Positions 1 through 64,000 of a stretch of DNA of 64,000 nt are shown piece by piece. The translations under genes were made by a program, and so were the position numbers. Positions within the stretch are counted from its first letter, which is position 1. Every line of letters starts with the position of its first letter. The DNA is from an uncultured delta proteobacterium (GTDB lineage: Bacteria > Desulfobacterota > Syntrophia > Syntrophales > Fen-1087). Where the stretch lies: NCBI GenBank assembly GCA_963709485.1, contig CAVPWE010000006.1:11550-75549 (forward strand). The letters are read 5' to 3'. The notes under the pieces are model-generated. The model made no database searches. It worked only from the letters and a program-made list of their open reading frames with translations, and was not told the origin of the DNA.

Positions 1-1292
1 GGCAGGGAAATGACGGACACGCGGTTGAAATAATAAACGATCAGGGGCAATGTTCCCAGGGTGGCGCTCACGGACACAATGAGGAACAGCGCCGCGTCGT
101 ACACGATCCTGCCGCAGATCCTTTTGTGCGCGGAAAGTTCGGCCGGATCCGGCTTTGGAACCAGGGCTGCCAGTTTCGGGCTGATAAAAAGGATCGCCGC
201 AACAGCCGTGAAGGACAGCTGGAAAGACAGATCAAAAAGGGATGCCGGCGAGAGGATCAGGATAACCAGCGCCGCAAGCGCAAGCGTGTTGTAGAGGTCC
301 CGCACTTTCCCCAGCAGGACGGCTGCCAGCAGAGCCAGGGCCATGATGGTCGCCCGCACGACGGATACACCCATGCCGGCGATAAACGTGAAAATGGCGA
401 TCGGCAGAAAGGAAAAGGCCGTCGATAGCTTGACGATATTGAATCTCAAAAGCAGCGTCTCGGAAAATTTTATGATGAAGCGAAACAGAAAAACGGAAAA
501 AACGGCGATAATGCCCACATTGAACCCGGAAATGGCGATGATGTGAGATGTGCCCGTCTGATTGAATTTCTCCATCATCTCCGGGGGAATTTCCTTTTGA
601 TCGCCCAGGATCATGGCCTGCACGATTTCACCATAGGGGGACGGTGAATTTTCCCGGATCAGCGTTTTCAGGCTTCTTCGAAATCTCTCAAGGGAAAGCC
701 GCAGCCGGTTCCCCTGATCTTCCCGCAGGACGATGATGTTGGCGGGGTTGTCAATGAAGCCGCGGACCAGGACCCCCCGCAGGCGAAGATAGCGCTCGTA
801 GTCGAACCCGCCGGGATTGTAAAAATTATGCGGCCTTTTCAGTTTCGTCCTGAACCGGATGACATCCCCATACTTGTACGTCTCGCCGGTTGCCGTGTTC
901 AGGAGGACCTTGCCTTCCACGGGAAGGAGGGCATCGTCCTTCCGGATCCGGAAAACGGAAACGGTCAGCGCCGTTTTTTCGGCCGATGCACGGGGGTTCT
1001 CCGATACCACCCCGTCGATGACCAGCCTTCCCTCATGGACATAACGGCTGATGTGATGCGGGCCCGGCTTCTGATAGAGATCCTGATTGATCGCCAGAAC
1101 GGACATCAGAAACATCGAGGCCGCGATCGCGACATGCAATGCCCATTCCTGCCGCTTTCGCAATGCGATCAGCATGCCGGTGAAAGCAGCGACCAGACCG
1201 ATCAGCAATCCCTGATCGGGGATTTCCTTTAAAAAACCCGTGACGATTCCCGCCATGGCGGCGATGAGGAGGGGAGTAAGCGGTCTTTGCAT
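1..1292 (-). CDS. comEC: ComEC/Rec2 DNA-uptake competence protein (runs off the window edge, C-terminus missing)
   Basis: Not in ORF track. Reverse translation from ATG at 1292 gives MQRPLTPLLIAAMAGIVTG..., with ComEC motifs NFYNPGGFDYERYL, HIIAISGFNVG and ISFQLSF. Confidence 0.9.
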   Translation of the reverse strand, partial: MQRPLTPLLIAAMAGIVTGFLKEIPDQGLLIGLVAAFTGMLIALRKRQEWALHVAIAASMFLMSVLAINQDLYQKPGPHHISRYVHEGRLVIDGVVSENPRASAEKTALTVSVFRIRKDDALLPVEGKVLLNTATGETYKYGDVIRFRTKLKRPHNFYNPGGFDYERYLRLRGVLVRGFIDNPANIIVLREDQGNRLRLSLERFRRSLKTLIRENSPSPYGEIVQAMILGDQKEIPPEMMEKFNQTGTSHIIAISGFNVGIIAVFSVFLFRFIIKFSETLLLRFNIVKLSTAFSFLPIAIFTFIAGMGVSVVRATIMALALLAAVLLGKVRDLYNTLALAALVILILSPASLFDLSFQLSFTAVAAILFISPKLAALVPKPDPAELSAHKRICGRIVYDAALFLIVSVSATLGTLPLIVYYFNRVSVISL

Positions 1293-1377
1293 GAGTTAAT
1301 TTGTTGAAATATGTCTAAAAAAAATTATATAGGATGATTATGGAAGATAAGAACAATCCCTCCCGCGAGGCCCGGTG

Positions 1378-3051
1378 ATGCTGCAAGAAAAAACGGCGAT
1401 CCGGCTCCGGTCTTTGATGCTGTCGAGAGTCGCAATCGTCACGCTCTTGCTGGGCATCGCCATTTTCATGCACAGCAAAGGCGAAGCGTATCTGCCCGAG
1501 ATATCGCTCCGTGCGCTATACGGGGTCATTATCACATCCTACATCCTGTCGCTTCTCTATTATTTTCTTCCCCGTCTGGTCAAGAACGTCAAAACAAACC
1601 TCTACGTCCAGGTCATCGGCGACGTTGCAATGGTCACCGGCCTGGTTTACGCGACGGGCGGCATCAGCAGCATCTATCCGGTTTTTTACACACTGGTCAT
1701 CATTTATTCCGTTTTATTCCTGGGCAGGCGGGGCGGGCTGATCACGGCTTCCGCCTGCAGCATCTGCTATGGCCTCCTCCTCGATCTGGAGTACTATAAA
1801 TTTCTGACGCCCCCCCATACGGCCATGATCCGGGATTACCCGTTTGCGGCAAGCTATGTGTTCTCAAGGATCATCACCTACATAGTTTCCTTCTATCTGA
1901 TCGCCTTCCTCGCCATTTTTATCGTGGAACAGGAAAAGAAGACGAGAACGCTGCTCCGGGAAAAGGAAACGGCGTTCGACCAGCTCGATGTGCTGCACCG
2001 AAGCATCATCGAGTCCGTGGACACGGGCATTTTGACGATCAATCGCCGGGGCCAGATCAAATCCTTCAACCGGGCGGCGGAGGAAATCACCGGCTTTTCC
2101 TTCGACGAAATCGAAAACAGAAATATCGCCGATTTGTTCCCGGCGTACGGGGATTTTGTTGCGAAGATTCAGGCGGGGAGCAACCCGGAGCCGGAGCGAA
2201 GCCGGGTGGAGATACAGATCGACAGCAGGGAGAAAAAGCCGCTGACCCTGGGCTGTTCCCTTTCCTTTCTGAATGACGGACAAGGCAAAAGGATCGGGGA
2301 TATTATCGTCTTCCAGGATTTGACAGCCGTCAAAAAAATGGAGGCGAGTCTTGAAAAAAACAAGAAGCTTGCTTTTATCGGCGAAATGGCGGCGGGACTG
2401 GCCCATGAAATCAGAAACCCCCTGGCATCGATCGGCGGCTCCATTCAGGTTTTGAACAAAAGCCTCGCCCTGAGCAAGGCCGATGAACGACTCATGCAGA
2501 TCATTCTGAGGGGCAAGGATCAGCTTGAGAGTTTCATGAGGGATTTTCTCCTTCTGTCCAGACCGTCGCCGGGAAAGCCGGAAGACATCCGGATCACGGA
2601 TATGATTGAGGAGGTGCTCGAATCGATGCGCTACCTGCCGGACTGGCGGGGCGATATCGTGACGGTGAAATCTATTCAGGATCCGCTGCCCCTCATTCGC
2701 GCAAACAAGGCGGAAATCAGGCAGTTGATCTGGAACCTTCTCATGAATGCGGTCCAATCCATGCCGGACGGCGGCCGTCTGGGCATCGAAGCCGGACCGG
2801 ACAGGACGGATGCATCCGGTCCCTGTCTCGAACTCCGGATCAAGGACAGCGGCCGGGGAATCGCGGAAAAGGATGCGGGCCGGCTTTTCGAACCCTTTTT
2901 CACGACCCGGGAAAAAGGAATGGGAATGGGGCTGGCGATTGTCAACCGGATCGTGGACAGTCACAGCGGCAAAATAAAAGTAGACAGCCGCTCGGGCGAA
3001 GGGACGACTTTCACGGTATGGCTTCCCTGCCTGACGGAAGCGGAGAGATGA
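1378..3051 (+). CDS. pilS: PilS-like membrane sensor histidine kinase (TM helices, PAS, HisKA, HATPase)
   Basis: Hydrophobic N-terminus; PAS-like FNRAAEEITG; H-box LAHEIRNPL; N box NLLMNA; G boxes DSGRGI and GMGMGL; followed by a PilR-like regulator. Confidence 0.8.
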   Translation: MLQEKTAIRLRSLMLSRVAIVTLLLGIAIFMHSKGEAYLPEISLRALYGVIITSYILSLLYYFLPRLVKNVKTNLYVQVIGDVAMVTGLVYATGGISSIYPVFYTLVIIYSVLFLGRRGGLITASACSICYGLLLDLEYYKFLTPPHTAMIRDYPFAASYVFSRIITYIVSFYLIAFLAIFIVEQEKKTRTLLREKETAFDQLDVLHRSIIESVDTGILTINRRGQIKSFNRAAEEITGFSFDEIENRNIADLFPAYGDFVAKIQAGSNPEPERSRVEIQIDSREKKPLTLGCSLSFLNDGQGKRIGDIIVFQDLTAVKKMEASLEKNKKLAFIGEMAAGLAHEIRNPLASIGGSIQVLNKSLALSKADERLMQIILRGKDQLESFMRDFLLLSRPSPGKPEDIRITDMIEEVLESMRYLPDWRGDIVTVKSIQDPLPLIRANKAEIRQLIWNLLMNAVQSMPDGGRLGIEAGPDRTDASGPCLELRIKDSGRGIAEKDAGRLFEPFFTTREKGMGMGLAIVNRIVDSHSGKIKVDSRSGEGTTFTVWLPCLTEAER

Positions 3052-4427
3052 AAATGGCAAAAATCCTCGTTCTGGACGACGACAAGGGAATGAGAGAGTT
3101 TCTCGAAATCATGCTGGGCAGGGAAGGGTATGATGTCACTTCCGCCTTCGACGGTGAAAAGGCCCTGAACCTCTGCAAGAAAGTTCCCTTCGATCTGATT
3201 CTCACGGATCTGAAAATGCCCAGGATGGACGGCATCGAATTCCTGAAACGGGTGAAGGACATCAGCCCCGAAGCGATGATCATTCTGATGACCGCTTATG
3301 CTTCCGGCGAAACGGCCGTCTCCGCGATGAAGGAGGGAGCCTATGACTATATCGAAAAAAATTTCGACATTGAAGACCTGGCGCGGCTGATCCGGGAAGC
3401 GCTGAACAAGAAGGGGATCAAGAAGAGCGACGCCCAATTCATCAGAGAGGTGGAAGAAGCGGTCTCCTTCGGGGGGATGATCGGAAAGAGCAAGGAAATG
3501 CTCAGGGTCTATGCGACCATCAAAAAGATAGCGGGCACCGCGGCCAATATACTGATTCTCGGTGAAAGCGGCACCGGCAAGGAGCTGGTTGCCCGGGCCA
3601 TCCATGAAAACAGCCCGCGCAAGGGATTGCCTTTTGTCATCATCAACTGCGGGGGAATACCGGAAACGCTCCTCGAATCGGAATTCTTCGGGTACATGAG
3701 AGGATCTTTCACGGGGGCCCACGCCGACAAGCCCGGCCTGTTCGAGGCGGCAAGCGGCGGCACGATATTCCTCGATGAAATCGGAGATTTGCCTTCGATT
3801 CTGCAAGTAAAGCTTTTACGCGTCGTACAGGAGAAAACCTTTCGGCGCATCGGGGGTGCGGAGGACATCAAAGTCAATGTCCGGATCATCTCGGCGACCA
3901 ATCAGAATCTTTCGGCAAAGGTCAAGGACAACACCTTCCGGGAGGATCTCTACTACCGTCTCAATGTCATTCCCATCCACCTTCCACCCCTGCGGGAAAG
4001 AAGGGACGACATCCCCATCCTGGCGAAGCACTTCATCGAAAAATACTCCCGGGATTTCGGAAAGGAAGTCAAAAATATATCCGTCTACGCACTGGAGCTC
4101 CTGATGAATTACCAATTTCCCGGAAACATCCGCGAGCTTGCCAACATCATCGAGCGCAGCGTCGCACTCGAATCGTCCAACATCGTTCTGCCGGAGAATC
4201 TCCGATTGTCGGAAACCCGGGAGGCGGCCGGTTCTTTCCCCGATTATCGGATTGCCGGTGAGGGCGTTGACCTGAATGAGGAACTGGCCCATATCGAGAG
4301 GCAATGGATTCTCAGCGCCCTCGAAAAATCGAAAGGATCCAAGACCAAAGCGGCGGAACTGCTGCACGTGACCGTCGATTCCCTGCGCTACCGCATTGAA
4401 AAGCTGGGAATGGAAACGGATTCATAA
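3048..4427 (+). CDS. pilR: PilR-like sigma-54-dependent response regulator (REC, AAA+, HTH)
   Basis: REC LTDLKMP; Walker A GESGTGKE; GSFTGA variant of GAFTGA as in PilR; FLDEIG; REDLYYRL; C-terminal HTH. Start 3048 or 3054. Confidence 0.8.
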   Translation: MKMAKILVLDDDKGMREFLEIMLGREGYDVTSAFDGEKALNLCKKVPFDLILTDLKMPRMDGIEFLKRVKDISPEAMIILMTAYASGETAVSAMKEGAYDYIEKNFDIEDLARLIREALNKKGIKKSDAQFIREVEEAVSFGGMIGKSKEMLRVYATIKKIAGTAANILILGESGTGKELVARAIHENSPRKGLPFVIINCGGIPETLLESEFFGYMRGSFTGAHADKPGLFEAASGGTIFLDEIGDLPSILQVKLLRVVQEKTFRRIGGAEDIKVNVRIISATNQNLSAKVKDNTFREDLYYRLNVIPIHLPPLRERRDDIPILAKHFIEKYSRDFGKEVKNISVYALELLMNYQFPGNIRELANIIERSVALESSNIVLPENLRLSETREAAGSFPDYRIAGEGVDLNEELAHIERQWILSALEKSKGSKTKAAELLHVTVDSLRYRIEKLGMETDS

Positions 4428-4435
4428 AATATTTC

Positions 4436-4467
4436 TTGACATCCCTTCCGCTTTGCCTTTATATGAT
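4436..4467 (+). promoter_or_regulatory. Candidate sigma-70 promoter for leader peptide/ABC operon
   Basis: TTGACA at 4436-4441, followed 17-20 nt later by AT-rich TTATATGAT. Confidence 0.55.
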
Positions 4468-4486
4468 GGCAAGAGGAACGTTACTG

Positions 4487-4576
4487 ATGAAAAGTCAAAA
4501 TGTCATTGATCGCCGGGTTGTCCGTTTTTTCGCTTTCTTCAGCTTTTTTAGCGAGGTCTGCCTGCCGCGCTCATGA
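4487..4576 (+). CDS. Phe-rich attenuator leader peptide (29 aa, MKSQNVIDRRVVRFFAFFSFFSEVCLPRS)
   Basis: SD GAGGA at 4473-4477; ATG 4487; 6 Phe codons in 8 (4526-4549); TGA 4574-4576; overlaps the antiterminator arm. Confidence 0.8.
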   Translation: MKSQNVIDRRVVRFFAFFSFFSEVCLPRS

Positions 4577-4609
4577 CATGACTTGAGCCATGACGCCGCG
4601 GGCGGACCT
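4554..4609 (+). promoter_or_regulatory. Antiterminator hairpin of the Phe attenuator
   Basis: AGGUCUGCCUGC (4554-4565) pairs with GCGGGCGGACCU (4598-4609), 12 bp with two G-U; extended by UCAUG/CAUGA; sequesters the terminator 5' arm. Confidence 0.75.
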
Positions 4610-4636
4610 TTTCGAGCTGCCCGCGGCTTTTTTTTT
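4595..4636 (+). terminator. Intrinsic terminator (attenuator) upstream of the ABC operon
   Basis: GCCGCGGGC (4595-4603) / GCCCGCGGC (4619-4627) stem, then 9 T (4628-4636). Confidence 0.85.
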
Positions 4637-4692
4637 GAAGGCCGTGGAATCAGATCCATGGCTTTTTTTTATCTTTTTTCGAGGAGGACGGG

Positions 4693-5904
4693 GTGATGAA
4701 TAAAATCATGAGATGGACGAATGCGATGGGCATGCTGGCCGTGTTGACCTTCTTCGCCACAGCGCCGATGGCCGATGCCGCGGCCATTAAAGTTGGGGCG
4801 GCGATCAACATGACCGGCCCGGCTTCCACCTGGGGCCAGTACCATGCCAGGGGGCAGCAGGATTACTTCCGCTATGTCAACGAAGTCAAAGGAGGCGTAG
4901 CCGGGAGAAAGATCGAGATGATTCTGGTCGATACGGGTTACAAGGTCCCGGAAGCCGTCGCCGCCGTGAGGAAGTTCGCTGTTCAGGACCAGGTGGACAT
5001 GATCGCCACCTGGGGGGCCGGGGAGGGTCTGGCCGCGAAGCCCATCATCCAGAACTACCGGATTCCCACAATCAATTACTCCACAAGCTGGGAAATCCTG
5101 GAGGCGCCGGTCGATTACATGTATCTTCCCTTCGGCAGTTACCGGATGGATTGCTATGCGGTGATTGACTACATCCGGACCATTCACAAGGGAAAGGAGG
5201 CGCCCAAGATCGGCCTGCTGACCTACAACAATGCATACGGCCGCTCCATTCACAAGCCGACCCGCGAGTATGCCGCCCAGCAGAAGGTGCAGATTGTTGC
5301 GATCGAGGAATTCCCCCCGAAAACGGTGGACCTGACGACGGAGCTGCTGCGGCTCAAGCAGAAGGGCGCGGAATACATCTTCATGCAGATGCTGCCCGCC
5401 GCCATCATCACGACATTCAAGAGCGCCGACCGGATCGGTTATGCGCCGCAATTCTTCGGGACATGGACATCCACGGACCCGGACTTCTTCAAGCTTGGAC
5501 AGGGCCTGATCCGGGACCGGCTGAACATGCAGTTCCCGGGCGGTCTGCCCTCAGACAACACGAAGGGCATTGCGCTCATGAAAGAGCTTTGGAAGCGCTA
5601 CAAGACGGTTGACAAGTTCGATGCGGCCTACTGGGAGGGCGTTGTCATCGGCATGATCATGGAGCGGGCCTTTGTCCGGGCGCAGGAATCCTTCAAGCAG
5701 ATCAACCGGGAAACGATCAACAAGGCGATGGAATCCTTCCGGAACGAGGATTTCGGAGGCCTTGTGCCGAACGTCACCTACAGCCGGAAAGACCACGGCG
5801 CATCTTTCAAGGCCAGAATGGTCCGGGTGCGGGAGGACGGTTCCCTGATCCCGCTGACCAACTTCTACACGCCCGGACAAGAGAAGATCAAACTGGCGAA
5901 GTGA
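4693..5904 (+). CDS. LIV/HAAT-family ABC transporter periplasmic binding protein
   Basis: Signal peptide; IKVGAAINMTGP and VNEVKGGVAGRKIEMILVDTGY typical of LivK-like PBP1 fold; SD GAGGAGG. Confidence 0.88.
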   Translation: MMNKIMRWTNAMGMLAVLTFFATAPMADAAAIKVGAAINMTGPASTWGQYHARGQQDYFRYVNEVKGGVAGRKIEMILVDTGYKVPEAVAAVRKFAVQDQVDMIATWGAGEGLAAKPIIQNYRIPTINYSTSWEILEAPVDYMYLPFGSYRMDCYAVIDYIRTIHKGKEAPKIGLLTYNNAYGRSIHKPTREYAAQQKVQIVAIEEFPPKTVDLTTELLRLKQKGAEYIFMQMLPAAIITTFKSADRIGYAPQFFGTWTSTDPDFFKLGQGLIRDRLNMQFPGGLPSDNTKGIALMKELWKRYKTVDKFDAAYWEGVVIGMIMERAFVRAQESFKQINRETINKAMESFRNEDFGGLVPNVTYSRKDHGASFKARMVRVREDGSLIPLTNFYTPGQEKIKLAK

Positions 5905-5917
5905 GGCCGGGAACCCG

Positions 5918-6745
5918 ATGAAATCACAGCGCAGCCGGCCGGGCATCTTCAGCACGCGGAATCAGGAAGACGCCACGGCTGAACTGGACATTTCGAATCT
6001 CTCCCTGCATTTCGGCGGGGTCAGGGCATTGCACGACATCGATCTGGCCGTTCACACCGGCGAACTGGTCGCGGTGATCGGTCCGAACGGCGCGGGCAAG
6101 ACCAGCCTCCTGAACTGCATGACCGGTTTCTACCGGCCGCAGCAGGGCAGCATCCGCTTCAACGGCCGGGACATCACCCATTTTCCCCCCCATGAACTGG
6201 TGCGCATCGGCATCGGGCGGACCTTTCAGAACATCGAGCTGTTTCCGGGGATGACGGTGTTGTCGAACATGCTGCTGGCGCGGCACATCCACTGTCGCTA
6301 CGGCCTCGGCGCCGCGACGCTCTTCGCGGCCTCCGCCCGGAAAGAGGAGATCCGCCACCGGCTCGTTCTGGAAGAGGTGATCGATTTTCTGGAGATGCAG
6401 GCGATCCGCAAGAAAACGGTCGGATCCCTTCCCTACGGTCTGATGAAAAGGGTCGAACTCGGGCGCGCCCTGGCGCTGGAACCGAGGCTCCTCGTCCTCG
6501 ACGAGCCTTTTGCCGGCATGAACCTCGAGGAAAAGGAGGACATGGTCCGGTTTCTCATCGAACTGAACGAAGCCTGGGGCCAGACCATGATCCTGGTGGA
6601 GCACGACATGTCCATTGTCATGAGCATTTCCCAGCGGATCATGGTCCTGAATTTCGGCGAGAAGCTGGCCGAGGGGACGCCGGAAGCGGTGCGGAACCAC
6701 CCGGAGGTGATCAAGGCCTATCTGGGTGACGCGGAATCCCTATGA
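5918..6745 (+). CDS. LivG-like ABC ATP-binding protein
   Basis: GPNGAGKT, RTFQN, LPYG, LDEP, EHDM, VIKAYLG. Confidence 0.92.
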   Translation: MKSQRSRPGIFSTRNQEDATAELDISNLSLHFGGVRALHDIDLAVHTGELVAVIGPNGAGKTSLLNCMTGFYRPQQGSIRFNGRDITHFPPHELVRIGIGRTFQNIELFPGMTVLSNMLLARHIHCRYGLGAATLFAASARKEEIRHRLVLEEVIDFLEMQAIRKKTVGSLPYGLMKRVELGRALALEPRLLVLDEPFAGMNLEEKEDMVRFLIELNEAWGQTMILVEHDMSIVMSISQRIMVLNFGEKLAEGTPEAVRNHPEVIKAYLGDAESL

Positions 6746-8661
6746 AGAAGGCATTGATGACGGCAAATCCGGCAGAAAAAACGCTTCCCCAGGTCCTGGC
6801 CCTGCAGGCCGAGCGCCTGGGTGCGGCGACGGCGATCCGCGAAAAGGCGCTCGGCATCTGGCAGCACTACTCCTGGGCGGATTATTTCCGCTACGTGAGG
6901 CATACGGCCGGCGGCCTGATGTCGCTCGGGCTGAAGCGCGGCGAACATGTCGGCATCATCCTGAACAACCATCCGGAATGGCTCTTCAGCGAACTGGGGG
7001 CCCAGTCGCTGGGCGCCGTCACGCTGAATCTGTTTACCTCCTCGATCACCGACGAGCTTTGCCTTGCCCTCAACCGGATCCAGGCGGCCCTTGTATTCGT
7101 CCAGGATCAGGAACAGGTCGACAAGCTCCTGGATGCCCGCGACCGGCTCCCGCACGTCCGCCGCGTCATCTATATCGACCCCACCGGGATGAGAAGCTAC
7201 CGGAACGAGCCCTGGCTGGTCGGCTTCGGCGAGCTGATCCGCATGGGGGAGACATGCGAACGGGAGCAGCCGGACCGCGTCCTGTGGGAGATGCAAAAAG
7301 GGGGCAGGAGCGAGACCGCCCTGATGATCCTGACCTCCGGGACGACGGGGCTGCCGAAGCTTGCCATGCTGTCCCACCGGAACCTGACGGCCATTGCGGA
7401 GAGCTGGGTCGAGGCCATGGCCATTCAACCGGGCGAGAACTGGATCTCCATGTCGCCGCCCGCCTGGATCGTTGACCAGATGTGGGGCGTCGGGGTCGCC
7501 CTGGTCGGCGGCATGACGATGAACTTTCCCGAAACCCCGGAGACCGTCACGGAGGATTTCCGTGAAATCGGACCGTCCCTGCTCATCACCGCCTCCCGGT
7601 TCTGGGAGGACCTCGCTTCCCGGATCATGGTGAAGATGTCCGACGCGGGCCTGATCAAACGAAAAATGTTCGACCTGGCCGAACGGATCGGCCGCAGGAT
7701 CGCGGCAAAGACATCCCGGGAGGAAAGCGTCCCATCTTACCTGAGAGCCCTGCACCGGCTGGCGTCGCTCATGGTTTACCGGCCCCTGCTTGACCGGATC
7801 GGATGCCTGAAGCTGCGCAGCGCCTTCACCGGCGGCCATCCCATCAGCCCGGATGTGATCGGCTTTTTCAGAACCATCGGACTCAACCTCAAACAGTGCT
7901 ACGGCCTGACCGAGGCCGGCGGCATCTTTCAGCTCCAGCCGGACGACCAGGTCAAGCTGGAGACCGTGGGAAAGCCCCTGCCGGGAACGCTCGTCCGGCT
8001 TTCGGAAGACCAGGAGGTCCTGGTCCGCAGCGACGCCGTGTTCTCCGGCTATTACCAGGACTTCAAGTCGACGGAGGCCGCGTTCACCGACGGCTGGCTG
8101 AGAACCGGCGACGCGGGCTATCTGGACAAGGACGGCCACTTGCTGATCATCGGACGCAGGGAGGAGATCATCCGCAACAAGAGCGGGGAGGCCTTTTCGC
8201 CGGATTTCATCGAAACCCGCCTGAAGTTCAGCCCCTACATCAAGGAGGCCGTTGTTTTCGGGGAAGGGCGCCCCTACATCACGCTCATGATCAACATCGA
8301 TTTCGGAAATGTCGGCGTCTGGGCGGAGGAGCGGATGATCCCCTACACGACGTATATGGATCTGTCCCAGCAGCCGGCTGTGGAGGAGCTGATCCTGGGC
8401 GAGATCCGGCGGATCAACGCACAACTGCCGGACATCATGAAAGTCCGGAAGTTCTTCCTCCTGTACAAGCTCCTGGATGCCGACGACGAGGAGCTGACCC
8501 GGACCGGCAAGGTGAGGCGGCGTTTTGTCTACGGCCTTTACATCAAGCTGATCGAGGCCATGTACCGCGACCAGCGGGAGGTCGACGTCAAGGCGAAGGT
8601 CCAGTATCGGGACGGCCAGATCGGCAAGGTGGAAACGAAGGTAAAAATCATACCGGTTTAA
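6742..8661 (+). CDS. AMP-forming acyl-CoA synthetase (long-chain FACL-like family)
   Basis: TSGTTGLPK, YGLTE, GWLRTGDAG, ELTRTGKVRR. Confidence 0.9.
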   Translation: MKKALMTANPAEKTLPQVLALQAERLGAATAIREKALGIWQHYSWADYFRYVRHTAGGLMSLGLKRGEHVGIILNNHPEWLFSELGAQSLGAVTLNLFTSSITDELCLALNRIQAALVFVQDQEQVDKLLDARDRLPHVRRVIYIDPTGMRSYRNEPWLVGFGELIRMGETCEREQPDRVLWEMQKGGRSETALMILTSGTTGLPKLAMLSHRNLTAIAESWVEAMAIQPGENWISMSPPAWIVDQMWGVGVALVGGMTMNFPETPETVTEDFREIGPSLLITASRFWEDLASRIMVKMSDAGLIKRKMFDLAERIGRRIAAKTSREESVPSYLRALHRLASLMVYRPLLDRIGCLKLRSAFTGGHPISPDVIGFFRTIGLNLKQCYGLTEAGGIFQLQPDDQVKLETVGKPLPGTLVRLSEDQEVLVRSDAVFSGYYQDFKSTEAAFTDGWLRTGDAGYLDKDGHLLIIGRREEIIRNKSGEAFSPDFIETRLKFSPYIKEAVVFGEGRPYITLMINIDFGNVGVWAEERMIPYTTYMDLSQQPAVEELILGEIRRINAQLPDIMKVRKFFLLYKLLDADDEELTRTGKVRRRFVYGLYIKLIEAMYRDQREVDVKAKVQYRDGQIGKVETKVKIIPV

Positions 8662-8674
8662 GGAGATTTCTCGA

Positions 8675-9553
8675 ATGGACTTTTTCGTTCAACTGCTCGT
8701 CAACGGCATCAGCATCGGCCTGCTGTACGGCCTGTCCGCGATGGGCTTTGTCATGATCTTCAAATCATCCAGCGTCCTCAATTTCGCCCATGGTGAACTG
8801 CTTGCCTTCGGGGCGTTCCTGTTCCTGGCGATGGTCTCCTGGGCCAAGCTGCCCCTGCCGGTGGCCTTTCTGGCGACGCTGGCCGGCTGTTTCTCCCTGG
8901 GTTTCCTTGTGGAGCGCGTCTTCCTGCGCCCCCTCATCGGCGAGCCCCTGATTTTCGTGATCATGCTGACCGTCGGCCTGGCCTCGATGTTCAAGGGGCT
9001 GCTGCTGCTGGTGTGGGGCGGCAACCTTCAGACCTATCCGGACTTTCTGCCGGAGGCGCTCGGCATCCGCTGGGGCGTCATCCAGGTTCCTCCCGTCTAC
9101 GTGGCCGCGATGGTCATCGGAATGATCTTTCTGTGCCTCTTCGGCCTGTTTTTCAAATACTCCTCCCAGGGAATCTACATGCGTTCGGTGGCGGACAATC
9201 AGAAAGCCGCCCTTTCCCTGGGGGTTCACGTGAAGCGGGTCTTTGCGCTGTCCTGGGCCATCGCGGCCCTGGTGGCCGGGATGAGCGGCATCGTTCTGGG
9301 CATCATCAACGGCATCAACGTGCACGACCTGAGCGCCATCGGCCTCAAGGTGTTCCCCGTGGTGATCCTGGGCGGGCTGGATTCCATCGGCGGGGCCATC
9401 ATCGGCGGCATCATCATCGGCCTGCTGGAGACCTTCACGGGCGGCTACCTGTCGCCGTCGCTCCGCGACGTGGTTCCCTACATCGTTCTGGTGCTGATTC
9501 TGCTGGTGAAGCCCTACGGCCTCTTCGGCCTGAAAGAAATCGAGCGGGTATGA
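8675..9553 (+). CDS. LivH-like ABC permease
   Basis: VLNFAHGE, MRSVADNQKAALSLGV, ILGGLDSIGG, KPYGLFG. Confidence 0.9.
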   Translation: MDFFVQLLVNGISIGLLYGLSAMGFVMIFKSSSVLNFAHGELLAFGAFLFLAMVSWAKLPLPVAFLATLAGCFSLGFLVERVFLRPLIGEPLIFVIMLTVGLASMFKGLLLLVWGGNLQTYPDFLPEALGIRWGVIQVPPVYVAAMVIGMIFLCLFGLFFKYSSQGIYMRSVADNQKAALSLGVHVKRVFALSWAIAALVAGMSGIVLGIINGINVHDLSAIGLKVFPVVILGGLDSIGGAIIGGIIIGLLETFTGGYLSPSLRDVVPYIVLVLILLVKPYGLFGLKEIERV

Positions 9554-10626
9554 CGATGCGAAAACCGAGATTCCATCCCTGCGGAAATTACCGGGAACAC
9601 TACAAGGAGGAGCTGACGGTCTTCGAGACCGATTTCGGCCGCCTCTGGCTGGGCATCGGTCTCGCTTTCCTGTTTCTGGTCCTGCCCTGGGTCGTGAAAC
9701 CCTACATGCTCTATGTCCTGAACATGATCGGCATCGCCGCGATCGCGGCGGTCGGCCTGAACATCCTGATCGGATTCACCGGCCAGATTTCCCTCGGCCA
9801 CGGTGCCTTTTTCGGCGTCGGCGCCTATGCGGCCGGGATCATGGCCACTTCCGCGGATCTGCCCTTTATCCTGGTCCTGCCGGCCGCAGCCGCCGTGACA
9901 TCGCTGGTGGGGATGATCTTCGGGATCCCCTCGGTCCGCCTGAAGGGCCTCTACCTGACCATTGCCACCCTGGCCGGCCAGTTCATCATCGAGTACATCC
10001 TGCTGCACTGGGAGGGTCTGACGAAGGGCACCATGGGGATCACGCTGCCGAAACCCTCCCTGCTCGGATGGGAGATGAGCGGCGACCGGAGCTTCTTCTT
10101 CGTCATCTTTATCTGCCTGATCGGGATGACCTGGTTTGCCGTCAACCTCATCCGCACGAAATACGGCCGGGCCTTCATTGCCATTCGGGACAACGACCGG
10201 GCGGCCGAGGGAATGGGCATCCCCATCTTCCGCTACAAGCTGCTGTCCTTCGCCATCAGCTCCTTCTACGCCGGGTTCGCCGGCGCCCTCTGGGCTTACT
10301 ACATGGTGAGCATCACCACGGAACCCTTCAACCTCGGCCTTTCCGTCGAATACATCGCCATGGTGATCATCGGCGGCATGGGAAACATCACCGGTTCGAT
10401 CTTCGGCGCCGTTTTCATCACCGGGCTGAACGAGGTACTGCGTTTTGCGACGGACGCCCTGATGAACATGGGGGTGTTCACAAGCACCGGCCTGAACATG
10501 GCGCCGCTGCGCGAATTCGCCTTCGGCGCGGCGATCGTGCTTTTCATTCTCTTCGAACCCCGGGGGCTGGCGGAGGTCTGGCGGATCATCCGTTCGGGCT
10601 TCCGGCTCTGGCCGTTTTCATACTGA
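9550..10626 (+). CDS. LivM-like ABC permease
   Basis: GLNILIGFTGQISLGHGAFFGVG, GRAFIAIRDN, EPRGL. Real start at ATG 9550, overlapping the livH stop. Confidence 0.9.
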   Translation: MTMRKPRFHPCGNYREHYKEELTVFETDFGRLWLGIGLAFLFLVLPWVVKPYMLYVLNMIGIAAIAAVGLNILIGFTGQISLGHGAFFGVGAYAAGIMATSADLPFILVLPAAAAVTSLVGMIFGIPSVRLKGLYLTIATLAGQFIIEYILLHWEGLTKGTMGITLPKPSLLGWEMSGDRSFFFVIFICLIGMTWFAVNLIRTKYGRAFIAIRDNDRAAEGMGIPIFRYKLLSFAISSFYAGFAGALWAYYMVSITTEPFNLGLSVEYIAMVIIGGMGNITGSIFGAVFITGLNEVLRFATDALMNMGVFTSTGLNMAPLREFAFGAAIVLFILFEPRGLAEVWRIIRSGFRLWPFSY

Positions 10627-10638
10627 AGGAGTTTGGCG

Positions 10639-11439
10639 ATGCGGGACATCCTGCTGCAGGTGAACAACATATCCGTGGTCTATTCCGATGTGATCCAGGT
10701 CCTCAAGGGGGTTTCCCTGGCGGTGGAAAGGAAGCACATCGTCTCGCTGCTGGGCAGCAACGGCGCCGGCAAGACGACGACGCTGAAGGCCGTCTCCGGC
10801 CTCCTCAAACCGGAAAACGGCGAAGTGACGGACGGGACGATCCTCCATGCCGGCAGACCCATTCACAACCAGCCGCCCGAAACCATCACCCGCCTCGGCA
10901 TCATTCAGGTGCTGGAAGGCCGCCAGCCTTTCAAATACCTGACCATCGAAGAGAACCTGAGGGTGGGGACGGCCACGCGCTGGGGAAAGGCCTACAAAGA
11001 GGACCTGGAGCTGGTCTACGGTTATTTTCCCGCCCTGCTGAAACGAAGAAAGTCGCTCGCCGGCTACTGCAGCGGCGGGGAACTGCAGATGCTTGTCATC
11101 GGCCGGGCCCTGATGGCCCACCCCCAGCTCCTCCTGCTGGACGAGCCGTCGCTGGGGTTGGCGCCGCTTGTGGTCAGTGAAATATTCAGGATCATCAAGA
11201 GAATCAATGAAGAGCAGGAAACCACTATTGTCCTGGTCGAGCAGAATGCCCGGATGGCCCTCCAGATCGCCCATTACGGGTACGTGATGGAAAACGGCAA
11301 GATCGTCATGGAAGGCCCGGCTAAAGATCTGGTTGAAAATCCCGATATCAAAGAGTTCTATCTGGGCATGGCCGCCTCCGGCGCCGCAAAATCCTACCGG
11401 GACGTCAAATCCTACCGGCGACGCAAGCGCTGGCTTTGA
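10639..11439 (+). CDS. LivF-like ABC ATP-binding protein
   Basis: GSNGAGKTT, SGGELQM, LDEPSLGLAP, VEQN. Confidence 0.92.
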   Translation: MRDILLQVNNISVVYSDVIQVLKGVSLAVERKHIVSLLGSNGAGKTTTLKAVSGLLKPENGEVTDGTILHAGRPIHNQPPETITRLGIIQVLEGRQPFKYLTIEENLRVGTATRWGKAYKEDLELVYGYFPALLKRRKSLAGYCSGGELQMLVIGRALMAHPQLLLLDEPSLGLAPLVVSEIFRIIKRINEEQETTIVLVEQNARMALQIAHYGYVMENGKIVMEGPAKDLVENPDIKEFYLGMAASGAAKSYRDVKSYRRRKRWL

Positions 11440-11585
11440 CAGTGAACAAGTCATTCAACGAACCGTAACGTTTCATTCAAATCATGAGTCTGCGAATCAC
11501 CGTTCCTTCTTCCATGCCTGTCTTTCAAAATAATTATATTTAATAATAACGATATGTTAAAAATTATTTCGCTCGGCCTTCCGTG

Positions 11586-11602
11586 TTGGCACGTTTATTT
11601 CA
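11586..11602 (+). promoter_or_regulatory. Possible sigma-54 promoter (imperfect -12)
   Basis: TTGGCACG-TTTA-TTTCA: perfect -24 element, TTTC instead of TTGC; AT-rich tract upstream. Confidence 0.35.
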
Positions 11603-11655
11603 TATCTATTGGTCAAAAGAAAGAATCAATAACCGATCAAAAGGAGGAATAGATC

Positions 11656-11931
11656 ATGAAAAAGAATCTGGCAACCCTGGTGATGGCAGCGGCGGTCGTT
11701 TTGATCACGGCAGGTTTCAGCTTCGCTGAATATGCCGCGGGCGGCGCGGACAATTTCCCGTATTTTCAGCTTGGATGCCTGATCATCGGCGGGCTCATCA
11801 TGATCTCCCTGAAATACAAATACAGCAGGATCTACACCAGCGAAGTCGTCGGCGCCTTCGCCCTCTACACGCTCTATATCTCCCTCTTCACCTCGCCGGT
11901 GCTGGAAGCCGTGAAGAACTGGCTGAGCTAA
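11656..11931 (+). CDS. Small hypothetical membrane protein
   Basis: 91 aa; strong SD AAGGAGG; signal-like N-terminus plus two hydrophobic segments; own terminator. Confidence 0.75.
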   Translation: MKKNLATLVMAAAVVLITAGFSFAEYAAGGADNFPYFQLGCLIIGGLIMISLKYKYSRIYTSEVVGAFALYTLYISLFTSPVLEAVKNWLS

Positions 11932-11967
11932 AAAAAACCGCGAGAAAATCAGAAACCCGGAATCCGC

Positions 11968-12000
11968 GAAGGCGGGGGCATCCCCCGCCTTCTTGCTTTC
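11968..12000 (+). terminator. Intrinsic terminator
   Basis: GAAGGCGGGGG-CAT-CCCCCGCCTTC followed by TTGCTTTC. Confidence 0.7.
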
Positions 12001-12181
12001 ATCCCATTTTCCATGGAAGGGACCGCTCTACCTGACCAGTTCGCTTCCGCCATTCCCCCATTCCCCGAATTCACACGCCGTATCCCGTCAAAAAATAACC
12101 GGTTGGTGATTGTCGCCGTCATGGCCGACATTCCACATCCGCCTGCGGGGCTAATTTGTGCGGGCCGAAATTCGAAATCCA

Positions 12182-12210
12182 TTGACACGAACCGATCTTC
12201 TTTTTATACT
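12182..12210 (+). promoter_or_regulatory. Sigma-70 promoter of the CoA-transferase gene
   Basis: TTGACA (12182-12187), 17 nt spacer, TATACT (12205-12210). Confidence 0.75.
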
Positions 12211-12485
12211 CAGCTGCCTGAATGCCGGTTTCTGTCGAAGGCGGCGTCTTATCGTGAGCGGATTTCCGCTCATCATGCAAGATAAACATCCAACCGATTC
12301 ATAACCAACAGAACAAAGACTCAGAAAGGGAAGGGGGTGAACAGAACGAGCGTTCGAGTGGCTTTTCCGGTGAACCGATAGCAGGGAAGCTTCTGTTGGA
12401 ATTGAGATTGCGACCCGCTACCTCGTCGCCGCGGACAGCCGAAAGGGTTGTTTTTTTTAACGCAAAGCAAAAAGAGGAGGGAAGA

Positions 12486-13817
12486 ATGAGTTGGGAAGAA
12501 ATTTATAAGAGCAGAATGACATCGGCGGAAGCAGCGGCAAAAATGATCAAATCCGGGGACCGTTTCTGGACACCGCTCTGCCTGGGTCAGCCGGCCATGA
12601 AGATCATGGACCTGATCGCTGACCGCGTCGATGAACTGGAGGACGTCGAATATTTAAACGCCCTCACATTGCGGCCCTACAAGATCTTCAAGCCCGAATA
12701 CCGGAAGACCTTTAACCTTGTTTTCGGATTTTACAGTTCACCCCATCTCCAGCAGATCGCGAAAACCGAATGGGCCAACTTTATCCCGGCCCAGAGTTCC
12801 GACGTGTCCCTGAAAAACGCGGCCCGGAACCGCATCTACCCGCGGCGGACGGGGATCATCACCCAGGTCACGCCGCCTGACAGCCACGGGTATGTCAGCC
12901 TCGGTCTCGACACGTTCTACACCGGCCGCATCATGGACCAGAGCGAGTTTGTCATCGCCGAAGTGAACGACCAGATGCCCCGCACCTACGGCGACACGAA
13001 CTTCCATGTCTCGCGCTTCAACGCTTTTTATGAAAATTCCAGCCCCATGCCCGCCGTGCCGACGCCGCCGGCGACGGATGTGGAAATCCAGATGGCGAAA
13101 AACGTGGTCGGCTTGTTGAAGGACCGGGATTGCTTCCAGGTCGGCATCGGCGCCATTCCGGCCATGATCAGTAAGCTGCTCCAGGACAGCAACCTCAAAG
13201 ACCTGGGCATTCACACAGAAATGGCCCCGGCGGGGACCAACATCCTCGTCGAGAAAGGGATCGTCACCTGCAAGTACAAGAAGGTCAACCCCGGCAAGAT
13301 CCTCCTGGCCTTCACCATGGGCGACAAGGAACTCTACGAGTGGCTGGCCAACAATCCCATGTGCGAGTGGCGTTCCACCCTCTACGCCAATAACATCAGC
13401 ATCGTTTCCCAGGAAGATAACGTCGTCGCCATCAACGGCTCCCTGGAAGTGGACCTGACGGGGCAGATCTGCTCCGAGTCGCACGGCAACGTCATGCGGA
13501 CAGGCACGGGGGGACAGCTCGACTTTGTCATCGGCGCTTTCTGGTCCCCCGGGGGCAGGGCCATCAACCTGGTTCCCTCGACCGCCCTGGACGACAGCGT
13601 ATCGCGCATCGTCCCCTATCTGTCGCAGGGCGCCCGGGTGACCGTGCCCCGCCACTACGCCCAGTACATCGTCACCGAGTACGGCATTGCCGACCTCACC
13701 GGCAGGACGGAGCCGGAACGGGCCGAAGCCCTCATCAAGGTCGCCCATCCCAAGTTCCGCGAAGAGCTGGAGAAGGGCGCACGGGAAAGGGGTCTTCTCC
13801 GGAAAAAGACATTCTGA
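12486..13817 (+). CDS. Acetyl-CoA hydrolase/transferase family (4-hydroxybutyrate/butyryl-CoA:acetate CoA-transferase-like)
   Basis: QVGIGAIP, LGIHTEM (catalytic Glu), VDLTGQ, GTGGQLDF, VTEYGIADL, AHPKFREEL; SD GAGGAGG before ATG 12486. Confidence 0.9.
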   Translation: MSWEEIYKSRMTSAEAAAKMIKSGDRFWTPLCLGQPAMKIMDLIADRVDELEDVEYLNALTLRPYKIFKPEYRKTFNLVFGFYSSPHLQQIAKTEWANFIPAQSSDVSLKNAARNRIYPRRTGIITQVTPPDSHGYVSLGLDTFYTGRIMDQSEFVIAEVNDQMPRTYGDTNFHVSRFNAFYENSSPMPAVPTPPATDVEIQMAKNVVGLLKDRDCFQVGIGAIPAMISKLLQDSNLKDLGIHTEMAPAGTNILVEKGIVTCKYKKVNPGKILLAFTMGDKELYEWLANNPMCEWRSTLYANNISIVSQEDNVVAINGSLEVDLTGQICSESHGNVMRTGTGGQLDFVIGAFWSPGGRAINLVPSTALDDSVSRIVPYLSQGARVTVPRHYAQYIVTEYGIADLTGRTEPERAEALIKVAHPKFREELEKGARERGLLRKKTF

Positions 13818-13827
13818 TCGGTTGCAT

Positions 13828-13900
13828 GCTCGACCTGTTTGCGGACCGGGCGGGCCGAAGGCAAGGCGCCCCGGCCTGTCCGGTCCCTTCGCAAACGAGC
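13828..13900. repeat. Long imperfect inverted repeat (hairpin) between CoA-transferase and MFS genes
   Basis: GGACCGGGCGGGCCG (13843-13857) / CGGCCTGTCCGGTCC (13872-13886), extended by GTTTGC/GCAAAC and GCTCG/CGAGC. Confidence 0.6.
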
Positions 13901-14030
13901 GGCCAAGGCACATTTTTCAGCCATCGGAAATGGCCTTATAGGAGTCAAAACATGAATTGAATCTGTGTGCTGCAGCTTCACGACGCAACGCACGGACGAC
14001 GGAGTGTGCCAACCCGGAGGGGCATGTGCG

Positions 14031-15218
14031 ATGAACGGCATGGAGGATAAAGCGGTATACCGCGCCCTCTTCATCGTGAACTTTCTGGCCTGCCTCGGCT
14101 TCGGGATCGCGGACCCGTTTTTTCCGGTCTACGCGACGTCCAACGGCGCCGCCGGTATTCATCTCGCGCTCATTTTCTCCGGGTTTGCCGCCGCCAAGAC
14201 CCTTTTCTCGCCCCTTGCGGGCTGGTGGTCCGACCGCAGCGGCCGGCGGCGCCTTCTCGTGTTCGGCCTATTCGCCCTTGCGGCGATCGCGATCGGCTAT
14301 CTCTATCTCCCCTCTCCTGTGTGCCTGATCCTTCTGAGGTTCCTTCAGGGCGTTGCGGCAGCCCTCGTTCGGCCCGTCTCGCTCGCTTATATCGGGGATA
14401 TGGCCCCGTCCCGACATGAGGGAACCGCCATGGGGACCTTTGAAATTTCCTACTATGCGGCCCTCGCCTTCGGTCCGGTCGCGGGCGGGATCATCAAGGA
14501 CACGCTCGGATTTCCCGGGATCTTTATCAGCCTCTCATTCCTCTGCATGCTCGCATTCCTTACGGCCCTCATTTTCGTGAAGCATTTCGGCACAAACAGG
14601 GAAAGAGAAAACAGGGCAGTCCGGGTCGATCTGTCCGTGCTGAAAAAAAGCAGGATCCTCATCGCGCTTTGCGGATTCATCTTCTCCAGGACCTTCGGGA
14701 TTGTTTATTTCGGGATGTTCCTGCCCATTTTCATGTTTGAGAACCTGCATCTCACGGGGATTGAGATGGGGGTGGTCATGGGCGCGAACACCACTGTGAC
14801 GGCGCTGCTGCTGCGTCCCATGGGGTATCTCTCCGACCGGATCGACCGGGACCGTCTTATCCTCATCGGGGGGGCGGCCGCGGCCCTGCTCACGGCGCTC
14901 CTTCCCCTGTCCGAAACCTTCCCGCACCTGATCTTCCTGAGCATCGGCATCGGATTTGCCAGCGTCCTGTCCCTGCCCGCCAGTTCGGCCCTGCTTGTCG
15001 AAGAGGGGAACAGGCAGGGCATGGGGCTGACCATGGGCATCTTCAACGCCGCGATGAACCTCGGGGCTGTTCTCGCCCCCCTGGCCGGCGGCATCCTGTT
15101 CACTGTGTTCGGGATGAAAACCGTCTTTTACAGCGCGGGGTTCGTGGGCTTTGCGGGAATATATTTCTACGGTCTCGCAAGAAACATGCGGAAAAGAGAC
15201 AGCGGGACGGGAGCCTGA
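14031..15218 (+). CDS. MFS transporter
   Basis: About 12 hydrophobic segments; motif A GWWSDRSGRR and repeat GYLSDRIDR; SD GGAGGG before ATG 14031. Confidence 0.88.
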   Translation: MNGMEDKAVYRALFIVNFLACLGFGIADPFFPVYATSNGAAGIHLALIFSGFAAAKTLFSPLAGWWSDRSGRRRLLVFGLFALAAIAIGYLYLPSPVCLILLRFLQGVAAALVRPVSLAYIGDMAPSRHEGTAMGTFEISYYAALAFGPVAGGIIKDTLGFPGIFISLSFLCMLAFLTALIFVKHFGTNRERENRAVRVDLSVLKKSRILIALCGFIFSRTFGIVYFGMFLPIFMFENLHLTGIEMGVVMGANTTVTALLLRPMGYLSDRIDRDRLILIGGAAAALLTALLPLSETFPHLIFLSIGIGFASVLSLPASSALLVEEGNRQGMGLTMGIFNAAMNLGAVLAPLAGGILFTVFGMKTVFYSAGFVGFAGIYFYGLARNMRKRDSGTGA

Positions 15219-15275
15219 AGCCTCGCCTGTTCACCTGATATCACGAGAATCGGCGCAGGCGCGGGTCTCCCGGTC

Positions 15276-17024
15276 CTATGCGGCGGGCAACTGCACGGTT
15301 GCATCCCGCATCTTCAGTTGAATATCGGATGCGCCGTTCCAGTTGTTGATCTGAGGCGTGAAGGCGATATCCAGCTTCGGGCCGGAGAGGACGGGCAGGA
15401 AGTGTCCCTTGCCGAACCAGATGCCATTGCAGGACACGCCGTCCCCGTTGATTTTCATGCGCAGATGGTTGTTGCCCACGATGGAGGGAGTAGTCACGTT
15501 GACGTTCCGGGCGCAGAGAACGGGCTCCGGATTCCTGCTGCCGAAAGGCGCCAGCACCTCCATGGCGGACAGGAATTCATGATTGATTTCGCTGAGCTGG
15601 CAGGATGAATCGATCAGGGTCTGTGATATGAACTCCGATCCCGCCCGCTCGGTCTGCACGACTTCTTCAAGCAGGGACGAGAACCGCTGGATATCCTCCT
15701 CCCGAATGGAAATGCCGGCGGCGTAACGATGCCCCCCGTAGGCGATCAGCGCCGAATCGCACTTTTTCAAACCCTCGTAAATATTGAAGTCGGCGACGCT
15801 CCGCCCGGAGCCTTTTCCAATGCCGTCTCTCAGACTGATCAGGATCACCGGCCGGCAGTAACGGTCGACCAGCCTTGAGGCGACGATTCCGATGACGCCG
15901 GGATGCCACTTTTCCGAGGCAAAAACAAAGGCGCTTTTTTTCTGATCGCCGACAGCCTGATCGATGTTCTCCAGGATCTCGCTAACGATCACTTTTTCCA
16001 TTGATTGCCGCTTCCGGTTGCAGTTCTCCAGCTTCTTCGCCAGTTCCCTGGCCTCCTGGAGATTTTCCGTCAACAGCAGCCGGACGGCGTCCAGGGGAGA
16101 ACCGATGCGTCCGGCGGCATTGATCCGCGGAATGAGGCAGAATGAGGCCCTGCCGGAATCGACGACCTGATTTTCGATGCCGCAGATTTCCTTCAGGGCG
16201 ATCAGGCCGGCCCTTCGGGTTTCCGTCAGCAGTCCAAGCCCGATTTTCGCGAAGATCCGGTTTTCATCGATCAGGGGGGAAATGTCCCCGATCGTTCCCA
16301 GCGCCACCAGATCCAGATATTCCTTCAGATTGGGGTATTTTCTGTCTTTCCAGAAGTCCTCCTTGCGGAGAACCGACCTCAGGGCGATCAGGAAATTAAA
16401 GGCAATCCCCACAGCGGCAAGGTATTTGAAAGGGAAGCGGCAATCCGGACGGGTGGGGTTGACGACCGCCGCCGCCTCCGGCAGGGAGCCCGGCACCTCA
16501 TGGTGGTCCAGGATGATGGTGTCAATGCCCAGGGACTTGGCGTAGGCAACCTGCTCGTGATCGGAAACGCCGCAGTCGATGGTGATGATCAGGCGGCTCC
16601 CCCCCTGCCTGATCCGGTCGATGGCCCCCCGGTTCAGGCCGTAGCCCTCATCGATCCTGTCCGGAATGTAGTACTGCACGGTCGGATCGAACTGTTGCAG
16701 GAACTTGACCAGAACGACAACGGAGGTAATCCCATCGGCATCATAATCCCCGAAAACGGTTATCTTCTCCCGCCTGTAAACGGCCGCCAGCGTGCGGTCG
16801 ACGGCCTTGCGCATGTCCTTGAGCATGAAGGGACTGTGAAGATCGTTAAGGGAAGGGGACAGATAGCGCTTCGCATCATCCGCGCTGAGGATGTTCCTGC
16901 TCGTCAGGATGCGGGAAATGATCGGATGAATTCCCAGTTCCTTCGTCAGGCTGTCCTGAACATCCCGGTTGACATCCGCTGTTTTCCAGGTTGTGGTGGG
17001 TAGGGTCAGTGTGCTCATGTCCAA
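15276..17024 (-). CDS. recJ: Single-stranded DNA exonuclease RecJ
   Basis: GDYDADG, TIDCG, DHH, LGTIGD, PRINAAGR, GSGRS, GGHRYAAG. Confidence 0.95.
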   Translation of the reverse strand: MDMSTLTLPTTTWKTADVNRDVQDSLTKELGIHPIISRILTSRNILSADDAKRYLSPSLNDLHSPFMLKDMRKAVDRTLAAVYRREKITVFGDYDADGITSVVVLVKFLQQFDPTVQYYIPDRIDEGYGLNRGAIDRIRQGGSRLIITIDCGVSDHEQVAYAKSLGIDTIILDHHEVPGSLPEAAAVVNPTRPDCRFPFKYLAAVGIAFNFLIALRSVLRKEDFWKDRKYPNLKEYLDLVALGTIGDISPLIDENRIFAKIGLGLLTETRRAGLIALKEICGIENQVVDSGRASFCLIPRINAAGRIGSPLDAVRLLLTENLQEARELAKKLENCNRKRQSMEKVIVSEILENIDQAVGDQKKSAFVFASEKWHPGVIGIVASRLVDRYCRPVILISLRDGIGKGSGRSVADFNIYEGLKKCDSALIAYGGHRYAAGISIREEDIQRFSSLLEEVVQTERAGSEFISQTLIDSSCQLSEINHEFLSAMEVLAPFGSRNPEPVLCARNVNVTTPSIVGNNHLRMKINGDGVSCNGIWFGKGHFLPVLSGPKLDIAFTPQINNWNGASDIQLKMRDATVQLPAA

Positions 17025-17202
17025 TGGTCTGCGGTGCGGTGGCCGGCGTGAAATTTCGGGTGTTATCTTGCAAATATAAGCTTTTCTGTCAAGCGAAGAT
17101 TTGGCATTCCCTCTTCGCCGGTTTAACCTTGATCTTGAAAATATTAAGTGCTAAAAATTTCTTCGCTGAGCGTATGCATTTCACGAAGGTTGAATTCTTC
17201 CC

Positions 17203-17994
17203 ATGCTGATGCTGACCCACACCTGGATTCTGAAGGAGTTTCTCGGCTCTCGGGCCCTGCATCGGGACTGTCTCGATTTGTACACCTACAATGTCTCCCC
17301 GGATCTCCTGACGTTTCATCATGCGATTACCTCGGAGATGACGCACGGCATCGACCGTTTCCGCGACCTCCCCGATGCGTACCGGAAGGCCGCGTTCGTC
17401 CATTTCCATCTGCTGGTCGACGACATCGCCCATTACGGAGACATCTGCGAAAAGCCGGTTTGCACCTTCAATCCCGATTCGAAGGGATACACCTATGTAC
17501 GCGGCAGGCCCCTGGTGCCGCCGATCCGGAACTTTCAAAAGCGTTTCGGCCGGGAAATCAGCCCGTCCGAGGCCGCCTACCAGTCCCACATCATGATCGA
17601 GACGGCCTTCGACATGGTGTTGAACCGCAGCCCGGACAACGCCGGCCTGATTCCGCTGTTTTCCGATTCTCTGGGCAGCACGGCCCAGAACGGGCTTGAA
17701 GAATTCGGCCGGACGATCGAGTGGCTGACGGACATCCGCGGCGAGACTGCCGGCGAAGCGTTTGCGAAAGGGGTGAACATCTGCACGCCCGAGCGCATGA
17801 AAGGCTTGATGGACGTGGAAGGCCGAATCAATCTTTTTATCGACAAATTCGGCCTGGATCGAAATGATCAAGAAGTGCGTGCGGGAGCCATTGAACTGCT
17901 GGAACAGGGGATGGACCTGGTTCGCGACTGTGAAGCGTTTCTTGAACCGACGATGGAAAAAATCAGGAAATCCGCTTTCCGCTGCTTCCTATAG
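17203..17994 (+). CDS. Hypothetical protein with zinc-dependent phospholipase C-like motifs
   Basis: N-terminal [25 protein letters not shown]. Confidence 0.55.
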
Positions 17995-18186
17995 GGCTTT
18001 TTTCACAAAACCGGAACGAATGCAGCGCGTGCAGACTTTGACCCGCTTCACCGCCTTGGTTTTCTCATCCACACAGCGCAGACTCTGAAGATTGGGGTAC
18101 CACACCTTCTTTGTCTTGTTGTTGGCATGACTGACATTGTTCCCGACAACGGGCTTTTTGCCGCACACCTCGCAGACTCTGGACAT
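17989..18186 (-). CDS. rpmB: 50S ribosomal protein L28
   Basis: [34 protein letters not shown]...VCTRCIRSG. Confidence 0.97.
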
Positions 18187-18247
18187 AATCAAACTCCTCA
18201 GGGAATGAATGGGGTGGCTTCTAAACCATCAGGATTAAATTTGCAAG

Positions 18248-19570
18248 CTATTTTTTCGGGTCATTTTTCATTGCGGGCGGCTGACCGGTCGATTCGAGAA
18301 CGCGCATCCAGACATTTCCCTCCGTACTGACCTTGGACCCGGAGGCCACCATCTTCAGGGGCAGGTGGACGTACTCGTCCTTCATGAGCCCCACGAGCAT
18401 CCCCGTCTTGCCGGCCATCCCCGCGTGAACGGCATACTGGCCCAGCGCGCCACAGTAGATGCTGTCACCGGCATTGGCCGGAACGCTGCGGATCATGTAG
18501 CTCGGGTCGATGTATTTCAGGTTGATGTCGAGACCCTTCCGATGAAAGTGATCCTCGATCCGCGTTTTCAGAAACTGTCCGATGTCCAGGAGCCTGAGGT
18601 TGCCCGATGCATCCGTTTCCAGCGGCCCGTCGGCCCGGTGCATCAGTTCCTGGCCGGCCCCCTCAGCGACAAGGATCACGCAGTGTTTCCGGGCGTGAAG
18701 ACGGTCTTCCAGGACTTTGAGAAACCCCTTTTCTCCTTCGAGGTCGAAGGAAACCTCCGGAATCAGGACAAAGTTGACATCGCTCATGGCCAGTGCCGCG
18801 CCCGTCGCGATATGCCCGGACTGGCGCCCCATGATCTTTACCAGCCCGATGCCCATGGGCACACCCTTTGCTTCCACGTGAGCGCATTTGATGGCCTTCA
18901 CCGCCTCGGAAATCGCCGTGTCGTACCCGAAGGTTTTCTGGATCAGATTCAGATCGTTGTCGATGGTTTTCGGAATGCCGATGATGCCGATGTTCAGGCT
19001 TCTGCGGGTCACCTCATCGGTGATGCATTCCGCGGCGCGCATGGTGCCGTCTCCGCCGATGCAGAACAGGATGTCGATGTTCATCCGTTTGAGGGCATTG
19101 ACCATTTCGCCGATGTCCTGCCTGCCGCGGGATGAGGAAAGGATGCTGCCTCCCACGGCATGGATGTCCTTGACGATTTCCGGCGACAACTCCATGACGT
19201 CGTGCCTGTATCCTGGAATCAGGCCCTGAAAACCGTACTTGATCCCCAGGATGTTATCCACGCCGTAGCGGTAATACAGTTCCATGACCACGGCACGGAT
19301 CACGTCGTTGATGCCGGGGCAGAGGCCGCCGCAGGTCACAACGGCCGCCTTGGTCTTGGCCGGATCGAAAAAGATCCTCTGCCGCGGGCCGGCCACTTCG
19401 ACGGAAAGGGGGACGCCGTTCGCAGCCTTCAGATCGGCATAGTGCTGGATTTCAATATTGAAGAGGATCCGCTTGCTGTCGTCGGTGAAATACTGGACGT
19501 TCAGCGGGGAATCGATGGTGCCTTCGCCCAGATTCTGGATGGTGAAATCATAAGGGCTGTCTTGTTTCAT
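18248..19570 (-). CDS. pfkA: 6-phosphofructokinase (ATP-dependent, GGDG/PKTIDND type)
   Basis: TCGGLCPG, IGGDGT, PKTIDND, MGRQSG, VAEGAG, DPSYMIRS. Confidence 0.9.
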   Translation of the reverse strand: MKQDSPYDFTIQNLGEGTIDSPLNVQYFTDDSKRILFNIEIQHYADLKAANGVPLSVEVAGPRQRIFFDPAKTKAAVVTCGGLCPGINDVIRAVVMELYYRYGVDNILGIKYGFQGLIPGYRHDVMELSPEIVKDIHAVGGSILSSSRGRQDIGEMVNALKRMNIDILFCIGGDGTMRAAECITDEVTRRSLNIGIIGIPKTIDNDLNLIQKTFGYDTAISEAVKAIKCAHVEAKGVPMGIGLVKIMGRQSGHIATGAALAMSDVNFVLIPEVSFDLEGEKGFLKVLEDRLHARKHCVILVAEGAGQELMHRADGPLETDASGNLRLLDIGQFLKTRIEDHFHRKGLDINLKYIDPSYMIRSVPANAGDSIYCGALGQYAVHAGMAGKTGMLVGLMKDEYVHLPLKMVASGSKVSTEGNVWMRVLESTGQPPAMKNDPKK

Positions 19571-19619
19571 GATCGGACTCCTTCCCGGCGGTCTGGTCCA
19601 GGATTGCACATGCACATCG

Positions 19620-20285
19620 CTAAAAACCGGACAGGGGGGGGTTGTGGGCGGCGAACTCCGGCATCTTCGGTCCGCTTTTGATCGTGACCTTCCGGCCGCT
19701 GACCTGGATCCTGCCCTCCGCGTAGAACTGAATGGCCTGTGGGTAAATCCGGTGTTCCTCCTTCAGGATTCGAGCCGCCAGCGTATCCGCCGTGTCGCCG
19801 GCCAGAACGGGCACGACCGCCTGAATGATCACGGGACCGGTGTCGATGCCCTCATCTGCAAAATGGACCGTGCACCCCGAAAATTTCACGCCGTAGTCGA
19901 TGGCCTTCTGCTGGACGTGCGTTCCCGGAAAAGCGGGAAGCAGCGCCGGGTGGATATTCATGATCTTCATGGAAAACGCGTTGAGGAACAGGGGGGTCAG
20001 CACTCTCATGAAACCGGCCATCACGACCAGTTCCACTTCATGAAACTGGAGCACGTTGATCATCTGCCGGTCGAAGTCTTCCCGCTTCTCGAACTCCTGA
20101 TGCCGGATGACGACGGCCGGGATGTGGTGCTTCCTGCAGCGCTCGAGGGCGTAGGCCTCCGGATTGTTGCTGACGACGACTTTGATCTCTGCGGCGAGAT
20201 CGCCCTGCTCGATGCGGTCGATGATGGACTGGAGATTCGATCCGCTTCCCGATACCAGTATGCCGATGCGTAACCTGGATTTCAT
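19620..20285 (-). CDS. purN: Phosphoribosylglycinamide formyltransferase
   Basis: SGSGSNLQ, NIHPALLPAFPG, GCTVHF, DTGP. Confidence 0.96.
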   Translation of the reverse strand: MKSRLRIGILVSGSGSNLQSIIDRIEQGDLAAEIKVVVSNNPEAYALERCRKHHIPAVVIRHQEFEKREDFDRQMINVLQFHEVELVVMAGFMRVLTPLFLNAFSMKIMNIHPALLPAFPGTHVQQKAIDYGVKFSGCTVHFADEGIDTGPVIIQAVVPVLAGDTADTLAARILKEEHRIYPQAIQFYAEGRIQVSGRKVTIKSGPKMPEFAAHNPPLSGF

Positions 20286-20288
20286 TGG

Positions 20289-21332
20289 CTAAATGAAGCA
20301 GATCCGCGGCTGCTCGGGGGTTCTTTTTTCGATCGTGCCCAGAAGGTATGGTTTTTCACCGAGCATGCCCAGCCTTTCCATGGCGTCGGCCGCTTCCTTC
20401 TCCGGCACGATGATGATCATCCCGATTCCCATATTGAAAACCCTCAGCATCTCCGCATCCTCGACATTTCCCATTTCCTGGATGATCTTGAAGATCGGCG
20501 GGACGGGCCAGCCCGTCCGCGCGATAACGGCGGCGCAGGGGGAGGGGACGATACGGGGGATATTGTCGATGAATCCGCCGCCCGTGATGTGGACCAGTCC
20601 CTTGACCGTGAAATTTTTCAGGAGATTCAGCATGGACTTGACGTAGATCTTCGTGGGCGTGAGGAGCTCCTCGCCGACAGGACGTTCAAGTCCCGCAAGA
20701 ACATCCCCGGCATGGAGTCCGCCCTTTTCGAAAAGGACCTTTCTGGCCAGGGAAAACCCGTTGCTGTGAACGCCGCTGGAGGCCAAGCCGATGATCCGGT
20801 CTCCAACCCGTATCGCGGAACCGTCGATCAGCCGTTCCTGCTCCACAACCCCGACGCAGAAACCGGCCAGATCATATTCATCGTCCGCATAAAAACCGGG
20901 CATTTCCGCCGTTTCCCCTCCGATCAGCGCGCACCCGGCCTCCCGGCACCCCCGGGCAATGCCTTCAACAATCTGTACGGACTTCTCCATGCCGATTTTT
21001 CCGGTGGCGATGTAGTCCAGGAAGAACAGCGGTTCGGCGCCCTGAACGACGACGTCGTTGACCGACATCGCCACCAGGTCGATTCCCACGGTATCGTGAC
21101 GATCCATCATCTGGGCGATTTTCAGCTTTGTCCCAACGCCGTCCGTCGATGAAACCAACACCGGATTCCTGTACTTTTCCGTGTCCAGCCTGAAAAGGGC
21201 GCCAAAGCCGCCGATCCCGCTCATGACCTCCTTGCGGGCCGTCATTTTTACGAGGGGCCTGATTTTTTCGACAAATCGGTTTGCCTTGTCGATATCGACG
21301 CCGGCGCTTTTGTAGGAAGCTTGTTCGTCCAT
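20289..21332 (-). CDS. purM: AIR synthetase
   Basis: YKSAGVDI, TDGVGTK, GGETAEMPG, HSNGFSL, HITGGG, FNMGIG. Confidence 0.96.
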   Translation of the reverse strand: MDEQASYKSAGVDIDKANRFVEKIRPLVKMTARKEVMSGIGGFGALFRLDTEKYRNPVLVSSTDGVGTKLKIAQMMDRHDTVGIDLVAMSVNDVVVQGAEPLFFLDYIATGKIGMEKSVQIVEGIARGCREAGCALIGGETAEMPGFYADDEYDLAGFCVGVVEQERLIDGSAIRVGDRIIGLASSGVHSNGFSLARKVLFEKGGLHAGDVLAGLERPVGEELLTPTKIYVKSMLNLLKNFTVKGLVHITGGGFIDNIPRIVPSPCAAVIARTGWPVPPIFKIIQEMGNVEDAEMLRVFNMGIGMIIIVPEKEAADAMERLGMLGEKPYLLGTIEKRTPEQPRICFI

Positions 21333-21498
21333 GATCACTCCAGAGATGATGCGGTATGCGGCACGATTTTGAACGTTTGACCTGCGTAACGCAGACCGCT
21401 GCAAATGTCAAATCTTTCCTTGCGAAAAGCATCAATCTCTGGTAATTTTCAACCAGCTTTGTATTTGAAATCATTATGATTATATTTTTGGAGCCCTT

Positions 21499-23970
21499 TT
21501 GGAACGACTCAGAGACCTGCTTGGAAAGATTGAACAGCCGCTCCTCTTCTCATCCCGGGATGACTACCGGCACCTCTCCCTTGTCCGGGACCTCGAAGGG
21601 ACCATACTGACGCTCTTGGGCAGACTGGCCAGCCATGTCAGCGCCTCCTCCATCGATGCCGGGATGTCCGCTGCGGTCCGTCAAATCGCCGGCAGCCTGC
21701 AGGACCTCTTCACGAATTTCGACGCACTTTCACTCGCGGGGAAACAAGAAGTCCTTCAAAAATCGATCGATCTGCTGAAGGAGCTCAAAGTTTTGACATC
21801 TCCCGAACAGGCCCGTGAAGACGCCCTGGACCGTCGCAAGGGGGGGATTCAGGAGGACATCGAGAAGTCCTTCGCAAGGCTGGCCCTGAGCGTTCAGTTC
21901 ATCAAAGGGGTGGGGCCGAAAATCGCGGAGCTGTTCTCCAGAAAGAACATTCGCACCGTAGAGGACATGTTCTACTTTCTGCCGCGGCGCTATGAAGACC
22001 GGCGGTCGGTCAAAAAGATCGGGCAGGCCCGATACGGGATCAGGGAGACGGTTGTCGGCACGGTTGTTCGCGCCGATCTCCGGCATTACCGGACCCGAAG
22101 GATTTTTGAGGTTGCAGTCGAGGACGAGACCGGAACGATGAAGGCCAAATGGTTCATGGGAAACCCGGCTTATCTCAAGAATGTCTTCAGGAAAGGGGCC
22201 CTCGTGATCCTGACGGGCGATGTGCGGTCCTTTAACCTGGGCCGGGAGATGATGCACCCCGACTATGAGATCCTGGATGAGCAGGAGGATGACCGTCTGC
22301 TTCATTTCAAGAGGATCGTCCCCATCTACTCCGAAACAGAGGGACTGCATCAGAAAACGATCCGTCGGATCACAATGCGGGTCCTCGAAGATTATACCCG
22401 CTATGTCTCGAGCCCCATTCCCGAATCCATCCGCGAGAAGCGCCGCCTGATTCACATTCATGACGCGCTCAGAAGCGCCCATTTCCCCGAGGTGGACGCG
22501 GATGTCCAGGCCTGCAACGAGATCCGTTCCGAGGCGCACAGCCGCCTCATCTACGACGAGTTTTTCTTCCTACAACTGGGGATGGCCCTGAAAAAAAGGG
22601 GGCATCTGCTGGACAGCGGAATCGCCTTCCGGACCGGCGGCCCGCCCCTCCAGCAGTTCTATGGACTGCTGCCCTTCGACCTCACCGGCGCGCAGAAGCG
22701 CGTCATCGCTGAAATCGAAGCCGACATGGCCAGGCCCACCATGATGAACCGCCTCCTTCAGGGGGATGTTGGGTCCGGAAAAACCGTCGTCTCCATGGCC
22801 GCCATGATCACCGCCTGCGACAACGGCTGCCAGGCCGCGATCATGGCCCCCACGGAAATCCTGGCAGAACAGCACTACCGGAACATCGGGAACTGGTCCA
22901 GGCAACTGGGGCTGAAAGCGGTGCTGCTGACGGGAAGCAAGAAGAAGGCGGAGCGCAGGAGCATTTGCGAGGGCATCGCCTGCGGCGATACCGGGATCAT
23001 CATCGGCACCCATGCACTGATTCAGGAAGAGGTGAATTTCCGGAACCTGGGGCTCGTCATCGTCGACGAGCAGCACCGGTTCGGCGTCATCCAGCGGGCC
23101 ACGCTGCGGGCCAAAGGCATGAATCCCGATGTCCTGGTCATGACCGCGACACCCATTCCCCGCACCCTGGCCATGACGGTCTATGGCGACCTCGACATTT
23201 CCGTCATCGACGAGCTGCCGCCGCAAAAACTGCCGGTGAAAACAAAGATTTTTTATGAGTCCCAACGCCCGCAGGTTTACGAGGCGATCCGCAAGGAGCT
23301 GAAAAAGAATCATCAGGCATTCATCGTTTACCCGCTCGTCGAGGAATCGGAGGCCCTGGACCTGAAGGACGCCAGCCGCATGGCGGAGCACCTGGGAAAG
23401 GATATCTTCCCCGATCGCCGGGTCGGCCTGATCCACGGCCGCCTGAATGCGAAGGACAAGGATGAGATCATGGCCGGGTTTCTCGAGAAGCGCATCGATA
23501 TCCTCGTTGCCACCACCGTGATCGAAGTGGGAATCGACATCCCGCAGGCCTCGCTCATGGTCATCGAGCACGCCGAACGGTTCGGCCTGTCCCAGCTCCA
23601 CCAGCTTCGGGGGCGCGTCGGCCGGACCGACATTCCCTCCTACTGCATCCTGCTGGCGCAGCACCGCGGATCGGAGGACGCGCGAAAGCGTCTCCGGGTC
23701 ATGGAGCAGACCACGGACGGCTTCAAGATTGCCGAGGAAGATCTCGCGATCCGCGGCCCCGGTGAGTTTATCGGTGTCCGCCAGTCGGGGCTCCCCGACT
23801 TCCGGGTGGCCAACATCGTCCGTGACGGATTGATCCTCAACGAAGCCAAAGTGGACGCCTTCGCCCTGACAGATAAAGACCCCTTCCTGGAAAAGCCGGA
23901 GCATGCCGCGCTCAAGGCCGTTCTCCTGCACAAGTGGCAGGGCAGGCTCGAGTTGGCAAAGACAGGGTAG
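21499..23970 (+). CDS. recG: ATP-dependent DNA helicase RecG (with N-terminal extension)
   Basis: QGDVGSGKT, DEQHRFG, TATPIPR, LHQLRGRVGR, TDGFKIAEEDL. Confidence 0.95.
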   Translation: MERLRDLLGKIEQPLLFSSRDDYRHLSLVRDLEGTILTLLGRLASHVSASSIDAGMSAAVRQIAGSLQDLFTNFDALSLAGKQEVLQKSIDLLKELKVLTSPEQAREDALDRRKGGIQEDIEKSFARLALSVQFIKGVGPKIAELFSRKNIRTVEDMFYFLPRRYEDRRSVKKIGQARYGIRETVVGTVVRADLRHYRTRRIFEVAVEDETGTMKAKWFMGNPAYLKNVFRKGALVILTGDVRSFNLGREMMHPDYEILDEQEDDRLLHFKRIVPIYSETEGLHQKTIRRITMRVLEDYTRYVSSPIPESIREKRRLIHIHDALRSAHFPEVDADVQACNEIRSEAHSRLIYDEFFFLQLGMALKKRGHLLDSGIAFRTGGPPLQQFYGLLPFDLTGAQKRVIAEIEADMARPTMMNRLLQGDVGSGKTVVSMAAMITACDNGCQAAIMAPTEILAEQHYRNIGNWSRQLGLKAVLLTGSKKKAERRSICEGIACGDTGIIIGTHALIQEEVNFRNLGLVIVDEQHRFGVIQRATLRAKGMNPDVLVMTATPIPRTLAMTVYGDLDISVIDELPPQKLPVKTKIFYESQRPQVYEAIRKELKKNHQAFIVYPLVEESEALDLKDASRMAEHLGKDIFPDRRVGLIHGRLNAKDKDEIMAGFLEKRIDILVATTVIEVGIDIPQASLMVIEHAERFGLSQLHQLRGRVGRTDIPSYCILLAQHRGSEDARKRLRVMEQTTDGFKIAEEDLAIRGPGEFIGVRQSGLPDFRVANIVRDGLILNEAKVDAFALTDKDPFLEKPEHAALKAVLLHKWQGRLELAKTG

Positions 23971-24136
23971 CGCGAAATTGAAACCAAATCCTTTGCCGTT
24001 CTCTCATCCTTGAAATCTCGAACTTTGCGCTTGATATTTCAGGGAAGGTATTTCATGCAGACAAACGCGGCAATCGGGCTTTGATTGACAACGGAGATCG
24101 ATTGAAGGTAATGATGCGCACTTGAGAAATGCCGGT

Positions 24137-24748
24137 ATGAACAGAATCCTCATCATATTCGCCCATCCCCGCTTTGAAAAATCCCGGGCCAGCCGCGCGC
24201 TGCTTCGGGACATCGGGCAGTTGCCGGAGGTCACGCTGAACGACCTGTACGAAAAGTACGCCGACTTCAACATCGACATCGATGCGGAAAAGGCGCTGAT
24301 GGCAGCCCATGAGATCATCATCTGGCACCACCCCTTCTACATGTACGGGGCGCCGGCCCTCCTCAAGCAGTGGATCGACCTGGTGCTCGAATACGGCTGG
24401 GCCCACGGCAGGGGAGGGGAGGCCTTGAAAGGCAGGATCATCTTCACGGCGCTGACGTCCGGCGGCACCCGAGAGGCCTATGCGGTGAACGGATACAACC
24501 GTTTCACCATTGCCGAATTCCTCCGCCCCTTCGAGCAGACGGCCGTGCGCTGCAAAATGACCTACCTGCCGCCCTTCGCGGTGCAGGGCACGCACCTGCT
24601 GACGGAAGAAGAACTGGCCCGCCATGCCACACAATACCGCATGCTGATGGAGAGGCTGATCCGGGGGGATTTCAGTCTCGAATCCATGATGCGATTTCCC
24701 TTTCTGAACGACTGGCTTGCGCACGAAGGGGGGGTACAGGAATTATGA
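24137..24748 (+). CDS. kefF: KefF/KefG-like NAD(P)H oxidoreductase (flavodoxin fold)
   Basis: FAHP, PALLKQWID, GWAHG; overlaps the kef antiporter gene. Confidence 0.85.
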   Translation: MNRILIIFAHPRFEKSRASRALLRDIGQLPEVTLNDLYEKYADFNIDIDAEKALMAAHEIIIWHHPFYMYGAPALLKQWIDLVLEYGWAHGRGGEALKGRIIFTALTSGGTREAYAVNGYNRFTIAEFLRPFEQTAVRCKMTYLPPFAVQGTHLLTEEELARHATQYRMLMERLIRGDFSLESMMRFPFLNDWLAHEGGVQEL

Positions 24749-26658
24749 ACCACGGATTCCTGCAGGACGCCCTCATTTATCTGGCGGCGGCGATCGTTTT
24801 CGTTCCCATCGCAAAAAGGCTCGGTCTGGGGTCTGTCCTGGGGTATCTGATCGGCGGCATCCTGATCGGCCCCTTCTTTCTCGGCTTCGTCGGCGGCGAG
24901 GGAAAGGACATCATGCATTTCGCCGAATTCGGCGTGGTCATGATGCTCTTCCTCATCGGCCTGGAGCTGGAACCGGCCCATTTCTGGCGGATGCGCCATC
25001 TCATCGTCGGGACGGGTTCGCTGCAGCTCGGGCTGACGACGCTGCTCTTCTTCGCGATTTTTCTCACGATCGGTTTCACCTGGCAGGCATCGCTGGCCGT
25101 CGGGCTGGCGCTCTCCATGTCCTCAACGGCGATCGTCCTGCAGACCCTGCGGGAAAAAGGGCTGGAGCAGACCCAATCCGGGCAAAGCTCCTTTGCCGTC
25201 CTTCTTTTCCAGGACATTGCCGTCATCCCCATTCTGGCGGTGCTGCCTCTCCTCGCGCTTGCCTCGGCGCAGGCGCCTTCCGGAGAGCAGGCCACATTCA
25301 TTCAGGGGCTGCCCGGCTGGGCGCAGACGATCGCCCTGCTCGGCGCCGTCGGGCTGGTGATTCTCAGCGGACGATTCGTCATCGTACCCTTCCTTCGATT
25401 CATCGCCCGCGTCCGGCTTCAGGAACTGTTCACGGCTTCCGCCCTCTTCATCGTGATGGCGACGGCCTATGTCATGGTTCTAGTGGGGCTCAGCCCCGCC
25501 CTCGGGACGTTTCTTGCCGGCGTCGTCCTGGCCAACAGCGAATACCGGCACGAGCTGGAAAGCGACATCGAACCCTTCAAGGGGATCCTCCTCGGCCTGT
25601 TCTTCATCACCGTCGGGGCCTCGATCAACTTCAACCTGATCCTCCACAACCCCCTGCAGATCACGGCCCTCGTGCTCGGGGCGGTCCTCGCCAAATCCGT
25701 CGTGCTGGCGCTGACGGGCAGGGTGAGCCGGCTGACCTTCGATCAGAACGTCCTGTTCACGCTGGGGCTGAGCCAGGTCGGGGAATTCGCGTTCGTTCTC
25801 TTCTCCTTCATGCACCAGCTCCATATCCTGTCCGCCGAGTGGACGGACAAGATGATGGGCGTCACCGCCATCAGCATGACCGTCACGCCCCTGCTCCTGC
25901 TCGTCAACGAGCGGTTCATCCTCCCCCGCTTCGGCACGCTTGAAAAGGTGGAAAGGGAGGCCGATGCCATCGACCGGCAGCACCCCGTCATCATTGCCGG
26001 CTTCGGGCATTTCGGCGGTGTGGTGGCCCGGTTCCTGCGGGTGAACGGGATCAAGGCAACGATTCTCGACAACGATTCCGACCGCGTGGAACTCCTGAGA
26101 AAAATGGGGTTCAAGGTCTTCTACGGCGACGCCACGCGGATCGACATCCTCAAATCCGCCGGCGCCGACCAGGCCCGGCTCCTGATCGCGGCCATCGGGT
26201 CTCCGGATATCAACTACGATCTGGTGGGAAAAACCCAAAAGCTTTTCCCCAACCTCACCATCATGGTCCGCGCCGCCAACCGCCAGGACGCCTATGGCTA
26301 CATCGACGCGGGGATTCGAGACATCTACCGGGAATCCCTCGACACCGCCGTAAGGCTCGGAATCGACGTGCTTGTAAAACTCGGCTACCGGCGATACACG
26401 GCAACCCGCGCTGGCCAGAACTTCATCCGTTACGACGAAGCGGCGTTGCACAAGCTGGCCGGTCACCGCCATGACGAAAGCGCTTACATTTCCCAGTCCC
26501 GGGAGCAGATCCGGATGCAGGAGCAGTTGCTGGCGAGCGACCGCGAGATCAACCCGACCGTGAACGACCATGCCTGGGACAGCGACATGTTTATCGACAA
26601 GTTCAAGGACGACGTCGAGACGGGAGAAAGCAAGGCGGGCTCCTCCCGGAAGTCATAG
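24745..26658 (+). CDS. kefC: KefB/KefC-type CPA2 potassium efflux antiporter with KTN domain
   Basis: LGLGSVLGYL, FAEFGVV, LLFQD, HELESDIEPFKG, AGFGHFG, YGDATR. Confidence 0.88.
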   Translation: MNHGFLQDALIYLAAAIVFVPIAKRLGLGSVLGYLIGGILIGPFFLGFVGGEGKDIMHFAEFGVVMMLFLIGLELEPAHFWRMRHLIVGTGSLQLGLTTLLFFAIFLTIGFTWQASLAVGLALSMSSTAIVLQTLREKGLEQTQSGQSSFAVLLFQDIAVIPILAVLPLLALASAQAPSGEQATFIQGLPGWAQTIALLGAVGLVILSGRFVIVPFLRFIARVRLQELFTASALFIVMATAYVMVLVGLSPALGTFLAGVVLANSEYRHELESDIEPFKGILLGLFFITVGASINFNLILHNPLQITALVLGAVLAKSVVLALTGRVSRLTFDQNVLFTLGLSQVGEFAFVLFSFMHQLHILSAEWTDKMMGVTAISMTVTPLLLLVNERFILPRFGTLEKVEREADAIDRQHPVIIAGFGHFGGVVARFLRVNGIKATILDNDSDRVELLRKMGFKVFYGDATRIDILKSAGADQARLLIAAIGSPDINYDLVGKTQKLFPNLTIMVRAANRQDAYGYIDAGIRDIYRESLDTAVRLGIDVLVKLGYRRYTATRAGQNFIRYDEAALHKLAGHRHDESAYISQSREQIRMQEQLLASDREINPTVNDHAWDSDMFIDKFKDDVETGESKAGSSRKS

Positions 26659-26734
26659 CCCATCATGCATGACGATGGGCTGACGGCAGCGCGCCCGTCC
26701 GGATGACTTGCAGGCGCCGCAACAGGGAAAACAA

Positions 26735-27271
26735 ATGGATTTCATTCCCGACGACCTGGTCAAAAAGTGCATTCAGCTGGTTCATTTCACGCACGGAAAA
26801 ATCGGGACCCGAACGCTGCCCGCCAAGGTAGCCTTTTCCAGCCCGAACAACATGGTGGCCCTGGCAGCCATGGAGCGGATGACAGCGGTCCTGAAGCGGG
26901 CCCGGCTTTACGCGAAAGCGGCGCTGGTCCTGCGCACCGCCCTGCTGGCGGTTCCCGTTCTCGCCTGGTTTTATCACAACTACTGGATCCTGGCCGGCAT
27001 TGTCGTCATCGTCGGCATCGAGAGGTCCATGATCCGGCAGGAGAGGGAGGACTGGATGTTCCTCTCATCGGTGCTTCTGAGCCTGGAGATGCTGATTCAT
27101 GATTTCGCCGGCTGGGGCAGGGCATACCCGGAAGCGCGCAAAAAGGCGTCCGAAATCCTGGGCAGGAAAATCATCTGGCTGGAATACTACCTGCCGCGCC
27201 GCCATCAACTGGACCCTGCCAAATTGAAGGAGTTCGGGCCGAAGCAGCCTGCCAAAGCCAACGTTCCATAG
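26735..27271 (+). CDS. Hypothetical membrane protein
   Basis: 178-aa ORF filling the kefC-hom gap, with two adjacent hydrophobic segments. Confidence 0.6.
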   Translation: MDFIPDDLVKKCIQLVHFTHGKIGTRTLPAKVAFSSPNNMVALAAMERMTAVLKRARLYAKAALVLRTALLAVPVLAWFYHNYWILAGIVVIVGIERSMIRQEREDWMFLSSVLLSLEMLIHDFAGWGRAYPEARKKASEILGRKIIWLEYYLPRRHQLDPAKLKEFGPKQPAKANVP

Positions 27272-27527
27272 TTCCGCCGCCCACTCCATCCGGAGGCTCT
27301 CTTCACAAAGACAGAACTTCCGACCCCCTTTCGACCGCAATGAGGGATTTTTTCATGGCCTGACCGGATGCGCCTTTTACCGATCCCGTCATGGAAAAGG
27401 GCTCTTGCACTGATGCAATGCCGCCGTCAATTTGTTTGACAAAACCGCTGAACCTGATATAGAAGCGGGCGATATTTGACGGTTTCTTCCACACGACGAT
27501 GAGACATCCTTCGAGGAAAATCAGGAG

Positions 27528-28844
27528 ATGAAAAGAATCAACCTGGGCTTGATCGGTTTCGGCACCATCGGCAGCGGTGTGGTGAAACTCCTGCAGCAGA
27601 GCGGCGAACTGATCGAAAAACGGCTGGGCGCAAGGCTCGTGCTGAAAAGGATCGCCGACCTGGACATCACGACCCCGCGGGTCGTTCCCGTGAAAAAGAG
27701 CCTGCTCACCACCGATGCCCGGTCGATCCTGACCGATCCCGACATCCACATCGTCATCGAGCTGATGGGGGGCTACGAACCGGCCCGCTCCTTCATTCTC
27801 GAAGCCATGCGCCGCAAGAAGCACGTCGTCACCGCCAACAAGGCGCTGCTGGCCACCCACGGCAACGAGATCTTCAGGGTCGCGGAGAAGGAGGGGGTGG
27901 ACATCGGGTTCGAGGCCAGCGTGGGCGGGACGATCCCGGTGATCAAGACCCTCAAGGAATCGCTGGTGGCCAACCGGATCAAATCCATTTTCGGCATCCT
28001 GAACGGGACCTCGAACTACATCCTGTCGAAGATGACCGACGAGGGAAAGGCCTTCGACGTCGTTTTGAAGGAGGCCCAGGCGCTGGGCTTCGCCGAGGCC
28101 GACCCGACCTTCGACATCGAGGGGATGGACGCGGCCCACAAACTCGCCATCACCCTGTCGCTGGCCTACGGGAAAAAAGTGAATTTGGACGATCTCTACC
28201 GGGAAGGCATCTCGGGGATCAGCCAGCAGGATATCGAATTCGCGAAAGAGCTGGGCTACCGGATCAAGCTGTTGGCCATTGCCATCCGGCATGAAAACGC
28301 CGTGGAAGCCAGGCTGCATCCCACGATGATTCCCTTCGACCACCTGCTGGCCAGCGTGAACGGAAACTACAACGCCTTTCACATCACCGGCGACGCGGCG
28401 GATTCCGTCTTTCTCTACGGCCAGGGGGCCGGCATGATGCCCACGGCCAGCGCCGTGATGAGCGATATCGTGGACATTTCCCGGCAGCTCCTGAAGGGCG
28501 TGTCGGGATGCGTCCCCTCGCGCTCGCTTCGGGAGTCGATCATCGAGGACATTCAACTGATGCCCTTCGACGACATCGAAACCACCTATTATTTCCGTTT
28601 TTCCGCCGTGGACCAGCCGGGCGTGCTTTCCAGGATCTCGGGCATCCTCGGGAAATACAACATCAGCATCGCATCGGTGATCCAGAAAGGGCGGAAGCAG
28701 GGCGGCGGCGCCGTCCCGGTCGTCATGACCACCCACAAGGCTCGGGAGCGGAATGTCCGCAAGGCCTTGCGCGAGATCGACCGTCTGGACATCGTCCAGG
28801 GCAAGACCGTCCTGATCCGGATCGAGGACGAGGAACGCCGATGA
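27528..28844 (+). CDS. hom: Homoserine dehydrogenase with C-terminal ACT domain
   Basis: GFGTIG, VVTANKA, FEASVGG, NGTSNYIL, AEADPTFD, DQPGVLS. Confidence 0.96.
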   Translation: MKRINLGLIGFGTIGSGVVKLLQQSGELIEKRLGARLVLKRIADLDITTPRVVPVKKSLLTTDARSILTDPDIHIVIELMGGYEPARSFILEAMRRKKHVVTANKALLATHGNEIFRVAEKEGVDIGFEASVGGTIPVIKTLKESLVANRIKSIFGILNGTSNYILSKMTDEGKAFDVVLKEAQALGFAEADPTFDIEGMDAAHKLAITLSLAYGKKVNLDDLYREGISGISQQDIEFAKELGYRIKLLAIAIRHENAVEARLHPTMIPFDHLLASVNGNYNAFHITGDAADSVFLYGQGAGMMPTASAVMSDIVDISRQLLKGVSGCVPSRSLRESIIEDIQLMPFDDIETTYYFRFSAVDQPGVLSRISGILGKYNISIASVIQKGRKQGGGAVPVVMTTHKARERNVRKALREIDRLDIVQGKTVLIRIEDEERR

Positions 28845-30070
28845 AATACGTCATTCTGCTCGGCGACGGGATGAACGACTACCCCGTGGAGAAACTGGGG
28901 GGCAAGACGCCGCTCGAGTTCGCCCGCACGCCGAACATGGACCGCATGGCCGGCGAAGGGACCCTCGGCCTGATCGACACCATTCCGTCCGGTCTCAAGC
29001 CGGGCAGCGATGTGGCCAACCTCTCCGTGCTGGGCTACGATCCCGTCGAATGCTATGCGGGCCGGGGACCGCTGGAAGCGGCCAACATGGGCGTCGCGCT
29101 CGGGCCGGACGACATCGCCTTCCGCTGCAACCTGGTGACCCTGGGGCCGGAACCGGACCCGGTCATGGCGGACTTCACCGCCGGCCACATCAGTTCCGAA
29201 GAGGCCGCCCGCGTCATCGCCGACCTCGACAAGTCCCTGGGAAACGCTGCCTTTCAGTTCTATCCCGGTGTCAGCTACCGGCACCTGATGGTCTGGCGAA
29301 ACGGCAGGGGCCCTCTGGAGACGACGCCTCCCCATGACATCACTGGAAAGGCGACCGGCAGCTATCTTCCCAGGGGAGCGGGCGAGGCGGAGATCAACGA
29401 TCTGATGCAGCGCTCCCGGAACGTCTTGAAAAATCATCCGGTCAGTCAGGCCCGGCTTGCAGCCGGGAAAAAGCAGCCCACCTCGATCTGGCTGTGGGGG
29501 CAGGGCAGGGCGCCCCGAATGGTCCGATTGACCGATCAGTACGGATTCCGGGGCGGGGTGATCTCGGCGGTGGACCTTCTGAACGGGATCGGCGTCTATG
29601 CAGGGCTGCAGGTGATCCGGGTGACTGGCGCAACGGGCTACACGGACACCAACTACATCGGGAAGGCGGAGGCGGCGCTGGCCGCTCTGAGAGAGATGGA
29701 TTTCGTCTTTGTCCACGTGGAAGCGCCCGATGAAATGAGCCATGAAGGCAATCTGGAAGGGAAAATCCGGGCGATCGAGGATTTCGACGACAAGGTTGTG
29801 GGAACCGTCCTGCAAGGGATCGGGACGTTCGCCGACTGGCGCGTCATGGCCCTGAGCGACCATCCGACCCCGCTGAAGATCCGTACGCACGCGGCAGACC
29901 CCAGCGCCTTTGCCGTCCTGTCTTCTTCCGTTCACGAGAACATGAAAAAGGGATCGTCGTTCCATGAGAAAGACGCCCGCGCCGGCGGCATCCTGATCAG
30001 CCCGGGTCATGGGCTCATGGACCTGTTCATCCGAAACTGGAAAACCTTTATTGCAGAAAATCGTCCCTAA
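28841..30070 (+). CDS. apgM: Cofactor-independent phosphoglycerate mutase family (ApgM; proposed homoserine kinase clade)
   Basis: GDGM, TPNMD, PGSDVA, GVSYRH, HVEAPDEMSHEG, SDHPTP; overlaps hom stop. Confidence 0.85.
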   Translation: MKYVILLGDGMNDYPVEKLGGKTPLEFARTPNMDRMAGEGTLGLIDTIPSGLKPGSDVANLSVLGYDPVECYAGRGPLEAANMGVALGPDDIAFRCNLVTLGPEPDPVMADFTAGHISSEEAARVIADLDKSLGNAAFQFYPGVSYRHLMVWRNGRGPLETTPPHDITGKATGSYLPRGAGEAEINDLMQRSRNVLKNHPVSQARLAAGKKQPTSIWLWGQGRAPRMVRLTDQYGFRGGVISAVDLLNGIGVYAGLQVIRVTGATGYTDTNYIGKAEAALAALREMDFVFVHVEAPDEMSHEGNLEGKIRAIEDFDDKVVGTVLQGIGTFADWRVMALSDHPTPLKIRTHAADPSAFAVLSSSVHENMKKGSSFHEKDARAGGILISPGHGLMDLFIRNWKTFIAENRP

Positions 30071-30110
30071 GGTCCGTGCGATCCATAGGGCAGACGGTAA
30101 GGAGAAAAAG

Positions 30111-30767
30111 ATGGCGGGAAAATTATCGAAACAGGAGCTGAAAGAACCGGATAAATTTCAGGTCATGCTGGCAAGAGTCATGACCTGGGTGACGGAGAAC
30201 AAACAGAAGATTTACGTCATTTCGGGGAGTGTGACCGTCATTCTGCTCATTGCCGCAGGCTGGTACATCTACAGCCTCAACTATGAAAAGAGCGCCCAGC
30301 AGATCTACGCCCGCGTTTACGGATCTCCTGCAGCGGAGAACCCTGTTGCTGTCTACAAAGAGGTCATCTCCCAGTACCCCCGCAGTCATGCCGCTGCCAT
30401 CGCCCACTACCGGCTGGCCAGCGTTCATTACCTGCAGAACGACTTCGATGCCGCGATCAAGGCGTATGAGGCATTCCTCAGACAGACTTCCGACAGCAAC
30501 GAGTTGAAGCCGCTGGCATATGCCGGCCTGGGCTATTGCTACGAATCGAAAAACGACCTCAAGAACGCCCTGGCCAATTTTGAAAAGGCGGCGAGCCTGA
30601 AATCGGGACAGATCCTTGAAGGCATGAATCAGCAGAACATCGCCCGCATTTACGAAGCCATGAACGACCGGGCAAAAGCCCTCGATCATTACCAGAAGGC
30701 CCTCGGGAAGAATGTCGATCCCGCCTCGGAACTGCTGATCAAGAGAAAAATTGCGACGCTGAGCTGA
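30111..30767 (+). CDS. Membrane-anchored TPR protein (YfgM-like)
   Basis: KQELKEPDKF, one TM segment, TPR-like repeats. Confidence 0.75.
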   Translation: MAGKLSKQELKEPDKFQVMLARVMTWVTENKQKIYVISGSVTVILLIAAGWYIYSLNYEKSAQQIYARVYGSPAAENPVAVYKEVISQYPRSHAAAIAHYRLASVHYLQNDFDAAIKAYEAFLRQTSDSNELKPLAYAGLGYCYESKNDLKNALANFEKAASLKSGQILEGMNQQNIARIYEAMNDRAKALDHYQKALGKNVDPASELLIKRKIATLS

Positions 30768-30789
30768 GCTCACAAAGGAGATTTTTTCT

Positions 30790-32595
30790 ATGTCCGTTTT
30801 GATGTCTGGAAATGAGGCGATCGCCAGAGGCGCCTACGAGTGCGGGGTGCGTTTCGCATCCGGGTATCCGGGAACGCCCAGCACGGAGATCATGGAGGCC
30901 TTTGCCCGATATGACGGCGTCTATGCCGAATGGGCCCCCAATGAAAAGGTGGCCCTCGAGGTGGGCATCGGCGCCGCCCTGGCCGGCGCAAAGGCCCTGG
31001 TCACCATGAAACACGTGGGCGTCAATGTGGCGGCCGATCCCCTCTTCACGGCCAGTTACACGGGCACCAACGGAGCCCTGGTGATCATATCGGCGGACGA
31101 CCCCTCCCTGCACAGCTCACAGAATGAGCAGGACAACCGGAACTACGCGAAGTTTGCCAAGATTCCCATGCTGGAACCGGCCGATTCGCGGGAGGCGAAG
31201 CAGTTCGTCAAACTGGCTTTCGAGATCAGCGAAAAATTCGACACGCCCGTATTCCTCCGGCCCACGACGCGCGTCGCCCATTCCAAGTCGGTGGTTGAAA
31301 TGGATGAACCGCAGGCGGTGATGGACCAGACGGCCATTCAAATCAATGCCGCCAAATACGTCATGGTCCCCATCAACGCCCGCGCCCGCCGGGTGGAAGT
31401 CGAAAAGCGAACGCTGGCGCTTCGGGAATTCGCGGAGACCTTGCCCGAAAACAGGATGGAGATCAACGGCACGGAGGTCGGCATCATCACGGCGGGCATT
31501 CCCTATCATTACGCCAAGGATGTCTTCCCCGACTATTCCTACCTGAAGCTGGGCATGGTCCATCCGCTGCCGGTCCGGATGATCCGGGAATTTGCCTCAA
31601 GGGTAAAAAAAGTTTACGTGGTCGAGGAGCTGGACCCCTTCATTGAAGAGCAGGTCCGGGCCATGGGGATTGACGTCATTGGAAAAGATGTCTTTCCCTA
31701 CACGAATGAATTCGATCCCGGCGTGATTGAAAAGGCAATCCGCGGCGAGGCCCGGAAACCGCTGAGCCTGCCGGCCGTCACCATCCCGCCGCGACCGCCC
31801 AATCTCTGCCCGGGATGCCCGCATCGCGGGCTCTTTTATGTTCTCGGAAAATTGAAGGCCTTCGTGACGGGGGACATCGGCTGCTACACGCTCTCCTACA
31901 TGAAACCGCTGGAAGGCCTGCATTCCTGCATCTGCATGGGGGCCAGCATCGGCATGGCCCACGGCATGAGCAAGGCCCTGAAGGAAAAGGGCAAAGGGAA
32001 AGTCGTGGGAGTGATCGGCGACTCCACCTTCATCCATTCCGGAATCACGCCGCTCCTGAACATGGCCTACAACAAGGGCGATGCCGTCATCGTCATTGCG
32101 GACAACCGGACCACAGCCATGACAGGCATGCAGGAACATCCGGCAACCGGCTTCACCCTGCAGGGCGAGCAGACCAAACAACTGGATTTTGCGGGGCTGG
32201 CTGCCGCGCTGGGTGTCGAAAGCGTCCGCACCATCGATCCCTACGACATCAAACAGACGCGGAGCGTCATGAAGGAAGAACTGGCCAGACCGGGCGCATC
32301 GGTGGTGATTTCAAACCGGTCCTGCGTCCTGTTCAAGCGGCACCGGACCGGCCCGCAGAAACCGCTTCGTGTCGATCCGGAAAAATGCATCGGTTGCAAG
32401 GTCTGTCTCGGCCTCGGCTGCCCCCCGATTTCCTGGAGGAAGTTCGAAGATATGCCGGAAAGCGAGATCCGGAAAAATGCAAAGAAACAGGAAGGCCATT
32501 CCGTTATCGACCGGAATCTCTGCAACGGCTGCACGGTGTGCCGGCAGCTTTGCAAGACCGGCGCCATCGGTGAGGAGGATTCGGCAAATGAATAA
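30790..32595 (+). CDS. iorA: Indolepyruvate:ferredoxin oxidoreductase alpha subunit
   Basis: GNEAIARG, YPGTPSTE, MKHVG, SSQNEQD, CPGCPH, GDIGCY, GDSTF, TAMTG, two ferredoxin CxxCxxC motifs. Confidence 0.95.
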   Translation: MSVLMSGNEAIARGAYECGVRFASGYPGTPSTEIMEAFARYDGVYAEWAPNEKVALEVGIGAALAGAKALVTMKHVGVNVAADPLFTASYTGTNGALVIISADDPSLHSSQNEQDNRNYAKFAKIPMLEPADSREAKQFVKLAFEISEKFDTPVFLRPTTRVAHSKSVVEMDEPQAVMDQTAIQINAAKYVMVPINARARRVEVEKRTLALREFAETLPENRMEINGTEVGIITAGIPYHYAKDVFPDYSYLKLGMVHPLPVRMIREFASRVKKVYVVEELDPFIEEQVRAMGIDVIGKDVFPYTNEFDPGVIEKAIRGEARKPLSLPAVTIPPRPPNLCPGCPHRGLFYVLGKLKAFVTGDIGCYTLSYMKPLEGLHSCICMGASIGMAHGMSKALKEKGKGKVVGVIGDSTFIHSGITPLLNMAYNKGDAVIVIADNRTTAMTGMQEHPATGFTLQGEQTKQLDFAGLAAALGVESVRTIDPYDIKQTRSVMKEELARPGASVVISNRSCVLFKRHRTGPQKPLRVDPEKCIGCKVCLGLGCPPISWRKFEDMPESEIRKNAKKQEGHSVIDRNLCNGCTVCRQLCKTGAIGEEDSANE

Positions 32596-33166
32596 CGAGG
32601 TTAGAAGCATCCTGCTGGCCGGCGTCGGCGGCCAGGGCATCCTTCGGGCCAGCGACATCCTCTGCCTGGCCTTCATGGAATCCGGCCTGGATGTGAAAAA
32701 AAGCGAGGTGCACGGCATGGCCCAGCGGGGCGGCTGCGTCACCAGCCATGTCCGTTACGGACGCAGGGTTCACTCGCCGATCGCGAAAAAAGGCGATGTG
32801 GAAATCCTGGTGTCCTTTGAAAAACTTGAGGCCCTGCGCTACCTGGATTACCTGAACCAGGATGCTGTGATCATTATCAACGAAGAGGAAATCTACCCTC
32901 CGTCGGTCAATCTCGGCGATGCGAAGTACCCGGACCATATCGGCGAAACGATCAGCCGTCATTTCAAGACGGTCAAAATGATCGACGCCCAGGCAATTGC
33001 CCGTGAAGCCGGAAACGCCAGGGCCGTCAACACGGCGCTGCTCGGCGTTTTATCCAATTCCCTCAGCATAAAAAGCGACGTCTGGGAAAAGGTCCTGCGG
33101 GAAGCCTTTCCCGAAAAGGCGCTGAAGGCAAACCTGAAAGCCTTCCAACTGGGTCGGGTAGCCTGA
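32588..33166 (+). CDS. iorB: Indolepyruvate:ferredoxin oxidoreductase beta subunit
   Basis: GVGGQG, SEVHGMAQRGG, FEKLEALR. Confidence 0.95.
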   Translation: MNNEVRSILLAGVGGQGILRASDILCLAFMESGLDVKKSEVHGMAQRGGCVTSHVRYGRRVHSPIAKKGDVEILVSFEKLEALRYLDYLNQDAVIIINEEEIYPPSVNLGDAKYPDHIGETISRHFKTVKMIDAQAIAREAGNARAVNTALLGVLSNSLSIKSDVWEKVLREAFPEKALKANLKAFQLGRVA

Positions 33167-33178
33167 AGGTCCGCCTTT

Positions 33179-33206
33179 AATGAGAATTCAGAAATGAGAA
33201 TTCAGA
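33179..33206. repeat. Perfect 14-bp tandem duplication AATGAGAATTCAGA x2
   Basis: 33179-33192 and 33193-33206 are identical. Confidence 0.9.
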
Positions 33207-33249
33207 TCACCATAGATATTGATCAAATTGTCCATCCTTGAGGAGTCAC

Positions 33250-34206
33250 ATGGGAGAAGATTACTACAAAATACTCGGTGTGGAAAAGAGCGCGACCGAA
33301 GAGGACATCAAGAAGGCTTACCGGAAGCTGGCGATGAAGTTCCATCCGGACCGGAACCCCGGAAACAAGCAGGCCGAAGAGAAATTCAAGAAAATCAGCG
33401 AAGCCTACGCCGTTCTGAGTGACCAGGAAAAACGAAAGCAATACGACAGCTTCGGCTCAGATGCCTTCCGCCAGCGCTACAGTCAGGAAGATATTTTCAG
33501 AAATTTCGATCTGAACGACATTTTAAGGGAATTCGGTTTCGGCGGCTTTGGCGGGGCCCGGACTTCCCGCACATATTCCGGTGGACGCGGCGGACGCACC
33601 TATACCTATTCGCAGGGAGGAAGCGACCCCTTCAGCGATCTCTTCGGCGGCGGGAGACAGCAGCAGTACAGCCAGATGCCCCAAAAAGGCCAGGATATTG
33701 AATACAACCTATTGATTACATTGGAAGAATCCGTATTCGGGACTGAGAAGAAACTGGCCCTGCAGAAAGAGGATCGCATCGAGGAGATCAACATCAAGAT
33801 CCCGGCCGGCATCAGCAGCGGAAAGAAACTGCGGCTGACCGGAAAGGGCTCGGCGGGTTTTAATCAGGGTCCGCAGGGAGATCTTTATCTGAACATCACG
33901 ATCCAGCCGCATCCGATCTTTGCCCGGGACGGGAATGACATCTATGTGGAAAAGTCAGTTCACTTTTCCCAGGCCGCCCTGGGAAGCAGCATCGACGTCC
34001 CGACCATCGACGGCACGATGAAGAGAATCCGGATCCCTGCCGGAACCCAGAACAATACGAAGATAAGAATGAAGGGGTTCGGCGTTCCCGTCCTGAAAGG
34101 CGGCGGCAAGGGAGATCAGTTCGTGAAAATTTCCATTGACGTGCCAAAGAAGCTTACGGACAAACAGTCGCAGCTTATTAAAAAGCTGAGTGAGGAAGGA
34201 CTTTAA
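33250..34206 (+). CDS. Class B J-domain protein (CbpA/DnaJ-like, no zinc finger)
   Basis: [13 protein letters not shown]-rich linker, DnaJ_C (GDLYL, GDQFV); no CxxCxGxG repeats. Confidence 0.9.
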
Positions 34207-34330
34207 AGACAGGCCGATAATGCGAACGATTGTATGGATAAATAATGATATGAATTCGCAGGCACATTTATATTGTGTCGTATAAGATATGTTATGTAAA
34301 CTTACAGCGTGATTCACCGATACTTTATCT

Positions 34331-35050
34331 TTAAATCAGCTCCATCTTCCCCCACACGCCTATTTCCGCTCCCAAGATAATCAGAATCCCCAGTACGCCT
34401 TTTATTCCGGATCCCAGGGAAATCGCTTTCCGAATGTCGGCTTTTGTTTTGCTGACGTTCCCGATCGCTGTCGCAGCCGCATCCGCCAGGGATGCGGACC
34501 GGGACTTCACGCAGACGGCATCGGCTCTTCCAAAACTCAATGATGGCCCCACTGTTGCGGATGAGGTGCATATTCCCACGGGCGTATCCGAGGGACTGAT
34601 TCTCAAGGCGATCTTGTTACTCAGCGGGGAATCTCCGGCAAAAATACCAACTGTTATTTCTTTCATTGATTTCAAGAAGATATCCCCGCCATTCTCAACA
34701 ATCACATTGGGGGTAATTGAGAGAAGATCATAGCCCACACGTTCCGCAATGGCACCGGCCACTGACGCCATAGGCCCCACGCCGGCCATCCGGGAAGCTC
34801 TCAGCATGTCCCTGACAATATCCGGAGCCAACTCATCACGGCCAAGCGGTGTCAGCGATGTCAAAAAATCGGGATGGCTTTTGATATACGATTCCAGGTG
34901 ACTCCGGTATGTGTGGACGGATCGAAGCGCCTCTTGTTTCAAATCACTGTCCGAACTGATGTAAAGATCCGTTTCACGAACCTTCACCTGATAGGATAGA
35001 AGGTCATGGTTCAAGATCTTATTGCGGTACGTTCTTTCGGTGAATCTCAT
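34331..35050 (-). CDS. UPF0280 / ApbE-like protein
   Basis: VGPMASVAGAIAE, ENGGDI, GICTSSATVGPSLSFG, ADAAATA. Confidence 0.88.
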   Translation of the reverse strand: MRFTERTYRNKILNHDLLSYQVKVRETDLYISSDSDLKQEALRSVHTYRSHLESYIKSHPDFLTSLTPLGRDELAPDIVRDMLRASRMAGVGPMASVAGAIAERVGYDLLSITPNVIVENGGDIFLKSMKEITVGIFAGDSPLSNKIALRISPSDTPVGICTSSATVGPSLSFGRADAVCVKSRSASLADAAATAIGNVSKTKADIRKAISLGSGIKGVLGILIILGAEIGVWGKMELI

Positions 35051-35066
35051 GAATGATTTGGCAGCG

Positions 35067-38000
35067 TCAAATGAACTGTGTGGCGCCCGCCCCGAGAATC
35101 CGGTCGGCTTCTTTTTTCAGAAGCCCGGAAGGTTCCAGCTTGCAGTTCATGCCGAGATAGATGACCGTCCTGCTTTGTCCGCTCAGAAGATCGATGAATC
35201 CGTCCGCTTTTCCGGAATGTTTTTCCAGCATGCGCTTTAACGCTTCCAGCGTCTCAACGGTTAATCGTCCGGTTTCGAATCTGAAATGAACGGCACGGGG
35301 CGGCTGATCGATGGCACTGGCGAGGGTTTCGATTTCCGAAGCGATTACCTTGACATTCTTGGCCTTGCCGCTGTTGAAAGAGTGAGGGTCGGCGCCACTG
35401 ACATCCTCTTCGGAAACATCGACCACTCCCCTCACAAGGACGGGATCTTCACCGTGCAGCAGGGGATAAGCTCTTTTATATACATCGGCAAAAAAGATCA
35501 CCGTGAGGGAACCTTTCAGGTCTTCGAGCGTGACATAGGCCATGACATCTTTTTTCTTTGTCGTGACTTCACGGATATGGCTGACGATGCCGCAGACGGC
35601 AACTTCATCCTTGTCATTTTTGTCCAGAATGGTCACCGCATCCGCATTCGTCACGAGCGAGAGCTGGCCCGCGAATCTGGAAAGAGGATGCCCCGTGACG
35701 TAGAAGCCGAGCGTTTCCTTTTCATAGGCCAGCAATTCCTTGTGATCCCATTCCGGAACGGCGGGCATGAAAGATGGATGCGGCGGGTCTGCATTCAAAC
35801 CGTCCCGCTGATCCAGTTGATCGAAGATGCTTCCCTGCCCGCTGCTCTTTTCCTTGCGGAGGCGCTGGGCCAGTTCCATGATTTCTTCATAAGAAGCCAT
35901 GAGCTGGCTTCTCTTGTGCCCGAGAGAATCGAAGGCGCCGCACTTGATCAGGCTTTCGACCACCCGCTTGTTGATCTTCCGCGGATCCACCTGTCCACAG
36001 AAATGATCAAAGGAATGAAATTTCCCCTGACGGTTGCGGGCATCGATGATGGCGTCAATGGCGCCGACGCCCACATTTTTCACGGCGGCCAGGCCGAAGC
36101 GGATGTGTGCGCCGGATACGCTGAAATCCCGCAGCGATTCATTGATGTCCGGGGGAAGGACGTTGATGCCCATTTCCTTGCAGCCGGCAATGTGCTTGAT
36201 GATTTTGTCGCGGTTGTCTTTTTCGCTGGTCAGAAGGGCCGCCATGAATTCCGCGGGGTAATGCGCCTTCAGGTAGGCCGTCTGATAGGATATCATCGCA
36301 TAGGCCGTGCTGTGGGACTTGTTGAATCCGTACTCGGCAAACGTCTCCATCTGCTCCCAGATTTTTTTGGCTTTCTGCTCCGGTATTTTTTTAATCTTGG
36401 CGCCCTGGAGGAATTTCGGCTTCTCCTTCTCCATTTCCTCGGGCTTCTTCTTGCTCATGACCTTCCGGAGCGTGTCCGCTTCCGCCATCGTGTAATGGCC
36501 GATCATGCTGGCAATCTGCATCACCTGTTCCTGGTAGACGATGACGCCGTAGGTTTCCTTCAGGATGGCTTCGAGCTCGGGAACTTCGTAGGCAATCCGG
36601 GTCCTCCCCTGTTTCCGGCTGATGAACTCAGGCACCATGTTCATCGGACCGGGACGGTAAAGCGCGATCAGGGCAATGACATCCTCGATGCAGTCCGGCT
36701 TCATTTTGACCAGGGTATCCTTCATGCCCGTGCTTTCCAGCTGAAAAACCCCGTCCGTGTCGCCGCGCATCAGCAGTTGGTACGTTTTTTCGTCATCCAG
36801 CGGCAGCGAATCAATATCGATGTCGTCCCCCCTCCCCTCTTTTACGATCTGGAGGGTGTTTTTGATGACGGTGAGGGTCTTCAAACCCAGAAAATCGAAT
36901 TTCGTCAAACCGACCGTCTGGATGCCGTCCATGGCAAACTGCGTGACCACGTCATCCTTCGGCGAACAGAGTGGCACCCGCTCCACAAGCGGGACATCGG
37001 AAATGACGACGCCGGCCGCATGGGTCGAGGCGTGACGGTTCAAACCCTCCAGCAGACGCGAAAGCGACAGCAGCCTGCTGACTTTCGGGTTTTTTCTCTC
37101 TTCCTCCTGCAGACGCGGCTCTTTCATCGCCTCTTCGAGCGTAATGTTGAGCTGGTTCGGGACCAGTTTGGCAATGGCATCCACTTCCCCATAGGGCATG
37201 TTCAGCGCCCGGCCGACGTCGCGGATGACCCCTCTGGCCTGCATCTTCCCGAAGGTGATGATTTGGGACACTTTGTCGGTGCCATATTTTTCCATCACGT
37301 AACGGATGATTTCGTCCCGTCGCTCCTGGCAGAAGTCAATGTCGATATCGGGCATGCTGACGCGATCGGGATTGAGGAAACGTTCGAAGAAAAGCCCGTA
37401 GCGAATGGGATCGATTTTCGTTATCCCGAGGGCATAGGCCACCAGGCTGCCCGCTGCCGAACCGCGCCCGGGACCGACGGGAATGTCCTGCTGCCTGGCA
37501 TAGCCGACAAAATCCGATACAATCAGGAAATAACCGGCAAACCCCATTGATTTGATCATATCCAGTTCTTCCTGGAGGCGTCTTTCGTATTTCTCCGGAA
37601 GCGTGCCGTTGCCCCTGCCCTTCATGATTTTCGGCATCAGCTCCCGAAGTCCCTCCTGCGCCTTGGATTTGAGAATCTCGTCAAGCGTTTCATTCTCACT
37701 GATTTCAAAGTGCGGAAGAAAAAATTTTCCGAATTCAAAAGTCAGATTGCACCTTTCCGCAATCCTGACCGTATTGTCCAAAGCTTCCGGAGAGTGGGAG
37801 AACAGCCGCCGCATCTCCTCGGGGGACTTCAGATAGAACTGGTCCGTTGCGAACCGCATGCGCTCCTTGTCTTCCAGCGTCTTTCCGGTTTGAATACAGA
37901 GCAGGACCTCGTGGGCCTCCGCGTCTTCCCGGTTAATGTAATGGCAGTCATTGGTGGCGACAAGCGGGATGGCAAGCTCCCGGCTCAATTCGAGGAGCCC

Positions 38001-38573
38001 CCGGTTGACCGTCTTCTGATCCGGAAGGCCGTTTTCCATGATTTCAAGAAAGAAATTCTCTTCCCCAAAGATTTCACGGTATTCCGTGGCGGCCTTTCGG
38101 GCCGCCTCCATGTTTTCCTGTACCAGAAAACCGGCGACTTCACCGTGCAGGCAGGCGCTCATGCCGATGAGCCCTTCATGGTGCATCTTCAGAAGTTCCT
38201 TGTCGATGCGTGGCCGGTAATAAAATCCTTCCAGGTAACCGGCGGTGGTGAGTTTCATCAGGTTCTTGTAGCCCTGCATGCTCTTCACCAGGACCAGGAG
38301 ATGACGGGCCGATTCCCCGGAACTTCTGGTGCTCTTGTCGAAGCGGCTCCTCGGCGCAACGTACAGCTCGCAGCCGATGATGGGCTTGATACCCTGTTTG
38401 TAGGCCTGCTGGTAAAAGCTGATGGCGCCGAACATATTGCCGTGATCGGTCATGGCAATGGCCGGCATTTGATACTGTTTTACTTTCTTGAAAAGGTCAT
38501 CAAGGCGAATGGTTCCGTCGAGCAGGCTGTACTGGGTATGGACATGGAGGTGGACGAAATCGGCATGCTTCAT
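35067..38573 (-). CDS. dnaE: DNA polymerase III alpha subunit
   Basis: HLHVHTQYSLLDG (PHP), GRGSAAGS, PDIDIDF, KFDFLGL, FNKSHS. Confidence 0.97.
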   Translation of the reverse strand: MKHADFVHLHVHTQYSLLDGTIRLDDLFKKVKQYQMPAIAMTDHGNMFGAISFYQQAYKQGIKPIIGCELYVAPRSRFDKSTRSSGESARHLLVLVKSMQGYKNLMKLTTAGYLEGFYYRPRIDKELLKMHHEGLIGMSACLHGEVAGFLVQENMEAARKAATEYREIFGEENFFLEIMENGLPDQKTVNRGLLELSRELAIPLVATNDCHYINREDAEAHEVLLCIQTGKTLEDKERMRFATDQFYLKSPEEMRRLFSHSPEALDNTVRIAERCNLTFEFGKFFLPHFEISENETLDEILKSKAQEGLRELMPKIMKGRGNGTLPEKYERRLQEELDMIKSMGFAGYFLIVSDFVGYARQQDIPVGPGRGSAAGSLVAYALGITKIDPIRYGLFFERFLNPDRVSMPDIDIDFCQERRDEIIRYVMEKYGTDKVSQIITFGKMQARGVIRDVGRALNMPYGEVDAIAKLVPNQLNITLEEAMKEPRLQEEERKNPKVSRLLSLSRLLEGLNRHASTHAAGVVISDVPLVERVPLCSPKDDVVTQFAMDGIQTVGLTKFDFLGLKTLTVIKNTLQIVKEGRGDDIDIDSLPLDDEKTYQLLMRGDTDGVFQLESTGMKDTLVKMKPDCIEDVIALIALYRPGPMNMVPEFISRKQGRTRIAYEVPELEAILKETYGVIVYQEQVMQIASMIGHYTMAEADTLRKVMSKKKPEEMEKEKPKFLQGAKIKKIPEQKAKKIWEQMETFAEYGFNKSHSTAYAMISYQTAYLKAHYPAEFMAALLTSEKDNRDKIIKHIAGCKEMGINVLPPDINESLRDFSVSGAHIRFGLAAVKNVGVGAIDAIIDARNRQGKFHSFDHFCGQVDPRKINKRVVESLIKCGAFDSLGHKRSQLMASYEEIMELAQRLRKEKSSGQGSIFDQLDQRDGLNADPPHPSFMPAVPEWDHKELLAYEKETLGFYVTGHPLSRFAGQLSLVTNADAVTILDKNDKDEVAVCGIVSHIREVTTKKKDVMAYVTLEDLKGSLTVIFFADVYKRAYPLLHGEDPVLVRGVVDVSEEDVSGADPHSFNSGKAKNVKVIASEIETLASAIDQPPRAVHFRFETGRLTVETLEALKRMLEKHSGKADGFIDLLSGQSRTVIYLGMNCKLEPSGLLKKEADRILGAGATQFI

Positions 38574-38577
38574 CGGG

Positions 38578-40038
38578 TTAATCCAGCCAGTAGTTGGGCG
38601 CTTCCTTGGTAATGATGACATCATGGACGTGGCTTTCGCGGAGTCCGGCCGAGGTGATGCGCACGAACCTGGCGCGATCCCTCATTTCCTGAATGGACCG
38701 GCATCCCACATAGCCCATGCCCGCCTTGAGCCCTCCGATGAGCTGAAGGATGCTCGCCGACAGGGAACCCCGGAATGGCACCCTTCCCTCAATCCCCTCG
38801 GGAACAAGCTTTAAATTGTCTTCCATGTCGTCCTGATAGTAGCGGTCCCGGCTCCCCATCTTCATGGCCTCGAGGGATCCCATGCCGCGATAGAGCTTGT
38901 AGCTCCTTCCCTGATACAGGATTGTCTCACCGGGGCTTTCCTCCGTTCCCGCAAAGAGGCTTCCGATCATGACGGTGTGCGCGCCCGCAGCCAGCGCTTT
39001 TGCGATGTCGCCGGAAAACTTGATGCCGCCGTCGGCGATCACGGGGATGCCCATGCGGGCGGCCGCCTTGAAGGCATCCCGAATGGCGCTCATCTGGGGA
39101 ACGCCGACACCGGCGATGATCCTTGTCGTGCAGATCGAACCCGGTCCGACACCCACCTTGACGCCGTCCACGCCGGCCTCGATCAGGGCCTCCGCCCCTT
39201 CCCGAGTCGCCACGTTTCCCGCAATCAGTTCGCAATCCGGGAAGTTCCGCTTCGTGTCGCGAATCGCGTCCAGCACCCCTGCGGAATGTCCGTGTGACGT
39301 ATCGATGACGATCACATCCACCCCGGCATTCATCAGGGCTTCCACCCTCGCCTCGCGATCCAGGATCCCGACCGCAGCGCCGACGCGCAAGCGCCCCAAA
39401 GAGTCCTTGCACGCGTTCGGGTATTTCTTGATTTTCTCGATATCCTTGATGGTAATGAGACCCTTGAGGTTGTATTCGTCATCGACCACCAGCAGCTTTT
39501 CGATCCGGTGCTCGTGCAACAGCTTCTTCGAATCCTCCAGAGAAATGCTGGATTTCACGGTAACGAGGCGATCCTTGGTCATCACCTTTGAAACCGGCTG
39601 ATCGAGATTGCTTTCAAAACGCAGATCGCGGTTGGTGAGAATGCCCACGAGCTTTCGATTCTTCACCACGGGAACGCCCGAAATCCGGTAGCGGTTCATG
39701 AGATCCAGGGCCTCGCGGACTTTCTGTCCGGGTCCGATGGTAATGGGGTCCACAATCATGCCGCTTTCCGATTTCTTGACCTTGTCCACTTCCGTGACCT
39801 GTCTTTCGATGCTCATGTTCCGGTGGATGATGCCGATGCCCCCTTCCTGGGCCATGCAGATGGCAGCCCTGGATTCCGTCACTGTGTCCATGGCGGCGCT
39901 GACGATGGGGATGTTCAGGGCGATTTTTCCGGTCAAGAGGGTCGTCGTCTCAACATCTCTCGGCATAATGGCCGATTCCGCCGGAACCAGCAGGAGATCG
40001 TCAAAAGTCAGGGCTTCCTTCACATGGTCTTCCAGCAT
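38578..40038 (-). CDS. guaB: IMP dehydrogenase
   Basis: [17 protein letters not shown] pair, [22 protein letters not shown]. Confidence 0.97.
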
Positions 40039-40108
40039 GCTTTCCTCCCGATAATGGCTTTGGCGTCAAGGTTGATCAGAGACAACCTGCTTGAGCCGGT
40101 CATGCAGG

Positions 40109-40582
40109 TCATGTATTTTTTATGTAAAAGCGGTGGCCGTTCAACTGAATAAAAAAATCGTCCCCACATTCGTCGTATTCGATGTCGCCGGCGAGCTGAT
40201 AATAGCTCGCCCGTAAAAACCGGGCGTCGAAAGAACGATTTCTGATGGTGCAGTAAAGCACATTGTCCGACCCGATCCGGAGCGTCTCCGGATCCAGGGG
40301 CTCCACGGTATCGTCGGACAGGCGCAGATAAATGGTGGACCGGTCCTCATTTTCCGAAAAGGACCGATGGACCGACTTGACGACAAAGGGCGCGTCTTCA
40401 ACTTCAAGATAGCACCGGTCATTCGGAAGTTCAATCAAATAGCGGCCGGATTCGTCGCGCTTCAGATTCTGATAGAAAAAGTTAACGATTTCCCTTCTGA
40501 ACATTTCCGCGCCCTTGTAATACCAGACACCATCCTTGTCGATCCGTATGTTGCAAAAGGGAATGTTTTCCATGACTGTCAT
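40109..40582 (-). CDS. DUF1285-like conserved protein
   Basis: IRIDKDGVWYY, VEDAPF, ARFLRASYYQL. Confidence 0.7.
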   Translation of the reverse strand: MTVMENIPFCNIRIDKDGVWYYKGAEMFRREIVNFFYQNLKRDESGRYLIELPNDRCYLEVEDAPFVVKSVHRSFSENEDRSTIYLRLSDDTVEPLDPETLRIGSDNVLYCTIRNRSFDARFLRASYYQLAGDIEYDECGDDFFIQLNGHRFYIKNT

Positions 40583-40594
40583 GAAACCCCGCGC

Positions 40595-41044
40595 TCAGAA
40601 TTTTTTTCTGCTGTCCAGCAGCATGGTCACCGGACCGTCATTGACCAGTTCAACTTTCATCATGGCCTGGAATTCTCCACCCTGCACGTCCTCTATTTTT
40701 TCCGAAGCTTTCTGAATAAAGTAGGAATAGTGCGCCCGGGCCTGCCCGGGATCTTCAGCGCCCGTGAACGAGGGCCTTCGACCCTTGCGGCAGTCCCCCA
40801 GAAGCGTAAACTGGGATATAATCATGAGTCCGCCGCCCGTATCAACAAGGGAAAGGTTCATCTTCCCCTCCCGGTCTTCGAAAATCCTCAAATTAATGAC
40901 TTTTTCAACCAGGTAATCGGCATCTTCCCGCGTGTCGCCCTTTTCGACGCCAAGAAGGACGAGAAGGCCCTTCCCGATGGCTGAAATCACCTTCCCGTTG
41001 ACAGAAACTGATGTCTTATCGACTCTTTGCACGACCAATCGCAT
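40595..41044 (-). CDS. dtd: D-aminoacyl-tRNA deacylase
   Basis: MRLVVQRV, LRIFED, SQFTL, NDGPVT. Confidence 0.96.
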   Translation of the reverse strand: MRLVVQRVDKTSVSVNGKVISAIGKGLLVLLGVEKGDTREDADYLVEKVINLRIFEDREGKMNLSLVDTGGGLMIISQFTLLGDCRKGRRPSFTGAEDPGQARAHYSYFIQKASEKIEDVQGGEFQAMMKVELVNDGPVTMLLDSRKKF

Positions 41045-41188
41045 AATCGGTTCCGTTTCAAGAGGCTCGCATGTTAGCAATAAAGGGGAGACGCTTCAAG
41101 TTTTTTCTCGGCATCAAATTGCTTCAGACAAATTGGAACAGAAGGAGATGATGCAAAGGGGTGCCAGATTTATGTCGAGGGGGCGATT

Positions 41189-42223
41189 TCAGATCATGTC
41201 CGTCATTTCGGTAACGGCAAGGCTTTCCATCTCCGCGAACCGGCGGGACCCGGACGGTTCATGGAGAGGCAAATCCGCGACACGGGCGAAAGAATTTCTG
41301 ACAAATACTTCCCGGTCCTGCTTCGGATGCCTGATGCCGTAGCGAATCTTTTCCCGCTCTTTCCGGTTCATTTTCTGGATAACGTGCTTTGTGACCCAGA
41401 TGGATCCGCCACGCACAAATTCCGCCAGTCCGATCGCTTCTTGAAGGACCCCGTCAAAAGTTGCCGGCGAAATGCCGGTTGGCGTGTGCATGAAACCAAG
41501 ATATCCCTCTCCCTCGCTGATTCCGATATTCAGGTACAGCTCATTGAGCCACCCTTTCCTCAACCTCCATTCCGCCGTTACTTTCATCATTCCTTGCCGC
41601 ATGGTCATGGCGCAATGAATGGCATTCATCAGGTATGGGCTGTTGGGAGTTTTCAGAAAGTAAAAAACCATGATTCCCTGCCCCGGATGCCTGCCGCAGA
41701 GGCCGCGGCAACTTTTCACAGCCGACCATGTTGAACCCCATACCTGACGCACAAGATCGAAATATTCTTCGGGGTGCAGTTCCGCACGGAGGCGCTGCGC
41801 ATCCTGTATATCTGCGGCCAGGACGCAAAGTGAATGGTAGTCCGAAGCGCCCATCACGTAATCCTCGTGAACGCCGGATATCGGAATCTCTACGGACGGA
41901 TCCGGCAGAATTTCTTCAAACATGGAAACCTGGCTGTTGATATTCCGTTTCGGCACGGCAGGGGTCTGAGTTGCCGATGAAATTCTGTTCAGACGTTCCC
42001 GGATCGCTGCCATTGTAAAGCCATCTTTCTTTAGAGATTTGATCTGCTCAAGTGTCGTCAGCACAGAGTCCGGAAAGTAGCCGATCCTTTTCGCCCGCAC
42101 AATCGGGTCCGAAGGTTTTTGAACATCCGGCTTCGGCAAGATGTTCATTCTAATGTAGTTGTTGAGCGTTGCCCTTGAAATATTCGTTTTTTCAATTAAT
42201 TCAATGCTTGATATCCATCTCAT
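41189..42223 (-). CDS. MerR-like HTH fused to a degenerate class III nucleotide cyclase domain
   Basis: N-terminal ISRATLNNYIRMNILPKP...IGYF; C-terminal VLAADIQD, HPGQG, LNIGISEG, IWVT. Confidence 0.65.
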   Translation of the reverse strand: MRWISSIELIEKTNISRATLNNYIRMNILPKPDVQKPSDPIVRAKRIGYFPDSVLTTLEQIKSLKKDGFTMAAIRERLNRISSATQTPAVPKRNINSQVSMFEEILPDPSVEIPISGVHEDYVMGASDYHSLCVLAADIQDAQRLRAELHPEEYFDLVRQVWGSTWSAVKSCRGLCGRHPGQGIMVFYFLKTPNSPYLMNAIHCAMTMRQGMMKVTAEWRLRKGWLNELYLNIGISEGEGYLGFMHTPTGISPATFDGVLQEAIGLAEFVRGGSIWVTKHVIQKMNRKEREKIRYGIRHPKQDREVFVRNSFARVADLPLHEPSGSRRFAEMESLAVTEMTDMI

Positions 42224-42477
42224 TTTTTCGCCTTTCCAAACTGTACATGACCCAAGCGATACTGTTCAATCACGGTTTAGCCGGAGGAAAGTATGCCACT
42301 TGAACCGTATCCTGATCTTAACAAAAGAAATATTTTTGTCAATGATTGATTATACTGTATATGTGACTAATATTAAACAGTCTATATGATATAGATTAAT
42401 GTATAATAATCGATTATTTATATTGTCTAATATAATTTATTACATTAAATATGGTCCGCCTGCGATTCTCGAATCAT

Positions 42478-42506
42478 TTGCCAGGCAATCCTGAATATGG
42501 TATATT
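42478..42506 (+). promoter_or_regulatory. Sigma-70 promoter (extended -10), likely giving a leaderless mRNA
   Basis: TTGCCA, 17 nt spacer ending TGG, TATATT; ATG begins 7 nt after the -10. Confidence 0.5.
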
Positions 42507-42513
42507 TTAAAGC

Positions 42514-43854
42514 ATGAAAAAACACATTCTGCTGGTCAATCCGTGGATCTATGATTTTGCCGCATACGACTTCTGGATCGCACCGCTCGGACTGCTTTAC
42601 ATCGCATCTTTCTTGAGAAGAAACGGTTACGATGTCCAGTTCGTTGATTGCCTGTCCTCCCCTGCCCCGGAACATTGCCGCTACGGAAATAAACCCAGAA
42701 GGCTTCCCTCCGGACAGGGAAAATTCTTCAAGGAAAACATTGAAAAACCTGAGGCCTTGCGCGGCATCGAGAGGAAATACAGCCGCTATGGCATGCCGCC
42801 GGATGTATTTAAAAGGGCATTGAGAGACAGTCCCCGCCCCGATTTGATCTGCGTGACATCCATGATGACATACTGGTATCCTGCCGTGTTCGATGTCATC
42901 CTCGCCCTGAAGGAGGCGTTTCCGGGATCGCCTGTGATCCTGGGGGGAACCTACGCGACACTCTGCCCGGAACACGCCTCCCGATCCGGTGCGGATCTGA
43001 TCGTGTCCGGGGAAGGAGAGGCACGGCTACCCGAACTGTTGAATAATATTCTGGGCGACGAATGCGTCTTCGTCACGGATCCATCCGACCTGGACTCTTA
43101 TCCATACCCCGCCTTCGATCTTGCGGTGCGACGGGAACAGGTCTCCCTGCTCACATCCAGGGGGTGTCCGTTCCGCTGCGGTTACTGCGCATCCCATCTT
43201 CTCAATGACGGTTTCCGGCGGAGAGAACCCCATAAAGTGGCCGATGAAATCGAATACTGGAATAAATCTTTCGGGATCAGTCACTTCTCGTTCTACGATG
43301 ACGCCCTCCTGGTTCATCCAGACCAACTGGCGATCCCCCTCTTCAGGGAAATCATCAAAAGGGGTTTGGATTGCCATTTTCACTGTCCGAATGGTCTTCA
43401 CCTCCGCGAGATCACGCCGAAGCTGAGCCGTCTGATGTTCCGCGCGGGCGTGCGAACGCTACGATTCGGCTTCGAGACGTCGAATGCCGTCAGACAGCGG
43501 GAGACGGGCGGGAAAGTCAACAACGAAAATCTGCGGCACGCGGTTGCATGCCTGACGGAAGCGGGCTACCGGCCCCGGGAGATCGGGATTTACATCCTCT
43601 GCGGCATGCCCGGCCAATCGGCAGGCGAAGTCCGGGAAAGCATCTCCTACGTGTCGCAATGCGGCGCAAGGCCCATTATTGCCGAGTACTCCCCTATTCC
43701 GGGCACAGCCCTCTGGAGCGATTCCGTTCGGGAATCGCCGGACCCGATCTTGTCGGAGCCCCTGTATCAGAACAATTCCCTGCTGCCCTGCCGGAACCGC
43801 GATTTGACTTATGAGGTGTACCGGCATTGCAAGTTGCTGACGAGAATTGCTTGA
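42514..43854 (+). CDS. Cobalamin-binding radical SAM protein
   Basis: N-terminal B12-binding domain (LLVNP, PLGLLYIA, GGTYAT, GEGE); SRGCPFRCGYC; FYDD. Confidence 0.88.
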   Translation: MKKHILLVNPWIYDFAAYDFWIAPLGLLYIASFLRRNGYDVQFVDCLSSPAPEHCRYGNKPRRLPSGQGKFFKENIEKPEALRGIERKYSRYGMPPDVFKRALRDSPRPDLICVTSMMTYWYPAVFDVILALKEAFPGSPVILGGTYATLCPEHASRSGADLIVSGEGEARLPELLNNILGDECVFVTDPSDLDSYPYPAFDLAVRREQVSLLTSRGCPFRCGYCASHLLNDGFRRREPHKVADEIEYWNKSFGISHFSFYDDALLVHPDQLAIPLFREIIKRGLDCHFHCPNGLHLREITPKLSRLMFRAGVRTLRFGFETSNAVRQRETGGKVNNENLRHAVACLTEAGYRPREIGIYILCGMPGQSAGEVRESISYVSQCGARPIIAEYSPIPGTALWSDSVRESPDPILSEPLYQNNSLLPCRNRDLTYEVYRHCKLLTRIA

Positions 43855-43886
43855 CAGGATGTCCCGGATACGGCGATAATATTCAC

Positions 43887-44111
43887 ATGAATTCCTGGCT
43901 ATGGTGGACAAAGCAAGCCTTGTTGATGCTTTTCGCTGTCTTTTTTTTCATCCTGGGCATAGAGACCCTGATCGCCTCCTACCGGCTCAATAATCCCCTG
44001 ACCTTTATCATGGCCTTCTTCTCGGCCAGCCTGATCATTCTAGTTAGCGCTGTTGGCATTCTATATCCTGTCATACAGGTATACAGCCTGTTCAAAGCAA
44101 AGAAACAATGA
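43887..44111 (+). CDS. Small two-TM hypothetical protein
   Basis: 74 aa hydrophobic ORF; stop overlaps the M16 start (ATGA). Confidence 0.65.
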   Translation: MNSWLWWTKQALLMLFAVFFFILGIETLIASYRLNNPLTFIMAFFSASLIILVSAVGILYPVIQVYSLFKAKKQ

Positions 44112-45652
44112 TGACCGTAAACCGGAAACTCTACGGTGTTCTTATTCCGATCCTGCTTCTGGTCCTCGTCCGGCCTCTGATCGCGGCGGACTACGACCTT
44201 GAAAAGAAGGTCCGCAGGATCACGCTGAAAAACGGCTTGCGCGTCCTGCTCATGGAGAGGCACGTCAGCCCGACCGTGTCGCTTTATATCCGCTACCGGG
44301 CCGGCGCCGCCGATGAGATGAGCGGAAGGACCGGAACCGCCCATTTGCTGGAACACATGATGTTCAAGGGGACCACCTCCATCGGCACCCGGAATTACAG
44401 AAGGGAGAGAAAAATCCTGCAGGACATCAAGGAAACGGGTGCTCGTCTGGATCTCGAAAACATGAAAAGGGACAGGGCAGACCGGAATCGGATTCAAAAA
44501 CTGACCGAAACGCTCAAAGAACTCCATGCGGAGCACAGGAAGTGGGTGATCCCGAACGAAATCGATCGCCTCTACACGGAAAACGGGGCCGAGGACATGA
44601 ATGCCTCGACGGGGCAGGATGTCACGACTTATCATGTCAGTCTGCCGGCAAACCGGATCGAGCTTTGGGCCAGAATCGAATCGGACCGGATGACCCGTCC
44701 GGTGTTGCGGGAATTCTTTATGGAGCGGGACGTGATCATGGAGGAGCGGCGCCAGCGTATCGAATCCGACCCGGAGGGCAAGCTTGCGGAGCAGTTTTTT
44801 GCAGCTGCTTTTCAGGCACACCCCTACGGCCGCCCCATCCTCGGCTGGCCTGCCGACATGCGTTTCCTGAGCATGGACGAGACCGAGGCTTTCTTCAGGA
44901 AAACCCATGCCCCGAACAATACGGTCATTGCCGTGGTCGGCGATGTCAACCCGGAAGAAACGTTCAAAATCATCAACCGATACTTCGGCGGCATCCCGGC
45001 GCAGGACCTCGATCATTCCCCGATCACCGAGGAGCCGGTGCAGACCGGCGAACGAAGGGTCGATGTGACTTTCGACGCGAAACCTCAGCTGATGATCGGC
45101 TTTCACAAGCCCGCCCCGCCGTCTTTTGACGACTATGTGCTGGACGTGGCCGAGGCCGTTCTCTCGAAAGGCAGGACCTCCAGGCTGTACCGCAGTCTTG
45201 TGGAAGCGCAGCAACTGGCTGAAAATGCGGATGCAGTCAATGGAATGCCCGGTTCACGGTTTCCCAGCCTATTCGTCGTATCCGCAACTCCCCGCGCCCC
45301 GCACAGTGCCATCGACGTCGAAAATGCCGTTTACGCTGAACTGGAAAAACTCAAAGGGGAGCCCATCCCGGAGAGCGAACTGCAAAAGACGAAAAACCAG
45401 ATGAAGGCCGACTATATCCGTCATCTCAATTCGAATTCCGGGCTTGCCGGCATGTTGTCCTACTACGAAACGCTGATGGGCGACTTTCGCTACCTGACCA
45501 ATTACATCCAAGTCATTGAAAAAATCGGCCCGAATGACATCATGGAGGCTGCACGAAAATATTTTCAGAAGGAAAACAGAACCGTGGCCACGCTTTTATC
45601 CCGCGGCGGGGCCGAAAAGACGCAGCACAAATCATCGCCGGAGAAGCAATGA
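44108..45652 (+). CDS. M16B zinc peptidase, catalytic subunit (exported)
   Basis: Signal peptide; LKNGL; HLLEHMMFKGT (HxxEH); NAST; EERRQR; HPYGRP. Confidence 0.92.
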   Translation: MMTVNRKLYGVLIPILLLVLVRPLIAADYDLEKKVRRITLKNGLRVLLMERHVSPTVSLYIRYRAGAADEMSGRTGTAHLLEHMMFKGTTSIGTRNYRRERKILQDIKETGARLDLENMKRDRADRNRIQKLTETLKELHAEHRKWVIPNEIDRLYTENGAEDMNASTGQDVTTYHVSLPANRIELWARIESDRMTRPVLREFFMERDVIMEERRQRIESDPEGKLAEQFFAAAFQAHPYGRPILGWPADMRFLSMDETEAFFRKTHAPNNTVIAVVGDVNPEETFKIINRYFGGIPAQDLDHSPITEEPVQTGERRVDVTFDAKPQLMIGFHKPAPPSFDDYVLDVAEAVLSKGRTSRLYRSLVEAQQLAENADAVNGMPGSRFPSLFVVSATPRAPHSAIDVENAVYAELEKLKGEPIPESELQKTKNQMKADYIRHLNSNSGLAGMLSYYETLMGDFRYLTNYIQVIEKIGPNDIMEAARKYFQKENRTVATLLSRGGAEKTQHKSSPEKQ

Positions 45653-47079
45653 ACATGAAGAAAAAGATTCTGACGCTTTCCCTGCTATCCCTTCTGTTCA
45701 TCCCGCACGCTTCAGCCGCCGGAGACGCTCACTTCATTGCGGCAACACCGGCGGACCGGCTTGTGTTCAAAGCTCTTTCCTTCAGCCCACCTGAGGCGCT
45801 GCGCCTGGTCATGGACAACGGCATCATCCTGTACTTCCTCGAAGATCATGAATTGCCACTGGTCAACATATCCGTCGTTTTCCGGACGGGCGCCGCTTAC
45901 GAACCGGCCGGCAAAGCCGGTCTCGCCGGTCTGACGGCGCGAACGATGCGGACCGGAGGCGCCGGGACGATGCCGGGCGGTGAAATCGACGATGTCCTCG
46001 CTTTTCATGGGATATCCCTGCAGATCTCGATGGAAGCGGACATGGGCCTGGCGCATCTGTCCGCCCTGCAAGGGGATTGGATGAAGGGATTCGAAATCAT
46101 GTCGCAGATGCTTATGAATCCGGCCTTTGAAGAGAAAAAGATGCAACTGGCCAAAGACCTGGCCATCGAAGATCTTCGCGGCATTGTCGACGATCCTTCC
46201 AGATATGCCTTCCGGGAATTTAGAAAGCTCCTTTACCGGGGGGACGCAAGGGGGAACCTGGCCACACCGGCATCCATCCGTTCCATCCAGCGCTCCGACC
46301 TGGTTGATTTTCACCGGCGCTTCCTGTTCCCGCAGAACCTCATGATCACGATAACAGGGGACATCACGAAGGCCGAGGCGGTCAGCGCGATCGGCCGTTG
46401 CCTGGGTGCATGGCGTGTCCCGGGACAAGCCGAAAGAATTCCGAAACCGTCCGTCCGCGGGGACGGGTCCGTCTATCATATTCAGAAGGATGTCCCGCAG
46501 TCGATCATCATTTCCGGCCGGTTTGGCCCGTCCAAAAAAGACGGCGATTTTTACACCTTCACCGTTCTTGATTTCATCCTGGGAAGCGGCGGCTTTCGCT
46601 CGCGGCTCTTCCAGGAAATCCGGAGCAACCGGGGTTTGGCATACAGCACGGGCAGCTTTTTCAAAGCAAGGGACGATTACGGCACCTTCGGCGCCTACGC
46701 CCTGACCAAATCATCTTCGACCGCGGAGGTCCTTGCGTTGATACAAACGCTGCTCCGGGATATAAAAGAAAATGGGGTCGGCGAAAGCGAGCTTTCCTGG
46801 GCGAAAAAATCTCTGACCAACAGCTTCATCTTCTCATTTCAATCCATCGATCAGATCGCGCTCTCACAGATGATGATCGAATATGACGGACTGCCCGGGG
46901 ATTTTCTTCAAACCTACACAACGAAAATCAACGAAGTCAGCTTAAGCGACATCCGGAGCGCCGCAAGCCGCTACTATGACCATCGGGATTTTGTGACGCT
47001 GGTCCTCGGGAACGAGAAGGGCTTTGAAAAGCCCCTCCCCGGGCCGGGAACGGCAATCCGAATTGAAGGCACGCTATGA
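45649..47079 (+). CDS. M16B peptidase, non-catalytic partner subunit
   Basis: Signal peptide; no HxxEH; SRLFQEIRSNRGLAYS (R/Y pair). Confidence 0.88.
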   Translation: MNMKKKILTLSLLSLLFIPHASAAGDAHFIAATPADRLVFKALSFSPPEALRLVMDNGIILYFLEDHELPLVNISVVFRTGAAYEPAGKAGLAGLTARTMRTGGAGTMPGGEIDDVLAFHGISLQISMEADMGLAHLSALQGDWMKGFEIMSQMLMNPAFEEKKMQLAKDLAIEDLRGIVDDPSRYAFREFRKLLYRGDARGNLATPASIRSIQRSDLVDFHRRFLFPQNLMITITGDITKAEAVSAIGRCLGAWRVPGQAERIPKPSVRGDGSVYHIQKDVPQSIIISGRFGPSKKDGDFYTFTVLDFILGSGGFRSRLFQEIRSNRGLAYSTGSFFKARDDYGTFGAYALTKSSSTAEVLALIQTLLRDIKENGVGESELSWAKKSLTNSFIFSFQSIDQIALSQMMIEYDGLPGDFLQTYTTKINEVSLSDIRSAASRYYDHRDFVTLVLGNEKGFEKPLPGPGTAIRIEGTL

Positions 47080-48317
47080 TTGACCAGGCAACCTTTGAGA
47101 ACGTCCGGAAGCGGATCGACAGTTATCGGGAAGCGATGATCCAAATGCAGATCGGACTGACGGCAATTCCCGCCCTCTCCCCCGACAACGGCGGCGATGG
47201 AGAGTACGAAAAAGCGCAGTATCTCCTTTCAAACCTTCGGCATCTCGGATTCACGGGCATTCGGGAAATCAATGCCCCCGACAGCCGGGTTTCCTCGGGA
47301 ATCCGTCCCAACATCATCGTTACCCTACCCGGCGGAAAAAGCGGCCGGACGGTCTGGATTCTGACCCATCTGGACATCGTTCCACCCGGTGAAATGAAGT
47401 TCTGGGATCGCGATCCCTACCAGGGTTATGTGAAAGGCGATCGCATATACGGACGGGGCACCGAGGACAATCAGCAGGACCTCGTCGCCTCCCTCTTCGC
47501 CGCCAAGGCTTTTCTGGACGAAGGCATCTTGCCGGAGAGCAACATCGGGCTCGCCTTCGTATCCGATGAGGAAACGGCCAGCCGCTGGGGACTCGCCTAC
47601 CTCCTTCAGCATGAAAACAACCCCTTTAAAAAAACCGACTTTCTGGTCATCCCCGATTCGGGAAACGAGGAGGGAACGATGATTGAAGTGGCGGAGAAAA
47701 GCATCTACTGGCTCCGTTTCAAAACCGTCGGCAAGCAATGCCATGCCAGCAAACCCGAACTCGGGAACAATGCCTTCCTGGCAGCCTCCCATCTCGTTGT
47801 GCGGCTGGACGAACTGCACCAGGCCTTTGCCGCCGTCGACACCCGCTATCATCCGCCGATGAGTACATTTCAGCCCACGAAAAAGGAAATGAATGTCCCC
47901 AACGTCAACACCATTCCCGGCGAAGACGTCTTTTATCTGGACTGCCGGATTCTGCCGCAATACCCCTTGAAGGACATACACAGGCGAATCCGGAGCATGG
48001 CCGACGAGATTGAACGCAGGTTCAGCGTTACTGTTGAAATCGAAGCAGTGCAGGATGTGCAGGCCCCAGCGCCCACCCCCGGCGATGCCCCGGTCGTCCT
48101 GGCGCTCCAGGAGGCCATCCGGTCGGTTTATCAAGTCCGCGCCAATCCCGAAGGAATCGGTGCGGGAACGGTTGCCGCCTATTTCCGGCGGGAGGGTTAT
48201 CCCGCAGCGGTCTGGTGCAGAATCGGACAGACGGCGCACCAGCCCAACGAGAATTGCCTCATTTCCAGCATGATGGGAAATGCCAAGGTCTATGCGCATC
48301 TGTTCCTGCAAAAATGA
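47076..48317 (+). CDS. M20 metallo-hydrolase (ArgE/DapE-like)
   Basis: HLDIVP, GRGTEDN, DEE, C-terminal AHQPNE. Confidence 0.85.
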   Translation: MIDQATFENVRKRIDSYREAMIQMQIGLTAIPALSPDNGGDGEYEKAQYLLSNLRHLGFTGIREINAPDSRVSSGIRPNIIVTLPGGKSGRTVWILTHLDIVPPGEMKFWDRDPYQGYVKGDRIYGRGTEDNQQDLVASLFAAKAFLDEGILPESNIGLAFVSDEETASRWGLAYLLQHENNPFKKTDFLVIPDSGNEEGTMIEVAEKSIYWLRFKTVGKQCHASKPELGNNAFLAASHLVVRLDELHQAFAAVDTRYHPPMSTFQPTKKEMNVPNVNTIPGEDVFYLDCRILPQYPLKDIHRRIRSMADEIERRFSVTVEIEAVQDVQAPAPTPGDAPVVLALQEAIRSVYQVRANPEGIGAGTVAAYFRREGYPAAVWCRIGQTAHQPNENCLISSMMGNAKVYAHLFLQK

Positions 48318-48422
48318 TTGCAATCCGAAAACGCGCATGATAGCCTTCGCGACAAATATGAATCGGCGCGACACCCCCGGCAGCCAGGCTTCCGGAAACC
48401 CTTCAACGGGACTGATAGTGGC

Positions 48423-49427
48423 GTGAAGCTAAAGTCTGCATTTCCTTCGGTCGAGAAAATTTCTTTCGAGAACACCGAAAATCTGATCGGCCTTTTCGGC
48501 GAGCACGATCAGCATCTGAAGCTCCTGGAAAAACTGGAGCCCGTCAAGCTGGCGGTGCGGGGCAACATTCTCTCCATTTCCGGCGATACGCCGGCTGTCG
48601 CACTGACGAAAAATCTGCTTCTTCAACTTCATTCCATCCTGCAGAAAGGCTATCCCCTGTACGCGGCCGACATCAATTATGCGCACAGAATCCTCTCGGA
48701 AAACAAGGCGACCGACCTGGAAAAAATCTTTCTGGATACGGTTTTCATCTCTTCCAAGAAAAGGGTCATCACCCCGAAAAGCATTGCCCAGAAACAGTAT
48801 ATTGATTCCATCCGCCACTCCGACATGGTTTTCGGCATTGGTCCGGCCGGCACCGGGAAAACCTATCTGGCCATGGCCATGGCCGTTTCTGCATTGCTCG
48901 AAAAGAAGGTCAGCCGGATCGCCCTGGCAAGGCCGGCCGTGGAAGCCGGCGAAAAACTCGGATTCCTGCCGGGAGACCTCGCGGAGAAGGTCAATCCTTA
49001 TCTGAGGCCGCTCTACGACGCCCTTTTTGACATGATCGACTTCGATCGCGCTTCGGCCCTGATCCATAAAGGGGTGATTGAAGTCGCGCCGCTCGCTTTC
49101 ATGCGCGGCCGCACGCTGAATGATTCATTTGTCATTCTTGATGAAGCCCAGAATACCACCTCCGAACAGATGAAAATGTTCCTGACAAGGCTCGGATTCG
49201 GTTCAAAGGCGGTCATTACCGGCGATGTGACCCAGATCGATCTCCCGGCGGACAAAACGCCCGGGCTGATCGAGGCCGAAAGAATCCTGAAGAATACCGG
49301 AGGAATCCGCTTCATTCATTTTTCGGATATCGATGTCGTCAGGCACCCCCTTGTTCAGGATGTCATCCGGGCCTACAACCGTCTGGACCGTGAAAAAATA
49401 ACAAGCAGAACCCGTTCGTCGACATGA
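48423..49427 (+). CDS. phoH: PhoH-like ATPase (start uncertain)
   Basis: GPAGTGKTYLA, RPAVEAGEKLGFLPG, MRGRTL, LDEAQN, DVVRHPLV. Confidence 0.93.
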   Translation: MKLKSAFPSVEKISFENTENLIGLFGEHDQHLKLLEKLEPVKLAVRGNILSISGDTPAVALTKNLLLQLHSILQKGYPLYAADINYAHRILSENKATDLEKIFLDTVFISSKKRVITPKSIAQKQYIDSIRHSDMVFGIGPAGTGKTYLAMAMAVSALLEKKVSRIALARPAVEAGEKLGFLPGDLAEKVNPYLRPLYDALFDMIDFDRASALIHKGVIEVAPLAFMRGRTLNDSFVILDEAQNTTSEQMKMFLTRLGFGSKAVITGDVTQIDLPADKTPGLIEAERILKNTGGIRFIHFSDIDVVRHPLVQDVIRAYNRLDREKITSRTRSST

Positions 49428-51799
49428 ATCCGATTAAAACCGCAAATGACCGGATACGGAACCTGGTCAGCGAAAATTCAAGAATCATCGGGAAACTTCC
49501 GAAATTTGTCCGTAACCCGCTTGTTCATAGATGGGCGATCGCCCTCTGCCTCTGTCTTGTCCTGTCGTTGCTCCTGAGTCCACGGATTTATCTCGGCCTT
49601 CCGGACTACAGGGTCGACACGATTGCCGTTCATGATATTAAAGCGGACCGTAATTTCCTGGTAGAAGACAGGCTTTCGACAGAACAAAAAAAAGTGGAGG
49701 TTCTGGCCGACGCCAAGACCGTCTATGATTATGACGGTGACATCCAGACCCGGACAGAAATCAACCTTCGCAAAGCTTTCCTGTCCGCCGAGGAAAGCTA
49801 CCTGCGCCTCGTCAGCGATTCCGGATCGGTGAAGTCACCCGCCGCCAGAAAACGCGATCTGATGCAGTTAAAGGGCGATCTGGAGAAAAACCTGGGGATT
49901 GCCTTGACACCCGGAGAGTTTGAAACGTTCCGCCGTTATGAATTTTCGTCCTCCATCGTCAACAAGATCGCCCGGCTGATGTCCGACACGACCCAAACCG
50001 AATGGATCACCAATGCAACCTTTCTGAAGCAGGACCTGGATAAGGGAATCATCATCCGCGATCCGAAAACCCTGGTTGAGAAGGAAATGAGGGATTTCCC
50101 AGCCATTCGCCACATGCATGAGATGGAATTGCTTCTCACGAAAAAAGCGGGGCAATTATTGCGCAGGGAGGCATCCGATACCCGCAAGGCTGCCGTCTCC
50201 CTGGCGAAAAAAATGATCCGGCCCAATCTGACGTTCAACAAGAACGCCACGGATCTGAAAAGGCAGGCGATCCTGTCCGCCACGAAACCGGTCTACTATC
50301 AGGTGCAGGCCGGTGAAATGATTATCCGCGAAGGCGAAAAGATCAACCGCAATCATCTGGACAAGCTGGAGGCACTTTACAATGTCCGGGGAGAGCAGCG
50401 GTTCTCCGATGTCTTTCAATTTGCCGGAATGTTTCTCACGATCCTCTTCCTGGCTGTCCTGCTCTTGCTCCTGTCCCGGGACTGGCTGAAAAAGTCGGCG
50501 AACATCAACATCGACATTCTTTTCGTCAGCGTTGCGTCCGTTCTTCAGATCCTTCTCGTCAAGTCCGGCATTTTCATAGCGGAAGCCGTAAGCCGGGCTT
50601 TCCCGTTCATTCCCGCCGACACCTGCTTTTACGCAATCCCCTTCGCTGCCGGCACCATGATCGTCGGGGTGATGATCAACCGCAACACCGCATTGATCTT
50701 TTCCATTTTTTCATCCTTTCTGATCAGTTTCCTTTTTGAAAACAAGCTTATGATAACATTATTTTCTTTGCTGGGCAGCATGACGGTCTGCTATCACATT
50801 GTTCACTGCAGAAAACGATCCGCTTTTTTTAAAGCCGGCCTTTTTTTAGGACTCCTGAACACCGTCGTCATCCTTGCGCTCTCGCTGCTGACAACGACCA
50901 TTGCCTCACTGGACACCCTGATCAAACTGGCCATGGGTTTTTTCGGGGGAATTCTGACCGGTACGGTTGTCGCCGGTATTACACCCCTGTTTGAATCCAT
51001 CTTTAAATACACAACGGACATCAAACTGCTGGAGCTTGCCAATCTGAATCAGCCCATTTTCCAGAGAATGATTATCGAAGCGCCCGGCACGTACCATCAC
51101 AGCATCATCGTGGGATCCATGGTTGAGGCGGCCGCCGAAGCCATCGGCGCGAACTCCCTGCTCGTCAAGGTCAGCGCCTACTACCACGATATCGGAAAAA
51201 TAAAAAAACCCCACTATTTTATCGAAAACCAGAGCAATGGTGAAAACAGACACGACAAGCTCTCTCCCAGAATGAGCACGCTGGTGATCATCTCTCACAT
51301 CAAAGACGGATGCGAGCTGGCAAAACAGGCAAAGCTCGGCGCTCAAATCATCAGCATCATCAGAGAACATCACGGAAACAGCCTGGTGCGGTATTTTTAC
51401 GACAAGGCGAAAAAAGATGACGATGCCTCCATCCGGTCCCTGTCGGAAAGCGATTTTCGCTACCCGGGACCCAAGCCGCAAACCCGGGAAGCCGGCCTTG
51501 TCCTGCTGGGCGACGTTATTGAGGCTTCTTCCCGCATCTTGTCCAACCCGACGCCGTCAAGAATCAGAAATCTCGTACGGGAGCGAATCGAAAGGGTATT
51601 CATGGACGGTCAACTGGACGAGTGTGAATTGACCCTGCATGACCTGAACAACATCTCGGCAACCTTCATCCGAATCCTGACCGGCATTTTCCACCAGCGA
51701 ATCGATTATCCCTCTGCGCCGGTCCGGGAATACAACGTGCAGTCCATTCACGCATATGAAAACGCTCATCGAAAACCGGCAGAAAAGCGTAAAGCTTGA
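49424..51799 (+). CDS. 7TM-HD phosphohydrolase (PgpH-like)
   Basis: Extracellular domain, TM region, APGTYHHS, YYHDIGK, EHHG, FRYPGPKP. Confidence 0.88.
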   Translation: MNPIKTANDRIRNLVSENSRIIGKLPKFVRNPLVHRWAIALCLCLVLSLLLSPRIYLGLPDYRVDTIAVHDIKADRNFLVEDRLSTEQKKVEVLADAKTVYDYDGDIQTRTEINLRKAFLSAEESYLRLVSDSGSVKSPAARKRDLMQLKGDLEKNLGIALTPGEFETFRRYEFSSSIVNKIARLMSDTTQTEWITNATFLKQDLDKGIIIRDPKTLVEKEMRDFPAIRHMHEMELLLTKKAGQLLRREASDTRKAAVSLAKKMIRPNLTFNKNATDLKRQAILSATKPVYYQVQAGEMIIREGEKINRNHLDKLEALYNVRGEQRFSDVFQFAGMFLTILFLAVLLLLLSRDWLKKSANINIDILFVSVASVLQILLVKSGIFIAEAVSRAFPFIPADTCFYAIPFAAGTMIVGVMINRNTALIFSIFSSFLISFLFENKLMITLFSLLGSMTVCYHIVHCRKRSAFFKAGLFLGLLNTVVILALSLLTTTIASLDTLIKLAMGFFGGILTGTVVAGITPLFESIFKYTTDIKLLELANLNQPIFQRMIIEAPGTYHHSIIVGSMVEAAAEAIGANSLLVKVSAYYHDIGKIKKPHYFIENQSNGENRHDKLSPRMSTLVIISHIKDGCELAKQAKLGAQIISIIREHHGNSLVRYFYDKAKKDDDASIRSLSESDFRYPGPKPQTREAGLVLLGDVIEASSRILSNPTPSRIRNLVRERIERVFMDGQLDECELTLHDLNNISATFIRILTGIFHQRIDYPSAPVREYNVQSIHAYENAHRKPAEKRKA

Positions 51800-52214
51800 T
51801 CTGCGCAGGATTCGCCGGACGGTCCGCGAGGCCGGTAAAATGCTCGGCTGCACGGAGCCTGAGCTCAGCCTCCTGTTCGTGGACAATGCCGCCATCACGG
51901 AGATCAACCGGCAATATCTTGACCGGCATGGTCCGACCAACGTCATCTCTTTTTCCCAGACGGAGGGCGACTTCGGCCACATCAACCCCATGCTTATCGG
52001 CGACATTGTGATTTCAGCCGAGCAGGCCGCATCCGATGCCAAAGCGGGAAATCTGAACGTGAAGGATGAGATTGATTTTCTGGTCATTCACGGCCTTCTT
52101 CATCTTCTGGGCTATAACCATGAAGGACCGAACAAAAGGGAGGCCGCAAAAATGAGAGAAATGGAAAAAGAAATTTTTCTGAAACTAAGGGGGTTCGGAG
52201 TCGAAATCCCCTGA
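51756..52214 (+). CDS. ybeY: Endoribonuclease YbeY
   Basis: NRQYL, TNVISF, GDIVIS, HGLLHLLGYNH. Confidence 0.93.
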   Translation: MKTLIENRQKSVKLDLRRIRRTVREAGKMLGCTEPELSLLFVDNAAITEINRQYLDRHGPTNVISFSQTEGDFGHINPMLIGDIVISAEQAASDAKAGNLNVKDEIDFLVIHGLLHLLGYNHEGPNKREAAKMREMEKEIFLKLRGFGVEIP

Positions 52215-52218
52215 TCCG

Positions 52219-54171
52219 CTATTTCAAAATGATGGCCTGACCGGGTTGAATATTGCCGCTCCGGTCCAGGTTGTTGAGCTCAATCAAACGGGCAAGGCTG
52301 ATGTTGTTTCTCTTGGCAATTCTGTCGAGACTGTCGCCTTTTTTCACCTTATAGACCATGCTTCCCGCCGACTCGCCTGCAGTACCCGTCTGGGCAACCT
52401 TTGGACTTTGATTTGTCTTTTTCCCGCTGTCTTCCCGGCGATCCGGTTCCGCCTCCGATGTTTCCGCCTGGCCTCCGATGCGAATGATCTGCCCCGTCTG
52501 GATCTTGTTTCCGCGGATCCGATTCTGCTTTTTGATTTCCGAGGGGGTGGTCTTGAAGCGCTGGGCCAGAGATGACAGGGAATCCCCTTTTTTCACTTTG
52601 TAGCGGATTATCTGTGCGCCGTTATTGACCGCAACTTTGCTGTCCCTGTCGGACGGCTTGCCGCTTGACGCTTTGACGGAACGTGCCGGCACTTTCAGGC
52701 TCTGCCCGACGCGAAGGGATCTCTTTCCGGAAAGGTTGTTGCAGGCCATCAGCGCACCGACGGGAATGCCGTACCGTCTGGCGATGGATGCCTTGGTCTC
52801 GCCCCGCTTCACTTTGTGTCGCTTGAATCCGCTTTTTCCGGCCGCTGTCCTGACCACCAGTTTCGGTTTTTCGCCCTCCGGGATGCTGTCGGCGACCTTG
52901 GCAAATTTGTCCGCCGCTTCCAGGGGCACCTTCAAGTCATATTCACGGTCCGGGGTCATCTTGTGCCTGAGTTCGGGGTTCAAGCCGATCAGGGTGTCTT
53001 CGGGGATTTCGAGCCCTTTCGCGATATCCTGAAGCTTCATGTTTTTACGGGTCTTGACAATTTCAAAGGGCAATTCTTTCTCCCGCGGCTGGCCGAGATC
53101 CATACCGTATTTCGCAGGGTCTTTGATGATGTGAAGCGTGGCCAGAAAGCGGGGCACATAGCGCGCCGTCTCGTAGGGAAGCTGGTGGTAGAGGTCCCAG
53201 AAGCGGTCGAGATAGTTCATGTGCTGACCGGAAATCACGCGGAGGACCCGGTACTCTCCGCAATTGTAGGCAGCCAGGACGGTCATCCAGTCACCGAACA
53301 TGGCGTGCAGGTCTTTCAGGTAACCGATAGCGGCACGGGTCGATTTTTGTGCATCCATCCTTTCGTCGATCCAATCACTGCGGTTGAGTCCGTATTTAAA
53401 GCCCGTCGAGGGAATAAACTGCCAGAGGCCCAGCGCCCGGGCCTTTGAGAGGGCGGAAATCTTGAAACCGCTCTCCACCAGAGGGAGCCAGGAGAGTTCC
53501 TCCGGCAGGCCTGCCTTCTTGAGTTCCTTGAGGATCATGGGGCGGTGCAATCCGGACCGCTGGTATGCGGCAACAAAGAAATCCCTTTCGAAACTTTGAA
53601 AACTTCGGATTTCCTTTTCCACATCGGCGTTCATAGTCATGGGAATTTCGCTGCGGACCCCGACGGTCGTCGTCTGCTTGGACGAATAGATGGCGAGGAT
53701 GCGTTTGGATATAAGCAGCCTCAGGTCGTCCTTCTGCCTGGCGATGGCCGGGTCGTCGTCCGTTTCGATAATGAGGGCATAGGCCTCGTCGAGCAGCTCC
53801 AGCGCGTTTTCCAGATCACCCTTTTTCCAGTATTCCTCGGATTCCTCCAGCAGCGTCAGCGCCTCCTCCATGATGTTCTGTTCTTCTTCCCGGATCTTCC
53901 GGTTCCCGTTTGTATCGGCGGCACCGTCCGTCAAACCGTTGTTTATATCGAGCTGTGCATGGATCGTTGCATTTTCCGTCAGACCGCCTTTTTCGGCTCC
54001 CGGTACGAGACTGGAAACGAGATTGCCAAGCGTCGACTGCCCGTAAACAACGGACGGTAAAATAAGAGGACTTGGAATGAAGAAAGAAAACACAAAAAAC
54101 AGGCAGGCGATATTGCTTATTTGATATTTCGACACGTTTGCATACTCCTTTTCTGGAAATCTCTGACTCAT
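52219..54171 (-). CDS. mltD: MltD-like lytic transglycosylase with LysM repeats
   Basis: LVESG, GLWQF, AAYNCG, ETARYV; three clear LysM repeats (VKRGE, VKKGDS x2). Start uncertain. Confidence 0.88.
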   Translation of the reverse strand: MSQRFPEKEYANVSKYQISNIACLFFVFSFFIPSPLILPSVVYGQSTLGNLVSSLVPGAEKGGLTENATIHAQLDINNGLTDGAADTNGNRKIREEEQNIMEEALTLLEESEEYWKKGDLENALELLDEAYALIIETDDDPAIARQKDDLRLLISKRILAIYSSKQTTTVGVRSEIPMTMNADVEKEIRSFQSFERDFFVAAYQRSGLHRPMILKELKKAGLPEELSWLPLVESGFKISALSKARALGLWQFIPSTGFKYGLNRSDWIDERMDAQKSTRAAIGYLKDLHAMFGDWMTVLAAYNCGEYRVLRVISGQHMNYLDRFWDLYHQLPYETARYVPRFLATLHIIKDPAKYGMDLGQPREKELPFEIVKTRKNMKLQDIAKGLEIPEDTLIGLNPELRHKMTPDREYDLKVPLEAADKFAKVADSIPEGEKPKLVVRTAAGKSGFKRHKVKRGETKASIARRYGIPVGALMACNNLSGKRSLRVGQSLKVPARSVKASSGKPSDRDSKVAVNNGAQIIRYKVKKGDSLSSLAQRFKTTPSEIKKQNRIRGNKIQTGQIIRIGGQAETSEAEPDRREDSGKKTNQSPKVAQTGTAGESAGSMVYKVKKGDSLDRIAKRNNISLARLIELNNLDRSGNIQPGQAIILK

Positions 54172-54234
54172 CTTTTTATTTATAACACAAGCGTCATTTT
54201 TGCCAAAGCGAAAAAATTTATGGTTCACGGCAAC

Positions 54235-55330
54235 CTAAGCCGCGGAAAGAAGATATGCCTCGATGAAGGCATCGATGTCTCCATCCAGGACACGGCCGAC
54301 ATTTCCCACTTCCAGATTGGTCCGGTGATCTTTGATCATCTTGTAGGGATGGAGCACGTAAGAACGTATCTGGCTCCCCCAGGCAATCTCCTTTTTCGAC
54401 TTATTGACTTCATCGAGCTTCGCGTTCTGCTCCTGAAGTTTCAGTTCGTACAGTCTCGATTTTAAATATTTCATCGCCATCGCCTTGTTTTTATGCTGCG
54501 ATCTTTCATTCTGGCATTGCACGACGATGCCCGTGGGCAGATGGGTGATACGGACGGCGGAGTCCGTCTTGTTCACATGCTGCCCGCCCGCTCCCGTGGA
54601 ACGGTAGGTGTCGATGCGAAGATCGCCGTCGTCGATTTCCACGACAATCTCGTCGTCAACCTCCGGATAAACAAAGACGGATGCAAAAGAGGTATGCCGC
54701 CTGGCCCCGGCATCGAAAGGCGATATGCGGACCAGTCGATGGATGCCGATCTCGGCTTTGGCATACCCGTAGGCATATTCTCCTTCAAGCGTCAGGGACA
54801 CGCTTTTGACGCCCGCTTCATCCCCCGGCAGGTAATCGATGATGGTGGCCTTGAATCCTCTCCGCTCCGCCCAGCGCAGGTACATGCGCAGCAGCATTTC
54901 GGCCCAGTCCTGCGCTTCCGTTCCGCCGGCTCCCGCATGAATGGACATGATGGCGTCCATGGGGTCCTGCTCCGAACCCAGCATCATCCGGAGCTCTTCA
55001 TTCCGCACGGAGGTCTTCAGAGATTCCAGATCACGGTCCACTTCCGCCAGGGCCGCTTCATCATTTTCGCCCTTCGCCAGATCGTAGAGGATTTCCAGAT
55101 CGTCGGCAGTCCCCTTCAGTTTTTTCCATTGGCCGACGACCGTCTCCAGTCTCGTTTTTTTCCTCAGGATGTCCCGGGCCTTATCCGGCTCACTCCACAA
55201 ATCATCCCGGGCGGAGAGCTGTTCCAGTTCTTTGATGCCGTTTTCCTTGTCCGGTATGTCAAAGACATTCTCCGAGCCGTTCGACCCTTTTCCTCACATC
55301 GTTCAGTGTTTCCGGCAGTCCCTCAATCAT
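54235..55330 (-). CDS. prfB: Peptide chain release factor 2 (programmed +1 frameshift)
   Basis: ATG 55330; 23 codons to CTT-TGA-C (55264-55258); +1 frame continues DIPDKENGI...; SPF and GGQ motifs. Confidence 0.96.
55258..55273 (-). promoter_or_regulatory. RF2 frameshift cassette
   Basis: GGAGAA-TGT-CTT-TGA-C on the minus strand. Confidence 0.9.
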
Positions 55331-56888
55331 TTTTCCGCCTCCTCTTTCTTAATGAAATCATAAATATCAGGATCAGACCGATCATGCAACCATAAACAAA
55401 GACATCGCCGCGGGCCGAATAGAAACTTTTCATGTCCAGAAACCGGACGGTTCCCTGCAGGGTCGCTTTTTCAAACAGCCGGCTGCGGTCGGCAATCATA
55501 CCCGCCGGATCTATGATCGCGCTGATCCCGGTATTCGCTGCCCGTACCAGAAACAGCCGGTTTTCGACGGCCCTGAAAACGGTCATGGACAGATGCTGGT
55601 GGGGCGCCGACGTGTTTCCGAACCAGGCATCATTGGTAATGTTCACCAGCAGGTCGGCGCCACGCTGCCGGTAAGTCCGGCCCGCCTCCGGCAGGATTCC
55701 CTCGTAACAGATCATGACGCCAAGCCTTCTTTGGCGCTGACTGCCATGCATCAGGAGTGGTTCATATCCGGGACCGCTACGGAAGTCACCGATCCCCACC
55801 ACCAGTTTGCTGATAAAGGGGAAAAATCGCCGCAACGGCACGTATTCACCGTAGGGCACCAGGTGCACCTTGTCGTACTGCCCTTCAATCCTGCCCTCCG
55901 GAGAGAGCAGGAAGGCGCTGTTCTGGAAAGCGAGGGTATCCCCTTCCCGACGGTAACTGGGGCTTCCGAAAAGAAGCCAGTCACCCGTCTGCAGGGCCAG
56001 AGAAACCACATCGCGGTGCATGTCGACCCGGTCCTGGAAAAAGAAAGGAGCGGCCGTTTCCGGCCAGACGATCAACCCTCCTCCAGAAGGCGCCGACTGC
56101 CGGGAAAGGGTTGTGTAGATGCGGACTGTCTCCTGTTGAAAGGCCTGATGCCACTTGATGCTCTGATCGATGTTCCCCTGGACGAGACTGACGGGCATGA
56201 CATGTGCCTTCTCCATCGTTTTCCTGATCTCGCCGGCCCGCATCACGCCGTACCCGGACAGTACCGCCAGCAGAACAAAACCGGCGATGACTTCCGTCGA
56301 TATCTGCCGGTTCAACATCCGGCTGCGGTTCTTCGATCGCCAGGCCCTGAAGGCATCGAAGACAACGGCATTGATGAAAACGATGGCAAAGCTCAAGCCG
56401 AAGACACCGGTCACATCGGCGATCTGGATCATGGGAACGTAGAGGTACTGGGAATGCCCAAGGTTTGCCCAGGGAAACCCCGTGAGGAGATGAGATTTCC
56501 CGTACTCCAGGCATGTCCATAGCAATGGCGCCGAACAGATCAGGGGAATCCCCCTTTGGCTGAAGCAGACGATGCCCGCGGAAAACAACGCCACGTAGAG
56601 AGCCAGATATGCGGCAAGGAGCAGCATGACGGCGATGCCGGCGGCAACGGGAAGGTAGCCATAATTGACGACAACGAAGGCAATCCAGTAGAAAATCCCG
56701 ATGCAGGCGGAAAACCCGGCGGCAAAACCGGTCATCAGCCCCTGACCGACCCCTTTCCCCTGCAGGGCATGGAAAAGCGGAACGAAGGCCACCCAGGCAA
56801 GGATTCCCGAGCCGAACTTGGGAAAAGAAAGAAAAATCAGCGTGCCGGAAAGCAAAGCGCTGAATAATGTCCTGATGTCAATCCCCAA
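55323..56888 (-). CDS. lnt: Apolipoprotein N-acyltransferase
   Basis: GFPW, QGNI, WPE, KVHLVPYGEY, ICYE, TNDAWFG, RAANTGIS. Confidence 0.95.
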   Translation of the reverse strand: MGIDIRTLFSALLSGTLIFLSFPKFGSGILAWVAFVPLFHALQGKGVGQGLMTGFAAGFSACIGIFYWIAFVVVNYGYLPVAAGIAVMLLLAAYLALYVALFSAGIVCFSQRGIPLICSAPLLWTCLEYGKSHLLTGFPWANLGHSQYLYVPMIQIADVTGVFGLSFAIVFINAVVFDAFRAWRSKNRSRMLNRQISTEVIAGFVLLAVLSGYGVMRAGEIRKTMEKAHVMPVSLVQGNIDQSIKWHQAFQQETVRIYTTLSRQSAPSGGGLIVWPETAAPFFFQDRVDMHRDVVSLALQTGDWLLFGSPSYRREGDTLAFQNSAFLLSPEGRIEGQYDKVHLVPYGEYVPLRRFFPFISKLVVGIGDFRSGPGYEPLLMHGSQRQRRLGVMICYEGILPEAGRTYRQRGADLLVNITNDAWFGNTSAPHQHLSMTVFRAVENRLFLVRAANTGISAIIDPAGMIADRSRLFEKATLQGTVRFLDMKSFYSARGDVFVYGCMIGLILIFMISLRKRRRKND

Positions 56889-56903
56889 AACGATTGCCTT
56901 TGC

Positions 56904-57743
56904 TCATATCTCCGTGCCGTTCTGATCGTCGGACAATCGCTTGATCTTGACTTTCTTGATGCTCCGCTCGTCGGCAGATTCAATGATCATTTCAAAGTTT
57001 TCGATCCGTACCGTTTCGCCGGTGACGGGGATTTTACGAATCTCGTGAAGGATCAGGCCTCCCAGGGTTTCATATTCCCCTTCCGGGAAGTTGACGCCGA
57101 AATGCTCCTCGATCTTCTCGATTTCCGTCCTGCCGTCTGCGAGAATATATCCGTCCGGCAGTTCGAGGATCCCTTTGTCCCGGGCGTCATGCTCGTCATG
57201 GATTTCGCCAACGATTTCCTCGATCAGGTCCTCCAGCGTGACCAGCCCGGATGTCCCGCCGTACTCGTCGATCACAATGGCCATGTGGTACTTCCGCTGC
57301 TTCAGCTCATGCAGGAGAAGGTGGGTATTCTTGGTTTCCGGAATGTAGTAGGGCTTTCGCAGAATGGAGAGAATATCGCCCTCGCTGACCGGCTTTGACC
57401 AGAACTTGAGGAGGTCTTTTACGTTCAGGATGCCGACGATATTATCGACGCTGCCGCTGTACACGGGCATCCGGGTATGGCCGTACCGTGTGATCAGAGC
57501 GTTGATCTCTTCGATCGGCGTGTCGCTCTGGATGGCCATCATTTCCGTCCTCGGGATCATGACTTCACGGACAATCGTATCCCTGAACTCCAGGATGCTC
57601 TGGATCATCTCCCCCGACTGCGGATCGATGAGCCCGTCTTCCTCGCCGGCCTCGATGATGGAGTGGATTTCCTTCTCCAGGTGGGATGAATCCTTGGCGG
57701 AAAAAATCCCCTTGATCCTTGCTGTAATCTTTTTCCTTAAAAT
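56904..57743 (-). CDS. corC: CorC/HlyC CBS-domain protein; probable ATT start at 57743 (first ATG at 57608)
   Basis: VREVMIPR, HTRMPVY, DEYGGTSGLVTLEDLIEEIVGEI, ETLGG; conserved-looking EIHSIIEAGEEDGLI lies upstream of the first ATG. Confidence 0.85.
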   Translation of the reverse strand: MLRKKITARIKGIFSAKDSSHLEKEIHSIIEAGEEDGLIDPQSGEMIQSILEFRDTIVREVMIPRTEMMAIQSDTPIEEINALITRYGHTRMPVYSGSVDNIVGILNVKDLLKFWSKPVSEGDILSILRKPYYIPETKNTHLLLHELKQRKYHMAIVIDEYGGTSGLVTLEDLIEEIVGEIHDEHDARDKGILELPDGYILADGRTEIEKIEEHFGVNFPEGEYETLGGLILHEIRKIPVTGETVRIENFEMIIESADERSIKKVKIKRLSDDQNGTEI

Positions 57744-57753
57744 CGGTTACTCC

Positions 57754-58626
57754 TCACAGGCCGCGCATGTGCTCCGGGCGCAATCGCCGGTTGTCCCCGG
57801 TCTGGATGACGTGACGGATCATGCGGACGGTCCTTTCCTTTTCCTCGGGAAGCCTGGCACGGACGGGCAGGTAGTTCGAGGCGTGGTTGGATGTGAAAAA
57901 GCAGTTCGAGAAATCCGCGCGGGCGATCATGATCTCCAGTTCCCTGAGGAAACCGAAGGTGTCGGGCAGGATGACCTTTCCCCTGAGGCAATCCTCGTGC
58001 AGGGGCGTCCCCGGCACAACCATGACTGTCAGGGCGCCCACGTAATCCGGATCGATCTCCGTGAGAATACCCGCTGTGTCGAAGGCGTGGGCGACGCTCT
58101 TTTCGATCCCGCCGATACCCAGCAGGACCGTTACGGAAAGGCTGATCCCCGCATCTTTGATGCGTCGCCCCGCTTCAACCATCTGCGCGCGGGTTGCGCC
58201 TTTGTCGATCTGCTTCAGCAGTTCCTCGTTGCCCGTCTCCACGCCCAGATAGACGATCTTCAAACCGGCATCCCGCAACCGGGCAAGGTCTTCCGTGGAT
58301 TTTCTCAGGATGCTCTTGGCGTTGGCGTAGCACCCGACCCTCTTTACCCCCTTGATATGCGTGCGAATGGATTCAAGGATTTGCAGAAGGCGGGTCTGGG
58401 GAATGATCAGCGCATCCCCGTCGCAGAGGAACACCTTTTCGACGGAACGGTAATGACCCGCCTCCAGAATGTCCTCCTCGATTTCGGAGAAGGACTTGAT
58501 CCGGAATTTCACGCCCTTGTAGGTCGGACAGAAGCTGCATTTGTTGTGGGAACACCCCACGGTCACCTGCAGCAGCAAACTGTATGCCTCGCTGGGAGGC
58601 CTGATGATCATTCCTTCGTATTTCAT
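57754..58626 (-). CDS. Radical SAM protein of unknown function
   Basis: RPPSEA, GCSHNKCSFC, FLCDGDA, NHASNY. Confidence 0.88.
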   Translation of the reverse strand: MKYEGMIIRPPSEAYSLLLQVTVGCSHNKCSFCPTYKGVKFRIKSFSEIEEDILEAGHYRSVEKVFLCDGDALIIPQTRLLQILESIRTHIKGVKRVGCYANAKSILRKSTEDLARLRDAGLKIVYLGVETGNEELLKQIDKGATRAQMVEAGRRIKDAGISLSVTVLLGIGGIEKSVAHAFDTAGILTEIDPDYVGALTVMVVPGTPLHEDCLRGKVILPDTFGFLRELEIMIARADFSNCFFTSNHASNYLPVRARLPEEKERTVRMIRHVIQTGDNRRLRPEHMRGL

Positions 58627-58726
58627 GACGTCATGATGTTAAAAAACGCAACCTGTCCTTTCCGCATCCTTTTCGCAAGTTGCAATAATCTATTACAGGA
58701 CCCTTCAAAAGGCAAGTGTTGACGGC

Positions 58727-60889
58727 TCAAATTCCGCCGACATATTTGCCGATGATCCTGAGGTCGCCGGATGCGACATCCTTCAGAAGAATCGTTTCAT
58801 ATTCCGGGTTTTCCGGCTCCAGCAGGATTTCCGGATAACGGAAAATTTTTCCCGCGCCGATGCGCTTGGAAAAGTGACAGCGCCGGATGGTGACGCCTTC
58901 TCCCAGGTCCGGATCATCAATGCCCCGGTTCATTACCATCAGGATCAGGCCGTCCGGCACGGCCGGAACATCGCTATCAAAGACGGCCAGGCTTCCTTCA
59001 GCCATGACAGGCGCCATGGACCGGCCCTGGATCTGTGTGACAAACATCGTTTTTTTCGGCTTGTGGTCCATCGCCGCTTCCATCCATCCCTCTTCCTTGA
59101 CAACGCCGCCACTGCCGAATTTTTCGGCTGCCGTCGCGATCGTGTAAAAGGGCAGATAGCGGGTAAACCGCTCTTTCTTCGGCGGGGCAACAGCCAGCAT
59201 CAGGGGCTGTTTTTCCCGCTGGGGCTGTCTATAAAATCCGCTCCGCTCAATGGCCGGCGCTTTGTCGCCTTCCAGGGGTTTGTCTCTCAGCTCCGCCATC
59301 GCCCTGAGCAGTTCACGGGCCTCTTTCAGCAGGACATCTTCAGCGCTCCGGATCGTTTTTTCCGGTTTTCCGTCGACTTCGGTCCAGAAAGGGTCGGAAA
59401 TGACCGGCTTGATGCCGCCGGTATGGACAAAAGAAAGCAGCTCGGCCAGCGATTGGCTTTTTTCCCCCTGTCTCAGAATGGTTTGTTCGTCGAAACCTGC
59501 AGCGATGAGGTTCTGATCGAACAGCGTGGCGTGCCTGGACCGCGCAATGTCGCACAGCGCCGACCTCACAAGGATGCTTTTTCCCTTCTCCTCAAGCTTG
59601 CGCAGGGCGGTCCGCTGAAGGACCTGGCGACTTTGCGTCCGGGCTTTCAGTTGATTCCGGACCAGGGCATTGAAATGCTCCCGTGCCCGCGCCTCCGCAA
59701 CGACAGAGGGCCCGCCTGCTCTCATTTTCGCGTCCGCTGCAGATGCGAGTTCCGCCAGTGTTGTCACCGGCCTGATCTCTTCCGCGCCGAGATCATAATA
59801 GGCCGCCACAGGGACGGGCGCCTCAGCGGCGAATCGGACCAAAGGAATTTGGCAGGACTCCGGTGCCTTCAGTGCCGCGATGCCCTGCAGAAGAGCATTC
59901 AGGAGGGAGTCCCCAAAACTGAGCAGGCTCAGCGTTTCGGGGTGACGGTCGAAGATCTCCCGGTAAAAAGTGACCGCAATCCGCTTTCCCTGCCAGCGCA
60001 GAATCCAGGCATCGTGGATTTCCGGATGCCGTTCCCAGCAGGCCTTCAACGTTCCGGAACCGGTCAACACCGTCTCGAGTTCCGAAGCGGGCGGATATGC
60101 CGGACCACCCGGTAATCGGTTAAAATCCCGCAGGAATTGGAAAAAAAGCTTTTCCCTCAGGGTGGGGTCAATTTCGGGCCGGACGAGCGCGACATTCTCC
60201 AGGGCATCCCGAACCGGCGATTTCAGCGGCCGCAACTGAACCAGGCGATCCGCAAGAACCGAGGGAAGGGGCAAGGTCAGCCAGCCCGGCTCCCTGCCCT
60301 CCCATAGTTCCTCGAAATGCCGGCCTACCGCCTCGAGGTAAGGGGCGCTTTCATCCCAGGATTTAAACACGAAAAAATGCTCCGCTGTGTTCAACCATGC
60401 GAGCATGGAAACTTTCCGGCCTTCGCCGTCCGTGAAAATGCCCGTCTTTGGCACGATGCCACCGCCGGTACGCTGCGCGGAAAGGATTTTCCCGTTTTTC
60501 CGGGGCAGAAGAAGCCGAATCTGGAGTTTTTCATGGGCAGCCATCCAGGCCAGGATTTCCAGCTTCCGCCGGATCACCGGATCCTCGATGTCAAAAAGAG
60601 GCGTGAGCCTGCCGATCAGAATCCCGCTCAACTCGCGCTTATTGCGGACCACGGAGAGATCCGCCTCGTCGAAAGCGAATCCTGCCAGGATGCGCATGCT
60701 CCCGCCGTTCCTGATCAGAGGGGACAGGCCGTCAGTGGCGTCCGCCAGTGCGGAAGCGGAAAATTTTCCGATCATGCAGTCATAGCTGACGCTGAGCGAC
60801 AGGGCCGGGACAAGAAAATCCCGGACGCGGTCGTCCGACGGGCCACAGACGATGCGAAAGTCGCAGGATTTGAGAGATTCCACAGCCAT
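58727..60889 (-). CDS. Multidomain hypothetical: degenerate PLD-like N-terminus, helicase C-terminal-like region, S24/LexA-like C-terminus
   Basis: About 720 aa; SD GAGGTG; N-terminal DFLVPALS..YD...FSASAL; C-terminal IQGRSMAP...DPDLG..VTIRR...EPENPEY. Confidence 0.65.
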   Translation of the reverse strand: MAVESLKSCDFRIVCGPSDDRVRDFLVPALSLSVSYDCMIGKFSASALADATDGLSPLIRNGGSMRILAGFAFDEADLSVVRNKRELSGILIGRLTPLFDIEDPVIRRKLEILAWMAAHEKLQIRLLLPRKNGKILSAQRTGGGIVPKTGIFTDGEGRKVSMLAWLNTAEHFFVFKSWDESAPYLEAVGRHFEELWEGREPGWLTLPLPSVLADRLVQLRPLKSPVRDALENVALVRPEIDPTLREKLFFQFLRDFNRLPGGPAYPPASELETVLTGSGTLKACWERHPEIHDAWILRWQGKRIAVTFYREIFDRHPETLSLLSFGDSLLNALLQGIAALKAPESCQIPLVRFAAEAPVPVAAYYDLGAEEIRPVTTLAELASAADAKMRAGGPSVVAEARAREHFNALVRNQLKARTQSRQVLQRTALRKLEEKGKSILVRSALCDIARSRHATLFDQNLIAAGFDEQTILRQGEKSQSLAELLSFVHTGGIKPVISDPFWTEVDGKPEKTIRSAEDVLLKEARELLRAMAELRDKPLEGDKAPAIERSGFYRQPQREKQPLMLAVAPPKKERFTRYLPFYTIATAAEKFGSGGVVKEEGWMEAAMDHKPKKTMFVTQIQGRSMAPVMAEGSLAVFDSDVPAVPDGLILMVMNRGIDDPDLGEGVTIRRCHFSKRIGAGKIFRYPEILLEPENPEYETILLKDVASGDLRIIGKYVGGI

Positions 60890-60979
60890 TTCATAACACC
60901 TCAATGTCCGTATATTTTCGTGAATCCCGCGGTTTTTGTCAACGGCATTTCAAAATGTCATTTCAATTTGAAAATGCAT

Positions 60980-61011
60980 AAAAAAGGGGGTTAGAATTTC
61001 TTCTAACCCCC
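60980..61011 (-). terminator. Intrinsic terminator of the tRNA operon
   Basis: GGGGGTTAGAA / TTCTAACCCCC stem with an A-run at 60980-60985 (U-run on minus). Confidence 0.85.
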
Positions 61012-61020
61012 TCCGGTATC

Positions 61021-61097
<77 letters not shown>

Positions 61098-61156
61098 GTA
61101 CCAATCAAATTCAACGCTTACTCAATGAAACCCCAACGGCTTCATCGTAACATGCA

Positions 61157-61232
61157 TGGTAGGCGGAACAGGACTTGAACCTGTGACATCCACGGTGTAA
61201 GCGTGGCGCTCTCCCAGCTGAGCTACCCGCCC
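61157..61232 (-). tRNA. tRNA-Val (UAC)
   Basis: GGGCGGG..TAGCTCAG; anticodon arm CCACG-CTTACAC-CGTGG; GGTTCAAG; 3' ACCA. Confidence 0.97.
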
Positions 61233-61259
61233 ATCGTTCTACCTCGCGGCAGGGACTGG

Positions 61260-61288
61260 TTTCTAACAGGAACGGATGTGCTTGTCAA
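61260..61288 (-). promoter_or_regulatory. Sigma-70 promoter of the tRNA-Val/Asp operon
   Basis: TTGACA, 17 nt spacer, TAGAAA on the minus strand. Confidence 0.6.
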
Positions 61289-61292
61289 GCCT

Positions 61293-63749
61293 TTAATGAT
61301 TGACGGGGACCTGCGGCGTGTTGATCACCGGCATCACCGGCGGCGGCAGGTTCATCAGGGGTTCCACATCACAAACGTCACGCTTCACCGGCTCCGGCTC
61401 GCCTCCGGGGAGCAGGGCAATCTTCATGACCTCATCCATATGCTCCACGAATATGATTTCCAGGGCCTTGACGACATTTGCCGGGACTTCGGTCAGGTCT
61501 TTCTCGTTGTCTTTCGGTATGACGACCGTTTTGAGATTGGCGCGATGGGCCGCCAGAAGCTTCTCCTTGAGGCCGCCGATGGGAAGCACTCTGCCGCGCA
61601 GCGTGATTTCACCGGTCATGGCCAGGTCGCCGCGGACCTTTCTCTTGATGAAGGCGGACGCAATCGCCGTCGCCATGGCGATTCCGGCGGAAGGCCCGTC
61701 CTTGGGAATGGCCCCTTCCGGCATATGGATATGGATGTCCGTCTCCTTGTAAAAATTGTCCGGCAGACCGAACTGCTCCGCCCGGGCGCGAACATAGGTC
61801 AGTGCGGCCTGCACCGATTCCTGCATCACGTCGCCCAGTTTGCCGGTCATGATCATTTTGCCCGCCCCCTTCATCAGGGAAACTTCAATGGCCAGAAGCT
61901 CACCGCCCACCTCTGTCCAGGCAAGACCGACGGCCAGTCCGATGCTGTCCTTCCCTTCCGTTTCCCCGTGCCGGAATTTCGGAATACCGAGATATTTTGA
62001 CACGGTTTTCGAAGAGATCCGGATCACCCCGGCGGTGCCGTTGGTTACGATCTCACGGGCAACCTTCCTGCAGATGGAAGAGATTTCCCGCTCCATGTTC
62101 CGCACGCCTGCTTCACGGGTGTACTGGCGGATGATGGTCATAAGCGCACCTTCCGAAAAAACGATATTGTCACCGGTAAGGCCGTTCGCCTCCATGGACT
62201 TCGACACGAGAAATTTCCGGGCAATATTCATTTTTTCAGGTTCCGTGTAGCCGGCAATCCGGATGACCTCCATCCGGTCCTGGAGGGGCGCCGGAATGGT
62301 CTGGAGCACGTTGGCCGTCGTAATGAACATGACATCCGAAAGGTCATAATCCACTTCGAGATAGTTGTCGTTGAAGGCATTGTTCTGCTCCGGATCAAGG
62401 ACTTCGAGCAAAGCCGAGGAGGGGTCCCCCCGGAAATCGGAACTCAATTTGTCCACCTCATCGAGGCAGAACACGGGGTTGTTGGAACCCGCCTTTTTCA
62501 GCAACTGGATGATCTTGCCGGGCAGCGCCCCGATGTAGGTCCGGCGATGACCCCGGATTTCCGCTTCGTCCCTGACACCCCCGAGAGACAGGCGGACAAA
62601 TTTCCGGTTCGTCGCGCGGGCAACCGACTTGGCGATGGATGTTTTTCCGACGCCCGGAGGGCCGACCAGGCAAAGAATCGAGCCCTTGTTCTTCTTGATC
62701 AGCGACTGCACCGCCAGATATTCGAGAATCCGCTCTTTGACCTGTTTCAGCCCATAGTGATCCTCTTCCAGAATGGCCTCGGACTCCTTGAGGGTGTTCT
62801 TGTTCTCCGTTTTTTCAAACCAGGGCATGTCGAGCAGCCAGTCGATGTAATTGCGGGAAACTGTCGCTTCCGCAGACATCGGGGCCATCATCTGCAGTTT
62901 CTTGATCTCTGCCTTGACCTTTTTCTGGGCTTCCTCGGACATTTTTTTAGCCTTCAGCTTTTTTTCGAGCTCCGAGATCTCGCTTTTGAAATCATCCTTT
63001 TCGCCCATCTCCTTCTGGATGGCTCGCATCTGCTCGTTCAGGTAATAATCCTTCTGGGTCTTCTCCATCTGCTTCTTGACGCGCCGCTTGATCTTTTCCT
63101 CCACCTGAAGGATCTCGATCTCCCCCAGCATCAGTTCATAGATGGTCTCGAGCCGGGTGTTGACATTGACGATCTCGAGGATCCGCTGCTTGTCATCCAG
63201 CTTGATCCCGATGTGGGACACAATGACATCCGCCAGCTTGGACGCGCCTTCGATGGAGGCGATCGTTCCCACCATTTCGATATGAACCTTCTTGCTCAGC
63301 TTCACATAGGTTTCAAAGGCTTCCCGGATGCTCCGCATCAGGGCTTCCGTCTTGACGTAATCCTGGTCCTCGGTCTCCTCCTGCTCTTCGACGCTGACCA
63401 TGAAAAAATCGGGATTTGGAAGATATTCCTTGATCACGCCTCGCTGCTTGCCTTCGACCAGAACCTTGACGGTTCCGTCGGGCAGCCTGAGGAGCTGAAT
63501 GATGATGCCGAGCGTCCCGATCCGGTAGATGTCCTCTTCAAGAGGCTCATCTTTCTGCGCGCTCTTCTGCGCAACCATGAAAATTCCCTTCTCGTACTTC
63601 ATGGCGGATTCAAGCGCGGCGATCGACTTCTCACGGCCCACAAAAAGCGGCACAATCATATGGGGAAAGACGACCACGTCGCGCAGGGGCAGCAGGGGGA
63701 CGGAAATGGTCTTCTCGCCTTTATCTTTGTTCTTCATGAAATCAAACAT
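61293..63749 (-). CDS. lon: Lon protease
   Basis: [35 protein letters not shown]. Start 63749 or 63755. Confidence 0.97.
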
Positions 63750-63763
63750 ATGCATCCTGTATT

Positions 63764-64000
63764 CTATGCGGTTTCCGACTGCTTCTCAAAAAGCAGGATC
63801 GGGTGTTCGCGGTCCAAGACCACATCCTCGCTGATGACGCATTCCCGCACGTCGCTGCGGGATGGAATATCGTACATGATCTCCAGCATCGTATTTTCCA
63901 TGATGGCGCGGAGTCCGCGCGCTCCGGCCTTCCTTTCCGCGGACAGCTTCGCGATGGCCCTGAGCGCCCCGTCCGTGAACTTGAGCCTCACCTTTTCCAG
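63764..64000 (-). CDS. clpX: ClpX ATPase C-terminus (partial)
   Basis: [19 protein letters not shown]; lies upstream of lon. Confidence 0.9.

Follow-up and report, generated by a model that had tools for sequence, protein, structure and literature searches.

A probable phenylalanine attenuator with two tandem terminators ahead of a LIV-type transporter and acyl-CoA ligase operon, and the switch family to which it belongs

The leader of a LIV-type ABC transporter operon with an embedded acyl-CoA ligase, found in a stretch of 64,000 nucleotides from an uncultured delta proteobacterium (hereafter the window), is very probably a ribosome-mediated transcription attenuator in which a leader peptide senses the supply of charged tRNA-Phe, and from the comparison of sequences we put the probability of this reading at about 0.85. 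It is carried by the anatomy of the leader, its conservation and covariation, the selection acting on its codons, and the fit of each paralogue's codon run to its operon; taken together, these sequence comparisons indicate that the observed leader elements are real and conserved. The lineage that carries it is of Desulfobacterota type, going by the names of three MAG records.

All features described here lie on the forward strand. A sigma-70-like promoter can be read from the sequence at 4436-4465, with TTGACA at 4436-4441, a spacer of 18 nt and TATATG at 4460-4465, and transcription would start near 4470. A strict consensus promoter scan passed over this site because the -10 box has G as its last base, and in the orthologous loci examined a TTGAC box is placed 100-132 nt 5' of region 2 (see below) in 28 of 28. 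The sequence-only reading, which was made from the letters of the window, had held that an operon start downstream of 4636 would speak against attenuation, and the promoter scan has no promoter-like site 3' of that position. A sigma-54 promoter, suggested by the sigma-54 activator gene upstream of the operon, was rejected, as the sole TGGCA-like stretch of the leader is not kept in the orthologues. The Shine-Dalgarno motif AGAGGA (4472-4477) lies 9 nt 5' of the ATG at 4487, which opens a leader ORF of 29 codons and a TGA (4487-4576, stop at 4574-4576) for the peptide MKSQNVIDRRVVRFFAFFSFFSEVCLPRS, and with this motif and a start codon present the ORF is probably translatable. The regulatory codons, FFAFFSFF, occupy 4526-4549 and have Phe in six of the eight, just as had been claimed. 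Public RNA data were available for six runs as contigs only, five with small shares (0.04-0.16) and a sixth, of unknown kind, with 0.30; four were compared. One RNA contig from a relative overlaps the leader at 4526-4576, a contig from a run of uncertain kind covers 4398-4621, and the remaining ones fall within the binding-protein gene; such contigs do not reveal transcript ends, and they are therefore evidence neither for nor against attenuation.

The leader can be divided into six regions that pair in alternative ways, and its fold of 211 nt is more stable than expected (z = -4.3, none of 200 shuffles being equally stable). In the MFE fold, region 1 (4512-4524) pairs weakly with region 2, and it would be the 5' strand that holds region 2 when the leader is not translated; the segment from 1 to 2 has -15.0 kcal/mol, but the 1:2 duplex is no better than shuffles in this genome (p=0.23) and reaches significance in only 10 of 28 orthologues, which counts against the model. 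Regions 2 and 3 form the antiterminator hairpin (4553-4610), which has an outer stem of 4553-4565 with 4598-4610 and an inner stem that spans the stop codon. The pairing of 12 bp between 4554-4565 and 4598-4609 that had been described earlier, two pairs of which are G-U, is confirmed as part of this larger hairpin, and so is its incompatibility with the terminator: the 3' strand of the antiterminator (4598-4610) overlaps the 5' arm (4595-4605) of terminator T1, and the two are mutually exclusive. T1 is made of regions 3 and 4 (4595-4636), and its tract of nine U (4628-4636), which ends 56 nt before the GTG at 4693, is as first described, whereas the stem has 11 bp (4595-4605 with 4617-4627) and not 9. 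A second terminator, T2 (regions 5 and 6, 4637-4670), lies between T1 and the operon and had been overlooked; the scan and the MFE fold both give it, with a stem of 4637-4648 with 4655-4666 and a U-tract of 8 at 4663-4670. Folding gives -35.2 kcal/mol for the antiterminator and -25.7 for T1, and the segment of regions 2 to 3 is more stable than that of 3 to 4 in 23 of the 28 orthologues. When the footprint of a ribosome is masked on the early Phe codons, the full-length MFE of the window sequence has 2:3 together with a pairing of regions 4 and 5, and with the mask at the stop codon, or with none, it has T1 and T2. The same masking of the 28 orthologous full-length leaders gives the antiterminator at equilibrium in 10 and the 4:5 pairing in 6, and with so few that flip, the attenuator model depends on co-transcriptional order.

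The orthologue set consists of 30 loci of the orthologous binding protein, from which 28 leaders were aligned for the counts of codons and structures. Leader DNA matches (E<=0.001) are found in 27 of 41 related genomes. A Phe-rich leader ORF precedes 28 of the 30 loci, 26 of them found by script and two by reading the alignment; of the two loci that lack it, one is interrupted by a contig end and one is without a leader. The six aligned Phe codons encode Phe in 24, 26, 28, 25, 27 and 21 of the 28 sequences as a mixture of TTT and TTC, the TT being nearly invariant and the third position T or C, and agreement with the majority base falls from 0.845 and 0.869 at codon positions 1 and 2 to 0.698 at position 3. 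The reading frame is kept through indels of 3n, and the N-terminus is free to vary. T1 is 96.4% paired across the 28 sequences, with double changes at three pairs (between UA and CG in 7 sequences, between AU and GC in 5), and T2 is 89.2% paired, with double changes at seven of nine pairs; for the terminator state, 0 of 500 shuffles reach the observed values. The antiterminator helix is 91.7% paired, compared with 35-43% in slid controls, and the bases that it has in common with T1 vary only in such a way that both pairings survive, e.g. A to G facing U. The conserved Phe run and the covarying stems that an alignment of orthologues was expected to reveal are thus there, and the Phe conservation at codon level, the compensatory changes in T1 and the cognate runs in paralogues support the earlier interpretation of the leader as a probable ribosome-mediated Phe attenuator.

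Of 151 genomes of the order, 146 contain a match to R1, our covariance model of the switch core (region 2 and T1), and elsewhere in the phylum weaker matches occur in 38 of the 146 genomes sampled. This locus was included when R1 was built, and its score of 84.7 bits is high by construction; within this genome R1 also picks up paralogues at 24-37 bits (E 1e-6 to 4e-3), which stand before ilvB, the DAHP synthase gene, trpE and a trpB-like gene, with a further match before trpB at 18.8 bits (E 0.08). Their leaders differ in the codon run: VSVVIV, i.e. Val and Ile, before the acetolactate synthase gene ilvB, WYSYYYF (Tyr, Phe and Trp) before DAHP synthase, and WWW, WW and WWWW before trpE, the TrpB-like gene and trpB, respectively. 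Among five further genomes of the order, a Phe-run leader precedes the same operon in four, and there are Trp leaders before trpE, trpD, a trpB-like gene, the alpha subunit of indolepyruvate:ferredoxin oxidoreductase (IOR) and a PaaK-like ligase, Val leaders before ilvB and Leu leaders before leuA. IOR alpha is preceded by a Trp leader in six genomes, a PFOR-like gene is also among the targets of the family, and outside the order, one genome carries a Phe leader upstream of a binding protein that is 68% identical. The agreement between codon run and controlled operon is a signature of ribosome-mediated attenuation. The sequence-only reading was made without awareness of the large, lineage-wide family of which this element is a member. 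A loose pattern scan of the genome contigs has three true switches (L055, L064 and L165) among at least 120 matches listed, nearly all of which are chance matches in GC-rich genomes.

The operon begins with a periplasmic binding protein of the Peripla_BP_6 type (4693-5904), which starts at the GTG at 4693 or, alternatively, at an ATG at 4696 and has the Shine-Dalgarno sequence GAGGAGGA at 4681-4688. Its closest solved relative, 3lkb (E 1.7e-32), is named a branched-chain amino-acid binding protein. It is followed by a LivG-like ABC ATPase (5918-6745), an AMP-binding acyl-CoA ligase of 639 aa (6742-8661) whose gene overlaps that of the ATPase by 4 nt, two BPD_transp_2 permeases (8675-9553 and about 9556-10626) and, at the end of the operon, a second ABC ATPase in the LivF-like position (10633-11439). 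The NCBIfam matches of the transporter parts are LivG-like and of the BCAA type. For the ligase, the top NCBIfam model is FadD11-like with 268 bits, far under the cut-off of 950; the models matched are of fatty-acid and menE type only, all under their cut-offs, and none of the PaaK models matched. Solved structures give only distant chains of the luciferase/ACSL type, which are uninformative. An acyl-CoA ligase follows the binding protein and LivG in 30 of 30 loci.

Our model of the switch is as follows. Transcription would start at the promoter near 4470, and a ribosome would translate the 29 codons of the leader. With ample Phe it would reach the stop codon at 4574-4576 and cover region 2 (4554-4565), in which case T1 and then T2 would form and transcription would terminate before the operon. 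With scarce Phe-tRNA the ribosome would stall on the early Phe codons (4526-4540) and cover region 1; region 2 would then be open to pairing with region 3 (4598-4610), and T1 could therefore not form. The 3' arm of T1 (4621-4631), now free, would in turn pair with the 5' arm of T2 (4637-4647), a proposed anti-T2 hairpin of regions 4 and 5 at 4621-4647, which would disarm T2 too, and the polymerase would read into the genes for the binding protein, the ATPase, the acyl-CoA ligase, the two permeases and the second ATPase. The geometry of the ribosome, the coupling of T2 to the leader and the dependence of read-through on Phe are parts of the model that we infer from the sequence and its folds. 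If the ribosome stopped as late as the last two Phe codons, it would probably mask part of region 2, which counts against the model.

It is conceivable, if rather improbable, that T2 is uncoupled from the leader, either as an independent leaky second terminator or as a relic of a duplicated T1, and merely lowers the maximum expression of the operon. The scarcity of the 4:5 pairing in the equilibrium folds (only 6 of 28) is in line with this, as is the absence of T2 from 3 of 28 orthologues (the other 25 have a hairpin of -12 kcal/mol or lower) and from 14 of 42 loci of the family, and complementarity between regions 4 and 5 arises automatically if the 5' arm of T2 resembles that of T1. The 4:5 helix is, however, 95% paired across the 28 sequences against 35-43% in slid controls; in the window sequence it is as stable as T2 (-17.9 versus -16.7 kcal/mol) and forms before region 6 is transcribed, and a strong terminator with 8 U would, if uncoupled, block the operon. 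Across paralogues whose stems differ, the 5' arm of T2 also tracks the T1 arm of the same locus: a first comparison of own and cross-locus 4:5 energies over 42 family loci was not significant (p=0.15), and over the 28 loci with a second hairpin the energies are -16.05 and -14.42 kcal/mol (p=0.0017, for related loci that are not independent of each other). Far less probable is antitermination without translation, by a protein or a small ligand and with an incidental ORF, or that the region encodes, with terminators of its own, a small RNA or a hydrophobic micro-protein. The sequence of the RNA core, from region 2 to T1, shows very strong conservation, the C-terminal residues of the leader are conserved too, and the ORF is a predicted one, all of which would suit such explanations, but the conserved C-terminus overlaps region 2, and RNA pairing therefore accounts for those residues. 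A third position that varies between T and C exactly at the Phe codons, a frame that survives 3n indels while the N-terminus varies, and paralogous codon runs (Trp, Val/Ile, Leu and mixed aromatic) that fit their operons all argue for translation of the leader, and no Rfam family was matched.

With the Phe attenuator as the preferred reading, we tentatively suggest, at somewhat less than even odds, that the operon serves to take up a carboxylic acid convertible to Phe, most plausibly phenylacetate, and to turn it into the CoA ester, which would undergo reductive carboxylation by IOR and then transamination to Phe. The uptake and activation of an aryl acid is proposed because an acyl-CoA ligase is always in the operon, and because Trp leaders elsewhere stand before the indolepyruvate oxidoreductase and a PaaK-like ligase. 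More hesitantly, the operon may be a module, induced by Phe starvation, that brings in an aryl acid (phenylacetate or a relative), converts it to the CoA ester and so leads via IOR and phenylpyruvate to Phe, with the Trp-attenuated IOR and PaaK-like genes of the six genomes as the matching route to Trp. In M. maripaludis, IOR is the route by which aryl acids feed into the synthesis of aromatic amino acids (cited in the available text of PMC4162585), and the LIV-type binding proteins of R. palustris have mostly aromatic, fatty or dicarboxylic acids rather than branched-chain amino acids as ligands (available text of PMC3223731). An iorA gene lies in the window at 30790-32595, but no attenuator was found for it, which counts against an aryl acid, and the genome encodes a prephenate dehydratase and can therefore probably make Phe de novo, which does so too. 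The FadD11-like, non-PaaK nature of the ligase and the amino-acid-binding name of 3lkb also count against it. It seems unlikely, although the logic of inducing the importer of a missing amino acid is the simplest one, that the same attenuator controls the direct import of Phe or other amino acids, and that the ligase has another role or a second substrate. The LIV systems of E. coli take up Phe, and the name of 3lkb and the LivG-like and BCAA-type matches would agree with direct import. CoA ligases, on the other hand, act on carboxylic acids and not on free amino acids, and the ligase gene lies within the operon, overlaps livG by 4 nt in the window and is present in every one of the 30 loci. 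The genes behind paralogous Trp switches include those of IOR and a PaaK-like ligase, which are enzymes of aryl-acid salvage, and a LIV-type annotation is a poor predictor of the ligand (PMC3223731, available text).

Most known examples of attenuation by leader peptides come from Gammaproteobacteria and a small number of other groups, and most of them control biosynthetic operons. The his leader of Salmonella and E. coli is described by a model of six segments, with A:B, C:D and E:F against B:C and D:E. It resembles the leader described here in being a chain of alternative hairpins, where a freed segment propagates downstream to the terminator, but in the present leader hairpin 3:4, in the middle of the chain, is followed by a U-tract and is a terminator in its own right, and two terminators would be disarmed in series. 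The classical trp, ilv and leu attenuators of Proteobacteria work by the same principle as the switches before trpE, trpB, ilvB and DAHP synthase, with matching codon runs, while the present family has one homologous RNA scaffold, described by one covariance model, and targets that extend to IOR alpha, the PaaK-like ligase and the PFOR-like gene. Similar in layout are pheL-pheA and pheM-pheST of E. coli (pheL has been surveyed in PMC3082878), with a short leader ORF with a Phe run, an antiterminator and a terminator that exclude each other and an intrinsic terminator before the first gene; as there, read-through would occur here when the charging of tRNA-Phe is low. The leader of the window has no match to pheL or pheM in sequence or structure, belongs to a Desulfobacterota-type lineage, has two tandem terminators, and controls an operon of an ABC transporter and an acyl-CoA ligase instead of pheA or pheST. 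An Rfam cmscan of 4300-4800 (E<=10) gave 14 weak and unrelated matches to sRNA, snoRNA, miRNA and lncRNA families and no leader family, Phe_leader and the leu-phe leader included. A LIV-type (COG0683) binding protein and an ABC transporter are linked to a CoA ligase also in the CouP/CouB-type clusters of R. palustris, but those are catabolic and induced by substrate (available text of PMC3223731), whereas the operon here has a FadD11-like ligase inside it and would be controlled by Phe starvation. For delta-proteobacteria, the available text of the regulon paper PMC545781 mentions attenuation for riboswitches only. A literature search that covered mainly open-access main texts turned up no description of these attenuators, and none of Phe attenuation of a transporter/ligase operon or of an attenuated IOR; prior descriptions, e.g. 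in regulon databases, are possible.

In an order of anaerobic bacteria, one scaffold thus recurs with codon runs for Phe, Trp, Val/Ile, Leu or a mixture of aromatic residues. The codon run reports the amino acid that is served by the operon, and the switch family can therefore be used for the annotation of function: a widespread LIV-type ABC transporter whose operon includes an acyl-CoA ligase, and which is uncharacterised so far, is assigned a role connected with Phe, and IOR and a PaaK-like ligase are assigned an anabolic one connected with Trp. These assignments make the old idea of anaerobic synthesis of aromatic amino acids from aryl acids directly testable in this lineage. The possible disarming of two terminators in series, if true by one stalled ribosome, is a compact design of interest to RNA engineering, and anaerobes would, if the wider reading is true, regulate the salvage of fermentation-derived aryl acids into aromatic amino acids via one phylum-wide family of attenuators.

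Between the stop codon of the sigma-54-type response regulator gene (4425-4427) and the start of the binding-protein gene at 4693, the forward strand carries a TTGACA box (4436-4441) and, 18 nt further on, TATATG (4460-4465), a Shine-Dalgarno sequence AGAGGA (4472-4477), a 29-codon leader ORF (4487-4576) with the product MKSQNVIDRRVVRFFAFFSFFSEVCLPRS, a GC-rich hairpin with its tract of nine U (T1, 4595-4636) and the strong Shine-Dalgarno of the binding protein (4681-4688). The coordinates given by the sequence-only reading are right, except that the T1 stem has 11 pairs and not 9, and it had overlooked a second terminator-like hairpin followed by eight U (T2, 4637-4670), which both a terminator scan and the minimum-free-energy fold reveal. 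The leader folds at -77.5 kcal/mol (z = -4.3; none of 200 shuffles as good), and the region has no family match in Rfam. We number its successive RNA segments 1 to 6: 2:3 is the antiterminator, 3:4 is T1, 5:6 is T2 and 4:5 is a proposed pairing against T2.

Pfam and NCBIfam place a PilS-like histidine kinase alongside a sigma-54 activator (1375-4427) directly upstream. In the operon downstream, a Peripla_BP_6 binding protein is followed by a LivG-like ATPase, an AMP-binding ligase of 639 aa, a pair of BPD_transp_2 permeases and another ATPase. The top NCBIfam match of the ligase is FadD11-like, far under the model cut-off, and the ligase and ATPase genes overlap by 4 nt; the order binding protein, LivG, ligase is kept in all 30 orthologous loci. 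The C-terminus of the same sigma-54 regulator precedes many orthologous leaders, and the operon's own promoter is nevertheless sigma-70-like in look. A sigma-54-like -24/-12 element (TGGCAC, 5 nt, TTTCA; 11583-11660), about 60 nt before a small gene that starts at 11657 and encodes a signal-peptide-like N-terminus, could be the target of this regulator (3018-4427).

Binding-protein orthologues occur in 33 of 41 related genomes (E<=1e-40), and the 271-nt leader DNA is itself matched in 27 of the 41, in 16 of 29 genera (E<=0.001), a breadth that is unusual for intergenic DNA. Upstream regions were taken from 30 orthologous loci; a contig end truncates one of these, and that of L024 has a different GC-rich hairpin and neither Phe leader nor region 2. 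The Phe-rich leader expected of orthologues was found in 28 of the 30, as a small ORF whose last part is a Phe-rich run and then [E/G]-V-C-L/P (26 by script; L020 and L022 by reading in the correct frame), and a TTGAC box lies 100-132 nt 5' of region 2 in 28 of 28 loci examined. When these 28 leaders are aligned, Phe occupies six positions in 24, 26, 28, 25, 27 and 21 sequences, its codons having a near-invariant TT and a mixture of T and C as third base (e.g. 16 T against 12 C). Agreement with the majority base averages 0.845, 0.869 and 0.698 at codon positions 1, 2 and 3. Length differences between the ORFs are multiples of three and their N-terminal half varies freely, and the conserved C-terminal residues can be explained by RNA pairing, since they overlap region 2.

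In the same alignment T1 is 96.4% paired, with compensatory exchanges of U-A and C-G in 7 sequences and of A-U and G-C in 5; T2 shows 89.2% pairing and, in 7 of its 9 pairs, double changes; none of 500 shuffles reached the observed measures for either. Pairing reaches 91.7% in the antiterminator and 95% in the proposed 4:5 helix, against 35-43% with slid partners in both cases. Bases common to two alternative helices show only changes that preserve both pairings: where a T1 pair goes from A-U to G-C, the antiterminator partner remains U (U-A becomes U-G, 6 sequences), and both helices are likewise kept at a U/C position whose antiterminator partner is G. Region 1:2 is the weakest element, 64.9% paired, with a duplex energy better than shuffles in 10 of 28 sequences and no better in the window genome (p=0.23).

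Folding of the window leader with a 31-nt mask as ribosome footprint fits the idea that stalling at the Phe codons would free the antiterminator. With the early Phe codons masked (4514-4544), the full-length minimum-free-energy structure of the window leader has 2:3 together with 4:5, and both terminators are absent; with the stop codon masked (4559-4589), or without a ribosome, it has T1 and T2. The orthologues are less clean at equilibrium: under the Phe mask 10 of 28 form the antiterminator and 6 of 28 form 4:5, and under the stop-codon mask all 28 form T1 (at least 7 of 11 pairs). Local fold energies in the window are -35.2 (2..3), -25.7 (T1), -17.9 (4..5) and -16.7 kcal/mol (T2); 23 of 28 orthologues locally favour 2..3 over 3..4, and 4..5 and 5..6 have comparable stabilities in them (means -14.7 and -15.5). 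Comparable stability should suffice for a kinetic switch, because both partners of 2:3, and both of 4:5, would be made before their competitors during transcription.

We propose that the two terminators are serially disarmed, in that 2:3 would free region 4 and 4:5 would then block 5:6, because the T1 3' arm pairs better with the T2 5' arm of its own locus than with those of other loci (mean -16.05 vs -14.42 kcal/mol, one-sided Wilcoxon p=0.0017 over the 28 loci with a second hairpin, whose relatedness overstates the significance). A second hairpin with a U-run lies within 80 nt in 28 of 42 family loci, and a cruder own-versus-other test over all 42 was not significant (p=0.15). On balance serial disarming is probable, and it resembles the six-segment his leader.

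A covariance model of region 2 through T1 (R1), built from the 28 Phe-type leaders and two named-MAG examples, finds five further copies in the window genome (E 1e-6 to 0.08; genes by NCBIfam), with the leaders VGNCVSVVIVQ ahead of the acetolactate synthase large subunit, FKSWYSYYYF ahead of DAHP synthase (prephenate dehydratase 2.5 kb further downstream), NWWWH ahead of trpE, GWWR ahead of a TrpB-like gene and NWWWWT ahead of trpB. R1 matches 146 of 151 sampled Syntrophales genomes and 61 of 62 genera (E<=0.01), and several copies occur in each genome. In five genomes, each from a different family of the order, a census found Phe leaders ahead of the same binding-protein operon in four, mixed Tyr/Phe/Trp leaders ahead of DAHP synthase, Trp leaders ahead of trpE, trpD, a trpB-like gene, indolepyruvate:ferredoxin oxidoreductase (IOR) alpha (in two of the genomes) and a PaaK-family ligase, Val leaders ahead of ilvB and a PFOR-like gene, and a Leu leader ahead of leuA. 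Across the phylum, R1 has matches at E<=1e-5 in 42 of 151 genomes, of which 38 lie outside the order; among twelve matches examined for leader and downstream gene, a Phe leader (FGFFFFD) precedes a 68%-identical binding protein, and Trp leaders precede IOR alpha in three more genomes. The codon run tracks the amino acid of the operon throughout the family, as ribosome-mediated attenuation predicts and as a ligand- or protein-controlled RNA does not.

Outside the order, the genes behind the Tyr/Phe/Trp-rich leaders L245, L247, L249 and L252 encode 2-amino-3,7-dideoxy-D-threo-hept-6-ulosonate synthase, with which aromatic biosynthesis of the archaeal type begins (NCBIfam-verified for L245 only). 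A Val-rich leader (L230, G082:C1:2550620-2550697, minus strand) lies ahead of a gene resembling pyruvate:ferredoxin oxidoreductase, whose product may be a 2-oxoacid oxidoreductase for branched-chain amino-acid synthesis, and in a Desulfarculus sp. MAG (L055:350-1680) a Phe-rich leader (FSFFFS) that has the same core stands before an MBL-fold hydrolase-like gene and not before the transporter operon.

What the operon does is the least certain part of our analysis. As an acyl-CoA ligase is always present, the simplest choice of substrate is a carboxylic acid. In R. palustris, according to portions of PMC3223731, LIV-type binding proteins adjoin CoA ligases and mostly bind aromatic, fatty or dicarboxylic acids, not branched-chain amino acids, and a passage of PMC4162585 states that M. 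maripaludis converts aryl acids to aromatic amino acids via IOR. Within the phylum, Trp leaders stand ahead of IOR alpha in six genomes and of a PaaK-like ligase in one, and the window genome has a bona fide iorA (30790-32595; TIGR03336, 694 bits), 22 nt after a gene without family assignment (30009-30767). For these reasons we tentatively suggest, at rather less than even odds, that the operon, induced when Phe is limiting, takes up phenylacetate or a related acid and activates it with CoA so that it can be converted to Phe. Several points speak against this: no attenuator precedes iorA in the window, the ligase resembles a long-chain fatty-acid ligase and not PaaK, the binding protein has as its closest solved relative a protein named as an amino-acid binder, and the organism has pheA; direct import of Phe by the operon is a serious rival.

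The sequence-only observation is confirmed. The codon-level conservation of the Phe run, the covarying T1 and T2, the antiterminator and the operon-matched codon runs of homologous switches together support its interpretation, and we put the probability that the window leader is a Phe-sensing ribosome-mediated attenuator at about 85%. The mechanism is classical. A full-text literature search, with subscription literature, regulon databases and supplements outside its scope, gave no description of these attenuators, nor do the accessible parts of a 2004 delta-proteobacterial regulon paper (PMC545781) mention them. New are the homologous scaffold across a whole lineage, its Phe member on a transporter/ligase operon, the terminators in tandem and apparently chained, and, as further targets, IOR and PaaK-like genes. 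Runs of 3-4 Trp codons on this scaffold precede IOR alpha in L064 (Deltaproteobacteria bacterium SM23_61 MAG, 5680-7998, WWWW), L220, L237, L246, L250 and L254, and in genome G082 a second Trp leader (L240), ahead of the PaaK-family ligase, lies 1.5 kb upstream of the IOR leader; such leaders on both genes suggest Trp-starvation control of indoleacetate salvage.
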